Part shown: piece by piece, positions 1-64,000 of the stretch
Layout: every line of letters begins with the position of its first letter
How positions within the stretch are numbered: the stretch's first letter is position 1
NCBI GenBank assembly: GCA_965644265.1
Contig: OZ286472.1
Span: 53,010,001 to 53,074,000 of the forward strand
Origin: Glycera tridactyla
Taxonomy: Eukaryota
Direction: 5' to 3'
DNA length: 64,000 nucleotides
Made by a program: the position numbers and the translations under genes
Notes under the pieces: model-generated
What the model was told of the DNA's origin: nothing
What the model saw: only the letters and a program-made list of their open reading frames with translations
Databases searched by the model: none

Positions 1-225
1 AAGTATTTGATGGCACTTGTGACAAGAGACCCCTCCAAAGAATAAACCCTTTTTTCAAAAGACTAGTTCACGAGGAGCCTTTCCCTTTTTGATATGGTCA
101 AATATATTTCTGGCTAGGGACACTCTGTTTTGCCACACTCATCTTCTCAAGACAGCCTCATCATAGGTGTCACAGTAATTTGGGCTGCATATGATGTATG
201 TCTCTTCATTTTATCTGAATTTCAG

Positions 226-325
226 GCAGCTGGAGATCTTTCTTGGCAAGATCGACATCTGTGGTCAATTGCTAGGGGAGCCCTTAGGGTCCCCAGTCTA
301 CACCGACAGCTACCGAGAAGAAAAG
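226..325 (+). CDS. INPPL1: SHIP exon (QLEIFLGKIDICGQLLGEPLGSPVYTDSYREEK)
   Basis: ttcag|G acceptor, AAG|gtagg donor, open frame in phase with the next exon. Confidence 0.7.
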
Positions 326-3300
326 GTAGGATGAGAGCTTTCATATTCCATATGTTCACCTCCTGGTAAATATTGAGGTTTCCAAAGCTAAATACCGAAC
401 ACTCAGGATACCAAACACTCAGTTTATGTGACAGAAACATGTAGAAAAGAGAAAAGAGAGAGGGAAAGAGAGCATGAGTAAACATCTGAACTACGCATAC
501 ATGTATGGGAAAGTTCTTTGGATCAAAAGACTATTTTTCATTATATTAAAATATATCGATATGACTCATGGATGCATTTTCTTCAAGAAGCATTTCCATT
601 TTTGGCACAGCAGATGAGGAATGAATGAACTACCAATTTAAAACTTTTCTGCTATAATGTAGTTCATAATTGTCAACTAACATCATCTGTATGTAACAAT
701 TGTAGGAGCGTTCACCTGGTCTCAGTGGACTTCTTGATCGATTGGTAGAATGCCGAAATGTTGTTCACAAGTTCGAAGAAAAAGTGAGTAATGTTTTTTC
801 TTTTTGCCTGCCGAGTACATATCAGAGATATCCCATTGGAAAGTAGCGGGTGCAGTGGAAGTGAGTACAGAATGTTGGGGTAGAGGGTTTCGCAAGAAAA
901 TCTTTTAGGAGGTGGGGTGGGGCTTGAATAATCATAAATCCAAGTTTGGGGTGGGGGGGGGGGGAATTAGTTGTCGACCCCCTGTATTTAGAATTCATAG
1001 GTTTTCAGGATTTTGGGGTCATTTAAGACAACATTGAATAGCTTTCAGCAGTGAGTTTGGGCAGCAGAAGCGAAAAATAAGAGATTGGTGAAGGTTAGAT
1101 TCCTTGAAACAAAACAGTCCTTGTTCCAACAAGGCAATGATATTGCACACAGTGAGATTGGTGGGAAACGCATGCTCTGTCTTTCGTCCTCATGATATTT
1201 CTTTGTTAGTCAAGACACATGGACTATTTCATGTCTGTATCACATGTTTGCTTTCCTTTCAGACGATAGCATTCCTGCAGGAGTTGAGATCATCCAGTGA
1301 GAAAGGGCAGCTTCATGTATTGCCTGAGAGTGAACCAGTCCCTATGTTGGCCGAACAGCCTAAACCCACTCCACAGCGCAGTAAAGTCGTCATTCCACCC
1401 ACATCTTTCAAGGTATGCTATAACTTTTCATGTGCATCCATTTAAATTGCATGCAGTGATCCCTGAATGGGTGATTAGAATTGGCGGTTAGGTTGGAAGC
1501 TTCTAGTTCAGGAAATTCTATATGTAAATTTTGTATTTTGTATGTTGATGATCTGAAATAGTATTGAATATCTTGGGTCTTATGTATGAAGAATAATTGT
1601 TTCACCATTTACACAGATTTATATCATCTCACACAGAATCTTTGCACAATGGCTAACTGCTTGTGAATGATATGTGAACTACTGAAGTTTGTCAAGTTGG
1701 AATATGATAGGGATATATTACACTCCACCATTGTTCATTGATTGCTCACTTACAGGATTACATCCAGGAAGGGCATGAAGGCATTTCATAGATTTTATTC
1801 TATGTGGCCCCTTTTCATGTTTTTCCCGTATTGAGTGAACCCATATTGGGAAATTTATTTTTGAGAAGTGCCTTCTTTTCATAAATTTGAGGGTAGATAC
1901 CCGCAGTTTGTGAAATACTGGATGCGACCCTGCACCGACATACTGGCCCAAAGAATTCATTACAATCTTCAATTCAAAATGGTACTGGTTATTCAAAAGA
2001 AAATGCCTTGATAGAATGTGTAGAAGAGTTGCTTATGAAGTGAAACCTGTGAAGAGAGACCCCTGATGAGAGACGGCCTCTGCAAGGCAGCTTTACTATT
2101 TGACATAGTCAAATATAACTCTGACGAGAGACTACTTTTTGGTCACATTTGGGACAGTCTCTTGTCACAGCCCATCTGTAAAGAAATTTTGCTTGGTATC
2201 AGTGACTACAGTAGGAGATGGGATGAAAGTCCTGAGGAGAAGAGAAAGCCTCTGGATTGTATCCCGTTGCTGATTTTTGAACACTCCACTAGCATCATGT
2301 TTGTGAATGTTCCAAGTCATCTGGTGAATATCGCTGTTGCAGGTACACCAGCTGAAGGTTGGGAAACCAAAGTCTGGTTCAAAGTTTGTGTTGACTGTGG
2401 ACTTACAAGGTGGTAAATTAATGGTCGTCAAGCAGAGTAAAGATGTTCTGGATGATAGCAACACTTTCACCCATGAGAAAAGTGAGTATACTTGGAACCA
2501 TCCTACTGAAGGAATTATAATGGAACCTACCTGAGAGACCACCTCTGAAGAAAAGCCACCTACTTATTGAGGCCATCTTCAGCTGTGATTTCAATAGTTT
2601 TTTGATATCCTTTTACAAAGGCCACGTGTCGATATAGATCTCTTTTTGTCATGATCAAGAGTGGTCTTTGTAGACAGGTTTGACTGTATTTTGTTTTCAT
2701 TCTATCTCTACCACTGCTTCTAATATCACTCGGCAACCATCCACTATCATATCTGAAAGTGATGGTGTTGGTAGAATATTTTTTCCTACTTCTCGCTATT
2801 AGGAGAGCCATCTTGGCTGAGAGGTCACTTTGACATCCTTCTTGTGGTGAATATAGGTATCAACCCCATGAATATATATTGTGGTAGCTTCCAACTACAT
2901 TGTGTACAAAAATTCTGCGTGAAATATTTGCCATTCTAGATCTTGATATGAATCATGTTTGTCCTATGTTTCTGAATGATGTCAGGTGCCTTCCTATTGT
3001 GTTTCAGTTGAGCAATTGGTGAAGTGGACAAACAGCAGTAATCGGCTTGACATATTGATTGAAGGACGTAAGAAAGAGACTTACGTATTTGATGATGTGT
3101 GGCAGCGGGAACACTTCTGCCAACTTGTACAGAAACTACGATCTCGGCATTCTCACAATGTCTATATAGATCAGATCTCAATCTTCATCGGCACATGGAA
3201 TATGGGTAAATATCATGTCTATCCTGCATAATAATAATAGTAATGATAATAATGATGATAAAAAAAATAATAATAATAACAATAGTAATGATTATGAATA

Positions 3301-5009
3301 GGATAATTATTATTATAACTACAGTCGAATCTCCTCTAAAGACCACCTCTCTATAAAGACCACCTCCCTATAAAGACCACCCTGAGCTGTGACTGTGGTA
3401 GTATTTTCAACAGTAGGTGACCTCCCTATAAAGACCACCTTCTAAAGACCACTTTTTGGTGCGACCGAAGGCGGTTTTTATAGAGAGGTTCTACTGTATA
3501 ACGATAATTGTAATAATGTGGAAACAATATCCTCATATTTATGTAGAGCATCCTCAAATAATTTTCAATATATTAGTGATATAATTTCCTCATGACAGTG
3601 AGAGTTTTGTAGAATAATCATAACAGTCAGGAGATCAAATGGAGACCAATGACTAGTGTATCCCACATGGGGTGTCACAGTATAGGTGGAGCATGTCACA
3701 ATACTATGGTTCAGTGTTGGTAACTGAACCTTCAGGAATGTAGTTTTCTCACTTTCTCACTCATGATCTTTGAATTATTGAGCTGTAAGAGTTGATTCCT
3801 GGAAACTTGAAATTTTGTGGAACTCCATTGTGTTGTGGGAAGGAACTGCACCTGATTCTTCTTGATGAATGATTTGTGAAATAGTCTTTAAGGCTATCTT
3901 CCAACTTTCATTAATTGAATTTGTTATGGATGATGTGATCTGTACCTGCAGGTGCTGATCCACCGCCGCAGAGTATATCTCAGTGGTTGAAGTCGCATGG
4001 AACGGGCATCACACGCAGCAACTCTCTAGGTCTGATCCCACATGATCTCTACGTGATCGGGACTCAGGAGAGTTCTCTCAGTGATAAGGAGTGGGTGAAC
4101 CGCATCAAGGCAGCTCTACAAGAGACGTTTGCTCAGGACATGCATCTGGTCTGTAGATTTGTCCATTGTTTCTCACATGTACATTGATGTTGGAAATTGG
4201 TTGTGTTATCTTGATAAATATATGACCGAACAAATTTCAATGATTATTGCTAATAGTAGCTTTTGATATCTCGAAGAACTAGTCATCAGTATTACTGTGA
4301 GAAATATTTGATCATGCTTGTATCTGTATTTGTACTTACTTGTGATTTAAACGTGTGTTTGAAGAAAACATTCAATATGAGCATCAATATTCAGAAATAC
4401 CATGATATAGATTCAGTTTAATGCACTGTTTCATTGTGCGTGAAGCAGCATATAATTTTGAAGGCATGGATCAATATTCTTATATGAACCTGTGTCTATA
4501 CATAAAAAGATTAAGGAGTAGGAGCAGTACTAGATGAATAGTACAGTGATATTGAGATGTGATCCATTTTCACAGGAGAATAAATATCATCAAGGCCCTG
4601 GTTCGGGCGATGTGCAGCTGCTGTATACACTGGCATGAAGGATGATGACTTCTCTCATATGATAATACATACCTGCATAAGTTTGAAAAATCTTACATTC
4701 TTGTCCAAAGATGGTGAATTATATATATCTTTGAAAAAAACAACAAGAACTCATTCATTCATATCCCTTCAAGTTGGGTGTAGCTTTAGTCAGGAAACTT
4801 GGCTGAATCTGCAGGGTTATTGAGAGTAAAGAAGAGAAAAATGGCATAGTTACATTTATGCTTGTTCTCATCGTGTTCACAGGTATCAATTGCAAGTTTA
4901 TGGAGTTTACGACTGGTGATATTGGTCCGTGCTGATTATAAGAACAAGATCAGTCATATACAGAGTGATTCTGTTAAGACAGGGATTGCTAATGCTCTCG
5001 GTATGTAAC

Positions 5010-5078
<69 letters not shown>

Positions 5079-8000
5079 CTTCCATGCATTTGCATGTGCG
5101 TGAAAATGTACATGTGTGTCTTCTAAATTCAAGATTGCCGTGTAGATTCTTATTCATTGGGGTTATCTCCATCCCTGAATCAACATTGGACAATAACATT
5201 GATTGATGGTTTTTGAGCTGGGAGGAGAAACTGTGTTTGGTATAAGTCATGTGTAAGCTCTTTGTGAAATAGATTAAAGCATCACCGAATAGGTGCTGGA
5301 CAAGTGTGTGCAGGAAAAGATCGAGGTGGCATGGTGTCAAGCTATTCACAGGACAGCATAATAAACAAATTGTGTGTTAATGCGCATTCGCTGATATCGA
5401 GATTGCTAATTGTGCATTCTGATATGCTTTTCAAGCATTGAATATCCACCCCTATATCTTGTCATTGCACTGAATACCTTGTAATTGATGCATCCTGTCA
5501 CTCAGATCATGCAATAAAGTATGCCACAGAGTTTGCCACATACTTTCTGACATATTTTTCTACCTCCATATAATGCATACTAGGTTGGTACAGTAGGTAA
5601 TTTTCATGATGAATTGCCATGTTTACAGATATAATTAGACAAATGTTTCTCATTATACAGTCTGTCATAAACTCCTACGTCTTCTCTGTTTCTATAGGTA
5701 ATAAAGGTGCTGTTGGAATAGGCTTCCATTTCAATGGTACATCCATGTGTTTCATCAATGCCCACTTGACATCTGGTCATGAGAAGAATGCCAGGTATGC
5801 CATGGCTTTGTATTCATCATGTTAGTCAATATATGTTCAAGTTATCTAGCACCATCTGATGTGACTTTATCAAAATTCTCTGATGCATAGTTGGAAATAA
5901 TTCTTGAGTGCCTGTGTACACTGTATTTTATAGGTTTTCACCTCCTACTGTAGACACAGCAGTAGGAGTCCCACCTTTGTCCTTTACATAGGCATCTCAG
6001 AATAGCCCAGGTGGTGCCATGAGGTAACAACAACAACAACAACCAACCTACAAGTTTGATGCATTTTGCATTTCAGTGACCGCTCGTTACAAGCATAATT
6101 GAAGAGAGTGCTAACAGATGCTAAGAAAACTGGAGAACCTGTGTACAGTCAAACTTGTTCTGAGCATTAGGCCTCTGGCAATGTTGAAATTGCATGCTCA
6201 GAGGAAGTTCATGCAGCAATGGGGTGAAAAGATATGTGTTGATAAGGACATATTGGACAGTATGTAGAAATGAAAGTTTGACTAATTTGGGATGAAAATG
6301 ACTTTTTTCTGTTTCAGACGCAATGAGAATGTGCATGACATCATCAACCACATAGGTTTGGGGCCGAAACATTTTGATATATTTGATGTCGGAACAAAAT
6401 TTCATCATGTTTTCTTCTTTGGAGATCTGAATTATCGAATCAATGGACTTGAGCCAACGGTGAGTGCTTTTGGGAAAAAAATGCTGCTGTCACTAGTTTC
6501 TGTGTTCATCCTAGTCAAAATGATCTATTGGAAGAATTCATGCTGAATACTAAGATGTAGACCACAATTTGTCATATCAGGCACTTTCTGTCTGGCTTAG
6601 GTTTTATGCAATCCTTGAAACATTTGGGTTATTTGAACCAGAGGTTCTTGTAGAGATTTGAATGATAGGTTATGAAACAATTGTATCATTTGTACGTCCT
6701 GTTTTAGCATTTTTTATATTTCTATAAAATGAGAGCTTTGAACAAACATCCCTTAGATGTACATACCCTTTTTTTGAAGATGATAAAAACATGTTACTAT
6801 GAAATTTCCATATTTAAATTATCATTTTGATACAGTTCATATTCTTGCCTATGTTTTGCAGGAAATAATCAAAATGGTAGCACAGCAGAAATTGTACCAG
6901 AAGTCGGAGAGAAATTATACAACTTTACTGGAGTATGACCAGCTGACCTGCTCCAAGAAAAACAAGGAGGCCTTTTTCAGTTTCTGTGAGTATTCCTGAG
7001 ATGATCCATCCCATTTGAAACAATCAACATGTAATAATTAGTTTTGAAAGAGTAGAAGCTATCCTTGCAGGGTTCTACATTGACTTTTTCAAGCTGTCTT
7101 TTGGGCAGGTGCAGTGTGATTTTTACCTGCCCTCCCTGTCATTTTCATCTGCCCACCTGTGTATAGTCATAGCATGAATAATGGTGGTGTACCTGCCCAT
7201 CAGGCAGGCAAGATGATGAAATCACCTGCCCTAACAATGAATCGGTCTGCCTGTGCCAATAAGGCAACCCTCAGCGTAGAGTCCTGCCTTAATTCATGAA
7301 CTTTGCATTGTTTTCAGCTTCCAGTCGGATACATAGTTTTCTGTGCAAAAGTTGTTCACTTGTATGTCGAGTAGATGGAGGTGTTTTGAACTGCCAGATT
7401 CTTTCACTAGGAATTTCCATTCCTCATAGATTTGGGTCACACTGAATGCATTAACTCATTAGCAGATACAATTAAAATTCTACCAACTAATTCGAGTGAA
7501 CATCATCTGGAATGACAGATTTAAAGAAACATCAGATCAAAGGGGCAGATGTTTGGAGTTATAGCTTTAATGACCTATTGAACCATTTCTAGCATATAAC
7601 TTGTCTATTGTTACAGACCTCTTATTTGTTTGCCGTTTTGTTTTTAGGTGAAGAAGAGATCAGCTTTCCACCAACTTATCGTATTGAAAAAAATACAATC
7701 GATAAATATGATTGGAGAAAAATCAAGAAAACTGGGGTTAGTAGATCAGATTAATTCTGGTTGATTTTGTCCATATTATTCTTAGTGATTTGTTTTATCC
7801 CCTGTGACATGTCTCTTTTAAGATTGTCTCTCAGTGTTCGGCCAAGATTTATTAGTCAAATTTGTCTTTGTCATCATGTAGTTGAGCCAATTCAATTCAT
7901 CGAGGTGGTAGTTGTGCTCTTTTTTTATTCTCCTGAGCTTAATATGCAATGTAGTTGATGTCTAATGCTTGTGTTCCTTTCAGATTCGAATCAATGCACC

Positions 8001-11000
8001 TTCTTGGTGTGATCGTATTTTATGGAGATCACATCCGGATACCTACATCAAGAACACTTCATATGGTGAGTATTCATCCTGTCTCCCATTGCAAGTTTTA
8101 CTGTAATTGTGCACTCTTGAACAGACATAGTTGATGCTACATAGAAATATAACCATTACCCAGTGATCCATTAGGGGCGTCCAGGTGAGATATATGATAT
8201 GAACCCAGGTTATTCTGCAGGTTGCTTCCCAAGGGGGTATGGGGGCAATCCACATGTTGTGTCGAGTTAGGGACCTTTTTCAACTCAAGTCAAGGCCACA
8301 GTGCCCATTTAATCATTGAGACGGTTGCAATTAGTCCTTACTGATATTGTATGTTTTCAGGCTGTGTAGAGAATATCACAACCAGTGATCACAAACCAGT
8401 GTTCTCATCCTTTGAGGTCGGCATCACGGGGCAGTTCATCACGCCAAGTGCAAGTCATGCTCATAATGAAAATGTCAAAATCATCTTTGATGAACTTATT
8501 GCCGAGGTTAGACATTTTTTATGATCCTTTCAGATGTTTCAGGCATGCATGCACACATATATCCCCCCATCCTGTGCCTCCACTCACTCACTCACACACC
8601 TTAACACAGGCATAACTATGCATGCATAACCACCTAACCGCTCAAACCACACAACACCTCCCCCCCCCCCCCCCCACACACACACACACAATAGAATATT
8701 TGTTGTCCGCCAATGAAATCCACTTGTCCAAGATGATAATTGTTTATGAAGAAAACTGTATTTGTCCTGAGAACAATTTGGTTATAAAATTTACATGTTA
8801 TTCATGGATTTCCACTTGTTCTGGACAATGAGACAACCTGTTATGTCGAGCCCTTCACACACCCTTACACCGGCACACAATCCTCTGTGTGTGCTCTCTG
8901 GAAATACTAATAGTTGTTGATTGTTTGTCAGGTGTGGACGCCAACCTGTCGCTACTCTGTTCAAGTTGAGCTGATTTCATCTTGTCTTGCTCGTAAGTAC
9001 CTGTTTAATTGGCAATTACAATAAAAAAAGTTGAGACCCAAAGATTGACATCGCCTGTGCCTGCTCTGCAAATCAAGGATTCACCTGCAAGTCATGGGCC
9101 AGGAGTTGTGAATGAAATTTTGTTTCAAGTGCATATAAGATATTAACACTCCTCTTCACTTCAAATATTTTTAGGAAATTTCGAGCTCCTGAGATTCTAA
9201 TATGAAGATCTAATACTGTGAAACAGGAAATTTTACATGATTACTTTGAATTTCGAATACTTTTTACCATGGCCATGGTATTTTTCTTTCATTCCTTCTA
9301 CCAAATTCTATCTGTATGACAACAGGAAAATTAAAGTGGTACAGTGAAACCTGTCTTGGGAGACCACCCTCTAATGGGAGACTGCTCTTTGTCGGCTCTT
9401 CTCTATTTGACATAGTCAAATATACCTCCAATGAGAGACCACCTGTCTTGAGAGACCACATTTTGTTGGCGTTTGGGGTGGTCTCCCAAGACAGGTTTTA
9501 CTGTAGTACCATATGATTTGTCAGCTGTTGATGAAGTTCCAATTTTTGTGACCTTGACGTTGCTAATATACTGAGTGCATTGTGATTCGACTGCTATTTT
9601 TCAGAGAATGGTATCACACAGAAGAGCATCCATATGTCAAGACAGGCAACAGAATGCTATCACTGGAAGGCACACCAGATTCCTGTGGTAAGTTTGCCAC
9701 ATCACTTCCATGATGCGGATGAGGAGTACCATTACTGCTCTCAGATATTCATCAGTTTATGAAGGCCCTTAAAATGTTGAAAATTGATGACTTGCTCCTT
9801 GTATATCTGATTTCAGCATATAACTAATCCAAATGCCTTTAGATACTGTTATGTACAGTAAAACCTGTCTTAAGTGAAAAGTCACGGGACCAAAAAAAAT
9901 TTCCACTTAAGACAGGATTTCACTCAGCACAGGATTTCACTACTGTTTGTCAGATATGGATAAGAAATATAGTGAAACCTGTCATGAGCAATCACCTCTC
10001 TTGAACGATCGCTTTTTGCCAAAATACCAAATACAGTAAAACCTGTTTTGGGAGACTACCCCTAACACCAACGAAAAATGGTCTCTCAACACAGGTGGTC
10101 TCTCATTGGAGGTATATTTGACTATGTCAAATAGAGAAGAGCCTATAAAGAGTGGTCTCCCATTAGAGGGTGGTCTCCCAAAAGAGGGGTCCCCAAGACT
10201 GGTTTCACTGTACTTCTTAAATGACCTGTGACAAGCGATCACCTCTCTAACGTGACCAGCCGCTGGCCTAAATGGTAGCAATTACCAGCAATAAGCAATG
10301 TAGAACTGTTCACAATTGAGCTGATCTCAACTTCACTTTTCACTCATGACAGGATGGAAGGCACCGCGGGACCAAAAATGGTGTTTCATTGTTCAGGACA
10401 GACAGGATTTTGCCTAATCCAGGACAATTATAGTGAAAAAACAGGTGGGCGGTCTGTGGCGCATGTGCTTAAGACAGGATTTCACCTAGCACAGGTTTTC
10501 AGTCGAGCAGGTTTTACTGTAATTTGACTCCTGATTTGGTTTAGGAAAGTTGGGATTTTCGCAAAATCTTGCAGATGGACCAACCCCAGCGATTGCTGAG
10601 CAAGGCAATTAGTGGACACTGACACACTATATCAAAGATAAAGATGAAATGGAGCTAATTCATGTTCACCCCAGGCTATCAAGCCGTTCACAACTTTATT
10701 TCAAAATGAGCTATCACATGTTGAAGTTGAGTAATCCTGGATTTCTTGATATGAATAATGGTGATTCAAGTGCCATTGTTGTGGCTTGCCAGCATCTCTC
10801 AGGCAATTCTCTGCTTTGTGCCAACTTTGTAGGCTCAACAATTTGTCATTGTCACTCTTATCTTGTGGGATCTAAGATGGTGGATAATCCAGTCAGACAG
10901 GAATGGGACTGAGTGGATTCATTTCTATAAAAAAACTTCGAAATACAGTCGAACCTGTCTATGAAGAACACCTTCAATCACATCAAATGTGGTCTTTATA

Positions 11001-14000
11001 GGCAGGTGGTCTTTATACAGAAGTCATTTGCTGTTGAAAATACCATCATGGTCGCATCTCATGGTGGTTTTCATAGGCAGGTGGTCTTTTGAGCAGGTTC
11101 GACTATCTTGCAAGAAGATAAAATGCTCATCCAAAAAAAGTTATATTGCCCACAAGGTCAAAACATTGGATGAATCTCATGGTTTATATTCTGCTGGATT
11201 TTGGAAAATATTGTTGCACTGACATCTGGTTGTCTGCCTTGCTGTCCATCTGCCTGCTAGTCTATTTGTCCTTCTATTCTTCGGTCTGTCCGTTTGTCTG
11301 AATGATTCATGTTTCTTATGGCATACATCCATCTTTTCAGTTGCATCCTTTGTTTGGTGACCATGAATACTTGGAAGATCAGTATATATTGCTTGTTGTG
11401 AAACACTCAGAATCCATGGAAATCTATGGTAAGTGTCTCAGTTATTGATTTAATCAACCAATATCACCTCAAACATGGATGGTAGGGTTAGAAATACAGT
11501 AAAACCTGTCTCAAGTGAAAGGTCACGGGACCAAATTTTTCTTCCTCTTAAGACAGGATTTTGCCTAGCGCAGGACAATTATAGTGAGAAAAAAACATCC
11601 GGGCAGACCATGGGCTATGTGCTCAAGACAGGATTTCGCCCAGCACAGGTTTACTCTAGGTTTCACTGTTGATGATGGCAGATGAGTTTTATGATTTCAT
11701 GATGTGGATATTGATTTTGCACAACGATATACTGGAACATCATTGTCTCTAGTTCAGTATAAGTAGATTTAGATCAAACTGACCTATCAGGGATACTAGC
11801 AACATGGATTTTGGATTGAACAACATAGGTTTTCAACCAAGATTTGTTAATTTCACATGTGAGATTTTCTGTGTAAGATATTATTGTGGTCATCGATTGA
11901 GGTGGTCTATGTATAGAGGAAGTCTCTTGGGCACATTTGACTCTTGCTATTTTCTTGTCATACAAAACAGCGCACTACTAGAAGAATATTTCATTGATTG
12001 ACATTCAATCGTCAAACACCAAGAACTCAATTCTGATTTATGCCTGACAGATTTTCTGATAACATTTTTGACATGATTGAGGCAGTTTTCCCACATTTCT
12101 TCATCAGGCAATTCACACATATATTAATGACTTGCAGGTGAAGGCATTCTGTCTCTAAAGTACATGTTCAGCACGAAGCCAGAGCCTTTTGATTGTTACC
12201 TGACGCATGAAGGTGATGAAGTAGGACGTATCAAGTAAGTAGCTGCTTGCATAGATCATTCATGCAATTTGGACGATATGAAGTCATTGAGTTTTATCGA
12301 CTGGCAAACAAAGTCTGCTGAGGTACAATATCAGGACATGGACTGATTTGCTGTTTCTGGTCTAATATCACATCAGCACCATTTGTGCTGTATTGTGATG
12401 CCCATGGTATGGAAGATGAATTTATCACTCACAGATTTGGATTTTGCAGGATGTCACAAGGCCACACGGCAAGTGAAACTGCAGTGAAACCTGCAAAGAA
12501 AGACTGCCTTAATTGTCACTAAAATGTGGTCTCTCAAAGAGGTAGTCTCAAATCAAAGGGAGATTTGATTGTTTCAAATACAAAAGCTGCCTTGAAGAAG
12601 CTATTACTATCAAAGGTGGTCTGATGTTGGGCTGCTTGTCACAGATCTCGCAGTATATCCCAGGATACATGATGAGATTTTTGTATTTCATTGGTGTGGT
12701 TTCTTATTGCCATGGTTCTATGGCTAAGAGTTTCTCATTCTGTCTTGACAAGTTCTGTGAAATTAGACTCAGCCTTGATATTACAGTAAAAATATCTTGG
12801 GGAAAATGATTAGGACTATTCCATTTAAAAAGAGGTGGGGGGGCCGGTCAGGAAAAAAATTTGGACCTCCCCCACCCCCGCTTTTTGATTATTCTGACCC
12901 TCCCCCACCCCCGCTTTTTAATTTTTCACCCCCGGTTTCGAAAGCGCCGCCCCCCCCCCCCCCGCTTTTCGAAAACAAGACTGAGAGATGACAAATACGT
13001 CGAATTTCTTGATAATTGACATTATTCTGATGGTCAATCGCAATTTCCAAGAAGTCCCCGCAATCTGAGAGCATTTTATCCCAAGAATCCATGATTAACG
13101 AAAAAAATCGCATCAGAATCGAACTAGCATCCAAGATGGCGGCCTACGTGCCGAACACGTGTTTCTCGAATAATTCGACCCGCCATCTCGTGTTTCGCGT
13201 CTACAACTCCGGGTTCCGCCGGTAGATGGCGGGCCGAATCCGACAGCGCCCGTGATACACCGCAGACGTGGCCACCAGCATAGATTATTTTCGATTCCAT
13301 TCGTCGATATTCATCGTATTTTTTCGGTTTTTGACATTTTTCTGTCACATAATCGCCATTTACAAGAGAAACCGGCATTTTGGGGACATTTTATCGTATT
13401 ATTCGTGTATCTATCGAAAAAGTTCACGGAGTTTGTTTACGTTGAGCTTGGTGACAACTGATAACCAAGATGGCGGCGTCCATGATGAATACGAGCCAGG
13501 TCGAACAGACAGCAATATATTGACTAATAGTGACCGGATTTGATGTTTTCGGTTGGGTTTCAACAGAAAAATTCCGATTGCCGCTCCTCCCCCGCTTTTC
13601 GATTTTCCGCTCATCACACAACCCCCGCTTTCGGGTTTTCCCTTGATATCGCCCCCGCTTTCGGATTTTCCCCTAATATCGCCCCCGCTTTCGATTTTTC
13701 CAGAGACCCCCCCACCCCCGCTTTCAATTTTTCCGAGACCCCCCCACCCCCACTTTTTCATTTCGTTTCCAGACCAGCCCCCCCACTCCTTAATAAATGG
13801 AATAGCCCTTACTATCCTCATCATACTTATTTTCCAGGGGCACAATGTTTGTGAAAGGCTGTGGTGAAGATGGTGAGAAATCAAAACTAGTCAGAAGACG
13901 TAAGAGTTATGGTAAGTTTCACATTATCATTGTTTGCCAACAGACCAACATCCTGAAGGAAGTACTTATTCAATAGGAATAACATTGGAATATATGTGAC

Positions 14001-17000
14001 TGTTCGTTTTTCCACCTGTTAGAATAGTCTACCATTGATAACATCAAATCATATGGATATGTTGCATTGGACTATATTACTAATGTATAGGTGCATGTGT
14101 AATTGCTGTTGATGCTCTCACTTGTTGATGTTTCTTGGACCTGATCCCAATCTCATATTTCTGTTTTTGAGTGAGAGTCTACTCTAAAGAGATGACTTCT
14201 TAGTCACAGAGTAGGGGGGAGAATTTGCTCAAATGATCATCTAAACTGGGGAACGACCTGCCTCAAATTTGAAAGAAAGGACTTTGAGGCTATTGACTTT
14301 TGTTCCGATTTTGAGACAGATTAAATTGTATCTCATCTCAACCGCAGAAGAACTGAATCATTTTGAATATTTCAGCCGTGCATGTTGCTGCTTAATTGTT
14401 TGTGACTGGTAGATTAGATTACAACATATTCAAAATATATTTCGGAACTGGAATATTAAGCTTAAAGAAATGTAAATAATATATTCCTCAAGGGTCATCA
14501 TGATGGCCAGAGTCTTTAATACAGAGATGAAATTTCACAATGACAGGATGGATTGCTGCCTTGGTCTCATGATATTTGGCACCATCTGAGCACAAAATTG
14601 TCGGATTTTAGTTGGTATCACAAGTCAAATGTCATGTGACCAAGCTGGCTTATAAAAGCATTCATATCTTGCAATGTTTCATCTGCCCACACAAAATAAG
14701 AAAAAGTGCTTACCATCAGTTGGTCAGTGGCAAAGCTCACTAAAAATTGGAGGATAAGAAGTCTGCCAATAGCTCCCCTTGCAGGGCGAGAAGACATCAT
14801 GGAAATCAACCTGCCCTCTGGAAAATCCACCTGCCCTGCTTATATATGCAAGTCATTCATGGTCATTTTCCCACCTGTAAAATCTACCTGCCCCGGGCAG
14901 GTGGGCGGCTATCTCTTCTCGCCCTGCCTTGGTGATCCATTCTGGATAGTGAATCTTGAGTTTATTGAAATCAAATGAATAATGGTCTGTGGTGAATTAT
15001 TGTCAGAAATACTATGGGGTCATCTGGTTATAGTGAGGAAAGGATCATGTAATGGTGTCTATTGGTGGATAATTTCACTGATGTTGTAGATCAGAATCTG
15101 TTATTACTAGGTCCATTGTTACGGCCTACAACTTTTCTTGATAGTAATCAGTCATTTTTCTTTTTTTCTTGAGAAGATGAAGTCCTGTAAGTCATTGATA
15201 TAAGTGCTTCACAGAAATATTCCTCACATTTATTTGAATTTGAAGTATGCCTCAGCACATCCCGTTACAACTACCTACCCCCACTGCATATCTGCATAAT
15301 TTTCCAGCAGCCAAATCATGCATAGACTACACCCGTATACAGCTATATCATTCTGTTTCCTAGTTAAGACAAACATCTTACTGGTTTACAGAGTAGAACA
15401 CATTGTATTTTGGTCAGTGGCCGTTTTTAGGGAAAAATGCTAGCATGATTCTGAAGTTTGAGTCGATAAAATCACAGATGTGTCACAGAAAATTAGTAGA
15501 AATTTAGAGTAGATGAAATTTATTCGGGCAAATCTAAAAATATGCCCACAGTATTCTCAATTTCATAATCAATTCAAATTCTTTCATTGAGCCATGATAG
15601 ATTTTTCAAACATAGTAGTTGCTGCTAAGTATGTCTTACAAAAATATGTCATGGTTTCTGATACGATCATCAATTTTGATCAAAGTCTGTCAAGCTTAAT
15701 TGTGGCGGGTACGTTTTTTGCCATAGCATCGCAAATTCGCATCAGATTGAAATGAAACTTGCAGACAGACATTGTGGACATCTCCGAGGATCAGAAATGT
15801 GATCACGCTGAGGTTCCCTTGTATATTTCACCTATGAACGCAAAATATGTCAATATCACGCTGGTTTTGCGGCGTATACAGCGGCCGTATCTGAACTGCT
15901 TTGCATACATATATGCGCCATAATGGCGGCGGATTCGCCGGAAAAAAAGCCATGAAATGATGGTGAAACCCCCTTCAGAAGCATGCTGTCTAGCCGAACC
16001 TACGTTTGATAATCGCCTGAAGACCAGTACAATCGATTCGTGCCATTAAAAGTCAAATCATACGAAAATTTACGGAGTTAGCGTCTGAAACGTACCTGCC
16101 ACATTTGGATTTGACAGAGTTTAGCAGTATGCTTCATTTGCCACTGATTTGTCAGATTCAAGTTGTATGAAGGTCTGAGCACCATAGGACATTCTCTGAC
16201 TGCTTTAACCTTCCCTTATATTTACTATGATATTTTTTACCATGGATATGTAATCTGCCATGGAAGAAAAGGTTTAGCATACAACTGCTATTTTTCACTT
16301 TCTTCACACTTGAAATATATGGTTTAGTGGAAGCTTCATTGAGCAACCATTTCAAATTCCCCAATTTTTTTCCAAGACAGGTGCTCGTAGGTCTCATGTA
16401 TACTTGCAGCGGGATTGATGGAAAATGTTGTCGAGAATATACTCCTCATCTATGTGAATTGCTCATCACTGCCTTGCTGGTTGCAGGTTCTACTGTATAA
16501 AATTGAGAAACCGCACCAGTGTGGGATGGTTTTCCCACTCAATAGTGTTGCCATCCATCCATTCACTTGACCCAGTGAGAATACCTCAGATTGGGATGTA
16601 AAATCTGTCTTCCACTGGTATTGGTTCCTACTGTAATCTTAGTATTCAGGTTAGAAGGCTTCCAATTCCATTGTCTAGGTCAAATTTGATGTAGTATGTG
16701 CATGATTGACTATCACAGAGGCATTATTCCATACCTTTATTCTGGCCTCCTACTTGCTACACAAAGGTGTCGGCAAATATTGCTGAGAGATGACATTGGG
16801 TTTGTCTCCAGAGTATTCCCTTCAAGGCACACGCTGGTCCCAAAAATCAATGAGAGGACTACTCGTATCGATATTGTTTGAACAGATTAAGGAAGATATT
16901 CTATAGCCCCTCTTTCTCAAATATAAAAGGGCAAATGTCCCCAGTTTTGAGAAAATCCTGGCTGCAACCTTGCTTCCCCATCACCGATACACCTCCATTT

Positions 17001-20000
17001 GCTGATGCATTCATTATGGCATATACATGGTGATGCCTATTCATACACAGACAGCAAATGCTTCTGTGTGCATGGAAAAGTGCATGGTGACTCGAAGTTG
17101 GCTGTCCACTTTGAAAAATACCACATACTCATCTATATCTACCACCTCCTGATAGTAATGCAATTCTTAATTATTACAGGGCTCTACGTGAGCCAAAATG
17201 TTTAGGAGCTGGCTGGCCCCTAAGTTGAAATGTTTGGTAGCAATGCAAAATTTTGGTAGCCAGTCAATACATTGCCTAATACAACCTTCAAAATTCTAGG
17301 GACCGCTGGCATGAGGAAGAAGACAGCACTATGAGATTGTCAATGCAACGCCTCATTTGATACCAGCTAATTTGGTGTTACGTTGATGATTTGATTACAA
17401 CAGGATGGGATTGACTCATTAAGTTGATGCTACATATAGCTGGATGATTGATATGCTAAAACTAAGAAGAACCCCCATAATTCACCACCTAGGCCCACCA
17501 TGGCTTCAACATAGATAGGCCAGCCAGAGAATGTAGTTGTAAAGTCATGCAAACATTTTGAGGATAGCACAATATTCACAGGGATGTGATTGTTTGGCAG
17601 ATCCCTGTTTTTGTTCACAAATGCATTTATGCCACAGGAAAGGGCATCACATGCTGATTATCTCGGCTTTTAGATAATAAAAATTGGACCAGAATTAGTG
17701 GAGATAGAGCAGAGTTTGTAGTCATAGTACCCATCGCTTAGCAGATGTTGGGGTTTCTTGGTCCACTGAATCTTGGTGTATTGTGCCTCATGTCTGGTTT
17801 CAGGGTTTTTCGGTTGTCAGCCAATCACATCCCTGTATTGGCATTTTCACATTCACTTATAGATGGTGTAGGTGATCCTTTCTTCACGAGGACAATTGTT
17901 AGTAGCTAGGTGAGGGGTGACATCTTTCACCTTGGCTCAGTGAGATCTTGAAGTGCCGGCCATGACATTGTGATTTATAGATATATTCAACACTATTACA
18001 GTAACCCTGATTTGGATTTCATTGCGACATCTCATTAGATGCTCAGTCATATTTCAAGACCATAAATGGAGGGCTGTTTTAGTTCTCCATATATTATCAA
18101 TTGTTCAATTAAGAACTCATGGATCCCGTACAATTCCCAAGGTCTCTTGCTAATTTCACAAAATGAATTAGTCATTTAGTTGCTACATTTTTTGCCAGAT
18201 TGCCTTGCTTCAATCCCGACATGCTCAGACTTTGCCACAGTTTGTCACAGTTTGTCATTTTGTACATGGTCTAAAGTTGGCATATGATGATTGTAAGGAG
18301 AAAATTGAGATTTACAGTTGTTTGTGAATTAGGAAATGTCAAATTGACGCACTGTTCATCAACTAATCTACAATTGTTTCGTTCATAATGGTCTTTAGTC
18401 ATACTTGGAGAAGAAACAATAATTGATAGATTTGGATTCACATGTATGCACATGCAGACTGCTGATGGGTGACATTCTTTGCATATCAACCCCAGTGTGG
18501 ATGGGTGGGTGGGTTTATTGGTGAATGATGGTCCTGAATGATAACTCAAAAAGTTTATTGAAGTGAAACTTTGTGGGCAGGATAGCCTCAAGTCTGACAA
18601 GACGCCAATCGATTGTGGGGCAGACATCTTGAATGTCGAGGTCACTGTGCAACAAGTTTAAAATGGTTTCTGGAGCGAGATCTGCTGAGGGAAAGCTGTC
18701 TCAAATATAGAGCCTATCTGTTTCTTAGTTGATGCTCCCCAAATTTTGAGAGGCCTTACTCAATTAGGCTTCATATGGGTAAATATCCAATTAAAAATGG
18801 AGGGAACAGATAGAGGGAATTTGGCATCACTCATATATTTGAAGAACTGCCACTTAGGCACTCTTGAAGTTGGTACTGCACCTGTATATTCAAAATTACT
18901 TTTGAATTGTTTCTTGATACAATGGCACAATTTCCTTTATGCTACATGTTTCTAAATTATTCTCACTACATTGTGAATGCTAGGGGAGAGTGATATAATA
19001 TGTGCATTTGTTATATCTAATTTCTTGCTGATTTTGTTCCCAGCATGTAGCTGTCCCTTGATCACCACCTATACAGAACAGGGTTTGTAGACATATCAGT
19101 AATCGTCTTTATTTATCATCCGAGTATTTCATAAAGTGTTTCATATCCTACATCCCTTCCCCCTATCGGTGGAGGGATTATTGATAATGGTATTATTGAA
19201 AATTGATTGAATTGGACCAGCTCGCAGATCATTGATAGCAGATGCCCAAGTTCAATATACAGTAAAACCTCTCTTGGGGGATCGGTGTAAATACAACCAC
19301 AGGTAGTCTCTCAACAGAGGTGGTCTCTCATTGGAGGTATATTTGACTATGTCGAATGAAAAAGAACCAATAAAGGGCAGTCCCTCAAAATAGGGCAGTC
19401 TCCCAAAAGAGTGGTCTCAAAACAGGTTTCAACTGTATAGTAAAACCTGTGATGAGAGACCCCAGTTGTTGAATATGTTTCCAATGAGTGATATTCAGGG
19501 GTCTTTCATTGCAGCTCCCTCTGTATCCCTGAATCCTTTGTATTAGCAGAATACTCATCTGATTGCTATTATCGTTGAATTTTCACCAGACCATACAAGT
19601 ATGCCAGCTTTATATTGAGACTGGTCAGTGCAGATGCAGTAGTCAACATCATTGTCAGGATTGCATTTTCAAACAGCCTGGATGATGCAGATTGTGTGGG
19701 TAGACTTCCTTAATCAGGTTGCAACCAGTGATATAAGTCTTTTGGATTTCCGAAAATTGGGTGGCAAATTTACGTTGAAAATTGCATGAAAACTTGCTTG
19801 AAGTTTCAGAGAAACACTTTCGAGAATATGTGGCCGTCATTTTGTAAATTCATTCACAATTCTGAAAGTTCCATGTAATTTTATTGACATCACTGTAAAA
19901 TTGTAAGTTTGTTGTTTTCTTAATTGTGTATATCCCAGGAGTGACTGCACTTGATTGATTGTGTGTCAAATTGGTGGTGTAGGGATTTCCATTCATCAAA

Positions 20001-23000
20001 ATGCTCTTTGGGCTATGGAATTCTCTTGTTGTAGAAAGGCAAATATGTTTTCTGAAGTGATGAAACTTCATGGTATCGGGTTGCATGCATGAATCTGCTT
20101 GTCATATATCGGCTAGTGTCACACAGGGTTTCACACAGGGTTTCACACAGTTGTATCTTCCTTTAGTGGTGCTTTTGGGACAGTTCATGCTTATGGAAGC
20201 TTTTTCAACATGTTGACAATGCTCTTCACGGATTTTTGTGCTGTATAGTAGAACCTGCGAAAGCTACCCTCAAGTAGAAACTCCCTGTGTTGGCTGACCA
20301 CTTTCTGGAAATTTATCTCTATTGAAAATATTCAAATGACCTATTGAGGACAGACTGCATATTTCTCATATTGTTTTATGTATATTGATTGAAATCCTGA
20401 TATTAGTTTTGTACACCATGTCTTGGCAAGGTAGTCTTTTTCAATGCATTCTTCACTTGCAAGCTAGACCCATGGTCCACACAATGAGATAGACACAGAT
20501 CCATGCCTCCTAGGGCGCTCCAGCAATGTTGTGAAAAATGGCAGCTTTGGGCAGCTTTTTATACCCTGCTCTTGAAAAAGCGGGGTATTATAGTTTCACC
20601 TGTACGTACGTCCGTCCGTCCGTCCGTCCGTCCGTCCGTCCGTCCGTCTGTCCGTCCGTCCGTCCGTCCGTCCATCCGTCCCCTCACATTTCATGCAATA
20701 AATTTGGATTGGCTGGTCCAATTTTCATAAAACTTTATAACTGTGATCTAGGTAAAAATCGTATTTGAGAATTTGATTTTTGTACCCAAATGTCTAAGGT
20801 CAAGGTCACAGGAGCTGTTTATAGATTTTCTTATTTTACACTCTAACTCAAGCTAGCTTCAATGGATATGCACCAAACTCACACAAAGTAATGGCCTAAT
20901 GGTGGGCCACCTCCCTTTTGTTGCATGTGACCCTAGGTCAAAGGTCAAGGTCACAGGAGCTATTCATAAATTTTCTCATTTTACACTCCAGCTCAAGCTT
21001 GCATTGATTGATATGCACCAAAGTTTCACAACATAATGACCCAATGGTGAGATATCTCCCATTCGATGCAGGTGACCCTGGGTCAAAAGTCAAGGCCATA
21101 GGAGCTATTTGTAAATTTCCGCATCTCACACAATAACTCAGGCTAGCATTGTTGGATAAAGATCAAACTGATCTTGGATGATCAAGCAATGTTACAACAT
21201 CTCCCTTACAATGCATGTGACCCTAAGTCATAGGTTGAGTTGAAGGTTTCAGATGCTACTGTTAGATTTCCTTATTCTACAAAGTGATCGAGTGACTCAT
21301 TACATAGTCAACCAAACATCTCAATGACCTTTTCCGATGTGGGTTACCCACTGCTTCCGCGTGCAATATGGGTTACCCACTGTGCTCCCGTGTGCGGGGT
21401 ATCTTTCCCCTCTGTGGCCTTGTTGAATTGATGAGATGTGTTTCCTCAATAAAAAAGACTATTTGATTCAGTGAATCGCCATCAGTGGCTAACATTACTG
21501 ATTGAGACTTCCAATTGATACTTGGCAGGAAGCTTCAGCTCATGGCTGTGGAGGTGAAAGTTAACCCTTGCTGATTTGCCGTTTATGTACGCTATCCTGT
21601 ATTCCTGAAAATTGTGAGCTGTGCTTCATTGCATTCAGCAGGCTGGATGTATGTATTACATTCTTTTATCAGTATCCTTTTGTCCATTTAAGTAGTAGAG
21701 AAAAGGGCTGACCTCTCATACATTTCAAGACTTGAACAGTTGTTCCTTACAAACCTTGGGCCAACCTGTCATTCACAATGGATGAAACTGTTGCCGTCAT
21801 TTGCTAGGCTTGGGGCATGTTGTGGTAGTTGGTTGTTGGATCAGAATCATCATGTCAGTGCCTACTTCTTGGCTTTTGTAGTCAAGTGAGAATGAATTAT
21901 GGTTGAAATTATGTTTGCTATACTGATCAGTGTGCTCAACACGATTTTTAGGGTGATGGATGACAAACCCAGCCTTAGAACAGATGTTGGTGGATCTGTC
22001 TTCAAGTGTAAGATTAATGTCCAAACAATAGTGTGGCAATTTCAGTTCATTTCATGATGTATTTAAGAATGGAGAAGACATTGAAGGCAAAGTGATGTGG
22101 TGAGGTTGTTGTTATGGGAAAGTGATTGAGCCACTTGGAAGAGACTGCTTGCCTTTATATTTATTATTCAGGATGGTATCAAGAACCAGGGTTAGAAATG
22201 CTGAATTTATTCTTGTTGCAAACCCTACAAAAACAAGAGGTCACACTGTATGTGTTAAACCCACATACAATAGAACCTGTATTCAGCAACTGCCCTTGGG
22301 AAATAAACTAGTGGTTGCTAATGACAGGTGGTTTTTCAGTACATGTATAGGTAGATTATAGAGAAAAATACTCTTGGGAAATCTTCAAATGGCTGCTGAC
22401 CGGTGGTTGTATTTTGTAGCTTCATATAGAGTACCATTAGTGAGAATCGCAAGAATGAAGGGCCATGTGGAATCAGGTCTCCTATAGCACACCCCCATGC
22501 CTCACACAGACAAGCAGTTGACCACCCGCTCTTACTTTTGTACTTCCAATGATGTATCATAAAAGATACTTTCATTATGTCCCACAAGAGTTTCATCTTC
22601 ATTGGAATATTTCTTCAGGAGTTTGCATCTCAATCTTTGTTCATACTTTTAGGTTCTAAGAAGACTTGGGATTTTCTACTGACTAGTATTGATGTTAAGA
22701 CTTTGGTGTTGGGCATCATAAGTTGCATTTGTTTGTTGAACTTGATCTTCATAACAGTTATGGGTGATGGCAAATGGAGTCAGTCAGGATATGAAGATTA
22801 TTCCTTTGCAGTGGTATACAAGTGATGAACTTTCAAGGAAATGTTGCAAGGTATTCAGGATCAGCCCTGCTCCATGTTGGTCAAACGTCTCATATGGGTT
22901 TCATTGTAGCAGGTACATGTAATTCAGAAAAGAATACATGTGTGTAGAAGGTGAAATATTTCATGTTGGTTATTGTGTAGGGATATTGCTCAGCAGAATA

Positions 23001-25419
23001 TCTCAAGATGCTGATGCTGATGGGTGTTGGTCGGGGATGTTCATAGGGGCTTAGCCACCTCAACCCAGGTATAATGACCTGGTATCTGTTTCTAATGTCA
23101 ACACATGACTAATAACTGTAGTTGGATATTAAACAGCAATCACATTTTTCATAATTATTGAATGTTCATTCAATGGTAATCATGATCTGAGATGATGTCT
23201 TATAAGAGTCTGGTGGTGTATTCTTTCTATTGAATGAATATAATGCAGAAAACAAACAGCATCTGTATTAGCTGGAGGTACAGAGATCAGTGCCAGGAGG
23301 GTTTCTCGTGAGGAACCATGAATCTCACACTTCCTCACTTTGTGACCCATATATATTGATAATGGAGATGCCAGCATCTTAGGGTAAAACCCCAGTACCT
23401 CTTACCTGAATGGCAATTGACTATGTTATTTGCAATAGGGGTGGGGATGGGTCAGGGGTGGGTCAACTGTCCCTGTCGAGTATATGCTTTACCTTACCTT
23501 GCTGGCTCTGGTCGCAAGTGTATCAACTCTGGTCACAAGTGTATCAACTTCCATATTTACTGACTGTTGCATTGTTCATTTCTTGCAGAGTTGGTCTACA
23601 TGGACACTCAGCTACTGGACGGCAGCAACCACTCAACCTTGACCCGATTACCGGAGGTACACGAAGGGGAGGTGTCGAAGAGCAACAAGAATGTGGCACC
23701 TCCACCAGCAGCAGCTGGTAGCAACATTGCCATCAATCACTCCATCAGTGTGGACAGTCTACTCCGACCAAATCGGACCTCAATCTCCCGTGAACCAAGA
23801 CGCAGGCGATCACAACCACCTGAGATCAGCGACTCGGATCACAAAATGCCTCATCGGTCCATTAGCCAACCAGACAATGGAGTCAATGGTTTAGGCAATC
23901 CTGTAGAGTGGAGAAACAGTCCCATATTCCGAAAACCTCGAATGGGACAGTCGAGTCTCAATAGTAATTCAGTATTACCGGTCTCCAAAGATCGATATGG
24001 CAATCGTAACAGTCCACCAAATACGTCACAACATGATGAGAATTTCAATCCACAGCCAGTGATGAGGAATCGAGATTCAAAGTTGTTTCACTTCCCAGAG
24101 GATAATGCCTGCTATATGAATGTCTTGATGGAGAAAGAAATGACAAATTTGGATATTCAGGGGAATGTTACACGGGATTCGACCCCTCCTCCGCCACCTC
24201 CACCCAAACAGAAGAATCAAAATATGGTAGGTGACTCATTTGTTCATCTGGGGATTCCCTGACTCTGTTTCCCGTGCTAAAAGTTACATAGATACTGAGA
24301 TAGACATTTGTTGGTTCATCTCCACTTATATCACTCTTGGTTTGTTCATCTCCACATACATGTGTATGTAATTTATTTATATGGACACATCTCTTCTAAT
24401 TTGAAGCTAAATTACAGCTGCAGTCATTTCAGACTGCCTACTGGCCTATGTAAAACAAGATTTACTGGCCTAGAAGCAAACATGGTGGTCCAGGATTTGA
24501 TGCTATTTTGCAAATTATGTATTATGTGTACATAAATGTGATACTGAATCACAAAATTGTGCATGATGATTCATACTGACCTACACTTTTCATATACAGT
24601 CGAACCTGTCTATAAAGACCGCCTTCGGTCGCATCGAAAAGTGGTCTTTATGGGCAGGTAGTCTTTATTGAGCGGTCATTTACTATTGAAAATACTACCA
24701 CGGTCGCAGCTCAGGTGTTCTTTATAGAGAGGTGGTTTTTAGAGCAGGTTCGACTACATTCTATCCTTCCAAATCCAAAATAATTTGCTTCGAAAAAGGC
24801 CTACAGTGTAGGTGACTGATAGCTTGCCCGTAGCAGTATTATTTCACCATGGAGTGCAGATACCAGGTACACCAGCTCCAGCTTGATTAGGTTAAGTTGA
24901 ACTTTCTTCACAATACCATGGTCTAGAAATATTGTAAAGGTGAGAGATGTTCCACCAGATGCCAATGTCAGATGACCTGTATCAAATCTCTTTATGTCAT
25001 TGACTAGTCATCAATATAATTTTTTCTACATTGACAACTTGTTAACTTTTGCACCTTGTCAGAAAGGTCCAAGTGACTGAATGAATCCTTTTATCGGCTC
25101 TGCCTGAATCATGCTGATTTTGTTGTGTTCTTTGGCTGTATTTTTGCTGTAAAGAATTACATCAATGCATTGTTGTGAACTCATCTTCTTTGTTCAGCAG
25201 CAGTACGAGTGCTATGAGTATTTGCGACCACCAGCGACAATCAACGAGTGGCTGCTGAACCTTGGTCTGCCGCAGTATATCAACATCTTTTTCGAACATG
25301 GCTGGGACCAGCTGACCTTCATTGGTGACCTCACAGAGAAGGACCTGTTCTTGATGAACGTCAACGATCCCGAGCACCGGCGTCGAGTCCTCGACAGCAT
25401 TCGTGACATGAAATCCTGA
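226..25419 (+). CDS. INPPL1: SHIP2/INPPL1-like inositol polyphosphate 5-phosphatase, 5'-partial gene model (20 exons, ~973 aa in window): PH-like region, 5-phosphatase, C2, Pro-rich tail, SAM
   Basis: Exons joined by hand via AG/GT sites with consistent phases: 226-325, 706-783, 1263-1412, 2343-2481, 3008-3205, 3952-4148, 4883-5000, 5698-5794, 6318-6459, 6862-6985, 7648-7736, 7984-8065, 8361-8506, 8932-8992, 9605-9687, 11341-11428, 12138-12234, 13838-13911, 23589-24226, 25198-25419 (2923 nt, one frame to TGA). Family motifs: IFIGTWNMG, DLYVIGTQE, GNKGAVG, FINAHLTSG, FFFGDLNYR, PSWCDRILW, SDHKPVF. The C-terminal SAM domain is SHIP2-like rather than SHIP1-like. Additional unseen exons between 24226 and 25198 cannot be excluded. 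Confidence 0.93.
706..783 (+). CDS. INPPL1: SHIP exon (ERSPGLSGLLDRLVECRNVVHKFEEK)
   Basis: tgtag| acceptor, |gtgagt donor, 78 nt, phase 0-0. Confidence 0.8.
1263..1412 (+). CDS. INPPL1: SHIP exon (TIAFLQELR...PPTSFK)
   Basis: tttcag| acceptor, AAG|gtatgc donor, 150 nt. Confidence 0.82.
2343..2481 (+). CDS. INPPL1: SHIP exon, PH-like region (VHQLKVGKPKSGSKFVLTVDLQGGKL...TFTHEK)
   Basis: ttgcag| and |gtgagt; resembles SHIP2 KFTLSVDVEGGRL...TFTHDR. Confidence 0.9.
3008..3205 (+). CDS. INPPL1: SHIP exon (EQLVK...REHFCQLVQKLRSRHS...IFIGTWNMG)
   Basis: tttcag| and G|gtaaat; start of the catalytic domain. Confidence 0.93.
3322..3496. mobile_element. MITE family A copy (other copies ~10946-11105, 24597-24756, 29661-29830, partial 45990-46097 and 63400-63470)
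   Basis: CAGTCGAA termini, TA flanks, internal 17-bp AGGTGGTCTTTATAGAG units. Confidence 0.85.
3952..4148 (+). CDS. INPPL1: SHIP exon (ADPPPQSISQWL...HDLYVIGTQE...)
   Basis: ctgcag| and |gtctgt; GTQE metal-binding motif. Confidence 0.93.
4883..5000 (+). CDS. INPPL1: SHIP exon (VSIASLWSLRLVILVR...VKTGIANALG)
   Basis: tcacag| and G|gtatgt. Confidence 0.93.
5017..5074. repeat. (TG)29 microsatellite
   Basis: Read directly; begins 17 nt into the intron after SHIP exon 4883-5000. Confidence 0.95.
5698..5794 (+). CDS. INPPL1: SHIP exon (NKGAVGIGFHFNGTSMCFINAHLTSGHEKNAR)
   Basis: ctatag| and AG|gtatgc. Confidence 0.95.
6318..6459 (+). CDS. INPPL1: SHIP exon (RNENVHDI...FFFGDLNYRINGLEPT)
   Basis: tttcag| and |gtgagt; 5-phosphatase motif 1. 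Confidence 0.95.
6862..6985 (+). CDS. INPPL1: SHIP exon (EIIKMV...LLEYDQL...EAFFSF)
   Basis: ttgcag| and |gtgagt. Confidence 0.92.
7068..7286. mobile_element. 219-bp older MITE with degenerate 5-bp TSD CCTTG/CCTTA
   Basis: Imperfect TIR CAGGGTTCTACATTGA / CAGGACTCTACGCTGA; internal ACCTGCCC repeats as in 14782-14926. Confidence 0.7.
7648..7736 (+). CDS. INPPL1: SHIP exon (EEEISFPPTYRIEK...KKTG)
   Basis: ttttag| and |gttagt; FPPTY motif. Confidence 0.94.
7984..8065 (+). CDS. INPPL1: SHIP exon (IRINAPSWCDRILWRS...SYG)
   Basis: tttcag| and |gtgagt; 5-phosphatase motif 2. Confidence 0.95.
8361..8506 (+). CDS. INPPL1: SHIP exon (CVENITTSDHKPVFSSFEVG...LIAE)
   Basis: tttcag| and |gttaga. Confidence 0.94.
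8932..8992 (+). CDS. INPPL1: SHIP exon, C2 region (VWTPTCRYSVQVELISSCLA)
   Basis: tgtcag| and |gtaagt; matches SHIP2 FIEFYSTCL. Confidence 0.85.
9342..9503. mobile_element. MITE family B copy (others 10034-10210, 19260-19435, ~2039-2170, ~31330-31435, ~33251-33400)
   Basis: 28-bp TIR CAGT(G/A)AAACCTGTCTTGGGAGACCACCC; TA TSD; central TTTGACATAGTCAAA palindrome. Confidence 0.88.
9605..9687 (+). CDS. INPPL1: SHIP exon, C2 region (NGITQKSIHMSRQATECYHWKAHQIPV)
   Basis: tttcag| and |gtaagt; phase-consistent. Confidence 0.83.
11341..11428 (+). CDS. INPPL1: SHIP exon, C2 region (LHPLFGDHEYLEDQYILLVVKHSESMEIYG)
   Basis: tttcag| and |gtaagt; matches SHIP2 LKPILADIEYLQDQHLLL. Confidence 0.92.
11497..11668. 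mobile_element. MITE family C copy (related segments in the composite 9856-10519)
   Basis: CAGTAAAACCTGTC terminus; repeated TTAAGACAGGATTT; GGTTTCACTG end. Confidence 0.78.
12138..12234 (+). CDS. INPPL1: SHIP exon, C2 region (EGILSLKYMFSTKPEPFDCYLTHEGDEVGRIK)
   Basis: ttgcag| and AA|gtaagt. Confidence 0.92.
12813..13808. mobile_element. ~1-kb non-autonomous DNA transposon, PIF/Harbinger-like
   Basis: TIR GG(A/G)CTATTCCATTT...GTGGGGGG..GGTC (~36 bp, imperfect); TTA at 12810-12 and 13809-11; subterminal CCCCCGCTTT(C/T) arrays at both ends; GC-rich. Confidence 0.8.
13838..13911 (+). CDS. INPPL1: SHIP exon (GTMFVKGCGEDGEKSKLVRRRKSY)
   Basis: tttccag| and G|gtaagt; supplies the phase 2 to phase 1 link required between flanking exons; matches SHIP2 IRGSMKV. 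Confidence 0.87.
14782..14926. mobile_element. 145-bp MITE with 5-bp TSD CCTTG
   Basis: Perfect 13-bp TIR CAGGGCGAGAAGA; internal ACCTGCCC repeats; CCTTG at 14777-81 and 14927-31. Confidence 0.85.
15701..16103. mobile_element. 403-bp CpG-rich TIR element, superfamily unassigned
   Basis: TIR TGTGGC(G/A)GGTACGTTT; no clear TSD. Confidence 0.65.
17579..17835. mobile_element. 257-bp MITE, TIR CAGGGATGTGATTG
   Basis: Perfect 14-bp TIR; flanks TATTCA / TATTGG (partial match). Confidence 0.72.
20556..21424 (+). mobile_element. Helentron-associated non-autonomous element (HINE/DINE-1-like)
   Basis: Starts TTTTATACCCTGC...GCGGGGTAT hairpin; (TCCG)n at ~20610-20678; ~145-bp internal tandem units (CAAGGTCACAGGAGCT); 3' GCGGGGTAT subTIR and T-rich end. 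This is DINE-1/HINE architecture. Confidence 0.78.
23589..24226 (+). CDS. INPPL1: SHIP exon, disordered S/P/N-rich tail
   Basis: tcttgcag| and ATG|gtaggt; 638 nt open, phase-consistent; contains YMNV and PPPPPPPK. Confidence 0.82.
25198..25419 (+). CDS. INPPL1: SHIP terminal exon, SAM domain (TINEWLLNLGLPQYINIFFEHGWDQLTFIGDLTEKDL...PEHRRRVLDSI)
   Basis: Canonical SAM pattern W-L-x-x-L-G-L-x-x-Y...HRxxxL. The acceptor is a tandem CAGCAGCAG, so the exact start is 25198, 25201 or 25204. TGA at 25417-25419. Confidence 0.9.
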   Translation, partial: QQYECYEYLRPPATINEWLLNLGLPQYINIFFEHGWDQLTFIGDLTEKDLFLMNVNDPEHRRRVLDSIRDMKS

Positions 25420-28400
25420 CACTAGATGTCATTTTCCCATCATCGGTTTTCATCATGAGCAACAGTATCGAGGCCTCAGTGATCCAGCAACATGAACTGC
25501 TGAGCTGATAGATTCTTGCTGAGACTGCATTTTACTGGAGCCCACAGATGATGCGGCACAATGACCCATTTTCACATAGTCCCAGATTGGTCAAAGTAGT
25601 CCCCAGGATTGAACAGTGGCAGTTGAGGTTTTTCCCCGAAATATCAACCAGGCAGCTTCAGGGAAATCATGTCAGTCATGGTATGTAAGATATTGTGTTC
25701 GTATACAGAAGAATGATGGGACAATATTGTTCATATACAACTGGAAAAAATTCCAGTTGTTTATGGATGAGTGATGGGACTTTGAACTTCAGCTTTACAT
25801 TGCACAGATTCCAGAACCCAATCTAAGGTCAATTAATTCATGGCTAGAATTACAGACCAATTGTGAAATCAAAACTTTCTGAGAGGCAGTTTTGAAAATT
25901 TGAGACATGGGTCAACACTCACAAAACAAATTCCTCATCCTGGTTGATAAATGAAATTTGATGGTGTTGGGTATTTCTTTTTCAGTTTTCTTTCATTCAG
26001 ATAGCACCAAGAAACGCATATATGCCCATCATGCTGATCAGTCTTGATGTATTTATTGCGACTTGGACCTCATTGAGTTTGAGAAACTCATGAAAGATAC
26101 AAGAGTTATTTGAAAGGATATAACTATTGGATGAATCTCCATCATTAGCTACGTGCCTGATTTTTAACAGTCAGTATGGCTAAAGTCTTGTCAATTTCAT
26201 TAGCTGGATTAAAAAAGCTTTAGCCACTGGCTAACTGACTGATGGCTAATGCTAGCATAACCATCCATGCAAACAGCAGCTGCAAGTATCCAGAATGCTG
26301 GAAACTTTCACGGGCTTCTGCAAGCATGCATTGGAGTAAATGGCTGTATACACTAGTATTCAATATTAGTATCAATACATCAGGATTGACTTTGATGGAT
26401 TAATCAATTATAATTGGTGGTTAGTCAACACTGATAAAAGATAAAGTTGGTGACATCAGGGGTGGGGAATGTCATGGCATCAAAAGTGATGAAGCAACAG
26501 TTGATCTGTGAGAAGAGTCCCAGGATGCTGGAAAGTGAAAGATGGACAAATATATTCAAGATAATTATGAGTGGGACATGTTTGCCCTGAAAGCGATGTT
26601 CCTATTGATGATTTCCGTCTTACAAAAAATGTAATGCTATCAAATCAATTTCAACAAGACAGCTGACTAGACTAAAACTAAATTCAATCAATTGATATCT
26701 GAGCAAATCATTTTACCATGTCTCTCCTTCAGCAGTTGGGAATGGACATGGAGTACATGTAATGTGTTTTTCGTGACGGCCATCACAAATGAAATACACA
26801 TGGCCTTAAAAAAATTCAATCTGGTCTTTGTTACTGTGTCCTTGATTTAGACCTCATATGATGAGCAATTCATGCTGATAACATTATTGTTACTCATCAC
26901 TGCTACACATGACTCGCTTTACGTCATTGATTTTTTTCTTCTGTTCTTTTTTTATTTGATCGAAAACTGCCAGATCTAATAATGTATTATATATTACTTT
27001 ATACCAGATAAATGTCTCCCTATGTAATACCTTATTTAAATTTTCCATCATTCTCAGTATGATGTAAATTTAACCTACACTGTACCTAGGTCTGATTTCC
27101 ATTCGTTCTTTTGCTGTATACATGTACCCATTTAATCCAAGATTTTCTCATTATATTGAGTCAGCTTCGAATATCTACATTTGAGAAATAACTCATGTTG
27201 TTAGAAGACCTTCGTAACTTTTGCATTTGATTTAATAGGGATGATATAACCTGTGATAGTGCATCATGAATTTGTAGTTCCATGTTTGTAGCACATCACC
27301 CACCTTCTATTATATGTTCATGATCTGTGGTAAATCCTTCATCCTAATCAATGATATGGAATGGCAGAAACTATTTATTCTTGACAGTAACATTTAATTA
27401 CTATAAGAAGGAATGCATTTTGAAGGGGTGATTTGGGGCACTTCACATATTTTCCAAGATATTAATGGGCCACGATACCCCTATAATCATAGAAGTACAA
27501 TGATCTGTTGGTAAACTGAATGCATGCTGGATTCCCGGAGTTTGAGGATGATCATTTCCCTTTCCTTGAGGAGATGTATCATTCTTCAGTAAAATCTTCT
27601 GAGAAAGAAGTATATTAGGTGCTTGGTTCAGGGATGTGATAAACTTAGTACTAAATGATCTCTAAAAAGTGTGTGGAGAACAGTATTGTGCACTCTCAAT
27701 ATTTATGTATTTGTAGTCACCATTTCTGACCAAACCCATTGTAACATGCACTTGTGTCTGTGCATACCTTATCCTTAGAATTGAGATGAGCCCCAGTCAT
27801 CAATTACTATTAAATCAATTTTCATGACCAGGACCCAAAATGCTCCCTCTTCCTATGGTGCTATGTACATGTGAATTGCATGGGGGCAAGGGGAGAGTTT
27901 GTACAATTCATCGTGAACTGTTTCAAGGTAGTCAGGGGCCACAATTCCCCCTCCCTATGGATCAGTGAGACTCCCTCCTTTTTGAATGAACCAATCTTGA
28001 AATATTTTGGGAGGAAATGCTTCTCTTTCTCAAACATATCTGGGGAATAAAACAAATTCTGGAAACCCTGGATGTAATCCTGCAAGAAACTCAGAAGTCT
28101 GAACTATTATGGCGAACCTGCATTTAGTAGAAATGGCATGGGATGGGATATTTGAGTGCCGGCACCAAACATGTTCCTCAAGGCCAACAATCTTTGTGAA
28201 TATGTGAAGTGCTCTTGAGTCGCTCACTCGATAGCCCCCCACCCCCAGAGTATATGTGTGTTATCCAGAACCCTGGTACTGTAAAGAAACTCAACAGTTA
28301 TACATGGCAAGATCAAGATTTGTTCTTGATGAAGATTTTGAGCTTATGCACATATTGTGTAGACTGTTCTGGCTACTGAGTTGGTGCCTGGTACTGTACA

Positions 28401-30555
28401 AGAATAACAATTACGGATTATTTCTAGATGTGTGCAGATGACAGCAGGCTCCAATTATCTAGCAGGAAAAAAATACATATTTTTGCTGTACATTCATCAA
28501 CTAATGTATACATGTATGTCTAACCCAGTGATACATGTATATAGAATTCACTGAAATATTCTAGGATTTTTCATGGTTATGTTTTCCTTCGATCACCTTA
28601 TAATACATTGGTAGAATAGGGGAATGCTATCATAACCTTACTCTTGACATAATTGATTGATTTGACTTATTCCAGGTTGATTTTAGCCATGGGTATAAAA
28701 TAATATACCGAAGGACGAGGAGTCTGAATCATTTTGAAATGAAATCGTGGAAGTACCTGTATATTGATACTTTCTCCTTGTGGAATCTCAGTTCTACCAT
28801 TATTAGAAGTAGAGATGTACATATTGAATTGCAGCTATTTATCAAACAAGAGTCCTGGGCACACACAAGCTTCAAATAGATAGCAGTATAACCAGTTACT
28901 AATGTCTCAATAGGCAGGAATGAATCTGGCAGATAAATGATAACAGTATTATTACTATATTTCTTAAGGTTTATATTGTACATTTGTAACAAAATGCTGA
29001 ATTATCAAAATTCAATTCAGAGAAGACTTGCATGCGTCATGCTCATTTCAGGTGGGGATCAGATCCTTCGTATGGAAAATGAAAATTTCTTACTGCCTCA
29101 TGTTTGCTAGTTCATGTTGATAGGTGACTTGAATGAAATTCTGCCATGAGTATAATTAGACATGTACAGATTATGGCTCACTGAGCATTCATAACTTTCT
29201 ATGCAAAACAGCTGTCTTTTATATCAAATCATGCAGTGCCAAATGTGACTATTGTTGTTGTAGAACTCCATTATCAGAATCATAACTGCACTCGATACAC
29301 ATGCTGTTATTGTTGGCTTTTATGGCTTTCTTGATTTGACTAGGAATTTGTAAGTATGTATTTTGGTTGTGACTCAAACAACTCAGTTGAATAGTGATTA
29401 TATATTGTTATGTCAGCAAAAGAGAACTTCTTTGATCCAAGAATGTGACCTGTAATGTCAATTGTAAATTTTTTCATCAATGTGTGTGTGCATGCGTGCA
29501 TGTGTGTTGATATGTCCAGCAATATCACAAATTGCCCTCACATGTTGTTTTTTCGAGGACCTCTGGTCTCCATTAAGCCACAATTGAATGTCTGTCTCAT
29601 CAGTCATATGATTGACAAGTTTGTAAAATTATGATTTGGGCCAAATCATGTAGTCGAGTGTAGTCGAACCTGCTCTAGCGACCACCTCTATAAAAAGGCC
29701 ACCTGCCTAGAATAGCCACCCTGAACCGTGACCATGGTATGTTGTAAAGTGAATAATCTCTTCAAAGGTCACCTTTCTACAAAGACCACATTTTGGTGCT
29801 ATCAAGGATGTCCTTTGTTGACAGGTGTGACGATGTCTAGATCAAACTGGTGCATTCCATTGGTGACGATTGCAAAGATTTACCAGGTAGAAAAAGTTTG
29901 AAGGAATTGCCGGTATAAGATTGCATGGGGGAATTTCTCATATTTTTATCGGCTATGGGCCCAATATCAAGGCAATTAGGGACCACAATGGCCCCTAAAT
30001 CAACAAGGAGGCTGCATTTTGTCATCAAAGCAAACCCATATTATGGAGATATACCCTCTGCCCTCAATTTCGGAAATCCTGGATGCATCCCTGCAGTGTA
30101 ATGAATCTTCTCATAGTTATCATCATTAACCACTTCATGTTCAAGCCCCAGGCCTTTTGAATAGGTATTTCAGTGACAGGGGCGGGGGTTATTTCATGAG
30201 ACTTGTCCTTCAAAAGATATGTCACCATGGTGCTCAGTGAATTTCCAGCAAATGTATCTGTAGTTTCTCCATGTATATTCCTGTTAAGTTTTGCCCTCAG
30301 ATCTCACAAATCCTGCTGGAATTCTCAAGTAGGCTTCTTTTCTCATTTTCGCTGGCAGACTCGTGGCAAAATCTGGCAAAATCTACGGGATTAATTTGAA
30401 TATGAATTACGGTGAGCAGCATGACTTTCACATCTAACCCAGATTGATTTCATGAGGCTCATGCTGACATTGATTTCATGAATGTATTGAAGAAAAAAAA
30501 GATGTTCCTGCTTACTAAACCTTATTCTATGCCATCATAAAAGGGCTCTTCATCA

Positions 30556-30982
30556 CAGGGATGTGATTGGCTCACAAACAAAAACACTGAAAACCGGACC
30601 GGGAGCACTTACACTAAGATTTTGTGGATCAACAAACCCAAACATCTGGTGACTGAAGGCTACCAGAACTTCATACAAACATGGTGCTCTATCTCCACTA
30701 ATACTGGTCCGATTTTCATGATCTAAAAGCCAAAATACTCAACAGAGAAGGATCTTTGCTGTCATGTACACAGGGATGAAAGTCGCTATCATGAATAATA
30801 TCTGAAATCAGTCTTCATCCCGAATTGTAATTGAGATCAAAATATCTGAAAATGTGGGCTATCTATGCCAAAATATCTGAATTCAGATAATTATCTGAAA
30901 ACTTTCATCACTGTGTACATGGTTTGTTGATTGTCACCAAGAACACGGAAATCCGCGGATCCGCGGAAGAATCACATCCCTG
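30556..30982. mobile_element. 427-bp composite MITE, TIR CAGGGATGTGATT, 6-bp TSD TCATCA
   Basis: Perfect 13-bp TIR; TCATCA at 30550-55 and 30983-88; the first half is the reverse complement of part of 17579-17835. Confidence 0.7.
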
Positions 30983-32582
30983 TCATCATGAGATTCTCAT
31001 TTTCTCCACTCTGTCAGTCAGGTATGATATTGGTAAATTCAGCAAATGAATCCGATAATATCGTGAACTGCCATGAAATACCAGAATATACCGTGAAACC
31101 TTACTTCATGATCATCTGAAAGTCATTAAAAGTCAATGATAGAGAACATTATGGCCAGGTTTGGTATTCGAGTAGGTCACCATCTATTTCAACACGGTTC
31201 ACTTTATCACTTCAAAGTCTTGACACGGGCTGAAGCTTTTCTCCATTTTGGTAAAGAGGGTGACTTGAATTTGGCTAATTCAACTGAAGGGAATTTTTCA
31301 CAATTTTTTTCCCAGATGCATGTGTAAGTAGTGGAACCTGTGACAAGAGACCGCACTAAATCAATGTCAAGTAGGGAAGTTGCCCTGTGAAAGTGGTCTC
31401 CTGTCGGAGGCGGTCTCTTGTTGCAGGTTTCACTGTATGAATTCTCATGGGAAAATTAACGTACAAGTGATTCTGTGGAATGTCTTATAACCCCTGGTCT
31501 CTGATCAACATTTTGGGGGAATTTGCCTGAAGGAGATTTTACTTTCACAATATTTAAAATGAGCTATCTACTCGCAGCTTGCCTTCTAGACTAACATGTT
31601 ATTCACATGCACATGAAAGTGTATACAAAGTAAGTAATACATACATTCAATAGGATGTAGGCGAGGCTGTCTTTTATGACAAGCCATGGGTCTCACTCTG
31701 TATCTTTGATATATTCTGATTGTTTGTAGAAAGTTTACACTAGTATTTACTGGAAAACTGGTTGAATCAGTTTGCATTTATATCTTTATGCATTCATTGT
31801 TACAGTTGCCATTTTATGGAGGTATTAAAATGACATCAGCTGTGTTTAATTTGTGGTGTTTTGTTATTTCTTTTTGCACCTCGAATGATTGAAAAATGGA
31901 AGGTAGATCACAACTTCTACATATATATATCCAAATATAAGTAACAATTTGAAATTGCATGTCTGGTTGCCATTTTGTTGGGGCTCAATGATATTACCAT
32001 TTTTCGCCCCTATCAAGGATAATGTGCACATTAAGATTGGAGTCTGTGGCCCAAAGATTTAGAATTCATTGGAAGTTTAGAGCAAATCTTTTGGCCTATA
32101 TATTTATACTAAGCCTTTACTGTTACTAGACCTCTGCTGAAAGTAAACTACAACCAATATGTTTTAAGCAGCCACAAAAAGTGACTGTCTAGTACACATG
32201 GCGGTAAATACATGTAGCAGTTCTGAGGTCCATAATGTGAGTCATCTGCAAATATATACTCACAGTGTCAGTCATGAGGAGCTATGATTTGGTGATTCCC
32301 CACCTTCAAAGCATCACCAGAACACTGATATGTTGAGATGTCCTAGGCTCATTATGGGCAGGAGTGATCAGATGGCGAGTTCCACAAGTTTCTGAGTCAT
32401 TTGCTGTCACTCTCCTAGGGGTCACATTTGGCAAATGCATGGTTTGCAAATTCAAACGTGAAGTACTGATTGCAGTGTTGTGATTGGCTAATAACAAAAC
32501 CCCCTGAAAAGCTGATCAGAGGCACTTTCACCAAGAGTTTGTCAACCAAGAAACCCCAATGACTGCCAACAAATAGCTCAAA

Positions 32583-33850
32583 TTTTTATACCCTGCTCTT
32601 GAAAAACCAGGCTATCATAGTTTCACCTCCGGCATCCGTCTGTAGTACGTACATACATATGTATGTCCATCCGGTCACATGTCATGCAATAACCTTGGAT
32701 TGGCTGATCCAATCCTCAAAAAACTTCATATCTGTGATCCATGTAAAAATTGTATTAATATAATTTCTGTCCCCAAAGGTAAAGGTCACAGGAACTATCT
32801 ATAGATTTTCATAACAATCTAACTCAGGCTATCATTGATGGATATGGACCAAACTAATACAAAGTAATGACCCAAAAGTAGGACATCTCACTTTCAATGC
32901 GTGTGACCCTAGGTCGAAGGTCAATGTTACAGGAGCTATTTATAGATTTTCATATTTTACATAACTCAAGCTAGCATTGATGGATATTGACCAAACTTGT
33001 CCTGTTCTGATGAATCTTTGTTTCACGATACACCATTGAAATGCACAAATCACATGTACAGAAATCATCCGTCCTGTTACTCCACAAACTCCTGTAGGAA
33101 TATCACGCGGAGATTACAAAAGTAATAAACCAATAGCAGAACATCTCCCTCTCGATGCATGTGACCCTAGGTCAAAGGTCAAGTTCACAGGAACTATTTC
33201 ACATTTTATACAATAGCTCATGCTTCTATCAATCAACATGGACCAAACTACAGTGAAACCTGCAACGGACTGCCCTAAATGTCACAAAATATGGTCTCTC
33301 AAGAGGTGGTCTCTTGTCAGAGATATATTTGACTATGCCAAATAGGAAAGGTTCTGTCGAAAAGTGGTCTTCCATTGGAGATGGTCTCTAGTTGGAGGGT
33401 CTTATCATCTCCTTTTTGATGCAGGTGACCCCAGGTCAGAGGTCAAGGTGACGGTCTCAGGACAATTCACCGCGTATACCAATTCACCGCTGGTTTTTCT
33501 GGACGATTCACCGCCCGCATCAGAACATCCCTGGTCACCGTGTACATATCGGGAGATCAAACTGCTTGACACCTCTACTTCCAGTCCTGTTCACACCATC
33601 AAATATCGCTCCGATCTTAAGGTAACACACACCGTTGGAAAGATCCTGAGTTTAACTATATAAAGCTATGTTTAAATCGCCGGTAGCTGCAATATTAATC
33701 ATGCGCCACACGCCCAAAGAGGGAATATATCAGTTTATTGTCAATTATTATCGTCCATAACGTGGGCGGTGAATCGTCCAGGAGAACCGGCAGTGAATTT
33801 GCGCGGGCAGTGAATTGTCCATAGATCAAGGTCACAGGACCTGTCCTGTG
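32583..33850 (+). mobile_element. Second HINE copy with nested insertions (MITE B at 33251; small TIR element ~33460-33820)
   Basis: Same TTTTATACCCTGCTCTTGAAAAA start and GACCCTAGGTCAAAGGTCAAG units as 20556. Confidence 0.72.
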
Positions 33851-33940
33851 ACTCATTACCATCAGCAGTACAGAAATTATCCGACAATCCTGCTTCACAA
33901 AATAGTCTTTAATAAAATTAGGCATAAAAAAAGTTGCTCA

Positions 33941-34108
33941 NNNNNNNNNNNNNNNNNNNNNNNNNNNNNNNNNNNNNNNNNNNNNNNNNNNNNNNNNNNN
34001 NNNNNNNNNNNNNNNNNNNNNNNNNNNNNNNNNNNNNNNNNNNNNNNNNNNNNNNNNNNNNNNNNNNNNNNNNNNNNNNNNNNNNNNNNNNNNNNNNNNN
34101 NNNNNNNN
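33941..34108. other. Assembly gap (168 N)
   Basis: Run of N. Confidence 1.
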
Positions 34109-34191
34109 TTTTACAAAACAAATATGGATACATATTTTTTAGAGATAAGGTCTGGATAGATTCAAACGAGTGAATTGATTAGATCTAGATA

Positions 34192-36132
34192 CCGTAAATG
34201 ACGTAATAATCGCCCATGCTTCAATAAACGCCCATCCCCCCAAAATGGACCTGACCCCCTGCCAGAAGAAAGTTCCTTTTAATCGCCCAGTCTGTTGTTC
34301 CTTGCTGGGCAGGTCATATAACTTCAAAGTACCTACCCACATACTGAATGGTCAATCATCCCGTCTGGGAAAGCTGACATAATGATCTCTCTCACCGGGG
34401 CCGCATGTTTCATGGCATGCGTACTGCACATCTGTTCACCCTGTCAGTCAAATCAGATGCCCCACCCCTTGAATGGTTTATTGAGATATGATTGGCTGGA
34501 TGATCGGGCCTGAATTTTACATTATGATCTCATATCAAAGCACTCATAATTAAATAAAGATGATCAAACACAACCAATCTATCACTTTCATCACATTTGA
34601 TCTATCAGTACAGGCAAAATTGTATGATTGGATGGTGAATACAATAATGAATTTAACTTCAAATGAAATAGGTTTCTGACAATTTTGCACCTGTCATCCC
34701 CTAATGCTTGGAATGGCCTGGTCCTTCAGTCCATTGGCAAGTGCCATTAATTCTTTAAGGGGGTGGGAGGGTCTCCACCATTCCAAACACCTGCACCGTG
34801 GGAAGGTGGAGGGGGTCAGTCTCCAACTTCTTGGGTGGCAGTGGACAGGTACCCAGCCCTTTGTCTGGAGTTATCATGGTGTTTCCTGTGTTTGTTCTCT
34901 ATTACGAAGTGGTTCAGTCAGACAATCACTCAACATGAAGATGGATTGAAGCTGGTTGCGGAATAAAGGTTCCACTGTACATTCTTTCCATTGAGTCTCA
35001 CAATTCTCCTTCATATATTTTTCTACTTGGGAATATGGTATATCAGGAAATCTTATTTCAAATTTTGGAATTGAAAAGTTTTAATGATCAGAATCTCCCA
35101 GAATTTTCAAATCATTATGTGTAACTTCAGCCAAATTGTGAGATGAAGCGTGGGAATTGCAATTAATTGGAGTCGGGTATGGGAACGGAAGGGGGAGGGG
35201 GGCAGGCGGAAGTCTGCTCTGATACCACCTGCTCTGATTATACACTGGCCAGTGGGGGTCGAGATGGCGGGGAAAGTCGGGGTGATTAACCCTTTGCTGC
35301 ATGAAAGCCACTACGTTTGGGGCCATTTTTCACATAAACATGTCGCGAGAGCGCTTCCTGCTAGCATTGAAGGCCATGACGTGTGAGCTGTCACTTGCAT
35401 GCATTCACACGACGAGCCAGGGAAGAACGTAAGAAATAAGCGTTTCTTCATAGGCACCCTACACTAGCGATAATGGTCAGAAACTTACCAAAAAATTTGC
35501 CTCAGTAGATTGGAGGATGCTTAAGACGATGGTTACCTCGGATTTTCGATAGGACATGTATAAATTGTATTGGGAAGCCGGCAAACATGGGGTGTATCAC
35601 GGGAAAAAATGATGGTTGCACTGAAAAATCACGACTTCGACGGCTTGTCGCTCACATCACGCGAGAAGTATAAGTAATATTGGAATGAATTTCATACCAA
35701 ACGAATCCTGAGAATATTGCACAGTGTACTGCGCAAACGGTTTGACTCTATATCGTATAGTTTTCTCGTGATGGCGAGGTGAAAAATTTGCGTCGCGAGC
35801 AAAAGTGAGTGAAAATCAAGATGGCGCCGGTTGACTAACCCGTGTTTGTTCTGGACTCCTCATCTTCCGTTGCGAAATTTGACAATATATATTCATCTGA
35901 CCGCTAAAATACGTATACCAATCGATTCTATGGCGCTGAAATATGATAGTTTGAATGATAAATCCAGGAAATACGACGTATATTGCTTGAAAATCCATGG
36001 TGAAGACGAGTACCCATCACACACCATCGAAAATCTTTCACGGAGATGGTTGTAATAAATGCCCCCCCCCCCCCCTGTTCACCCAGTGTGAATCCTAATA
36101 AACGCCCAGGGTGATTATTACGTCATTTACGG
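34192..36132. mobile_element. 1.94-kb non-autonomous Tc1/mariner (pogo-like) element
   Basis: 24-bp TIR CCGTAAATGACGTAATAATC(G/A)CCC; TA flanks at 34190-91 and 36133-34; internal AATAAACGCCC repeats; no transposase recognised. Confidence 0.85.
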
Positions 36133-36580
36133 TACCTTGATTCTGCCAGTTTCCATCTGAAGTACAGTATGTTTGAAAATGAGCATTTTAGATTCTGTTG
36201 ATGTCATTCAAAATAGTGTCCGGTACATGTACAAACCACAAACATCTAACAGGATGAGGTCGGCCTCATCCAACAAATATGTCATACTTCAAAAGGAATG
36301 ACAAAAATTCAATACTCATGGTATTCAGCAGGGCTGCATCTACACTCATTGGTTGATCCAAAATGATGATATTCTGACTTGTAAATTCTACCAGTATGAA
36401 ACAGAATTAAGAATCCTCAAGTAAAAAATTCACAGTATTCAATGAGATCCATCCCAAAATATTGTGACAAATCCACCAAGATGTTTGATACTAAGGAGAT
36501 CATCATCTGATGTTCTACACATGTTCTCACTGCACCAATTCTGTCATGATCTGATTGGCAGCAGTCAAGCAAGGAGGCCA

Positions 36581-36876
36581 CTAGTGTCCGTCAGTCATTG
36601 AATGACTCCTCTGCATTGCTGTGTTCTCATTCAGTGATATCATTCGCTGAGCACCTTGTGATGGCATTGGTTGAGACATACCACGCTGCATGGCTGTCAC
36701 ACTCTCTGGTAATGCACCCCGCTGACCCTGTTGTCCCACTGCCGGACGCATACCTCGCAAATGATCAGCTCGTAATCGTTCAAGCTCTTGCAAGCGACTT
36801 CGCATATGTTCCACACGATGAAATGCCATCTGACGATCTTTTTGCACAGCATAACTGGAGCCTTCATGGGGCTGGC
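36581..36876 (-). CDS. MED11: MED11 exon 3 (QPHEGSSY... plus C-terminal extension)
   Basis: ttttcag| acceptor; open to the stop at 36581-36583. Confidence 0.95.
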
Positions 36877-39800
36877 CTGAAAATGGTTCAAATCAATGAA
36901 TATAATTAGTGCACATCAAATTAATCTGACCTCTTGGATAACTATCAATCAGCCTATGGACTTTTCCAAAATGTTTATTTGTATGCAACATAGATCTAGT
37001 CACCACTCACTAGTCCATACAGGCTGATTTTAAGTGACTGCAATAGAAAAATAGCATTTACCCCCAAAATTCATTGGATGAAAAATCAATTGTAGATTGG
37101 TTTGTTTTCTAGAGTTGAGGTTCAATGGCATGATTCAACCCAGAGGATTATGTGAAGCTGTGAACAGTCCCATGCAGGTAACACAAGCCTAGAGCTCCAC
37201 ATGATGGAGAACCTCAAAGGTAAAGTGGCAGTAGGTGACTGTCCAGACATCACTCAACCTATCTGACAATGACAATGACAATGACAATGACAATGACAAT
37301 GACAAATCTTTATTTTGATAGGCGAATACAGCATTACATACAAGCAATAATATCACATATGTTTCAAGCATTCAGATCAAGACCTGGTTTGCTGCTGCGA
37401 CCTATGTGCCTTGTATATCTAAGTCAGTATTCCACCGGGTGGATAAGGTAAGATGGGGTTCATACTTAAATATCAGTATCGGATGTCACAATGTGGAACC
37501 AGGGTATACTCAGATCGACCACAAAACTGGTGTACTTCATTTGAAGAACAATTCAGCTGCTATTTCATACATTTACATTTTCTGCCAATTTTCTATTGAA
37601 ATATGCCTTATCAATGATAATGTACTGAACATAACAAACACAATCAATGTTCGATGGCTAAATTTTGTTCTGTTGCTCCTGCTAACTCAGTTGAACTAAC
37701 CACTTAATGTGTTATGTCAGCTCTGTGGGTTGTACTAAAGTGTTTACAATCTGTTCACAAAACTAAATGAAATACCTTCTAATTAGATCTTTACTACCTT
37801 CCAGATGTGGCTGTCACCTTTGATAGCATAGTCTATTTCCAGTTTCTAATCTTCATGTTTCATTTGTCTGGTTGCAGATCGTGCATACAATATGGACCTG
37901 GCTGACAACTAGTGTGTGCACATATTCCATGTGTTATGAGGGCACTCCGGAATGAGCTAATGTGTACATCCTGTTACCAACTACTGCTGATGGAAACAAT
38001 GAAGTCTTTCACAGACTTTCTTATATGAATCATACAGAGAATAGTCTCTTATACCTGCCTTTAAAAGTAGCCAATTTCTCTGAGTTTCTGAGCCCTAGTG
38101 GGAGAGAATTCCATATTATAGCTCCATTGACACTTATTGCTGATCTTCCTAATGCTGTTCTACACCTGGGTACAATGAAATCATTGTTCGCTGAAGCCCT
38201 TGTAAAAACATCGTGTCTCATGTGCAATCTTTCAAATTTTTCCAACAATACCTTGTATTTCAAAATATCCTTAGCCACCTTGAACATGAGTATTGCCAGG
38301 TGTTTGAGTCGTCTGTCTGCAAGGGGTGATATCTTCAATTCCTCATGCATCCAACTAGTGCTGGTATATTTATTGCCACGAAGAATGCATCTACAAGCAG
38401 AGTTCTGTAGAACCTGGAGGCGCTCAAGGTTATTCAAAGAGGTATACATGTATATAGTGTCTCCATAGTCGAAATGCGGGAGCACTAATGATTTATAAAG
38501 CATGAGGGCTGTTTTTTTCATTTATGAATTGTCTAATGTATTTTAATGCCCACAATTTCTTCTTTGTTTTCTTACATAGTTGCTCAATATGGTTATTGAA
38601 GTTCAGATGATGGTCGAGAGTTATCCCCAGATATTTAAAACTTTCCACTTGCTCTATGAATTCACCCACCATTTTCAAATTCAATTTGGTCTGCCCCTTA
38701 TAAGCTTTCGATTTGAATAGCATTGATTTAGTTTTCTTTACATTTAGCGTTAACTTGTTGGCGGCCATCCAGTTGCTGATTGAATCTAGCTCCCCCTGCA
38801 GGACGGTTTCAATCTCTGTCAAATCATTGCTGTGGAAATAAATGGCAGTATCATCTGCATATAGTATAGCTTTCCCATAGGACAACATCATAGGTAAATC
38901 ATTTATAAAAATCACAAACAACAATGGACCCAAAATAGACCCCTGAGGAACCCCGAAAGCAATGTTCATCGGCTTAGATAAACCTTCCCTGAATTTAGTC
39001 ACTTGGGTTCGATTTCGAAGGTAGGATCTGAACCAGGCGTTCGCACTGCCGACCACTCCATATTCACTCAGTTTGTCACATAAGATACTATGGTCGACAG
39101 TGTCGAACGCCTTTTTCAGATCCAGAAACACCATACCGGTGAGTTTCTTTTCATCAAGAGACCTGTATATGTCATCCAATACACTGAGACAGCAAGTTAT
39201 AGTCGAATGACCCTTTCTGAAACCTGATTGGTTAGGGTCAAACAACATATTATGATCAAAGAAGTCGTAGAGCTGGTCATGAATCACTCTCTCTAAGATT
39301 TTTCCCATGACAGGTATGACTGATATTGGGCGATAATTGCCCGGTTCGTTTCTGTCACCTTCTTTGAATAAGGGTGTAACTTTGGCTGTTTTCCAGTCAC
39401 TGGGTATCACATGGCACCTAATTGAACAATTAATGATATGGGTTATTGGTTCAGATATGATGTCAGCAGCATACTTGATGAACCTCGTGTTTATCCCATC
39501 AAGCCCTGTTGCCTTTGCCATGTTGAGACTTTTCAACAATTTCTTGATTTCAACCTCACTGACTGCTCTGAAAGAAAAAATATTGCCATTTGCAGTTAGT
39601 CTTGGGAGCTCGTTTCTATTCATTTCAGGTATCTCTCCAGCAAGTTTGGAACCAACAGTGCAAAACATGGTGTTGAACTCGTTGGCTATATCTTCATCAT
39701 TACTTTTACCATTTATCACAACATTTGATTGACCACTTTTATTTTTGGCTGGGAGCAGTTTTCAAATTGTCTGCCATAATTTCTTCATATCCCCTTCATT

Positions 39801-42800
39801 TTCTTGCAAAGCTGAATCGATATATTCTTTCTTTAAATTTCTGCCAAGGGTTGTTGCTGAATTTTTCAGACATCTGTATCTATGATGGTCAAGTTCAGAT
39901 CTACTTTTATTGTATTTTCTTTTCATGTCATCTCTGGCATCGCAAATTGATAAAAAGTCATGATTTATCCAGGGCGGGAGTCTGCCCCTGACTTTGATCA
40001 TTGTAAACGGGGCACATGTGTCACAAACCTGGAGAAATAATCCTTTAAAAGATTCCCAAGCCTCATTTGCATCAAATTTAGAAATAACTCCAGACCAGTC
40101 AATGAGTGCAATCCTTTGGTTGAAAACATCAAGCTAAAATCTTCTAAATGACCTAACCCGTATGAATCTTGCTTTTGCCTTACATCTTATCAATTTCCTT
40201 TGAAAAAATATGAGGTCATGATCAGTGCACCCCACAGGAATGGCACCCGCCAAGGCTATAATCTCCTCCCTATTTGTTAAGAAAACATCAATACATGTAC
40301 TACTCTGAGGGGTAACACGAGTGGGGACATCGATCATCTGACATAGATTATGCAAATAAGACATATTTCGCAACAATCTGTATGCTCTAGTAGTTCTGTC
40401 CAATTGATTTATGTTTACATCTCCAAGAATATTTATTTCACAATTGTGTTTGTTTGAGCAAAAGGCAATAGCTGTTTCCAATATTGACAGTCCTGTTTGC
40501 ACATCACCATGAGGAGGTCTATAAATGTTGATCAGGAAGACTGGTCTTGTATTTGTAAAATTCACCTGGAGACCCAAAAATTCAATGTCTTTTGAGCTGT
40601 GGTTCAACTCTGGGACACAAGTGACATTCAGATCCGCTTTCACATAAACACAAATCCCCCCACCACTCTGTCTATGGCTGTGATCCTGTCTATCAAGTCT
40701 GTATAAATTGTAGCCCTGGATTTCCATGTGAACATTTTCAATTTCTGTAGTTAAAAAGGTTTCAGATACAGTCGAACCTGTCTATAAAGACCGCCTTCGG
40801 TCGCATCAAAAAGCGGTCTTTATGGGCAGGTGGTCTTTATAGAGAGGTCATTTACTGGTTAAAATACTACCACGGTCGCAGTTCAGGTGGTCTTTATAGA
40901 GAGGTGGTCTTTATAGAGAGGTGGTCTTTAGAGCAGGTTCGACTGTACTCCCAAAATGTCAATTGAGCTGTTTTGTAATATTCTGATCACTTCCTCTACC
41001 TTATTTCTTAGGCTACATATATTCAAATGACCAAATGTATGTCCCTTCAGGTTTTGCAAGTTGCTCAAAGTTTGTTCAGACATTAAATTTTGAAGCAATG
41101 ATTAGCCCTGAAAATCTATTCTGATTCATATAAATGCACTGAACAAAAAGGCATAGCATGTATTCATGGTCTCCAGGAATCATAAAACAGCTTTCATCAT
41201 TATATAACAGGAAATGCATTTGTATACCCCAAGAGAGTTTCACAGCCTCAGATTTTGGTAATAGGTTCTCAAGTGATTTCATATCTGCAGCTATACCTGT
41301 ATACCCAAGTTTGTGGTAGAAATCAGCCCCAGCATTTTCAAAATATATAGCACTATGGATGTTATAGAATCGTTCAGTAAAATGGATATGATCAATGGTA
41401 TGAACTATGAATCCATCATTCTCCTGTGTTACAAGGAAAAGATGATAGATATGTCTTGTACTAGCCCTCTTGACAATGAGCACTAGAATCAGCTGTGTAT
41501 CCTGTTGTAAACATGTTTGCTCTATGTTGCAATAAGTGATAATATTGGATCATATTACATTGTCAACATTCAAACATCTTTTTATGTCATGCATGGAAGA
41601 AAATGATCACATAAACATTCTTACTTTGGTGTGTAATAAAACAACATTTTTCATCACATTCATGGTTTGTCATTCTTTCTTGTTTCACCTATCCGTTTCA
41701 ATATTGGTAATAAGCACTGAGAGAGATATCGTACATGCATCACTGAGAACCTCTCAGCTGGTCTCTAGCTTAGAAAAACATGCATTTTGACAGCTGTCTC
41801 ATCAAGACCACAGTCAACACACATTATGTTATTCCTACAAGGGGAGGTGCTATGGTCAAAGGTGGGATATCGAAGCAAAGTCATGGTTGGATGGGGTAAT
41901 CAGACAGAGTTATCTCACAGCTGTACATCCCCAAACGGGCTACAATCAAAACAAGAGATCGGCGGGGGAACCACAGAACAGATGCTGAAGCCGATTCAAG
42001 ATGAGATTATGGCAAGTGGTAGGTTGCATTACGATACCCGATACCCGGAGTTAGGCACATTACCCCTCAATCCTGCTGCCTGGGTCAATATCCAGGCTTG
42101 TATCACACTGTTTGTATCGATAAACACGATAGTTTATTTGTCGAAGTCCTCGGATCTTTACCATAACCTCCATGTTTGATTCCAACATCCGGGCCTCATT
42201 AGACTAGACCAGGATGGTACGCGTCACCTGATTGGCTGACCAAGTCACGTGAGTGAGTTCGCCAATAAAAAGTACAGACGGCCTCTTCGGTCATTTCCAA
42301 TTGTTGTCAGTTTGACAAAAGTAGTTCCGACAAGAGAGAATAAAGTTCCATTCATCTATGTTATTTTAGCCCACAGTTCTATCAAGAGAATCATCAAAAA
42401 GCCATCCTTGTCCAAAATGAGAGTTTGATTATCCTTCATGCCTACTTATGAATAGTTTCAGCAAGGAATGCATGCCATCCTGATCTTGCCCCACCCCCCA
42501 CCCTCCAATATGAGAAATTGCCCGTGGCTGTTATGTCTTGGACACACCCTCCAGATTAAAGTTGCATCTGATAAACTACCTAGTGGCAGCAAATAACACA
42601 ACCAAAGAGATAGTTGTCCTTTGAGCAAGAAATATTTCTGACCAGGCATTTTATGATTGCCAAATTTAATTTAGAATCAGTTCTGGTTGAAATAATAACA
42701 GGAAAATTTTTACAGAGGATGAGATGAGGTTAATGTTTTTCCTTGAAAAAAGAAAGAACACCTCAACAATACCATACTGGTCTATCAGGTAAATCTTGCT

Positions 42801-45800
42801 TAGGGCAATAGAATTAATTGTCACTTCATGCAAGAGCCATTATGATATATGTCATTCAAGGAGTCAAGTGTGATCTATTTCTCTGGTTGGGTAACATTAC
42901 TTACAATACATTAAATTGGAAATAGTCTTCAATTGATGAGACAAGGATATTGCAGTTCCCTGAAATGAAGAACACAATACTATTCTGGACTACTCAGTAA
43001 ATCTTGTGTTGAGTATTTGGAACTCTACACTAAAAATTTGGTGAGTTCATATAATCTAGTAATTCTTTTTCATTTCTAATTGGGGTTCCCTTTGCTGTCC
43101 TGGACTTTGAGACAAACAGTTGCCCTCGGAAGGTCCAAGCTCTTGACAATTTCTTTTGTGGCCCTCTGTTTTGCCTGGCAGTAAAAAACAAACTTGCCAT
43201 CTGACGTGTAAGGAACTCACTGATAAAGATGTTCTTTTTAGCCCTGGCTAATTGAAGTCTATTCTGGTAGCATGCCATACTTTTGGCAGATGAGACAAAT
43301 TCTACTAGTATGGTTCGAGGTCTGCTGCCCACTCTACCAATACGCCTTGCAATCTCTATATCTCCAAGTAAAATGCTTGGGTTAATCAAACCTCTCATTG
43401 AATTTACTAGATGTTCAGGGGTTGATTCATTGTCCACTTCATCTATCCCATCAAACATTAGCATTTTCAGATTGCCAGATGTTTCCAGTGTTTGAACCTT
43501 TTCAGTCAGATCTTTCAAAGATTGGTCATAATTGGAAATGGAATTTCCTGTAGATTGAGCAGTTTGAAACTCGTTCAACATTTTGCTCATATCAGCCAGC
43601 TTTTTGTCAATACTGTCTGGTTCAAGAATGTGCAGATTAGCTAAATCATTCTGTGCTTTAAGTGAGTCAGTTTCTAATTTTGCAATTCTAGCCAACATTT
43701 GGTCAATATTCAGATCTTGAATCTTTTTGTCACACTTATGGGCAATGCGAAATACAGACTCTTCAATAACTGGTATCTTAGCAGTAAGTTCAGTGCATTT
43801 TGCCATATCAGTTTTCAAAACAGCACTTGTTTCTTCTAAAGAAGCAATAGCTTTGTCAGTAGACACCAGCTTGGTATTTATCTTGTCTAGAGAATCATTC
43901 AAGGCACCCACAATCAACTTTCTGTGTTCATCACTGCTGAAAACGTTCACAAAACATTCATTGAATAATTGCTTGAATTGTATTGGGTCAATTTTCACAC
44001 TACCAACACCTGAAACTGGATCTTCTTTGTCTTCCATCTTGTCAGAGTGTGTGGATTTAGTTTTAGTAGAAGGAGTTCTTCTTGAGCAGAAATATTTTCC
44101 ACTTGGTCGTACCAGCTTGCACCAGGAAAATTTGGCCAGTCCTCTGGATAATCACTTGCTTCTTCCACCTCTTGATAAAAACGATCTTGCAGATGGTGAA
44201 GTTTATGTTCAATTTCAATAAATGACTCTCTTCTTGCAGAATTGTCCGCTGCGCTCGCAAATAGTTCTGAGACTTCTTGTAGAATGCTCACACCTTCTGG
44301 ATAAATAGCTGATCTGTCCTCTGGTATGAAACTGCGGATGGTAGCATCAAAGTCTAGCTGTTTTGGGGTGCTCTGAGTGACAATGAATGGGCCATGAACT
44401 CCAGATGTACTCTGCAGTGGGGTTGTCAATTTATCAGTGGAGCGGGTACGCTTCGTGCTGACCCCTCCCTCAGGTGATTCATCGGGCTTCCTTTTAACAT
44501 GTGTTTGTCTACCCTCTCTGAACGATGGAGCTGGGGTATTCAGGCTACTTGTAAGTTCAAGGCTGCCGGAGATATTGTTGTTATCGCTCACCAGTGTATT
44601 GTCTTGTGGTTCACTCGCTTCCATAGTTACCAGTCAGCCGCCATGTTGTTTATCTCCGTCACGACACTGTTACGTCTTCAAAGTACGGAATGCATCAAGA
44701 ATGAATACTTCTGATGGCTAGAACAAACATCATCGTGATCCATGCCACTTCACCCTCTTCATGTCAGGAATGGCAACTGACAACTTCTAGGCATTTCTTC
44801 ATTGATCCCGATATCTAGCGGTTGCTTACGATCCCTCTCCCATGCTCCCGGCATAGGAATACAGTCTGATGGTGATCCTGAAGATTGCATATGTAACTGA
44901 CTGTAAGCTGATGTTCAAGCTTGAAAGCACTTGGCTCTATTTTGAGCAAAGCACAGTACTTTGAACTGTAGACTACAAACCAGCTCTACAAATATGACTG
45001 CCCTCTGCTTACACAGGGTTCATACGCGTCCTGGAATCCTGGAATAGTTATGGAAAATTGCCAAAGAGAATTCCAGGACTGGAAAAGTTATGGAAAAATG
45101 AATTTCGCCAAAAATGTCCTGGAATTTTGAGAATTTGCTGAAATTTTGTATCTTTTATGATAAAAAGAATGACAGAAACATGGCATCGTCAATGTGTGGT
45201 GATCAAGAATTTGAAATTCAATACTGAATAAAAATCCAATCAGACCATCTGAAAGATCTCACCCCACTAGTCATTTTGGTGTGTACGTTGTGAAAATTGG
45301 ACCAAGATATGACACAAAATGAGTCAATGACAGCTCATTTTAGATTTTCATATTCATTTGCATGTCCTGGAATAATTGCTTGGTGACCTGGAAATGTCTT
45401 GGAAAAGTTATGGAATAAAATTCTGCCAAGCGTGTATGAACCCTGTTACAGTACAATGAAATCACCCTATCTCGTGAACCTGATTGCAGCCCTAGTAACC
45501 TAGAACTGGTGTGTCTTGTTGCTGCACATTGCATAGTGACAATATTTGCTACAGGCAAACTGTCAGCCGCCTAAACCCGAGACTATATGGAGTAATCAAC
45601 GATAAATACTGAAAAATCAAGAATAGGCTTAGAGGGATAGACAGATGTGTTATCATCCACCCCTTCCACACACTGTAAGCTATGAGGAAATGAGGAGGGA
45701 TGATTCTACATCTAGGACCCATCATCCCTGATGGCAACACTTCAAATTAAATATATCTCATGCCCAATGGTGCCCTCCATCGATTTAGAAGTCTGTCAAG

Positions 45801-48116
45801 AAAAAATCATTCCACCCCTTTGGACCGATTAAGAATGGCCTGAAAAACTAGCCATCAAGTTTCTTTGATATACCTTCAATGACAACTAGAGCTTTGTCAC
45901 AGAGGTGACTAAAAATACCCCCGCCACCACTTTGACACAGACTGTACGCAATATGGCCAAGGGACAGCAAGCCTGTCACACCAAAAGTGTCTTTTATAGA
46001 CAGATGGATTTCATAGAGGTAATTCACTGTTGAGATTATTATCACAGTCGCAGCTCAGGTGGCCTTTAAAGGCAGGTGGTCTTCATAGAGAGGTGGTCTC
46101 TTGAGCGGGTTTGACTGTGTGTGTGGGGGGGGGGGGGGGGGTGAGGGAGCAAAGAAATGAATTGGGTTTCATATAGAACAGCAACAGAACCATGTCTATT
46201 ACGGAGAATGTTACATAACCATGAAAGGACAGCCAAGGGCAGTGTGAGAGGCCTTGCACCATACAGACAATGAATCAGCCTCGTTGATTTCCGGCTGCCT
46301 CAAATTCCAAACTTAGAGATACAACCAAACACACAAATACAAAAAATCTTCTTTTTTCTCAAATAACTCAGGAATGAGTGGATCCATCTGCACGAAAAAT
46401 TGTGTCTTGCACATCTGCACTTCATGGTGATGACATATGCCAAGTCTCAATCAGATAGCTTGAGAAATGTGGGAGTAGTTCGCAGGACAAACTTTTGCGG
46501 ACAGACCAACCAACCAACCGACCAACAGGGTGACTCCAGTATACCCCCTTCCAAACTTCGTTTGGGCAGGGGTATAATTATCAAACTCACTTGTGGAGAC
46601 TTGGGTAAGATAGTTGATCTGACTTGTGAGCCCAGTTTCCACACTCTCTATTGTCTTGAGAAATGCCTGGGTGTGTATCTCCACTTGTTTCATGCTCATC
46701 TTTTCTTTGCCCAGTTCTTGTAGTGACTGACCTGTGAAGAATAATAATACATGTGAACAATTTTTCATATCCAACTGAGTGACCTTTTTCTTTTTTCAAG
46801 CGTGCATTTTTTGCTTGAAGTGGATTGCGCTGAGGCTTGGTTCAAAAAAGAGAAAATAAATCTGCTGCGCTCGCCACATGGCGAAGCCATCGTCATATTA
46901 CACCAGAGCTGTCACAGGAGTGATCTGAGTGGAATTAACACCAGTTTGATGGAGTGACCAAGAACATCAGTCGGCACCACAGAGTGACACAGTTCCTGCC
47001 ATCTCTACACAGTGCTGTGAAACACATGAGAATAACCACATCAGGCTATTAGATAAGATTACAACAAAAGTATATATATGGTTTGATACTGGTCCTCCAA
47101 TGCACTGATAAAGTGGGATGGTGTCCCTTTGCAAATAGGGGGTTGACGGTGTGTCTAACCGAAAGTCTGACTAGTTTCGCTCGGTCGGAGCTTCATCAGA
47201 GACTGAGCATTCTGGCTGGTGCACTCTCTTATATAGCCTGTCTGTGTCTGGTTGCCACTGGGCTCTGATTGGCCGTTACTATGCATGTGGTTGGTTCTGA
47301 TTGGCTGACGGTGTGTTCGGTGGTGTCCGGTTCTGTGTTTGGTGTGGTGTTCGGTGTGTCCGGTTTTTGTCTGGGGTGTCCGGTTGAGTGTCCGGTTTGG
47401 CGATGGTGTGTCCGGAATTGTCCGGGAGGGTGTCCGGGCATATATTTATTTACTCTAGTGTCCGGTTTTGGGCCACTGAGTGTCCGGTGTTGATCTGTTG
47501 TGTCCGGTATAAGGAACACGACGCCGACATTCGCCACAACAGAAACAAGCCCGTGGCAATCCACTTCAATACCAAACATCGAAGAAGAAAGGAATTTGAG
47601 TGCTACATCCTCGCGGCCATCCCCAGCTATGAAGAACAAGACACCACCAAGAAACGACGAAGACGAGGGAGAAATTGGATATACCAACTCAGATGCTTTG
47701 TACCCTATGGGCTAAATAAAATGGGAAAATAAGACATGTTCATTTATTTCATGTTCTAAGATCACAACAATATAAAACACCACCTTCACACATACAATGA
47801 TAAAGATCACTTTTTCTCAAACTTTTTTCTGACTATAAAACGTGCATTAAGTATAGCAAGTGACATGTAAGCACAGGAAGGTAAGTATGGTAAACAACTG
47901 ATTAGCACCATTTTAAGGAATTCAGTCTGAGCGATATTTGGGCAACCCATAATAGTGAGAAATTGCGAGGCCTATAGGATACATCCCCAGCATGAATGCT
48001 TTGAGTTACTCATTCCATTCACACATGTGAAGAAACAGACCTGCACTCTGGAGGGCTGCTCCAATTTCTCGTTCAAGATTCTCCAGAATCTGTAACTTCT
48101 CATGAGGCGTCGCCAT
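36581..48116 (-). CDS. MED11: Mediator subunit 11, complete (exons 48116-48041, 46731-46591, 36876-36581; 170 aa)
   Basis: Spliced product MATPHEKLQILENLEREIGAALQSAGQSLQELGKEK...IESVETGLTSQINYLTQVSTSQPHEGSSYAVQKDRQMAFHRVEHMRSRLQELER... matches human MED11 as recalled (EREIGAILQNAG, IRYLTQVATGQPHEGSSY). GT/AG sites; both introns phase 1; 513 nt including stop. Confidence 0.95.
38030..41083 (-). pseudogene. LINE ORF2 (APE endonuclease plus reverse transcriptase), disrupted
   Basis: GHLNICSLRNK, DILGV|SETFL, GGGICVYVK, IYRPP, GDVN, CIDVF, TDH, NYRPIS, DLKKAFDTV, GVPQGSILGP, YADD, KYLGI, PHFDYG. Lesions: MITE insertion at 40769-40945, TAG at 40134-36, TGA at 39762-64, frameshift in an A7 run near 38515. 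Confidence 0.93.
40769..40945. mobile_element. Pogo/Tigger-like MITE family A, inserted in the LINE endonuclease
   Basis: CAGTCGAACCTG...CAGGTTCGACTG; TA TSD at 40767-68 and 40946-47; removing it restores GV-SETFL. Confidence 0.92.
43030..44037 (-). CDS. LINE ORF1 (335 aa): coiled coil plus L1-like RRM/CTD
   Basis: Heptad-rich N-half; then LMFDGIDE...IEIARRIGR...RPRTILVEF...IFISEFLT...AWTFRGQLFV, typical of L1-type ORF1 RRM-CTD found in CR1/L2-group elements. Confidence 0.85.
   Translation of the reverse strand: MEDKEDPVSGVGSVKIDPIQFKQLFNECFVNVFSSDEHRKLIVGALNDSLDKINTKLVSTDKAIASLEETSAVLKTDMAKCTELTAKIPVIEESVFRIAHKCDKKIQDLNIDQMLARIAKLETDSLKAQNDLANLHILEPDSIDKKLADMSKMLNEFQTAQSTGNSISNYDQSLKDLTEKVQTLETSGNLKMLMFDGIDEVDNESTPEHLVNSMRGLINPSILLGDIEIARRIGRVGSRPRTILVEFVSSAKSMACYQNRLQLARAKKNIFISEFLTRQMASLFFTARQNRGPQKKLSRAWTFRGQLFVSKSRTAKGTPIRNEKELLDYMNSPNF
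43995..44624 (-). CDS. LINE upstream ORF (209 aa), unknown function, overlapping ORF1 by 43 nt
   Basis: Good Kozak (actATGG); low-complexity N-half with a KRK basic cluster; no recognised domain. Confidence 0.45.
   Translation of the reverse strand: MEASEPQDNTLVSDNNNISGSLELTSSLNTPAPSFREGRQTHVKRKPDESPEGGVSTKRTRSTDKLTTPLQSTSGVHGPFIVTQSTPKQLDFDATIRSFIPEDRSAIYPEGVSILQEVSELFASAADNSARRESFIEIEHKLHHLQDRFYQEVEEASDYPEDWPNFPGASWYDQVENISAQEELLLLKLNPHTLTRWKTKKIQFQVLVV
45014..45445. mobile_element. 432-bp MITE with 5-bp TSD TTACA
   Basis: TIR CAGGGTTCATAC; internal CTGGAA(A/T)AGTTATGGAA repeats; TTACA at 45009-13 and 45446-50. Confidence 0.85.
46400..46577 (+). mobile_element. 3' end of a different HINE-like element, ending 12 nt from the MED11 exon 2 donor
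   Basis: (ACCA)n followed by AGTATACCCCC-CCAAACttcGTTTGG-GGGGTATAA hairpin end. Confidence 0.6.
46591..46731 (-). CDS. MED11: MED11 exon 2
   Basis: tcttcacag| and A|gtgagt; 141 nt. Confidence 0.95.
47312..47507. repeat. Cluster of ~9 TGTCCGG/TGTTCGG motifs, probably subterminal repeats of a DNA-transposon remnant
   Basis: Repeated tgtccgg at short irregular spacing; termini not identified. Confidence 0.55.
47508..47732 (+). mobile_element. 5'-truncated Penelope-like element fragment (C-terminal part of GIY-YIG endonuclease) in MED11 intron 1
   Basis: YKEHDADIRHNRNKPVAIHFN...ECYILAAI...RNWIYQLRCFVPYGLN matches the PLE C-terminal pattern EH..I...PVA.HFN...WI..L....P.GLN. Confidence 0.8.
48041..48116 (-). 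CDS. MED11: MED11 exon 1
   Basis: caacaaaATGG Kozak; GCAG|gtctgt donor. Confidence 0.93.
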
Positions 48117-48346
48117 TTTGTTGTGATTCTGATGAAAAATGCCCGTTGTAACAATTTTCCACAGAACACAATAATTTTAGAATTTCTCAATTTTCATTGA
48201 TATCTGAACCATCTTAATTTTTTCCTAGCAGGAAATTATATATAATAATTTTCTAAAGCCAATTGTATAAATTATGATCAGATTTGTTGACAGTGACGAA
48301 TTGACATAGGGGACATTATTCATAGATCCTTCTTCTAAAGAGTGGG

Positions 48347-48356
48347 TGCGCATGCG
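48347..48356. promoter_or_regulatory. NRF-1-type site TGCGCATGCG in the MED11 upstream region
   Basis: Palindromic GCGCATGC core ~230 bp upstream of the MED11 ATG; the motif is typical of housekeeping and bidirectional promoters. Confidence 0.5.
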
Positions 48357-48979
48357 TGGTGACCTGGTGATCTATCTGACCTCGTTGGTACGCACAAGAC
48401 AGACTACTCCGGTTGTGTGAACGACAACTTCAACCTCAAAATGCAGCGCTCCGCTAAGATTGTGGCCCCTCTCAGTCGGTGGTTTTACCAAGGAAGTGAG
48501 CTGGTTGTTAACAGGTAGTTTATTCGATCCATTCATGCATTGGCTAGAGTGATTTATTTGTGTTACGTAAGTTCTATTTGACCATCGTAGCAGACGATTG
48601 TGAATTGGGTGTGTGGATTCTATGATGAGTCGTGTCTAACATCACGTTTTGCTATGTTTACATAGACCATACTGTCATCCAACATAATGACTCAGCCATC
48701 TATCTCAGTACTATGCTTGCATTGCATCCGATGCACTGAGAAATAACCTGAATCAACATTTATTGAGGAATGGGTGCAGGGGTCCTGAAATTTATGTAAT
48801 CACCAGTGGCCCTTTTCACTGTTCATTGGTTGTTCCACTCATTGATTGATGCATGCCATTGTCAACACATATCTCAGATATCAGCTGGATATGAAGCAGC
48901 ACCTTATCTGGATTTGGAGGAATATGAAACAGTGATAGCATGTATGCCCTCAGTGAGGTCGCTTCACCGACTTAGATAT

Positions 48980-49182
48980 TGTGGTGCGCGCGCCGCCGCG
49001 AATCGGCGGCGGAACTAACGCCGGCGCCTGCGCAGCCGGAATCGATAGAGTTTGGCTCACGGCGTTCGCACTACAGCACGTCGTTAGTCTTGAGCCTGAG
49101 CTCAACTCCACCATCACACAACAATCTGTGTATCTACTGATCCAAGTAAGTAGTAATCAGCATTATACAACCCAGCACAACA
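48980..49182 (+). repeat. 5' LTR (203 bp)
   Basis: No difference from the 3' LTR found by eye. CpG-rich first half with an 8-bp GC hairpin CGCCGCCG-cgaat-CGGCGGCG (48991-49011). GTAAGT at 49146-49151. No AATAAA or ATTAAA seen. Confidence 0.97.
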
Positions 49183-49183
49183 T

Positions 49184-49197
49184 TGGTGTCAGATGTG
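49184..49197 (+). promoter_or_regulatory. Primer-binding site, probably tRNA-Leu
   Basis: TGGTGTCAGATGTG, 1 nt after the LTR. One mismatch to TGGTGTCAGAAGTG, the complement of the metazoan tRNA-Leu(CAA) 3' end (recalled sequence). Confidence 0.75.
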
Positions 49198-50430
49198 CTA
49201 AATGGTGGCCCTATTTCGTGTGACATGGTGTATTTATCAGGCTTGTAGCAAGAGTGTTTGTGTTCCATGTTGAATGATTGCCCATGTGGGTGCCTTTGTT
49301 CTCTGGAGCACATGTTCTTGCACTACCTGCCCAACTGTGTTCAGTGTGGTTTTACATTAGGACTTTTGCATGATCATTCGAATTCGATATCTGTGATTAC
49401 GCTATGAACATACAAATGATATTCTGAATTTATTTGAGGAATTTGGTGTGTTCTGCCCATTGTTTGTGTCACATGTGGACTTCACACATGTGGTCCATTG
49501 TGATTGATTTCAGTGCACATGGTCTGTTATTTGATAATTGATTGATTTCTAGTATTTGTATTGTCAGTTCATCTGAATATCCATTGCTTCTCGAGAAACA
49601 ACTAAAGGATAAATTAAGTTTGTTGGGAGATTTACTGAGGTTTGCCCATTGTTTGTGTTAAATGTGGACTTAGGTTAATTGTAAATCAGTTAAATGCCCA
49701 ATTGTGAATCAGTTCAATGACCATACGTTTGCTCTCTGGTATTTGTTAATTCTGCTAAAAGTATCCGCATTGTCATTTGGAATTGAAAAGAAATGATTCT
49801 AGGGAAATCAGCTACATCCTAGATGTGTGTTATTGTGGATTTCATGTGTTTTGCATGGTGTCAGTGCCACATGTTGACTTGTCTTTGTTCAATGTAATGT
49901 TCAAATGCACATGGTTATGCGTAGTGATGATCAATAGCTATAATACTCATATCATTGCTTTGATTTAACATTTAATGGATTTGCTGGAGGGAATCTTTTG
50001 ATATTAATTTACATGACTTTGGGTGCCTTTGTTAAAATTACACATAACTTATGTGATTTAGTTGTTTCAATTCAACTGAAGCAGGATTTCATTTCCATTT
50101 ATCTTACCATGGGATCAGGAGTATAAGCGAATGACATACATAAATATTAGGTTCAATCAGTCTTAAATATATAAGTGATATTTGTGAATGTATTGCATGC
50201 ACATGTTATGTACTTGTTCTCTGTGAACCTCCTGTCACTGTTGGCCCTTGAATAGCCCAGTGGGTTTTTTCGGCTGCGCTCAATTAACCCTGTGTTTGGG
50301 GGTTGACAGTGTTGGTTGGTTTTGCTTTGCCCTGCATGGTGTGTGCATGATTCACATTAACATTATTGTAAGGACCATATTCTATTCGTAAGTCTATTTT
50401 CTCTCTGTCCTGTCTTGTTTGTGAACCAAA

Positions 50431-52239
50431 ATGGCTAGTAAAAAGAAAGTTGATCTGCGGGTGGCATCGCAACGTGAGATAGCCTCAGTGCCAGGGCTGA
50501 ATCATGATCTGGCAGCATCGGTGTTACAGTTGCGCGACCCTGAGGTGGGACTTGGTATAACCTTGGACGGGCTGAGGTGTATAAATGGGGCGGGCGATCT
50601 ATTTGACCGCCTATTGGAATGGGGTCTGATTGTTTTCGAGGGAGATGAAGAGGCAGATCATGACTCTGATGCCACAGTGGTGGATCTCAAGTCAGCAGTT
50701 GAGGCACTGCGGAAGGAGATGGGTGACCTGAAAAGGAGGTCCATTTCTCGCCATACTGTTGATCGGCTGGCCCCACAGGGAGTGTATCGTCGACCCAGGG
50801 ATGATGAGGATATGTGGGGGGAGGATTATTATGACAGGTCGGGGCGTGATGTTGAGAAACGCAGAGAGAGGGATGTTTCTCCAGTCCAACCTGCCTTCGA
50901 GTCCACTCCGGTGGACAGTTGGGATTATAGAGGGACTTCTCGGCCGAGCTCAGTTGACCCTCATGACCCACTGCATGACGGATGGAATCGAGGGTATGGT
51001 GGTAGAGACCATCAAGGGGATGGGCGACATGGGTACCATGGGGGGCATGATGAGGGGCCACGACACCCGGGATATCGTCAGGTCCCCCCACCCCCACCCT
51101 TCCCACAATATCCAATGCCTCCTTTCCCTCCCCACCAGAGTAATGGCTATCCCATGCGCGACCCCTACGCCGGTGGACGGCATCATAACGAGTGGGGAGA
51201 CTATATCCCAGCCATGCGTGATTACCCCCCTCGACCAAGGACCCCACCACCTATGATGGGAGTTGGTGATGCAGCTACATACGGCGGAAGAATATTGGGA
51301 CGCCCGGGATTGGCACCAGGCGGGGGGCCCCGCCAGTCCCCAAGGGGACCTCCACCACCAAAGATGCCAACTTACAATGGCAAGCAGGAGTGGAAGCCAT
51401 TCTTCATCCAATTCGAACGGATGGCGGCAAGATACGCCTGGGATGAAGTGGAGAAGCTTGACAAACTCGTGGAATCCCTGCGAGACAAAGCGCTGAAATT
51501 CTTCAGTGAACGGCCAGAAACAGATCAAGTAGATTACTACCAACTGGCGGCAAGGATGGCTGCACGTTTCGGGAAGAAGGATCTCCCACCAACTGTTCGT
51601 CGCCAGTTGCAGACGGCTCGACAGAACACCGAGGAGACCTTGGAAGAGTTCAGCGACCGGGTTCTTGAGCTGGCTACGGATGGCTACCCGGGGGCTCCGT
51701 CCTCTATGATCGAAACTTTGGCTGTTGATGCCTTCTTGAAGGGATGCACGGACAAGCATGCTGCACTCATCACCATGGACAAAAACCCATGTACCCTTGA
51801 CGGCGCTCTTGCTATGGTGAAGTCAGCCGTACACAACAAGTCGGCCCTACTCGGAAAACCCCAAGGAAAGATAGATGTTAAACAACTGTCATTCGTGGAT
51901 GAGTTGGAGAGTGAGGACGACTTCAGTGTGCGGGCCATCAACCGACCCTCTGTATCATTCTCACAGGGATCTCGGGTGTCCCGGGTGGACCGCCTGGAGA
52001 AAGGGCTTGCAGAGGTGGTAGAGACACAGAAAAAGCTCTTGGCCATGATGAGCGCATCAGGGTCGAATACCAGTCGTCCTGTTACCCAGCGGGCCGTGTC
52101 CCCGGGACGGGATCGGTGCTTTCGCTGTGACCAGCCGGGGCATTTCAGCCGAGACTGCCCACAGAGGGAAGGCTCACGGCCGGGCTCAAGGTCCCAATCT
52201 CCATCGCCCGTGGGAAGTCGCCCGGCACCCCCAAAATAG
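50431..52239 (+). CDS. gag: Gag (602 aa): N-terminal HhH-like domain, disordered linker, capsid-like domain, CCHC knuckle
   Basis: KMPTYNGKQEWKPFFIQFE capsid-type start; CFRCDQPGHFSRDC = CX2CX4HX4C. Confidence 0.93.
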   Translation: MASKKKVDLRVASQREIASVPGLNHDLAASVLQLRDPEVGLGITLDGLRCINGAGDLFDRLLEWGLIVFEGDEEADHDSDATVVDLKSAVEALRKEMGDLKRRSISRHTVDRLAPQGVYRRPRDDEDMWGEDYYDRSGRDVEKRRERDVSPVQPAFESTPVDSWDYRGTSRPSSVDPHDPLHDGWNRGYGGRDHQGDGRHGYHGGHDEGPRHPGYRQVPPPPPFPQYPMPPFPPHQSNGYPMRDPYAGGRHHNEWGDYIPAMRDYPPRPRTPPPMMGVGDAATYGGRILGRPGLAPGGGPRQSPRGPPPPKMPTYNGKQEWKPFFIQFERMAARYAWDEVEKLDKLVESLRDKALKFFSERPETDQVDYYQLAARMAARFGKKDLPPTVRRQLQTARQNTEETLEEFSDRVLELATDGYPGAPSSMIETLAVDAFLKGCTDKHAALITMDKNPCTLDGALAMVKSAVHNKSALLGKPQGKIDVKQLSFVDELESEDDFSVRAINRPSVSFSQGSRVSRVDRLEKGLAEVVETQKKLLAMMSASGSNTSRPVTQRAVSPGRDRCFRCDQPGHFSRDCPQREGSRPGSRSQSPSPVGSRPAPPK

Positions 52240-55200
52240 AAAGAGCTGCCTTTGTTGGCCACAGGACAGCTCGCAGGGACACTGGCCAAGATCACGATTT
52301 TAGTAATATTCTGGATCCGGCTGCGCTCGATCTGGAAAGGAAATGCACCAGCTCGGTGGGGACAAGTGACTCCTACGACTCGGCAGGGCTCAGTCAACAG
52401 AGTCAGATCACCAACCTCGTCATGGATTCAGCCGACTCGGCGGAGCTCAGTCATGCTGATTCTGATGATGACCGTGACGGACAGGTTACTGGACGGACAG
52501 ACGATGCAGTCATGCTCTACCAATCAGATTCGGCAGCGCTCAATCAGGATGGCATGGCAACGGCTGCATGTACTGCACAGACGGAAGACAGACCGGAGGT
52601 GCGGATACGGGAAGTGACATTGTTCGCCGACACACGGGGCCCCATGAAGAACTTAACCATTCCAGCGAAAGTAAATGGGACACCGGTCCCCGCGCTGGTG
52701 GACACGGCGGCCCAAGTGTCGGTCATCAGTGAAGAATTTGCGGCGACCGTGAAAGAGCCTCTGACCTTGACGGACCATTTATGGCTAAGGGGGGCCGGAA
52801 AAGGAAGCAGATTCCCGGCGAGACAGGCAGTCGGAACCCGCATTGACCTGGGGGATACCCTCTACCTGCATGATGTGGTGGTCGCTCCCATCAATGACCC
52901 TTTCATCCTGGGCCTGGACTTCATGCAAAAGCAAGCCATGAAAATAGACATGGCCAGCAACTCTATTCAGGTCGGGGGGGATACCCTTTCCACGCATATA
53001 ACAGACACATGTGCTGGCTCCGGGCGTGTCCGGGGCCTGACCTTGATCGGCGACGTAATTGTGCCACCAGGCTCGATGATCCATGGAACAGCTCGGATGG
53101 AGGGACCGTCAACGATTCCCAGCGCGATGGTGATCGATCCCAGGCCGGACATCGGAGGAATCATGATTCCACACCTCATGGTCAAAGGTCAGCCTGTGGT
53201 TTCCGTCCTCCTGATAAATCCCACGGATCAACGGGTCCATCTACAGGGTGGATTGAATCTGGGATCGGCAGAAGAGGCGGATAAGTTGCTGATCACAAAG
53301 ACACACATGGAAAGCGATAATTTGACACGGAGTGTGCGTCGCTTGGGAGCCGATCAACCAGGGGTTAGTAACCTGCCTGAGTTCCTGGAAGATCTAAGGA
53401 ACCGCTCGAGTAAGCACCTGTCAGAGGCTCAGTCGGCGGCGCTCACTGGCCTCCTCAAGGATTACACGGACGTGTTCGCCAGGGATGATATGGACTTGGG
53501 TCGGTTCACAGCGATCGAACACACTATTGACGTTGAAGGAGCGAAGCCAGTGCGCCAAGGGATGCGTCGCACACCTATCGGATTTGAGGCAGAGGAGAAG
53601 AAGCACCTGGAGGGCATGTTGGAGCGCGGAGTCATCCGACCGTCATCCTCAGGATGGGCATCTGCACCGGTCCTTGTACGAAAAAAATGCGGAGCAGTCC
53701 GATACTGCATCGACTTCCGGGCGCTGAACGCTGTCACCAAAAAAGATGCCTTCCCTTTGCCGCTAATTGAGTCATGCATGGATGCCTTGTCGGGGACCAA
53801 GTTTCTGAGCACATTGGATTTAGCGTCTGGCTACTGGCAGATCGAGTTAGCGGAAGAGGATAAGCCCAAGACTGCCTTCATCACTCGCTATGGCCTGTTC
53901 GAGCATGAACGCATGCCCTTTGGCCTTTGCAATGCACCGGCAACCTTCCAGAGGGCCATGCAGTTAGTCCTACATGGCATGCTATGGGAAGAATGTTTGG
54001 CCTACCTTGATGATGTCGTGGTGCTCGGTCAAGACTTCGGGGATCATCTGGAAAAACTCAAGCGAGTGATGGATCGGTTTCGAGAGTACAATTTGAAGTT
54101 GAAGCCCAAAAAGTGCGTGTTGTTCCAGAAAGAAGTACGCTTCCTAGGACATGTAGTGAGTGGCACTGGAGTGGCGGTGAATCCTGACAACGTCGAGTCT
54201 GTGAAGACCTGGCCGGAGCCGAAATCAGTAAAGGAGGTGGAGTCATTCCTGGGATTCATCAATTACCATCGGAACCATATCGCTCATCTGGCGGATCTGA
54301 CAGCTCCCCTAAATGAAGTGACCGGGTCTAAGGCCACCTTCAAATGGGGTCCAGAGCAACAGGAGGCATTTGAAAAGATCAGGGCCGCCATGATCAGCTC
54401 GGCAGTGCTCAGCTATCCCGACCCTGATCCCGAGTGTACCTTCATATTGGATACAGACGCCTCGGACCGAGGAGTAGGGGCCGAGTTGTCACAAATCCAA
54501 CGGGGATGTCCGAAGGTCATCTCATATGGTAGTCGGGTCCTGACCCCAACACAGCGACGCTACTGTACCACTCGCAAGGAACTCCTTGCAGTAGTTACCT
54601 TCACCAGACAGTATCGTCACTACCTTCTCGGACGTCACTTCATCGTTCGTACTGACCATCATAGTTTGACATGGCTACTGAGGTTCCGCAATCCTGAAGG
54701 CCAGCTTGCCAGATGGTTGGAGGAGCTTGGCCAGTACAGCATGGAGATAGTACACAGGCCGGGAAAGGACCACACCAATGCAGATGGACTTTCACGCATC
54801 CCAGACAACAACCTAAAATGTGACTGTTACTCCTCCGGTTCGGATCCCAAATTGTTACCATGTGGAGGTTGTAGCTACTGCCACCGAGCTCACAGCCAAT
54901 GGACGCGATTCGAGGAGGACGTGGATGATGTAATCCCCATTGCCATTCGGTCGGTGTCTCACACCCCAAACGACAATAAGACGGACGTGAAGCACGGTGG
55001 CCACATCAATTGGATGGAGACCTACACGCCGGCAGAACTATCCCGACTCCAACACGAAGATCCTGATCTCAGGGTGGTCCATGACTTTTTGAAGGAAACT
55101 TCAGTGGAGGAGACCCCAGAGATTTTCCTGAGTAGCCCTGCCGTCAAGCATTGGTGGCTAAACAAGGAGCAGCTGGATGTTAAGGAGGGTGTCCTCTACT

Positions 55201-56723
55201 ATAGATGGGAAAGTGATCATGGCCCAACTCTCCAGTTCCTGGTGCCTGAGTCACTGAAGCAGGAAGTGCTCAGTCTGTGTCATGACAGAAGGTCTGCTGG
55301 ACATCTCGGGGAGAAGAAGACACTTGCTCTTCTTCGTAACCGGGTGACCTGGTATGGAATGTCTAGGGACTCAAAGCTATTCTGTCGCAGTTGTGCAACC
55401 TGCAGCTTGAACAAAAAGGCAAACGTGAAGGCAAAGGCACAGTTGGGACAGTACCATGCAGGGGCACCCATGGAGCGGGTCCATATGGATATTCTAGGAC
55501 CACTAACACCATCTGCCAAGGGCAACCTCTACATCTTGGTTATAATATGCCAGTTCACCAAGTGGATAGAGGTATTTCCACTCCCTCGTCAAACTGCTGA
55601 GGACGTGGCCAGTGCAGCATTTGACGGATTCATCAGCCGGTTTGGTTGCCCTCTTCAAATCCACACTGATCAGGGAAAAAACTTTGATGGCAAACTGTTC
55701 CATGCTTTCTGCAAACTTCTCGAAGTCACCAAGACGCGTACCACGCCTTACCGGCCGGCAGCAAACGGTCAGGTCGAGCGGTACAACCGCCTCATTTTAC
55801 AGATGGTACGTTGTAACCTGGAGGGTGGACAGAAGAATTGGGATGAGCATCTTCCTTCCCTGGCCGGGGCAATCCGAGCCATGGAAAACAGGCAAACCGG
55901 GTTCACGCCGAATCTCATGATGCTAGGGAGAGAGGTACTCCAGCCAGTAGATTTGCTCTTTAGGCCTCCACCAGAGCAGGAAAAGAAGAAAACACCAGCA
56001 TCGTATGTATCTGAGCTCTGTGAAAGGCTCCGGAGAGCACATGAGCTAGCAAGAACAAATGTTCGAGCAGCCCAGCGAAGACAAAAAAGGGACTACGACG
56101 TTCGCCTCAAAGAACACACGTATGCCGTGGGAGATCTGGTGTACCAGCTGAACTCGGCTACCAGAATAGGACAAAGCAACAAGCTGAAACGACCCTGGAA
56201 GGGCCCCTTTCTGGTGACCGAAGTGCTCTCGCCGGTGGCATATCGAGTGAACAGCCGCCGGAAAACGCAGGTTGTGCACCACGATCGGCTTCGTCTTTGT
56301 GAGGACAGAGTGGTACCCTTCTGGACACGGAGGATGAGACACCAGTTGCTGGACCTGGACACCACCATCGGCTATGACGAGGCAGAGCGGGAGGAGGAGG
56401 ATGAAGACGATGAGTTGCCATTTGGTTTGGATGAACTGCTTGACCCGCTGCACAACACCCCTAGTCTGAACCCTGGCCCGGCGGAGCTAGGCCAGGGAAA
56501 GGAGGTTAGTGCAGTACCAGACCTACATGGTGAAAAAGAGGAGGCTCTGTCCGAAGGTGATGCACCGGAGCCTGGCCCGGCAGAGCTAGGCCAGGCTTCT
56601 CAGACTTATGACAAAAAGGTAGTTAAACCCCATTCTGCATGTGTAGATCCTCCCCTAGATCCCCTACCACGTCGACGGGTGCGAAGGCAACCCAAACGGC
56701 TGGAGGGGTTCATCCTTGACTAA
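52230..56723 (+). CDS. pol: Pol (protease, RT, RNase H, integrase), in the -1 frame relative to gag
   Basis: PR LVDTAAQVSVI; RT ERMPFGLCNAPATFQR and YLDDVVV; RH DTDASDRGVG and KELLAVV; IN H-H-C-C zinc finger plus D(MDILG), D(TDQG), E(VERYN), and a GPF motif. The frame is open from 52131; the start shown is the inferred shift site. Confidence 0.96.
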   Translation, partial: PKIERAAFVGHRTARRDTGQDHDFSNILDPAALDLERKCTSSVGTSDSYDSAGLSQQSQITNLVMDSADSAELSHADSDDDRDGQVTGRTDDAVMLYQSDSAALNQDGMATAACTAQTEDRPEVRIREVTLFADTRGPMKNLTIPAKVNGTPVPALVDTAAQVSVISEEFAATVKEPLTLTDHLWLRGAGKGSRFPARQAVGTRIDLGDTLYLHDVVVAPINDPFILGLDFMQKQAMKIDMASNSIQVGGDTLSTHITDTCAGSGRVRGLTLIGDVIVPPGSMIHGTARMEGPSTIPSAMVIDPRPDIGGIMIPHLMVKGQPVVSVLLINPTDQRVHLQGGLNLGSAEEADKLLITKTHMESDNLTRSVRRLGADQPGVSNLPEFLEDLRNRSSKHLSEAQSAALTGLLKDYTDVFARDDMDLGRFTAIEHTIDVEGAKPVRQGMRRTPIGFEAEEKKHLEGMLERGVIRPSSSGWASAPVLVRKKCGAVRYCIDFRALNAVTKKDAFPLPLIESCMDALSGTKFLSTLDLASGYWQIELAEEDKPKTAFITRYGLFEHERMPFGLCNAPATFQRAMQLVLHGMLWEECLAYLDDVVVLGQDFGDHLEKLKRVMDRFREYNLKLKPKKCVLFQKEVRFLGHVVSGTGVAVNPDNVESVKTWPEPKSVKEVESFLGFINYHRNHIAHLADLTAPLNEVTGSKATFKWGPEQQEAFEKIRAAMISSAVLSYPDPDPECTFILDTDASDRGVGAELSQIQRGCPKVISYGSRVLTPTQRRYCTTRKELLAVVTFTRQYRHYLLGRHFIVRTDHHSLTWLLRFRNPEGQLARWLEELGQYSMEIVHRPGKDHTNADGLSRIPDNNLKCDCYSSGSDPKLLPCGGCSYCHRAHSQWTRFEEDVDDVIPIAIRSVSHTPNDNKTDVKHGGHINWMETYTPAELSRLQHEDPDLRVVHDFLKETSVEETPEIFLSSPAVKHWWLNKEQLDVKEGVLYYRWESDHGPTLQFLVPESLKQEVLSLCHDRRSAGHLGEKKTLALLRNRVTWYGMSRDSKLFCRSCATCSLNKKANVKAKAQLGQYHAGAPMERVHMDILGPLTPSAKGNLYILVIICQFTKWIEVFPLPRQTAEDVASAAFDGFISRFGCPLQIHTDQGKNFDGKLFHAFCKLLEVTKTRTTPYRPAANGQVERYNRLILQMVRCNLEGGQKNWDEHLPSLAGAIRAMENRQTGFTPNLMMLGREVLQPVDLLFRPPPEQEKKKTPASYVSELCERLRRAHELARTNVRAAQRRQKRDYDVRLKEHTYAVGDLVYQLNSATRIGQSNKLKRPWKGPFLVTEVLSPVAYRVNSRRKTQVVHHDRLRLCEDRVVPFWTRRMRHQLLDLDTTIGYDEAEREEEDEDDELPFGLDELLDPLHNTPSLNPGPAELGQGKEVSAVPDLHGEKEEALSEGDAPEPGPAELGQASQTYDKKVVKPHSACVDPPLDPLPRRRVRRQPKRLEGFILD

Positions 56724-56833
56724 CCAGACACCCTAGCGGACAGTGAGGGGATTGCATGGATCCCCCTCAAACCTGGTTTTGACCAGCAATAACATAACAT
56801 TCTCTCTGCCCCACAGGTCAAAATAGTGGCAAG

Positions 56834-58327
56834 ATGGCTGAATACGAAGAACTCGTACTCGATTATGATGAGGAGGGTTTGGCACAGGAGGAGCCATATG
56901 TGCCACACTCCATACCCAGGGGGGCCACAAGGGGAAGGGGTTCTTGGTGTCCCCTGTGCCCTCATCGTTTCACTCATGTGAGGCGGCATGTTATATCCGA
57001 TCATCTACCCTGGTACACCTGCCCCTCGACAGCGTGTTGGATCTGTGGTCAGCAGGAACAACATGTCTCATTCGTTCTGAGGCACCTGTTGACTCATGAT
57101 CAGGCCTCTTCTGGGCAGTTCCAGTCCCAAAATGCTGGTGAGGAGTATGTCTACCTCATGAACGGGCTCCTGCACGAAATCGGCCAGGTAAATGGGTTGG
57201 CCGACATTCCCGCCCTCTTCGAGTATGTCCGGGGCCAGGAGAGCCTTCATCCCAAGTCAACCACCCCAATCAGATCCCTGGATGTGGAACTGATGGGGCT
57301 GTTCCTGTCAGTGAACAGGCAGGAAGCGCCACCTTCGTTCAGCTTGACGCCGCCGAACTCTCCAGCATGCCTGCTCCATTGGCGAGTATTGGCAAACTTG
57401 CTGGCAGAGCTCCCCCTCCATGAGCAACGGCGTCTGCGGGAACTTGGCGTCCGCAGAGACTATTGGGGTGAGGCCTTGCAGGCCCTGCCAGAGGTGGACC
57501 AGGTGTGGGCAGGGGAGGTTGTCGACGCCCACCTCCACTTAGATGCCTGGTGCAAGCGCACAGGATGCCAGAATTTGGGTGGAATCCTGGACCTCCCCGG
57601 TGTCGGACAATTTCCATTCCAGCTCGTAGGCGCAGTTTCCAATCTGTGCTGGCCAAGGTCCTGGCCGGGGGCTCAGGCGAGGGCTCGCCTCCTTGAAGAC
57701 AATCGGGTCCGACTGACATTTGGCATCCATCCCCGCATAGCTTCAGACCCTAGTGTGTCAGATGCCGCCTTGAGGGGTCACTTGGCTGCTCTCCGCACCA
57801 ATCTGAATGCTGACGGGGTTGTGGCCGTCGGAGAATGCGGACTCGACTATACCGCTTGCCCCGAGGGGAATACGGCAATGCGGCGGCGTCAGGAGGGGTG
57901 CTTCTTGCATCAAGTGCTCCTGGCAGAACCAAAAGACCTCCCCCTGGTGATTCATAGCCGGGATGGAGGTACGGGCTCAGCGGCAGAGCGGTGTCTGCAG
58001 TTACTGAAGTCAGTCCTGCCGCGTCACTATCCGGTGCATCGGCACTGCTTCACGGGGTCCCTCCAGGAGTACCAACAGTGGAAACATGCATTTCCGCGGT
58101 GCATTTTTAGCATCTCGCCCTTGGTCCTCCAGGATCCCGTCCTGTGCCAGGTAGTCCGGAGCATGGAGATCGGAAGTCTCGCTCTCGAGACTGACGCTCC
58201 CTACCTGGCTACATCATTTGCATCCCTGGGGGAAATTGCAGAGGTCATTGGCAGGGCACACAATATCCCATCCTCATTAGTTCTGAGGATCACCACCCAG
58301 ACAGTCCGAGCCTTTTACGGTCTGTAA
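56834..58327 (+). CDS. C2H2-zinc-finger/TatD-family nuclease fusion (497 aa), inside the retrotransposon
   Basis: VDAHLHLD, FGIHP, VGECGLDY, LPLVIHSR, HCFTG and LETDAPY are the ordered TatD metal-binding motifs. N-terminal C39-C42-H52-H57 and C68-C71-H84-H88. Kozak aagATGG; intronless. Confidence 0.93.
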   Translation: MAEYEELVLDYDEEGLAQEEPYVPHSIPRGATRGRGSWCPLCPHRFTHVRRHVISDHLPWYTCPSTACWICGQQEQHVSFVLRHLLTHDQASSGQFQSQNAGEEYVYLMNGLLHEIGQVNGLADIPALFEYVRGQESLHPKSTTPIRSLDVELMGLFLSVNRQEAPPSFSLTPPNSPACLLHWRVLANLLAELPLHEQRRLRELGVRRDYWGEALQALPEVDQVWAGEVVDAHLHLDAWCKRTGCQNLGGILDLPGVGQFPFQLVGAVSNLCWPRSWPGAQARARLLEDNRVRLTFGIHPRIASDPSVSDAALRGHLAALRTNLNADGVVAVGECGLDYTACPEGNTAMRRRQEGCFLHQVLLAEPKDLPLVIHSRDGGTGSAAERCLQLLKSVLPRHYPVHRHCFTGSLQEYQQWKHAFPRCIFSISPLVLQDPVLCQVVRSMEIGSLALETDAPYLATSFASLGEIAEVIGRAHNIPSSLVLRITTQTVRAFYGL

Positions 58328-58442
58328 GGAAGCTGCCAATGTATCAAGGGGGGCTGCTGGCCAGCTGTGGATTCATCTGGCTCCTATTTTTCGATCTGAC
58401 CAGGTAAGTTGGGGGCGAATGTGATGTGACTTCAATTCCTAG

Positions 58443-58969
58443 TCCGGCTGAGCTCGACTTAGGATCCACGTATGATCCATGCATTCTCCTTCATCCCTGG
58501 TAGCGCTTGAGAAGTCGAAGCCAGATAGGTTGGCCCCATAGTAGGAGTCCTAAGCGTTATTGTTGTCAGTCCGGCAGAGCTCGACTGGGGACACTAAGAC
58601 TTGCCAATTTGATCTGTCTCCCCTCCTCCGGCTGAGCTCGAGAAGTGGAAGCCAGAACTGTAAATAATTTATTGATCCTTGCCAATTCTTGCCATCGGCC
58701 TGTCCTTCCCTCCTCCGGCTGAGCTAGAGGGGTGGAATCCAGGCATGTATATATTTTAGCTAGCCTTGGATCAATTACGTTGGTCCACGGCAGCATATAT
58801 TCCCATGTAGTACATTTTGTCTCCCCTCTTCCGGCTGAGCTCGAAGTGTGGAAGTCCGAAATGTATATATTGTAATCTAGTTAAATTGTTTATGTGTTCC
58901 GTACCAGTTGCACTCGGTACGAGACCTCCTTCTAGTCTCTGACCCGTTTCCTCCTCCGGCTGAGCTCGA
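58443..58969 (+). repeat. Six dispersed copies of TCCGGCTGAGCTCGA in the retrotransposon 3' UTR
   Basis: Copies start at 58443, 58570, 58627, 58714, 58830 and 58955 (0-1 mismatch). The last four extend into ...GTGGAAG-like tails. Confidence 0.9.
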
Positions 58970-59142
58970 GGTATGGAAGTCAGAACTAGGATTATCGTTG
59001 TATTTATATCAACCAAGCCAAACTACCCTCCATTGAACCCTTTCATTAATCAACCTTAGCCCCAATCTACTAGTTCCCGGGGTCATTTTCAGGTACTGGG
59101 GGACCCTAGATCGGCTGTGCTGAACAGGGTCCCAATTTATAT

Positions 59143-59154
59143 GACGGGGAGGAG
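59143..59154 (+). promoter_or_regulatory. Polypurine tract
   Basis: GACGGGGAGGAG immediately upstream of the 3' LTR TG. Confidence 0.85.
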
Positions 59155-59357
59155 TGTGGTGCGCGCGCCGCCGCGAATCGGCGGCGGAACTAACGCCGGC
59201 GCCTGCGCAGCCGGAATCGATAGAGTTTGGCTCACGGCGTTCGCACTACAGCACGTCGTTAGTCTTGAGCCTGAGCTCAACTCCACCATCACACAACAAT
59301 CTGTGTATCTACTGATCCAAGTAAGTAGTAATCAGCATTATACAACCCAGCACAACA
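59155..59357 (+). repeat. 3' LTR (203 bp)
   Basis: Direct repeat of 48980-49182, preceded by a purine tract. Confidence 0.97.
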
Positions 59358-59394
59358 ATATCACTGAATGATATCCATACTCTGCTACCTTGAA

Positions 59395-60187
59395 CAGGTT
59401 AGGGCCTGGCCTGTTATTCCAGTACGTACTGAAATCACAGGGCGTACTGGAATCACAGGATGGTGGGTGTACTGTAATCACAGGACGTACTGGGCTTTCA
59501 GTACACTGTGCTGTGATGAGTGGATTTTGAGTAAATAACCAAGTATGTCCAGAATTTTCCCTTACTGTTCTCGGGAACTGTGATCTTCATTGGCTGTAAA
59601 GTACTGACATGAAAACACAGTATTTTCGGGTTTAGGGAACACCAATATCGTTGCAATTGTGTGAGATGGAGCAGAATTATATACCATTGAAAATAGGCTA
59701 AAGGGTGTTATTCACGATCTCTGATGTCAAAATCACCTTGCCATTGCAAAACCACTTGGTGGATTTTTCTCAACTTGCACTTAAATTGTGAACATCTGCC
59801 TCCAAAATAGGCATGAATTTACAGTGAGCTCATCAATCAAAAATTTGTCAGGAGACATAAATGTGGCAAGATTTTATGATTTTTCATTTTTGCCTCCAAC
59901 TCCCAACTGCATATCTCACCTCCAAATTACCCAATTTCGATAAAAGTGGGCTCCTCAGAATCAGAAAATAGTCAGCTTTCGAACCAATATCTAGCAGTTT
60001 GTGGGATTTGGGAATAAATAGTGATTTTGAGGAAATATTTAGACCCATTCATGGTTGACTGATAGTCTAACCTCAGTGTCCTGGGATCCCAGGACGTACT
60101 GTAATCACAGTACACCTGCTGTCCTGTGATTTCAGTACGCCCTGTGATTTCAGGACGTACTGGAATAACAGGCCAGGACCTAACCTG
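59395..60187. mobile_element. 793-bp TIR element with 5-bp TSD TTGAA
   Basis: ~65-bp TIR CAGGTTAGG(G/T)CCTGGCCTGTTATTCCAGTACG...; subterminal GTACTG(A/T/G)AATCACAG repeats; TTGAA at 59390-94 and 60188-92. Confidence 0.88.
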
Positions 60188-61228
60188 TTGAAGAGTGATA
60201 TCCGTACCTTGAAGTACTTTGTGTCTTGCAGTAGAATCTATAGAAGTCATCAAGTTATTCCTTGCACATTTATCCCAAATTTTGAAGATTGGGTCCTTGC
60301 TTTTTCAGTGTATGGAGATAACAACAATGTCATGAAATCTGCTGGCCACTGATTTATACCACTGCATTCTGGTTACCAATGACTCTTAGTGTAGGGAGGA
60401 GGCTTCTAAATGAGTGCCAAGATGAGCCACTCACTCGCCCAATATACCATACCTATGACAGTGACCAAGGAAAGATGAGGCCTTCATAATCTGGCAGTGT
60501 ATCTTGACAGAAATAGATTGGCCAAAATGGTCAAGCAAAATTGTCCATAGATTTTTCATGTTTGACTTGAAAATTGCTTGTAGTATGTCACAGAATTGGC
60601 AACTACTGGCTGTTGTGCGTGATAATAAGCATGTACATGCACACTTGTCAGTTATCAATGCTCGCAGTGGTAAATAGGTGAGGTCACTGTAGATGTCTTC
60701 CAGTGATTTGAATACTGGACCTGATATACATCCATGCACACATATATCTTCCAATTGCATGCATTACCTTCATAATGTACATAGTGACATCACCCAGTAC
60801 TATTGATGCAGATGCAAAGGTAGGTTTCTGAGATCCATGCTGGAGAGAAGTGATTTATGTGTATTCACTGAAGTAATAACTAGGACATGTTTGTTTTAGA
60901 GAAAATCTGCATGTCAATGATGAGTTGCCTCCCTCAAAATGGGATGCAATAAAATCATTTCAACTTGGTGACATCAAGTCAGTACAGTTTGGTTGATTGC
61001 ATCACCACTAACCCATAGCTTGTGAAGAATTCATGAGGAGGATGCCAAGCTTTGCCTCAGTGAGATGTTTGATGTTCATTTCAAAATTTGTCATTAGACT
61101 TTGTGTGATGGATTGGCACATCTAAAATTTTCTGAGGAATGCCATCTGATCCCAGAATGCTCATCATTATCAAAGAGGGGGCTCTCAGACAATGTTCTAA
61201 TCACAGGATGCAGGTTGCCCAGGTGTGA

Positions 61229-61403
61229 CAGGGCTCTACGTTGCTACCAAATTTACCCTCTGGCTACCATATTTTGAATGTTGGGAGCCAGCTGACCCTA
61301 AAACTTTTGAGAGGTTGTGATAGGCAATGTATTGACTGACTTCCAAAATTTTAAACTGAGGAGCCTTCCAGCTCCTGAATATTTTTGCCAACATAGAGCC
61401 CTG
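61229..61403. mobile_element. 175-bp MITE with 5-bp TSD TGTGA
   Basis: TIR CAGGGCTCTA(C/T)GTTG; TGTGA at 61224-28 and 61404-08. A related partial copy starts at 17177. Confidence 0.85.
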
Positions 61404-64000
61404 TGTGATTTGTGAACATACATAGGGCTGAGTGTATAGCTAATATGTGGCAAATGCTTATTATGGGTAGATAATTTCATGTATGTGCAGATATATTGTG
61501 GGATTGGCTGGTTTGCATCCCACTTGATGAATGAAAACTATATTCAGTACACAGCTCAATGAGAATTTGTTTGAGGGAAAATATATTGAACAAAGTAGGA
61601 AAAATACATCCAAAATCCAACAATGAGCTGTAACATCATTACATGTATTTAAAAACTGCAAAAAAATATTCCAATATCGTGCTATTCACCCTCAGGCCTG
61701 TAACTGTATGTCCCAGAACTATAAGCCACATCGTTCTGAAATCCTTGGTTGCAGTATACTGTACCCAGGCTGTACTCTATCGTGCGAATAAACAGTTTGA
61801 ACAGTTTTGAAGATTTATATCATTTTCAAGTAAATATGAGTGTTTTTGCATTATAACTGCTCAAGATTTCTGTTTTAATGAACCCGCCCTGAATTGTTCA
61901 TATTTCGAATGTTTTTATGGAATTTCTTTACTCTGTCACTTGTCCAAAGTACACTGGTCAATACTGCAGCTTCATATGTACTTTGTAATATAGCTAGATG
62001 CATTATCATGATCTGTTCCTCGTTGACCTGGAGTTTGAACTGAATGATGTCATTCTGTATCCAAAGATCAGCCACTTGACCTGTATTCATCCATACAACT
62101 CTTTCATGTTAGCATTCATCATAAATGGCACAGTAGCCGTTGCCCGGGACATGGATTTCTAATGTTCAAAGTATTTGGATGTGATATTATATACTATACA
62201 ATATTAATGCAAAGATCCACCTATCTTGACAACTGTTCAATACATCTGTACCAGGAGCGGGCGATGTACATGTATCACTGTATTATGACCCTGTCCCTCG
62301 AATGAAATAAATATACATGTATGCATATTTTCTTTCCGTCACTGTGAGAATAATACAGAATTTCTATCGAACAAATGACATAATATTTTAGTTTATGGCT
62401 TTTCAGCTGGTGCTAGCCTGCATGATATTGACCAATCAGGGATCCCAGTGCCCAATAAAATCTGGAAAAGAACTCTGATATTTTGAAACTACACTGTTAA
62501 AAAGGCCCTTGAAAGTGTATTCGATTCTCATCAGTGGAAAATGCATTATAACTTGTTTTTGGCCCTAGGAAATCATTGGATTTTCGATGAAATATACACA
62601 TGTAATTGTCCATCATTTAAATTCATGCCCGTGGAGTATTTTCCAATTGAGGTACTGAAAATGAAAATCTAATCATGTAGCCCTTGGGATCATGATATTT
62701 TGTCCTGGAAAACTGATCATCCTAGCCCTCATGAGTTTTGGAAAATTTCTAGATTTTGTTTCTGCATCATGAATTGGCATTATGGCCAATATTCTTGCAA
62801 TCATGCATGACTGAGCCACCTGTGGTTTGTAGTCTTGTCAATTACAGGGTGACTACACATTTGTTCTTCAAGAGTACTCAATGTACCACAAAGGTGTATC
62901 ACAGTCAATCACCTAGAATGGCCTGAAAGTGTATTTCCTTGTCAGATACCTGCAGAACCACCACCTGGTATCAGTAGAAGGGAATCAGGCAGCAGCTGTG
63001 CATAGAGGGTCACCTGCATGATGACCATGATGTGTGTGTGTGTGTGGGGGGGGGGGGGGGTCATCTGGGTGTACATGTCACTCAGTACCAGCATGTACCA
63101 GCATATAGTGGACCCTCTTCTCTGGACACCACTGATTTCTGGGCCCATTACAGAATGGTGCTGTAATCTTGTGACACAGATTACACTGTCAGGACCTGTA
63201 CAAGGATATTAATTCACCGGCAGTCCTATTTCCATTGCCCTTAGATTTGGGTGTAACATAATAAAATGAGATCTGTTTGACCGCTGACATGTATGGAATG
63301 TTTTTTTTCCCATATCTGAATGAACATGGAGTGAAAATTCCCCCCCCCCCCCAAAAAAAAAAAAAGTGAGATAAAAATAAAATGATGTACTGCATCAAGC
63401 TGATGTCAAACCTGCTCAAGACAAACTCTGTACAATGGCCACTGCCTACAATGGCCACCTTGAGCTGTGACTGCAAATATACTTCCTACGTTGAACAAAC
63501 TTTCTATGTTCACCAAAAGCAACAAAAGGTGGTCGTAGTGGTTAGGTTAAATTGTATGTATCAGTCACCCTGCTTCACTTATGTTTGTTCACCCTCTTAG
63601 TGTCTAATCCAGAGGGGGCGTTGGGGCAAATGGCCCCATAGATCTGACAATACACCCTTTTTTCTGGATTGAGGGGTGCATTTCACCCCATCAGAAAGCC
63701 CAATTGATGCATAATTCACAGTGTCTATTCTGTTTCCTGGGTAGTGGTTTTCACCTGGTCACACTACCAAGCTTTTCCATTTTATTTGAAACATTGTGGC
63801 ATTGCTTGGGAAAAATCCCCCTCCCTCCAAGAACATTCCTTGAAACGCCCCTCTTTTTCAGAGAGGGGGCATTTACCCCTGGAGTCAATTTCTAGATTGG
63901 ACACTGCCCTGTCGAATTGGTGAGCCTGCTTGAATTTTCAAAAAATATTGTTGCCGAAAACCCAATTCCAGTCACACATTCATTTAGCATCCGATGTCTT

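Follow-up and report, generated by a model that had tools for sequence, protein, structure and literature searches.

The splice donors of Drosophila errantivirus env messages lie downstream of the primer-binding site. Spliced subgenomic env RNAs are described for the gypsy, ZAM, idefix, springer and Beagle subclades of these elements, and the mapped junctions join env to a pre-gag peptide, an AU dinucleotide or a Gag peptide (bioRxiv 10.1101/2023.08.03.551782, in the part of the text available). Other LTR retrotransposons carry enzymes in this position. The bdelloid rotifer elements Juno and Vesta have non-env ORF3s encoding a DEDDy exonuclease and a GDSL esterase, and ORF3s are, in the accessible sections of that report, typically expressed from spliced messages, with their role left open (PMC5408684). 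According to the same sections, splicing is an established route of expression for env as a third ORF, and an assumed one for non-env ORF3s. Furthermore, the gypsy element Cer1 of C. elegans produces a 2.4-kb spliced mRNA for a novel protein, with splice sites that are said to recur in related species (PMC3315495, likewise in part).

The window analysed here, 64,000 nucleotides of contig OZ286472.1 of Glycera tridactyla, contains an intact, recently inserted Ty3/gypsy (Metaviridae) LTR retrotransposon, with LTRs, target-site duplication, primer-binding site, polypurine tract, gag and a pol gene in Ty3/gypsy domain order. Its third reading frame, ORF3, is probably translated from an RNA that is predicted to join an LTR donor (49145) to an acceptor before ORF3 (56817) in the intact element. 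The features are listed below; a slash marks the splice boundary.

48976..48979, forward strand: target-site duplication ATAT, read from the flanking sequence; second copy at 59358-59361
48980..49182, forward strand: 5' LTR, 203 nt, identical to the 3' LTR; 5' part GC/CpG-rich
49009..49089, forward strand: motifs 5' of the donor that we take to be promoter-like, namely ETS-like (49009, 49036), NRF1-like (49024) and initiator-like AGAGTT (49047) and TTAGTC (49084)
49143..49151, forward strand: predicted 5' splice donor CAA/GTAAGT, lying 5' of the primer-binding site, with 37 nt to the LTR end
49146..56816, forward strand: predicted intron, 7,671 nt, which would take out primer-binding site, leader, gag and pol
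49183..50430, forward strand: leader, 1,248 nt, with 38 ATGs and no acceptor close to the gag ATG; weak donor TTC/GTAAGT at 50388
49184..49193, forward strand: primer-binding site TGGTGTCAGA, presumably tRNA-Leu-like
50431..52239, forward strand: gag, with Retrotrans_gag and PNMA-like domains and a zinc knuckle
52131..56723, forward strand: pol, overlapping gag in the -1 frame, PR-RT-RNase H-IN, 1530 open codons
56756..56782, forward strand: mini-ORF of 8 codons in the pol-ORF3 gap, in the ORF3 frame, terminating before the acceptor
56793..56798, forward strand: branch-point-like CATAAC
56800..56816, forward strand: predicted 3' splice acceptor, a pyrimidine tract and CAG
56817..56833, forward strand: start of predicted exon 2, 17 nt without ATG
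56834..58327, forward strand: ORF3, 497 aa, with acidic DYDEE N-terminus, Cys/His motifs and C-terminal TatD domain
58401..58409, forward strand: perfect donor CAG/GTAAGT in the 3' UTR
59146..59154, forward strand: polypurine tract
59155..59357, forward strand: 3' LTR, with the second donor copy at 59321

The signals from which the initial annotation had proposed a spliced ORF3 message were all found again: both LTR copies of CAA/GTAAGT (49146-49151 and 59321), CATAAC at 56793-56798 with TTCTCTCTGCCCCACAG ending at 56816, and the ORF3 ATG at 56834 in the context aagATGG, in a gap of 110 nt after the pol stop (56723). It had also been claimed that no ATG precedes the donor or occurs in the 17-nt exon 2 leader, and indeed the whole 203-nt LTR is free of ATG, as it is of TATA and AATAAA. 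Two further GTAAGT sites, at 50388 and 58404, are absent from that annotation. The transcription start would be expected within 49009..49089.

The product of ORF3 is firmly predicted, by profile and motifs, to be a TatD-family nuclease-like protein. The TatD domain matches PF01026 with an E-value of 6.6e-33 and 114.6 bits, against a curated cut-off of 27, and the metal-site motifs HxH, GExGLD, H, HC and ETD are all present, as in TatD/TATDN nucleases (PF01026; PDB 1yix, 4pe8, 2y1h); HxH and E(T/S)D recur in 12/12 ORF3s. In contrast to those nucleases, the domain here follows some 240 aa of acidic and Cys/His sequence in the same protein, and it is borne by a retrotransposon. The first 189 aa have no Pfam match, so that of the "ZnF-TatD" label proposed earlier the TatD half stands and the zinc finger was a call by eye. 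TatD is the sole match and Baculo_F, the mark of an F-type envelope glycoprotein, was not found in ORF3; elements with a true Baculo_F ORF3 form a separate RT clade in the same genome. A literature report of a TatD-carrying retrotransposon was not found, and Repbase, subscription papers or supplements may describe one.

Splice sites were scored with an approximate metazoan matrix, not trained on this host. Acceptor scoring was altered once after the data had been seen, when this matrix replaced an ad hoc score that weighted C as T and had chosen sites within ORF3 in five of seven families. On this approximate scale the LTR donor of this copy reaches 5.9 bits (antisense -1.2; shuffle p=0.014) and is the best GT upstream of ORF3; only CAG/GTAAGT at 58404 scores above it among 591 GTs in total. 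The acceptor reaches 4.4 bits (antisense 1.1; shuffle p=0.077), third among the 678 AGs of the element and top among the non-coding ones. Its position and sequence were given exactly in the initial annotation, while the word "strong" somewhat overstated it for one copy. The case for the predicted splice sites in this copy alone is modest, and the weight comes from the sister families.

Within 150 nt of the gag ATG the best acceptor in this element's family scores -1.3 bits, which leaves the LTR donor without an obvious nearer partner. Splicing of this donor to gag as well was considered and found unsupported, a good acceptor within 150 nt occurring only in families C and P of the 11 whose gag ATG was located (L and M were not scored). 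The possibility of a further, conserved intron in the 3' UTR was likewise rejected: the 58404 donor is family-specific, is weaker in older copies, where it reads GTAGGT, is not common to other families and has no good downstream acceptor.

The same genome holds 11 families with a TatD ORF3 and two sister families, and among their LTRs no pair aligns by blastn at E<1e-3. The best LTR donor is stronger in sense than in antisense in 12/13 families, and the same holds in all 13 for the best acceptor in the gap from the pol stop to the ORF3 start. Fisher-combined shuffle p-values are 6e-9 (donor) and 8e-6 (acceptor) for the 13 families; restricted to the 11 with TatD, they become 8e-10 and 9e-5. 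These values overstate independence because the families share ancestry. Six families had been retrieved through the similarity of their RT, with their ORF3 not yet known; they gave the donor in 5/6 cases and the acceptor in 6/6. In this element's own family GTRAGT is retained in 16/17 LTRs, and the AG with its tract in 10/10 copies, so the acceptor is indeed conserved in sister copies; the branch-like TAAC is kept in one old copy (87% identical) and deleted in another.

LTR donors score 4.2-8.9 bits in TatD families and 1.3-3.4 in four ORF3-less short-LTR gypsy families (Mann-Whitney p=0.002), these controls being a distant clade (RT 27-35% identical). They represent seven usable loci of a control set of 20; three loci belong to one long-LTR family, and the rest are one env element with its LTR located (best donor 0.5), one partial match and eight env-type elements with LTRs outside the stretch. 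An ORF3-less family with a 1.1-kb LTR has a best donor of 5.4 bits. In family C the best donor (4.2 bits) lies at LTR position 5 and the plausible one scores 2.7, inside the control range; families L and P have several candidate acceptors each. A conserved donor upstream of gag giving a translatable message is found with the exceptions of B, C and O. The predicted family B message contains upstream ATGs, one of which opens an 8-codon ORF 3' of the acceptor, so the earlier claim that the ORF3 AUG comes first in the spliced message holds for this element and fails there. The donor lies in the middle of the LTR in H, K, L and M and near its end in A, B, C, E, F, G and P; in family N a TATA at LTR position 90 and TCAGTT at 126 both precede the donor at 208.

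In two families, E and F, the second with about 20 near-identical copies, the LTR seems to contribute coding sequence. The LTR donor of families E and F reads ATG/GTGAGT, and the acceptor is followed by 13-16 ATG-free codons in frame 0 that carry the DY(D/E)EE motif. In A, B, P and N, and likewise in homologues outside, this motif is encoded downstream of the frame's own ATG. The first ATG after the family E acceptor is out of frame; the in-frame acceptor of that family scores 1.5 bits, second to an out-of-frame one at 3.0. An old family F LTR (89% identical) has ATG/GTAAGT, the donor being covered in 2/6 stretches of old F LTRs. The start codon has apparently been moved into the LTR in E and F, which may represent a single origin.

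Genomic copies also record splicing itself. About 102 distinct copies of seven families (A 10, B 22, E 6, F 23, H 21, K 12, O 8) were screened for intron loss after three duplicate rows had been dropped; C, G, L, M, N and P were left out. In 4/~102 copies a GT-AG intron whose 3' end is the predicted acceptor has been lost precisely, by three independent events in families H and O (437 and 1,563 nt in O, about 3,906 nt in H). Judging from these exact ends, the copies are reverse-transcribed spliced RNAs, and they show the homologous pre-ORF3 acceptor to be used in H and O. Twelve odd copies have other deletions; except in the H and O cases, the ends examined do not coincide with splice sites. 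All three donors are pol-internal and none of the events is in this element's family (0/10), and we therefore infer the partner of the LTR donor. A copy with LTR joined to ORF3 does not occur among the ~102, as would be expected if the primer site is lost. The proposed expression of ORF3 from a spliced subgenomic RNA through the 56816 acceptor is thus well supported by the 13-family conservation, the ORF3-less controls, the start codons of E and F and the intron-loss copies, with the LTR-to-ORF3 joint as its predicted part. Assembled contigs of sequencing runs contribute evidence neither way: one 151-nt contig, from a run that is RNA only by guess and at depth 2, crosses 56816 unspliced, and contigs of two runs on this element and family F have no joint at the predicted sites.

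The pol-internal donors could also indicate that the acceptor is real while the main ORF3 message has another 5' partner, such as the 50388 leader donor, a pol donor or a trans-spliced leader. Donors near or in gag in Drosophila env (bioRxiv 10.1101/2023.08.03.551782) and the combined cis- and SL1 trans-splicing of Cer1 (PMC3315495) would be precedents, as far as the available parts of both papers go. However, intron-loss copies are biased, since only donors 3' of the primer site can be recorded in them. Furthermore, the 50388 donor is outside the element's top 10 and its message would include upstream ATGs of the leader, and the ATG/GT of families E and F requires an LTR exon. We consider such a partner unlikely.

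It could also be imagined that the LTR donor is mainly a U1 snRNP site for 3'-end control, with ORF3 splicing secondary or never occurring. Foamy viruses provide a precedent (PMC3694450, in the part available), the site is present in both LTRs and its position varies among families. Against this, the site is absent from the ORF3-less short-LTR families, there is no AATAAA-type signal to suppress (none of 10 hexamer variants occurs in the LTRs of the 11 TatD families), and folding gives no clear difference between the LTRs, the predicted accessibility of the site being 0.55-0.67 in the 5' and 0.49-0.56 in the 3' context. The in-frame ATG/GT would also be left unexplained. As the main function this seems very unlikely, and the two roles are not exclusive. 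By eye, no downstream host exon into which the 3' LTR donor might splice was identified in 59358-64000.

An unspliced route to ORF3, through an internal promoter at the pol end, reinitiation or internal entry, with the splice motifs arising by chance, is very unlikely: the acceptor p of 0.077 in this copy alone, the 8-codon mini-ORF in the ORF3 frame and the unspliced accessory ORFs of the Drosophila MDG1 group speak for it, but the acceptor is sense-biased in 13/13 families, exact GT-AG intron-loss copies exist, the pol stop is out of frame with ORF3 across the 110 nt, and E and F have no ATG of their own before the conserved N-terminal motif.

With splicing from the LTR donor to the pre-ORF3 acceptor, transcription would start within the 5' half of the LTR, which is GC-rich, and the unspliced RNA would serve as genome and gag-pol message. 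Splicing would take out 7,671 nt including 183 upstream ATGs, so that the ORF3 AUG comes first. Since the primer-binding site is within the intron, the element's own reverse transcriptase would be unable to copy the spliced message, and translated and replicated RNA pools would be kept apart. Occasional splicing from pol donors would retain the primer site and lead to the intron-loss copies observed.

This wiring seems readable from the genome, in recurring sites, a start codon apparently in the LTR and fossil spliced copies, which argues against a passenger and for a TatD gene that the element expresses and maintains. Where a species has no RNA data, intron-loss copies can also serve to locate the splice sites of its transposons. 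On a more tentative level, to which we would give somewhat less than an even chance, an animal gypsy clade, with at least 11 families active here and relatives elsewhere, has built a TatD accessory nuclease into its life cycle as a dedicated replication or counter-defence factor, with an LTR-internal donor upstream of the primer site, a message that can never be replicated and, in one subclade, an LTR start codon. If so, the nuclease might for example trim or clear cDNA or RNA intermediates.

The comparison with described systems is limited to the accessible parts of the respective papers. As in Drosophila errantiviruses, a third ORF after pol is reached, here by prediction, by splicing out gag and pol; unlike theirs, it is TatD-like, and its predicted donor precedes the primer site and is part of the LTR. 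The term "env-style" used initially therefore fits only loosely. In the springer subclade the upstream exon gives the AU of the start codon; similarly, the E and F LTR exon would give the whole ATG. In having its predicted donor 5' of the primer site, the element is closer to foamy virus than to Drosophila env: in foamy virus, too, the major splice donor is in the LTR and hence duplicated (PMC3694450), but foamy viruses belong to the Retroviridae and have a poly(A) signal 3' of that donor, and none was found in the TatD-family LTRs. With Cer1 the element has in common a gypsy affiliation, a spliced message, here predicted, for a novel protein, and recurring splice sites; the Cer1 product differs in containing in-frame pieces common with Gag and in the possible SL1 trans-splicing. 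Juno and Vesta likewise have a 3'-5' exonuclease-type enzyme in env position, their fold being DEDDy and the one here TatD, a term that occurs 0 times in PMC5408684, the available sections of which map no splice junction. The element adds a nuclease family that we did not find reported on retrotransposons, together with predicted exact junctions for its message.

The splice-site-bearing element is an intact Ty3/gypsy retrotransposon, a member of family A (gypsy families of this genome are lettered A to P), with the following features:

48980-49182 and 59155-59357, plus strand: 5' LTR and 3' LTR, identical, 203 nt each
Flanking or within the element: target duplication ATAT, primer site (just downstream of the 5' LTR) and polypurine tract
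50431-52239, plus strand: gag
52131-56723, plus strand: pol (PR-RT-RNase H-IN), in the -1 frame
56834-58327, plus strand: ORF3, with a TatD match (E 6.6e-33)

The pair of splice-site motifs by which ORF3 would be expressed from a spliced RNA is a real feature of this element. The initial annotation had predicted an env-style message joining a donor, CAA/GTAAGT, at 49146 in the 5' LTR to an acceptor ending at 56816, ahead of the ORF3 ATG at 56834, and every one of its coordinates was correct on rechecking. With an approximate scoring matrix and p values from shuffles, the donor in this copy reaches 5.9 bits (p 0.014) and the acceptor 4.4 bits (p 0.077). The donor scores best among the GTs upstream of ORF3, and the acceptor ranks third among the 678 AGs of the element. 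Coming from one copy, this evidence is suggestive, short of decisive. Upstream of the donor, the LTR's first half, which is GC-rich, holds ETS-like, NRF1-like and initiator-like motifs. No good acceptor for the LTR donor was found before gag in this element. The leader occupies 49183-50430; across families, leaders span 0.8-2.4 kb, contain 14-42 ATGs and mostly lack a pre-gag acceptor, so that gag-pol translation would need internal entry or shunting. An AATAAA-like signal was found in none of the LTRs of the 11 families with a TatD ORF3.

Several other features were seen in the element and around it. The Gag N-terminus (50431-50540) gives a helix-hairpin-helix match (HHH_3, E 0.003) that is weak and under the cut-off, with similar starts in sister families by eye. 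The 3' UTR (58440-59009) carries several dispersed copies of a repeat with a CCGGCTGAGCTCGA core (repeat family D3, plus two earlier copies by eye). At 58401-58409, 77 nt past the ORF3 stop, the young subfamily has a perfect CAG/GTAAGT where older copies read GTAGGT; an acceptor to partner it was not found in the element. Another family-A copy (L031, contig C7 at ~83.42-83.43 Mb) has a tandem internal duplication spanning pol and the acceptor. Elsewhere in the window, a LINE-like element on the minus strand (38030-44633) has ORF1-like frames, and its endonuclease and RT pieces lie in frames separate from each other. A proline-rich, 232-codon frame on the plus strand (23564-24262) looks like a host exon and has no Pfam match; if it is one, the retrotransposon may lie close to that gene or within an intron on the same strand.

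The 2.04-Gb host genome contains 89 ORF3 matches. Twenty fetched loci yielded seven full-length families (A, B, C, E, F, G and H), the ORF3s of the other six being 32-46% identical to that of A. Ten further loci, picked on RT similarity alone, added four TatD families (K, L, M and P) and two with a different ORF3 (N and O). In the RT tree the 11 TatD families form one clade (support 100/100), which N and O adjoin with weaker support; no LTR pairs align between families (blastn, E<1e-3). The ORF3s of N (L090) and O (L084) lack TatD and give weak C2H2-like matches, and that of N has the acidic DYEEE N-terminus in common with the TatD families. This suggests either that the N-terminal module predates the fusion to TatD or that there was a loss of TatD. 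Two intact TatD ORF3 copies with 491-codon frames, 93% identical (L043/L044, contig C51 at ~11.94 Mb; L045/L046, contig C29 at ~8.78 Mb), each have a very strong acceptor 1 nt ahead of the ATG; pol and an LTR pair are absent from the fetched stretches, and these are possibly truncated elements or exons captured by the host. Errantivirus-like elements also occur intact in this genome (L106, L107, L111 and L114); their Baculo_F ORF3s are 510-722 aa long.

For each family, the best donor anywhere in the LTR and the best acceptor from pol stop to ORF3 start were compared between sense and antisense. Sense scored higher for the donor in 12 of 13 families and for the acceptor in all 13 (combined shuffle p = 6e-9 and 8e-6, assuming an independence of families that holds only in part). 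The donor exception is O, whose LTR measures 2.6 kb. Weak cases are C, with a plausible donor of only 2.7, E, whose in-frame acceptor ranks second, and L and P, with several acceptor candidates each. Within family A, GTRAGT is kept in 16 of 17 LTRs, and the nine bases ahead of it are invariant even in old, mutually related LTRs (75-83% identical). Conservation of the acceptor in sister copies was likewise borne out: AG and tract persist in all ten family-A copies containing the exon start, the branch motif being gone from one old copy. Four ORF3-less, short-LTR gypsy families, a distant clade, served as controls; their best donors score 1.3-3.4 bits against 4.2-8.9 bits in the TatD families (p=0.002), and in two of them the best site varies between copies. 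Another family without ORF3, whose LTRs are 1.1 kb long, scores 5.4 bits.

Fossil splices, that is, genomic copies that lack an exact intron, were found in 4 of ~102 distinct copies from 7 families, representing three events. The copies from which a GT-AG intron ending at the pre-ORF3 acceptor is exactly missing lie at:

L082, contig C29, ~54.34 Mb
L100/L101, contig C51, ~48.23-48.24 Mb
L093, contig C4, ~119.66 Mb

One O copy lacks 437 nt, starting GTATGG and ending TTTGCAG, and the join falls precisely at the predicted exon start; apart from the GT-AG register, only a shift by one base fits the loss. The second O event occurs as a tandem pair, in which an integrase GTGAGT donor is joined to the same base. 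In one copy of the TatD family H, a pol GTGAGT donor is joined to the predicted acceptor of H across ~3,906 nt; despite a later insertion, 14 matching donor-side bases remain, contiguous with the preceding alignment. Since GT occupies 5-6% of positions, three chance GT ends would be expected about 2 times in 10,000, with the exact landing not yet counted. The remaining breakpoints near the acceptor are scattered (offsets about -15, +10, +15, +19 and +85). The simplest reading is that these copies derive from reverse-transcribed spliced RNA. The copy on C29 retains a primer site and a pair of near-identical LTRs, its pol tail region being fused to ORF3 by the loss. Both O events retain a primer site; the 5' end of the H copy is rearranged. 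A splice from the LTR donor would remove this site, and therefore no copies of that kind are expected; none joining the LTR donor to ORF3 occurred among the ~102 screened.

The best evidence for pairing of the LTR donor with the ORF3 acceptor comes from the reading frames of E and F. In A, B, P and N, an ATG past the acceptor opens ORF3, and next comes an acidic DY(D/E)EE motif that is also present in ORF3 homologues outside this genome. E and F have no ATG ahead of this motif, which lies in frame 0 from the acceptor, and their LTR donor reads ATG/GTGAGT. The first ATG past the acceptor in E is out of frame. All 11 divergent F copies that were read (78-99% identical) keep these ATG-free codons open, with a frameshift in one just past the DY codons. 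An F LTR at 89% identity carries ATG/GTAAGT. E and F may have a single origin, and ORF3 of F could start at Met 14 instead of the LTR ATG.

Expression of ORF3 by read-through from pol was ruled out by frame. The anatomy, the recurrence of the sites, the geometry of the reading frames and, for H and O, use of the acceptor are established; the acceptor at 56816 is very probably in use, and splicing to it from the LTR donor is the likely main route. On this route, transcription would begin within the LTR's GC-rich first half, ahead of the donor, splicing would take out 7,671 nt with 183 upstream ATGs, and translation would begin at AUG 56834. The ORF3 AUG would be the first of the message in this element, as initially claimed; this is not a universal rule, since the predicted message of B has upstream ATGs. 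The TatD metal-site motifs are present in ORF3, and TatD enzymes act as 3'-5' exonucleases and as AP endonucleases; our best guess is that the protein processes or clears nucleic-acid intermediates.

No paper on a TatD-carrying retrotransposon was found in the literature, a search with Repbase, subscription journals and supplements outside its scope, and words starting with "splic" or "nuclease" are absent from the main text of a survey of envelope-carrying retrotransposons (PMC13524379). Drosophila errantivirus env is made from spliced RNAs, with a short peptide, AU or part of Gag contributed by the upstream exon (bioRxiv 10.1101/2023.08.03.551782), rotifer elements have exonuclease or esterase ORF3s described as typically spliced (PMC5408684), Cer1 produces a spliced message (PMC3315495), and MDG1 accessory ORFs are unspliced (PMC11952523). 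The donor lies inside both LTRs, as it does in foamy viruses (PMC3694450). On this comparison, the element probably works like an env-bearing gypsy, the env-style expression originally proposed fitting loosely, yet it is not an errantivirus. The class of mechanism is familiar; the cargo, the LTR-internal donor, the start codon supplied by the LTR in one subclade and the fossil copies make the case specific and cheap to test.

Follow-up and report, generated by a model that had tools for sequence, protein, structure and literature searches.

Can a retrotransposon Gag protein begin with a ComEA-like DNA-binding domain, and what would such a domain do for the element? This question is raised by a stretch of 64,000 nucleotides of the Glycera tridactyla genome (assembly GCA_965644265.1, contig OZ286472.1, forward-strand positions 53,010,001 to 53,074,000), hereafter the window. 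A preliminary description had proposed that gag starts here with a double helix-hairpin-helix (HhH) domain serving as a DNA or chromatin tether, which might act on cDNA together with a TatD protein encoded by the same element. The peptide quoted in support was correct. It sits at the ATG of a 602-aa open reading frame (50431-52239; + strand, as are all features below unless stated otherwise), identified as gag by Retrotrans_gag, PNMA and zf-CCHC matches.

The host of this gag is an intact 10.4-kb LTR retrotransposon bearing all the marks of Ty3/gypsy (Metaviridae). A target-site duplication (TSD), ATAT (48976-48979, right copy 59358-59361), encloses two identical 203-nt LTRs with TG...CA ends (48980-49182 and 59155-59357). 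A candidate primer-binding site (PBS), TGGTGTCAGA (49184-49193), stands after the 5′ LTR, a motif found at this place in a further six copies, once in altered form, and a polypurine tract (PPT), GGGGAGGAG (59146-59154), precedes the 3′ LTR. Gag comprises, in order, the HhH domain, a short helical stretch, a Pro/Gly-rich linker, a Retrotrans_gag/PNMA-like capsid (aa 312-480, 51364-51870) and a CCHC zinc knuckle (zf-CCHC, 52114-52164), the latter two recognized by Pfam profiles. The pol open frame (52131-56723, first ATG at 52422) encodes protease, RT, RNase H and integrase in Ty3/gypsy order. Since pol lies in the -1 frame, a -1 frameshift probably occurs at the heptamer C CCA AAA read just before the gag stop (52230-52236). 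ORF3 (497 aa, 56834-58327) encodes two Cys/His zinc-finger-like motifs followed by a TatD domain (57509-58324; PF01026, E=6.6e-33). The 1.25-kb leader ahead of gag (49183-50430) holds three 56-nt repeats and 38 ATGs; because it would be hard to scan through, splicing or internal initiation is possible. By eye, a putative splice donor, GTAAGT, lies within the 5′ LTR (49146-49151), and a putative acceptor, a pyrimidine tract ending in CAG (56799-56816), 17 nt upstream of the ORF3 ATG, suggesting a spliced ORF3 mRNA. In a search for expression, two contig runs of low share contained no joints. The 3′ untranslated region (58430-59010) carries short repeats with the core CCGGCTGAGCTCGA, including four 64-nt copies at 58618-59009. 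Elsewhere in the window, LINE fragments with RT and endonuclease matches occupy 38493-40727 on the - strand.

Profile searches supported the ComEA-like assignment. As a single sequence, aa 4-36 matched HHH_3 (PF12836) with E=1.3e-4 and 22.4 bits, under the Pfam cut-off of 27 bits, which Gags of related families clear with up to 47.6 bits; aa 3-56 matched the comEA profile TIGR01259 (E=0.007), and the match of the window domain alone to EEPD1 was weak (E=0.043), Protein A matches in that search being rejected as repeat-summed noise. A 12-row profile of Gag N-termini from the same genome retrieved EEPD1 (9e-26, two stretches summed) and two ComEA structures (5e-14 and 4e-13), as well as KIF22 and Tex. 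A word-based search with aa 1-75 returned no matches. When a profile was built from 103 other Gags, leaving out the lineage of the window copy, it matched the window domain with E=6e-10, the match spanning positions 2-68 of a total of 70.

Structure prediction pointed the same way. An AF2 model computed from 47 rows (pLDDT 79) places helices at 14-19, 25-35, 45-50 and 55-64, forming two consecutive helix-hairpin-helix units. Its top Foldseek match was ComEA 8dss (prob 1.00, rmsd 2.5; E=0.056, not significant by E). The same structure came first in VIA-align (Z 8.4, rmsd 2.7, 66 aligned, moderate for a small helical domain), followed by Tex (7.4), 2duy (7.2) and a remainder at ≤5.3. The single-sequence AF2 model gave weak fold matches only, with ComEA first at E=2. 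The ESM Atlas returned HhH clusters at 0.82-0.89, which are leads only, none of them eukaryotic. The Pfam and structure-prediction checks that the preliminary description had suggested thus agree: by profile and predicted fold, Gag residues 6-69 (50446-50637) are an HhH domain of the ComEA/EEPD1 type. The domain ends slightly beyond the interval first given, 50431-50620.

The single-sequence score below the Pfam cut-off, together with the loss of canonical residues described below, could mean that the HhH domain of the window copy is a non-functional relic or a chance resemblance. Its E-value against a profile lacking its own lineage argues against this, as does its recent evolution. The window family has seven copies in the 2.04-Gb genome, all with long, open gag frames and Gag N-termini 97-100% identical. 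Three further copies have retained two complete LTRs, with 0, 1 and 3 differences within the pair, and two other copies have an exact 4-bp TSD; the family is young. Across the six other copies, the distinct changes in the HhH domain (aa 1-70) number 7 at synonymous and 3 at non-synonymous sites (pN/pS 0.14, p=0.004); the same copies gave 0.12 for the capsid, 0.34 for the linker and 0.18 for TatD. The HhH domain of the window family is under purifying selection, the count being 10 changes among close copies; dS values between families are mostly saturated. A relic or chance match is therefore largely refuted already, and we regard it as highly improbable. A related copy (84% identical) has contributed its 5′ leader and gag start to a tandem array of ∼42 units of 1284 bp elsewhere in the genome (G000:C28:100808777-100861669, loci L008-L012 and L103-L105), which stands before that copy, itself a decayed element.

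Whether the domain has the means to bind DNA was assessed by residue counts on HhH-Gags: 220 proteins, reduced to 124 with full domain and full capsid, and to 106 after dereplication at 90%. In V. cholerae ComEA, G60 and K62/K63 are reported to be needed for DNA binding, which their loss abolishes or cripples (PMC3879209). In the alignment register, Gag positions 24 and 27 correspond to G60 and K63. Position 24 is Gly in 91/106 and position 27 Lys or Arg in 88/106, with both present in 80/106; R35 is found in 90/106. The second hairpin tells another story: G-x-G occurs there in one of the 106, the window copy alone (G53-A54-G55, 50587-50595, private to the window family), and the family has [IL]-P/S-x-x-x-W instead (P in 63/106, W in 88/106). 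Set against the conservation of positions 24 and 27, this private G-x-G indicates that the clade combines one canonical with one modified hairpin. Since the second hairpin is non-canonical family-wide, symmetric two-strand binding of the (HhH)2 kind is unlikely.

The preliminary description had recognized both hairpin glycine motifs (VPGL and INGAG) in the window copy, and this part of it did not hold. The first hairpin, G22-L23-N24-H25-D26-L27 (50494-50511), reads G-L-N then H-D-L rather than G-h-G plus a basic pair, the family consensus being G/N-I-G-x-K/A-R, and the G-A-G of the second is the private motif just described. With N24, D26 and L27, the window copy lacks equivalents of ComEA G60, K62 and K63, and the net charge of its domain is -1, family domains being near neutral. 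All three signature residues are missing in 7/106 Gags, three of which (the window copy, family K and P0001) group together on a single branch in the capsid tree (support 0.95). Within this trio, HhH identity is 24-32% at 68-70% capsid identity, compared with a median HhH identity of 46% over 204 comparable pairs. Judged by its residues, the window copy is among the most degenerate of the clade. The idea that the window lineage acquired its domain anew from host EEPD1 was considered and found unsupported: its three members are no nearer to EEPD1 than other Gags are (ranks 15, 33 and 43 of 106), and the tree gave no resolution. The host does have an EEPD1-like exon with two HhH domains (L101:2866-3912), the best HHH_3 match in the genome.

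The preliminary description had named poor conservation among related Gags as grounds for abandoning the HhH call, and the domain proved to be widely conserved. It starts at the first Met in 11/11 other Gag families aligned from this genome, and a capsid-only query found 74 public proteins, 53 with an N-terminal HhH domain, those without it mostly starting downstream. Twenty-one of the 74 are named, all from bivalves (Mytilus, Crassostrea, Ostrea and Pinctada), and 11/21 have the domain. In a profile search of 1.84 billion representatives, 98 of the best 150 matches bore both HhH and capsid, as did 92 of 100 profile matches whose capsid lies 200+ aa in; both counts are biased because the query profile included the HhH domain. 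Six metagenome loci were compared: HhH-gag, pol and TatD occur together on L084, whereas L085 begins inside gag and includes TatD, and L087 ends 500 nt past pol; no viral contigs were found.

The genome contains 88 HHH_3 matches and at least 151 TatD matches (150 of 203 candidates scored, 150 matches listed). Twenty loci were inspected, eight with HhH and TatD, ten with TatD only and two with HhH only. All eight double-hit loci are gag-pol-ORF3 elements. Among the ten TatD-only loci, five have an HhH domain at Gag Met1 that Pfam missed, one has the second half only and four have no gag-pol in the stretch. One of the HhH-only elements is interrupted by a LINE and the other breaks off in integrase. 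The nearest sister group (capsid 24-27% and RT 52-54% identity) has neither HhH nor TatD in 6/6 elements; these elements (L089-L100) have long LTR-like repeats and a different ORF3 of 405-634 aa, without a Pfam match apart from one weak C2H2. A 24-row RT tree separates the HhH/TatD group (15 rows) from the sister group (6 rows) by a single branch with 100/100 support, the other three rows being unlabelled. On this sequence evidence, HhH-Gag is a trait of a whole Ty3/gypsy clade. ORF3-type TatD frames lacking gag and pol upstream in the stretch were seen at L063/L064, L109/L110 and L065-L068; two of the TatD copies without gag and pol, 93% alike, adjoin simple repeats.

Co-occurrence of HhH and TatD across family members, predicted earlier, was confirmed. 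For 64/88 HHH_3 matches (chance 0.08), TatD follows on the same strand at a distance of no more than 25 kb, as it does for 45/47 matches in frames of 500+ aa and for 7/7 copies of the window family. An HhH match lies upstream of 74 of the 150 TatD matches listed. In ORF3, D231, H233, H235, E334, H374, H404, E452 and D454, which we take to be the TatD metal ligands, are invariant in 16/16 rows. This linkage, the joint presence on metagenome contig L084, the invariant ligands and the low pN/pS of TatD would all suit a scheme in which HhH and TatD cooperate on cDNA or RNA:DNA intermediates, holding or trimming ends or hybrids. Human TATDN2 is reported to degrade RNA in R-loops (PMC10711561), which is one possible activity of ORF3. 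However, both traits map to the same branch of the RT tree, so their co-occurrence reflects one shared origin, a single event offering no independent pairs, and does not test cooperation.

ORF3 also travels without gag-pol. A mini-element (L071/L072, G000:C13:38.259-38.262 Mb) consists of LTR, short leader, TatD ORF3 and LTR, with gag and pol deleted; its two LTRs are almost the same and a 4-bp TSD flanks it. It was rejected as a clean spliced copy, since 13 other bases with an ATG occupy the joint. Moreover, if Gag is arranged as in Ty3, its N-terminus would point outwards, leaving HhH outside the capsid and away from the cDNA. Named bivalve proteins make up 21/74 of the Gag matches and 0/24 of the ORF3 matches listed, a weak sign that some HhH-Gags may be without TatD. 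Prediction of an HhH-ORF3 complex, run without alignments, scored 0.00 and speaks neither for nor against cooperation; the ESM Atlas gave no matches for ORF3. Joint action on cDNA, as first proposed, is thus unsupported, and we consider cooperation unlikely.

Some relatives carry further domains. Three related families of this genome, which form one branch of the RT tree (97/96), have a Macro domain (PF01661, E as low as 1.5e-23) inserted after HhH and ahead of the capsid (L043:1979-4474, L051:2048-4783 and L053:2089-4704, >25 copies). The same arrangement occurs in 3/37 long public Gags scanned (P0142, P0233 and P0238). P0087 joins a TatD of the ORF3 type to NADAR at its C-terminus. Together with the fast-changing HhH surface in one lineage, these additions could indicate counter-defence, with HhH cloaking or sequestering cytoplasmic DNA while TatD and macrodomain or NADAR erase the hybrid and ADP-ribose signals read by sensors and PARPs. 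A Pfam profile search found neither Macro nor NADAR in the window element, though, and the fast change may be relaxed constraint; we judge counter-defence to be unlikely.

What, then, is the domain for? The likeliest role for the clade is a DNA or chromatin tether, because the first hairpin keeps the ComEA signature in 80/106. With moderate confidence, we propose from these sequences that HhH acts as a many-copy, sequence-independent tether outside the particle. The N-terminus of Ty3 Gag is reported to run outward, with 540 copies per capsid (PMC6525542), and EEPD1 (HhH)2 domains to bind DNA only when multimerised, the domains being needed in the four-copy dimer (PMC12988330); by profile alignment, EEPD1 hairpins too are without G-x-K/R. 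By analogy with this outward N-terminus, multicopy shell and multimer-only binding, ∼200 Pro/Gly-rich residues between HhH plus helical stretch and capsid would place the domain on a flexible arm of ∼240 aa outside the capsid, where hundreds of weak sites could together hold DNA through avidity, so that the particle or the pre-integration complex reaches chromosomes more easily or stays on them. The outward N-terminus likewise makes a multivalent tether likelier than cDNA processing. Against the tether, the protease could release the HhH domain from Gag. TatD would be an accessory nuclease inherited along with HhH and probably translated from spliced RNA.

The tether proposed in the preliminary description therefore survives for the clade, with a second hairpin that is not canonical, and is qualified for the window's three-member sub-lineage, which has replaced all three residues. 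There, with the canonical contacts gone, the prediction is that binding is weak, depends on avidity alone or has given way to contact with a protein. This bears on a further explanation, in which HhH is a matrix-like module for protein interaction or self-assembly, its fold co-opted and DNA binding incidental. Conservation of the structural and hydrophobic positions A12, L17, W58 and G65 (100, 100, 88 and 80 of 106) equals that of the positions for DNA binding, the family has its own W-x-x-L-x-x-x-G-x-I tail, the fold of the window lineage is under selection without DNA contacts, and (HhH)2 domains are reported to dimerise in XPF-ERCC1 and Mus81-Eme1 (PMC12988330). Yet K/R27, G24 and R35, which make up the ComEA DNA-binding patch, persist across capsid identities of 30-40%, and we hold the protein module to be a doubtful explanation.

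The tether would make HhH-Gag a concrete candidate route by which env-less LTR retrotransposons reach host chromosomes, a route known for few models. The domain is kept over more than 100 divergent families, and these provide natural variants, some with the signature, some without it and some with a macrodomain in addition. TatD as ORF3 is a new enzyme type for the env slot. More speculatively, and with considerable doubt, the clade may be an undescribed, widespread invertebrate gypsy lineage with a borrowed DNA-repair toolkit, an HhH tether on each capsid subunit, a catalytically intact TatD in the env slot and ADP-ribose erasers in some branches. With these the particle would hold on to chromatin and remove the signals of DNA damage and innate sensing that its own cDNA provokes, the HhH surface evolving under conflict in the window lineage. 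As most HHH_3 and many TatD matches in the genome are transposon-borne, they would inflate counts of gene families. Automatic annotation already puts PF12836 on many HhH-Gag proteins, and such Gags are mislabelled in databases, two Mytilus proteins bearing the name comEA.

A search of freely readable articles returned no account of a Gag with an HhH domain or of a TatD ORF3; such elements may be described in Repbase, subscription journals or supplements. Terms for TatD and HhH are absent from the main texts of PMC6238403, PMC8220671, PMC13524379 and PMC6431247, and no macrodomain on Gag appeared among the literature matches listed. A C. elegans CERV paper, considered as a prior helix-hairpin-helix Gag, concerns a different protein.

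Compared with known systems, the Gag domain shares with ComEA (PF12836; PDB 8dss, 8dfk and 2duy) its fold and the start [VI]N[IL]NTA-x-x-x-[EQ]L-x-x-[LI]PGIG-x-x-RA; it differs in being fused to a retrotransposon capsid protein, in its [IL]P-x-x-x-W second hairpin and the tail noted above, and, in the window copy, in lacking the three binding residues. Its best eukaryotic sequence relatives are EEPD1 (HhH)2 (PDB 9yi2), KIF22 and Tex/Spt6 HhH, and unlike EEPD1, which has two such domains, Gag has one per chain. The window element is like other Ty3/gypsy elements in its LTRs, PBS-like site, PPT, 4-bp TSD, gag zinc knuckle and PR-RT-RH-IN order, and unlike them in the folded HhH at the start of Gag and in a zinc-finger/TatD ORF3 in place of Env. 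The function proposed here recalls MLV p12 and the chromatin-binding site of foamy virus Gag, short peptides that bind nucleosomes and tether the incoming complex to chromosomes, whereas the window Gag would use a folded, DNA-backbone-binding fold. The closest system in the literature found is the bdelloid rotifer LTR elements, whose enzymatic ORF3s are reported to encode a DEDDy 3′-5′ exonuclease and a GDSL esterase (PMC5408684). In these elements, too, the env slot is taken by a gene for a nuclease; the nuclease fold is another one, the accessible text mentions no HhH on Gag, and the rotifer ORF3s are reported to show no departure from neutrality, whereas the window ORF3 is under purifying selection.

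Follow-up and report, generated by a model that had tools for sequence, protein, structure and literature searches.

The 64,000-bp window analysed here (the whole stretch of DNA, positions 53,010,001 to 53,074,000 of Glycera tridactyla contig OZ286472.1) contains an intact, very young Ty3/Gypsy retrotransposon of 10,378 bp, which carries a gene for a TatD-family protein in the position where an envelope gene would normally be found. The features of the element, all on the forward strand, are:

48976..48979 (+), target-site duplication, left copy (ATAT)
48980..49182 (+), 5' LTR of 203 bp with TG...CA ends
49183..50430 (+), long 5' leader with three diverged repeats of about 56 nt (49427-49880) and a donor-like TTC/GTAAGT at 50388, 43 nt before the gag ATG
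49184..49195 (+), primer-binding-site-like sequence starting TGG, one base after the 5' LTR
50431..52239 (+), gag, 602 aa, with a weak N-terminal helix-hairpin-helix hit (50440-50538), Retrotrans_gag (51469-51681) and a CCHC knuckle (52114-52164)
52131..56723 (+), pol open frame, with protease (52650-52949), RT (53676-54155), RNase H (54345-54737), integrase zinc domain (55242-55418), integrase core (55464-55757) and integrase C-terminal SH3-like domain (56130-56294)
52230..52236 (+), CCCAAAA heptamer directly before the gag stop, a candidate -1 frameshift site
56803..56816 (+), splice-acceptor-like pyrimidine tract plus CAG, 17 nt before the ORF3 ATG
56834..58327 (+), ORF3, 497 aa, the TatD accessory gene (whole ORF with stop)
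56834..56920 (+), acidic N-terminal tip of ORF3 (aa 1-29)
56942..57097 (+), two Cys2His2 fingers of ORF3 (aa 37-57 and aa 66-88), predicted as beta-beta-alpha units
57134..57439 (+), predicted helical middle domain of ORF3 (aa 101-202)
57515..58324 (+), class II (HxH) TatD nuclease domain of ORF3 (aa 228-497), predicted TIM barrel
58328..59142 (+), 3' untranslated region with four diverged repeats of about 64 nt (58618-59009)
59143..59154 (+), polypurine tract abutting the 3' LTR
59155..59357 (+), 3' LTR
59358..59361 (+), target-site duplication, right copy (ATAT)

The two LTRs are 100% identical and have no other copy in the window, and the same four bases directly flank both of them. No tRNA gene matching the primer-binding-site-like sequence was found in the window. 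The pol domains were located by Pfam along the 1455-aa ORF that begins at 52356, in the order protease, RT, RNase H, integrase, and no stops interrupt the frame, which is open from 52131 and overlaps the end of gag in the -1 frame; frameshifting at the heptamer is inferred. In gag, the zf-CCHC model scores 29.6 bits, above its cut-off, whereas Retrotrans_gag scores 23.9, just under its cut-off of 24.1. The helix-hairpin-helix hit recurs weakly in the gag of four of the related loci described below (L003, L090, L091 and L092).

ORF3 is an uninterrupted, intronless frame of 497 codons from ATG to TAA, located inside the element after the pol stop at 56721-56723. Its GC3 is like that of gag and pol and unlike that of the host flank. 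Pfam TatD_DNase (PF01026) matches with 114.6 bits against a cut-off of 27 (E=6.6e-33), and a profile built from the ORF3 family covers the whole chain of Escherichia coli YcfH at E=7e-41. The AlphaFold model (pLDDT 84.7) superposes on YcfH with TM (target) 0.83 and rmsd 2.7 A, and on TATDN3 with TM 0.78; Foldseek also matched TatD. Every residue numbered in the initial annotation, including C39, C42, H52, H57, C68, C71, H84, H88, D231, H233, H235, H299, E334, H374, H404 and D454, is at that position. The ligands D231, H233, H235, H299, E334, H374, H404 and D454 are invariant in 13 sequences of the family, and E334, H374, H404 and D454 align to the corresponding positions of YcfH and TatD. The D231-A-H233-L-H235 sequence places ORF3 in class II, defined by an HxH motif in place of the (G/A)xN motif of class I (PMC10085689). 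ORF3 nevertheless scores below the NCBIfam cut-offs for the named bacterial groups: the YchF/TatD subfamily model TIGR00010 gives 86.6 against 206 bits, and all four equivalog models (TatD, YcfH, YjjV and QatD) score far below their cut-offs. ORF3 is a relative, but not a member, of these groups.

The N-terminal part of ORF3 begins with an acidic tip (pI 4.1; nine D/E and no K/R in the first 25 residues), which contains an L-D-Y-D-E-E-G-type motif shared by close relatives, and which is probably disordered according to its low pLDDT. It is followed by the two Cys2His2 fingers (C39, C42, H52, H57 and C68, C71, H84, H88), each predicted as a beta hairpin plus helix at pLDDT 90-97. In 145 related modules the ligand columns are 97-100% conserved, except for the fourth ligand of finger 2, which is not at a fixed column in relatives. 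Finger 2 of the window's ORF3 has C-x2-C-x12-H-x3-H spacing, but finger 1 is non-canonical (C-x2-C-x9-H-x4-H). The Pfam zf-C2H2 model gave no hit even at E up to 10, only noise-level zf-DNL and zf-H2C2_2, whereas a family profile searched against PDB matched finger pairs of CTCF (E=1.3e-4) and ZBTB17 (1.8e-3); Foldseek gave only non-significant local matches to finger pairs, at rmsd 3-4 A. The third part is a helical domain of about 100 aa predicted with pLDDT above 90, with a conserved P-P-x...L-L-H-W-R motif near aa 172-185 and no Pfam, NCBIfam or significant PDB fold match. Pfam, NCBIfam and PHROGs gave nothing for the N-terminal 229 aa, and Foldseek gave no significant match for the module as a whole. 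The initial annotation was right to describe a complete TatD-family enzyme with an N-terminal Cys2His2 module in the env slot of a Ty3/Gypsy element, but the nucleic-acid-binding module that it proposed is larger than two fingers.

The possibility that ORF3 substitutes for an envelope protein in exit or entry is contradicted by its sequence and predicted fold, despite its position between pol and the 3' LTR and its likely spliced expression. No signal peptide or transmembrane segment is present (the maximum 19-residue hydropathy is 1.56, in a stretch inside the barrel), no env-like family was hit in Pfam, and the predicted fold is a soluble TIM barrel. In a viral structure library the only match with E <= 0.001 is an uncharacterized giant-virus protein.

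The gag-pol-TatD order, or its LTR-collapsed permutation, is kept in nine other loci, from sea urchin and unnamed assemblies (L001-L006, L090, L091/L092), and two of these elements were picked by pol similarity alone. The order gag-pol-TatD is found in L001, L002, L005, L006 and L090, whereas L003, L004 and L091/L092 show LTR-collapsed permutations. L006 is a full-length element of Strongylocentrotus purpuratus, enclosed by LTRs of 373 bp that are 99.7% identical. ORF3 identity falls to 26% while the ligands stay invariant. The seven ORF3s examined in full contain no stops, at 21-56% pairwise identity, and their divergence tracks that of pol (Spearman 0.82 over 21 pairs). Between the ORF3 of the window and that of L001, pN is 0.31 and pS is 0.71, the same in both halves of the ORF; synonymous sites are near saturation (saturated in four of six comparisons), so that dN/dS values would be only upper-bound estimates. 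Across the family, 375 representatives at 50% identity carry the N-terminal module, and 86 of the best 150 carry the module plus TatD. A metagenome scan with the family alignment, which keyed on the generic TatD motif, returned 80 loci matching only the TatD domain at 23-37% identity, two of them with 'human gut metagenome' in their names, none of which has pol or gag, and a family-specific DNA pattern found nothing in a collection of viral contigs.

These observations make it very unlikely that a cellular TatD gene lies in the element by chance or by a recent transduction. Stand-alone relatives do exist, such as one from Littorina (P0024) with no pol, gag or LTR within 10 kb, and the S. purpuratus copy (LOC105437668) is catalogued as an ordinary host gene, but the latter lies between LTRs, downstream of pol, and the recurrence of the gene in the same slot, its identity tracking pol, its lack of introns and its composition all speak against a passenger. 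In a neighbour-joining tree, without support values and without placement relative to named TATDN2 and TATDN3 orthologues, the TatDs of the elements form one clade, sister to small stand-alone eukaryote-type TatDs. This pattern favours one old capture of a eukaryote-type YcfH/TATDN2-3-like gene, with at least one loss or TatD-less relative: one relative (L093) that is as close in pol as the TatD-bearing elements are to each other has no room for ORF3, so the gene is dispensable in at least one line. We conclude, with a probability of about 0.9, that ORF3 is a genuine accessory gene of a lineage of metazoan Ty3/Gypsy retrotransposons, kept under purifying selection.

ORF3 may be expressed separately from Gag-Pol, from a spliced subgenomic mRNA as env genes are, by joining a donor in the leader to the acceptor-like site before its ATG. 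ORF3 is in a different frame from pol, after a gap of 110 nt, and a comparable acceptor-like site lies within 120 nt of the ORF3 start in seven of nine related elements, against about 0.18 expected per element. Splice donors, however, were not consistently found with a strict pattern, and the splice-donor role of the leader site is inferred.

Characterised class II TatDs are 3'-to-5' exonucleases on single-stranded DNA and incise abasic sites in duplex DNA (PMC10085689). In the absence of activity, substrate or expression data for this protein, its function can only be inferred from its intact ligands. The reading that we favour, tentatively (about 0.4), is that the finger and helical module brings the enzyme to a nucleic acid, or to the particle or pre-integration complex of the element, where the TatD domain acts on the element's own reverse-transcription products, trimming damaged or unfinished 3' ends and processing lesions so that more cDNA reaches an integration-competent form. 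Against this, the element already has RNase H and integrase, and most Gypsy elements manage without such a gene. The trimming of cDNA, processing of AP sites, TREX1-like clearance and attack on rival elements suggested by the initial annotation likewise remain inference.

Clearance of surplus cytosolic cDNA, so that host DNA sensors are not triggered, would be compatible with a 3'-to-5' exonuclease made apart from Gag-Pol that could act outside the particle, but it is unlikely: nothing in the sequence points to a cytosolic role or to sensing pathways, and degrading its own cDNA costs the element. Equally doubtful is removal of RNA strands, by which ORF3 would help RNase H to clear template or primers, or resolve R-loops at integration or transcription sites. 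ORF3 belongs to the HxH class that contains TATDN2, which degrades the RNA strand of R-loops and cuts hairpin RNA (PMC10711561), and its best sequence matches are YcfH-type rather than TATDN1-type; however, pol already has a complete RNase H domain, and the N-terminal region of ORF3 differs from what is described for TATDN2. Less likely still is finger-guided nicking of chromosomal or foreign DNA, to prepare or bias integration sites or to damage competing elements. The profile similarity to DNA-reading fingers of CTCF and ZBTB17 and the AP-endonuclease-type incision known for TatDs would allow it, but two fingers read only about 6 bp, and the 4-bp duplication and full integrase fit ordinary integrase-mediated insertion at the single site available.

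The closest precedent is the DEDDy-type 3'-5' exonuclease (and GDSL esterase) ORF3 of the Juno and Vesta LTR retrotransposons of bdelloid rotifers (Rodriguez, Kenefick and Arkhipova 2017, PMC5408684). These are also soluble, enzymatic, non-env ORFs between pol and the 3' LTR of Gypsy-like elements, with intact catalytic residues and no coiled-coil or transmembrane segments, some of them with a Cys/His zinc motif, and an auxiliary role in the replication cycle has been proposed for them but not proven. The fold and chemistry are unrelated, however (DnaQ-like DEDD against TatD TIM barrel), and only TatD_DNase is found in the ORF3 described here. The rotifer ORFs were gained at least twice, are shared with Penelope-like elements and showed no clear departure from neutrality within genomes, whereas here the data favour one capture that co-diverges with pol, and pN is well below pS between lineages. 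The dUTPase domains of some retroviruses and LTR retrotransposons (mentioned in PMC5408684) are likewise accessory enzymes, probably for nucleic-acid hygiene, but dUTPase sits inside pol and acts on the nucleotide pool, whereas ORF3 is a separate gene and a predicted nuclease. QatD, of the bacterial anti-phage system QatABCD (PMC13434339), is another HxH-type TatD recruited into a conflict between a genome and a mobile or viral element; NCBIfam QatD matches ORF3 at 8.5e-11 (41 against a cut-off of 230 bits), but QatD serves the host against a virus, whereas here the element itself carries the enzyme. The cellular class II enzymes YcfH, YjjV, TATDN3 and TATDN2 share the HxH motif and full set of metal ligands, but are stand-alone proteins of about 260 aa, except TATDN2, which has a long N-terminal extension; ORF3 carries a family-specific finger and helical module. 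No description of a TatD in a retroelement was found in the literature searched, which did not include Repbase and GyDB entries. The presence of a second, unrelated nuclease fold in this slot, conserved across a large and old lineage, suggests that handling of DNA ends or lesions is a recurrent need of these elements, and the lineage offers natural fusions of a TatD, a family that still lacks a clear cellular role, to a putative targeting module.

The finger and helical module, which has no family entry, also occurs in ankyrin and B-box proteins without any nuclease, among them giant ankyrin-repeat proteins that carry it in tandem; it may mediate protein contacts rather than nucleic-acid binding. 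A more speculative and unlikely possibility is that ORF3 is a counter-defence gene in an old arms race, its TatD domain processing lesions or ends that host restriction introduces into the cDNA, and its module being a recognition surface that hosts have copied, or originally supplied, in the ankyrin and B-box proteins, which would act as decoys, sensors or the donor family. If so, a single module would link a retroelement accessory gene to an unrecognised family of host proteins in marine invertebrates.

The ORF at 56834-58327 is a clean frame of 497 codons, and lies in a GC-rich block (0.48-0.57) within DNA that is mostly 0.37-0.42 GC. That block is a single LTR retrotransposon of 10,378 bp, the mapped features of which are as follows:

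48980-49182: 5' LTR, 203 bp
49427-49880: three diverged ~56-nt repeats in the 5' leader
50440-50538: weak helix-hairpin-helix (HHH_3/HHH) hit at the N-terminus of gag
56834-58327: ORF3, the TatD gene
58618-59009: four diverged ~64-nt repeats sharing a CCTCCGGCTGAGCTCGA-like core, in the 3' untranslated region
59155-59357: 3' LTR, 203 bp

The LTRs are 100% identical, begin with TG and end with CA, and are flanked on both sides by ATAT. A TGG-initiated sequence follows the 5' LTR, and a 12-nt purine tract abuts the 3' LTR. Between the LTRs lie a 1.25-kb leader, gag (602 aa, with a capsid-like domain and a CCHC knuckle), pol, ORF3, and a 0.83-kb 3' region that contains the four diverged repeats. 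The pol frame overlaps the end of gag in the -1 frame, and its domains run in the order protease, RT, RNase H, integrase. A CCCAAAA heptamer sits directly before the gag stop, as expected for -1 frameshifting, which is inferred. The weak helix-hairpin-helix hit recurs in the gag of four related elements (the loci designated L003, L090, L091 and L092), and represents a possible DNA-binding motif that seems typical of this clade. All three ORFs are intact and the LTRs are identical, so the insertion is very recent. No second copy or solo LTR was found in the window.

The evidence that ORF3 encodes a TatD domain is unambiguous. Pfam PF01026 matches with E=6.6e-33, and a profile of the protein and 12 relatives covers E. 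coli YcfH from residue 3 to residue 257 at E=7e-41, followed by other YcfH-type proteins, E. coli TatD, human TATDN3, YjjV and TATDN1. The AlphaFold model (pLDDT 84.7, pTM 0.74) gives a predicted TIM barrel for residues 228-495, which superposes on YcfH (TM 0.83, rmsd 2.7 A) and on TATDN3. Every TatD motif residue that the initial annotation had listed is present at its numbered position, and these residues are invariant in an alignment of 13 sequences. The D-x-H-x-H motif places the enzyme in class II as defined by Dorival and Eichman, a class that contains TATDN2, TATDN3, YcfH and YjjV and binds two metals. ORF3 has no hydrophobic segment outside the barrel, and is not an env.

The N-terminal module consists of an acidic, probably disordered tip (9 acidic and no basic residues in the first 25), two Cys2His2 units, and a confidently predicted helical domain at residues 101-202 that has no family match or significant fold match. 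In 145 related modules, the ligand columns of the Cys2His2 units are almost invariant: C39 in 134/134, C42 in 134/135, H52 in 136/137, H57 in 138/139, C68 in 136/137, C71 in 135/137 and H84 in 132/134. In contrast, the column of H88 is His in only 28 of 126, because the spacing to the last ligand varies. Although the zf-C2H2 model of Pfam does not hit, a profile of the module does hit tandem fingers of CTCF (E=1.3e-4) and ZBTB17 (1.8e-3), and both units are predicted as hairpin plus helix at pLDDT above 90. The description of two C2H2-type fingers in the initial annotation is therefore accepted, with finger 1 being non-canonical in spacing.

Relatives of ORF3 were found at 26-56% identity, and the DNA surrounding them was inspected.

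Table. Arrangement of loci related to the element (locus; source; arrangement).
L001; GCA_013332675.1; gag-pol-TatD
L002; GCA_029979705.1; gag-pol-TatD
L005; ENA assembly; gag-pol-TatD
L006; S. purpuratus (AAGJ06000013.1; element at L006:4477-13693); TatD protein annotated as LOC105437668, downstream of a pol homologue and between 373-bp LTRs that are 99.7% identical
L003, L004; Logan contigs; TatD-gag-pol, as expected when an assembler collapses the two LTRs
L090, L091/L092; ENA, chosen by pol similarity alone (about 60% in RT-integrase); both carry a TatD ORF after pol

The RefSeq-style gene of S. purpuratus, "uncharacterized protein LOC105437668", is ORF3 of a full-length Gypsy element, but its long N-terminal region does not match the finger module profile, apart from a short L-L-H-W-R-type motif. 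In L005, a ~56-nt tandem array (8888-9655) fills the gap between pol and ORF3, and ORF3 (10001-12010) carries an extra C-terminal NADAR domain (PF08719). All seven pol and seven ORF3 sequences that were translated in full are free of stops. Pairwise identity of the TatD domain tracks that of RT-integrase (Spearman 0.82, Pearson 0.91 over 21 non-independent pairs), with TatD evolving faster (56% against 75% for the closest pair). Between the window and L001, pN is 0.31 and pS is 0.71, in the N-terminal module and the TatD domain alike; because synonymous sites are near saturation, dN/dS of about 0.2 is an upper-bound estimate. ORF3 also shares the base composition of gag and pol. These results contradict the possibility that ORF3 is a passenger or a chance ORF.

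In a neighbour-joining tree of TatD domains, constructed without support values, all element-borne proteins fall in one clade. Its sister group consists of small stand-alone proteins, mostly of 298-317 aa, one of which lies on sparse, eukaryote-like contigs next to a proteasome-subunit exon and has YcfH-type proteins as its best solved relatives, whereas bacterial-size sequences lie outside. In the absence of named TATDN2 and TATDN3 orthologues from the comparison, this topology favours a single capture of a eukaryote-type class II TatD. The lineage is large: the N-terminal 229 aa alone find 375 representatives at 50% identity (137 at E<=1e-10), and of the best 150, 86 have module plus TatD and 57 look like fragments. 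However, the gene is not universal in the wider pol clade. An oyster element (L093:4101-11355, Saccostrea cucullata JAVVLV010005764.1), which is as close in pol (50-60%) as the TatD-bearing elements are to each other, has identical 134-bp LTRs and no room for a third ORF, with only about 280 nt between pol and its 3' LTR; its pol is broken by two stops and at least one frameshift. This element shows that TatD is absent from part of the wider pol clade. A 533-aa periwinkle protein of the same TatD clade (P0024 of Littorina saxatilis; L095:10001-11602, CM074572.1) has no pol, gag or LTR within 10 kb, and may be a stand-alone, domesticated or orphaned copy.

ORF3 is in a different frame from pol and starts 110 nt after the pol stop. 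A pyrimidine tract plus CAG ends 17 nt before its ATG, and a comparable acceptor-like site lies within 120 nt of the ORF3 start in 7 of 9 elements, where about 0.18 per element is expected by chance. A donor-like GTAAGT lies 43 nt before the gag ATG in the window, but such donors are not consistently found in relatives. Expression from an env-style spliced subgenomic mRNA is therefore plausible but unproven.

Characterised class II TatDs are metal-dependent 3'-to-5' exonucleases on single-stranded DNA and AP endonucleases on duplex DNA. The most likely role of ORF3, inferred rather than shown and with a probability of about 0.4, is to process the element's own reverse-transcription products by 3'-end trimming and lesion incision. 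Clearance of surplus cDNA is a less likely alternative. Because TATDN2 degrades the RNA strand of R-loops, removal of the RNA strand from hybrids may also be considered, but is equally unlikely. Finger-guided cutting of chromosomal or rival DNA is more doubtful still. None of these roles has been shown, and nothing in the sequence discriminates strongly between them.

The finger-plus-helical module also occurs 2 to 7 times in tandem in giant proteins of 1,000-3,000 aa that have no TatD domain (L094:10001-18979, ENA ERZ25069296 ctg18395; proteins P0311, P0314, P0307, P0329, P0335, P0358, P0382 and P0399). In most of these proteins ankyrin repeats also match, and two others start with a B-box. 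P0314 is an intronless ORF of 8,979 nt next to a paralogue, with no pol nearby. The ligands of finger 1 are invariant in these copies, whereas finger 2 is degenerate in about half. The presence of the targeting module in nuclease-free ankyrin proteins warns that it may bind protein rather than nucleic acid.

The nearest precedent is the DEDDy 3'-5' exonuclease, together with the GDSL esterase, encoded as ORF3 by the Juno and Vesta elements of bdelloid rotifers (PMC5408684). The slot is the same, the protein is likewise soluble with intact catalytic residues, and the role is equally open, but the fold is unrelated and the rotifer ORFs were gained more than once. A non-env enzymatic ORF3 is already known; the enzyme family and the targeting module appear to be new. 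No description of a TatD gene in a retroelement was found in full-text literature searches, although prior annotation in Repbase or GyDB, which were not covered, cannot be excluded. In the viral structure library, the only match with E <= 0.001 is an uncharacterized giant-virus protein.

Other features of the window lie outside the element:

33941-34108: a run of 168 N
38493-40727, minus strand: remnant of a non-LTR retrotransposon
43030-44624, minus strand: two overlapping ORFs of 335 and 209 aa
59406-59506 and 60076-60188: two clusters of short 18-25-nt repeats (GTACTG..ATCACAGG-like)

The non-LTR remnant comprises a reverse transcriptase ORF (RVT_1, E=2.4e-42) and an endonuclease-like ORF. 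The best database relative covering most of the query is 52% identical (one partial hit reaches 61% over 60% of the query), and the only named hit is from the coral Oculina patagonica at 45%. The two overlapping ORFs have no significant family match, only noise-level hits, and may be part of another repeat. The two repeat clusters lie just downstream of the element, about 600 bp apart, and may be the ends of another small repeat or element into or beside which the Gypsy element inserted.
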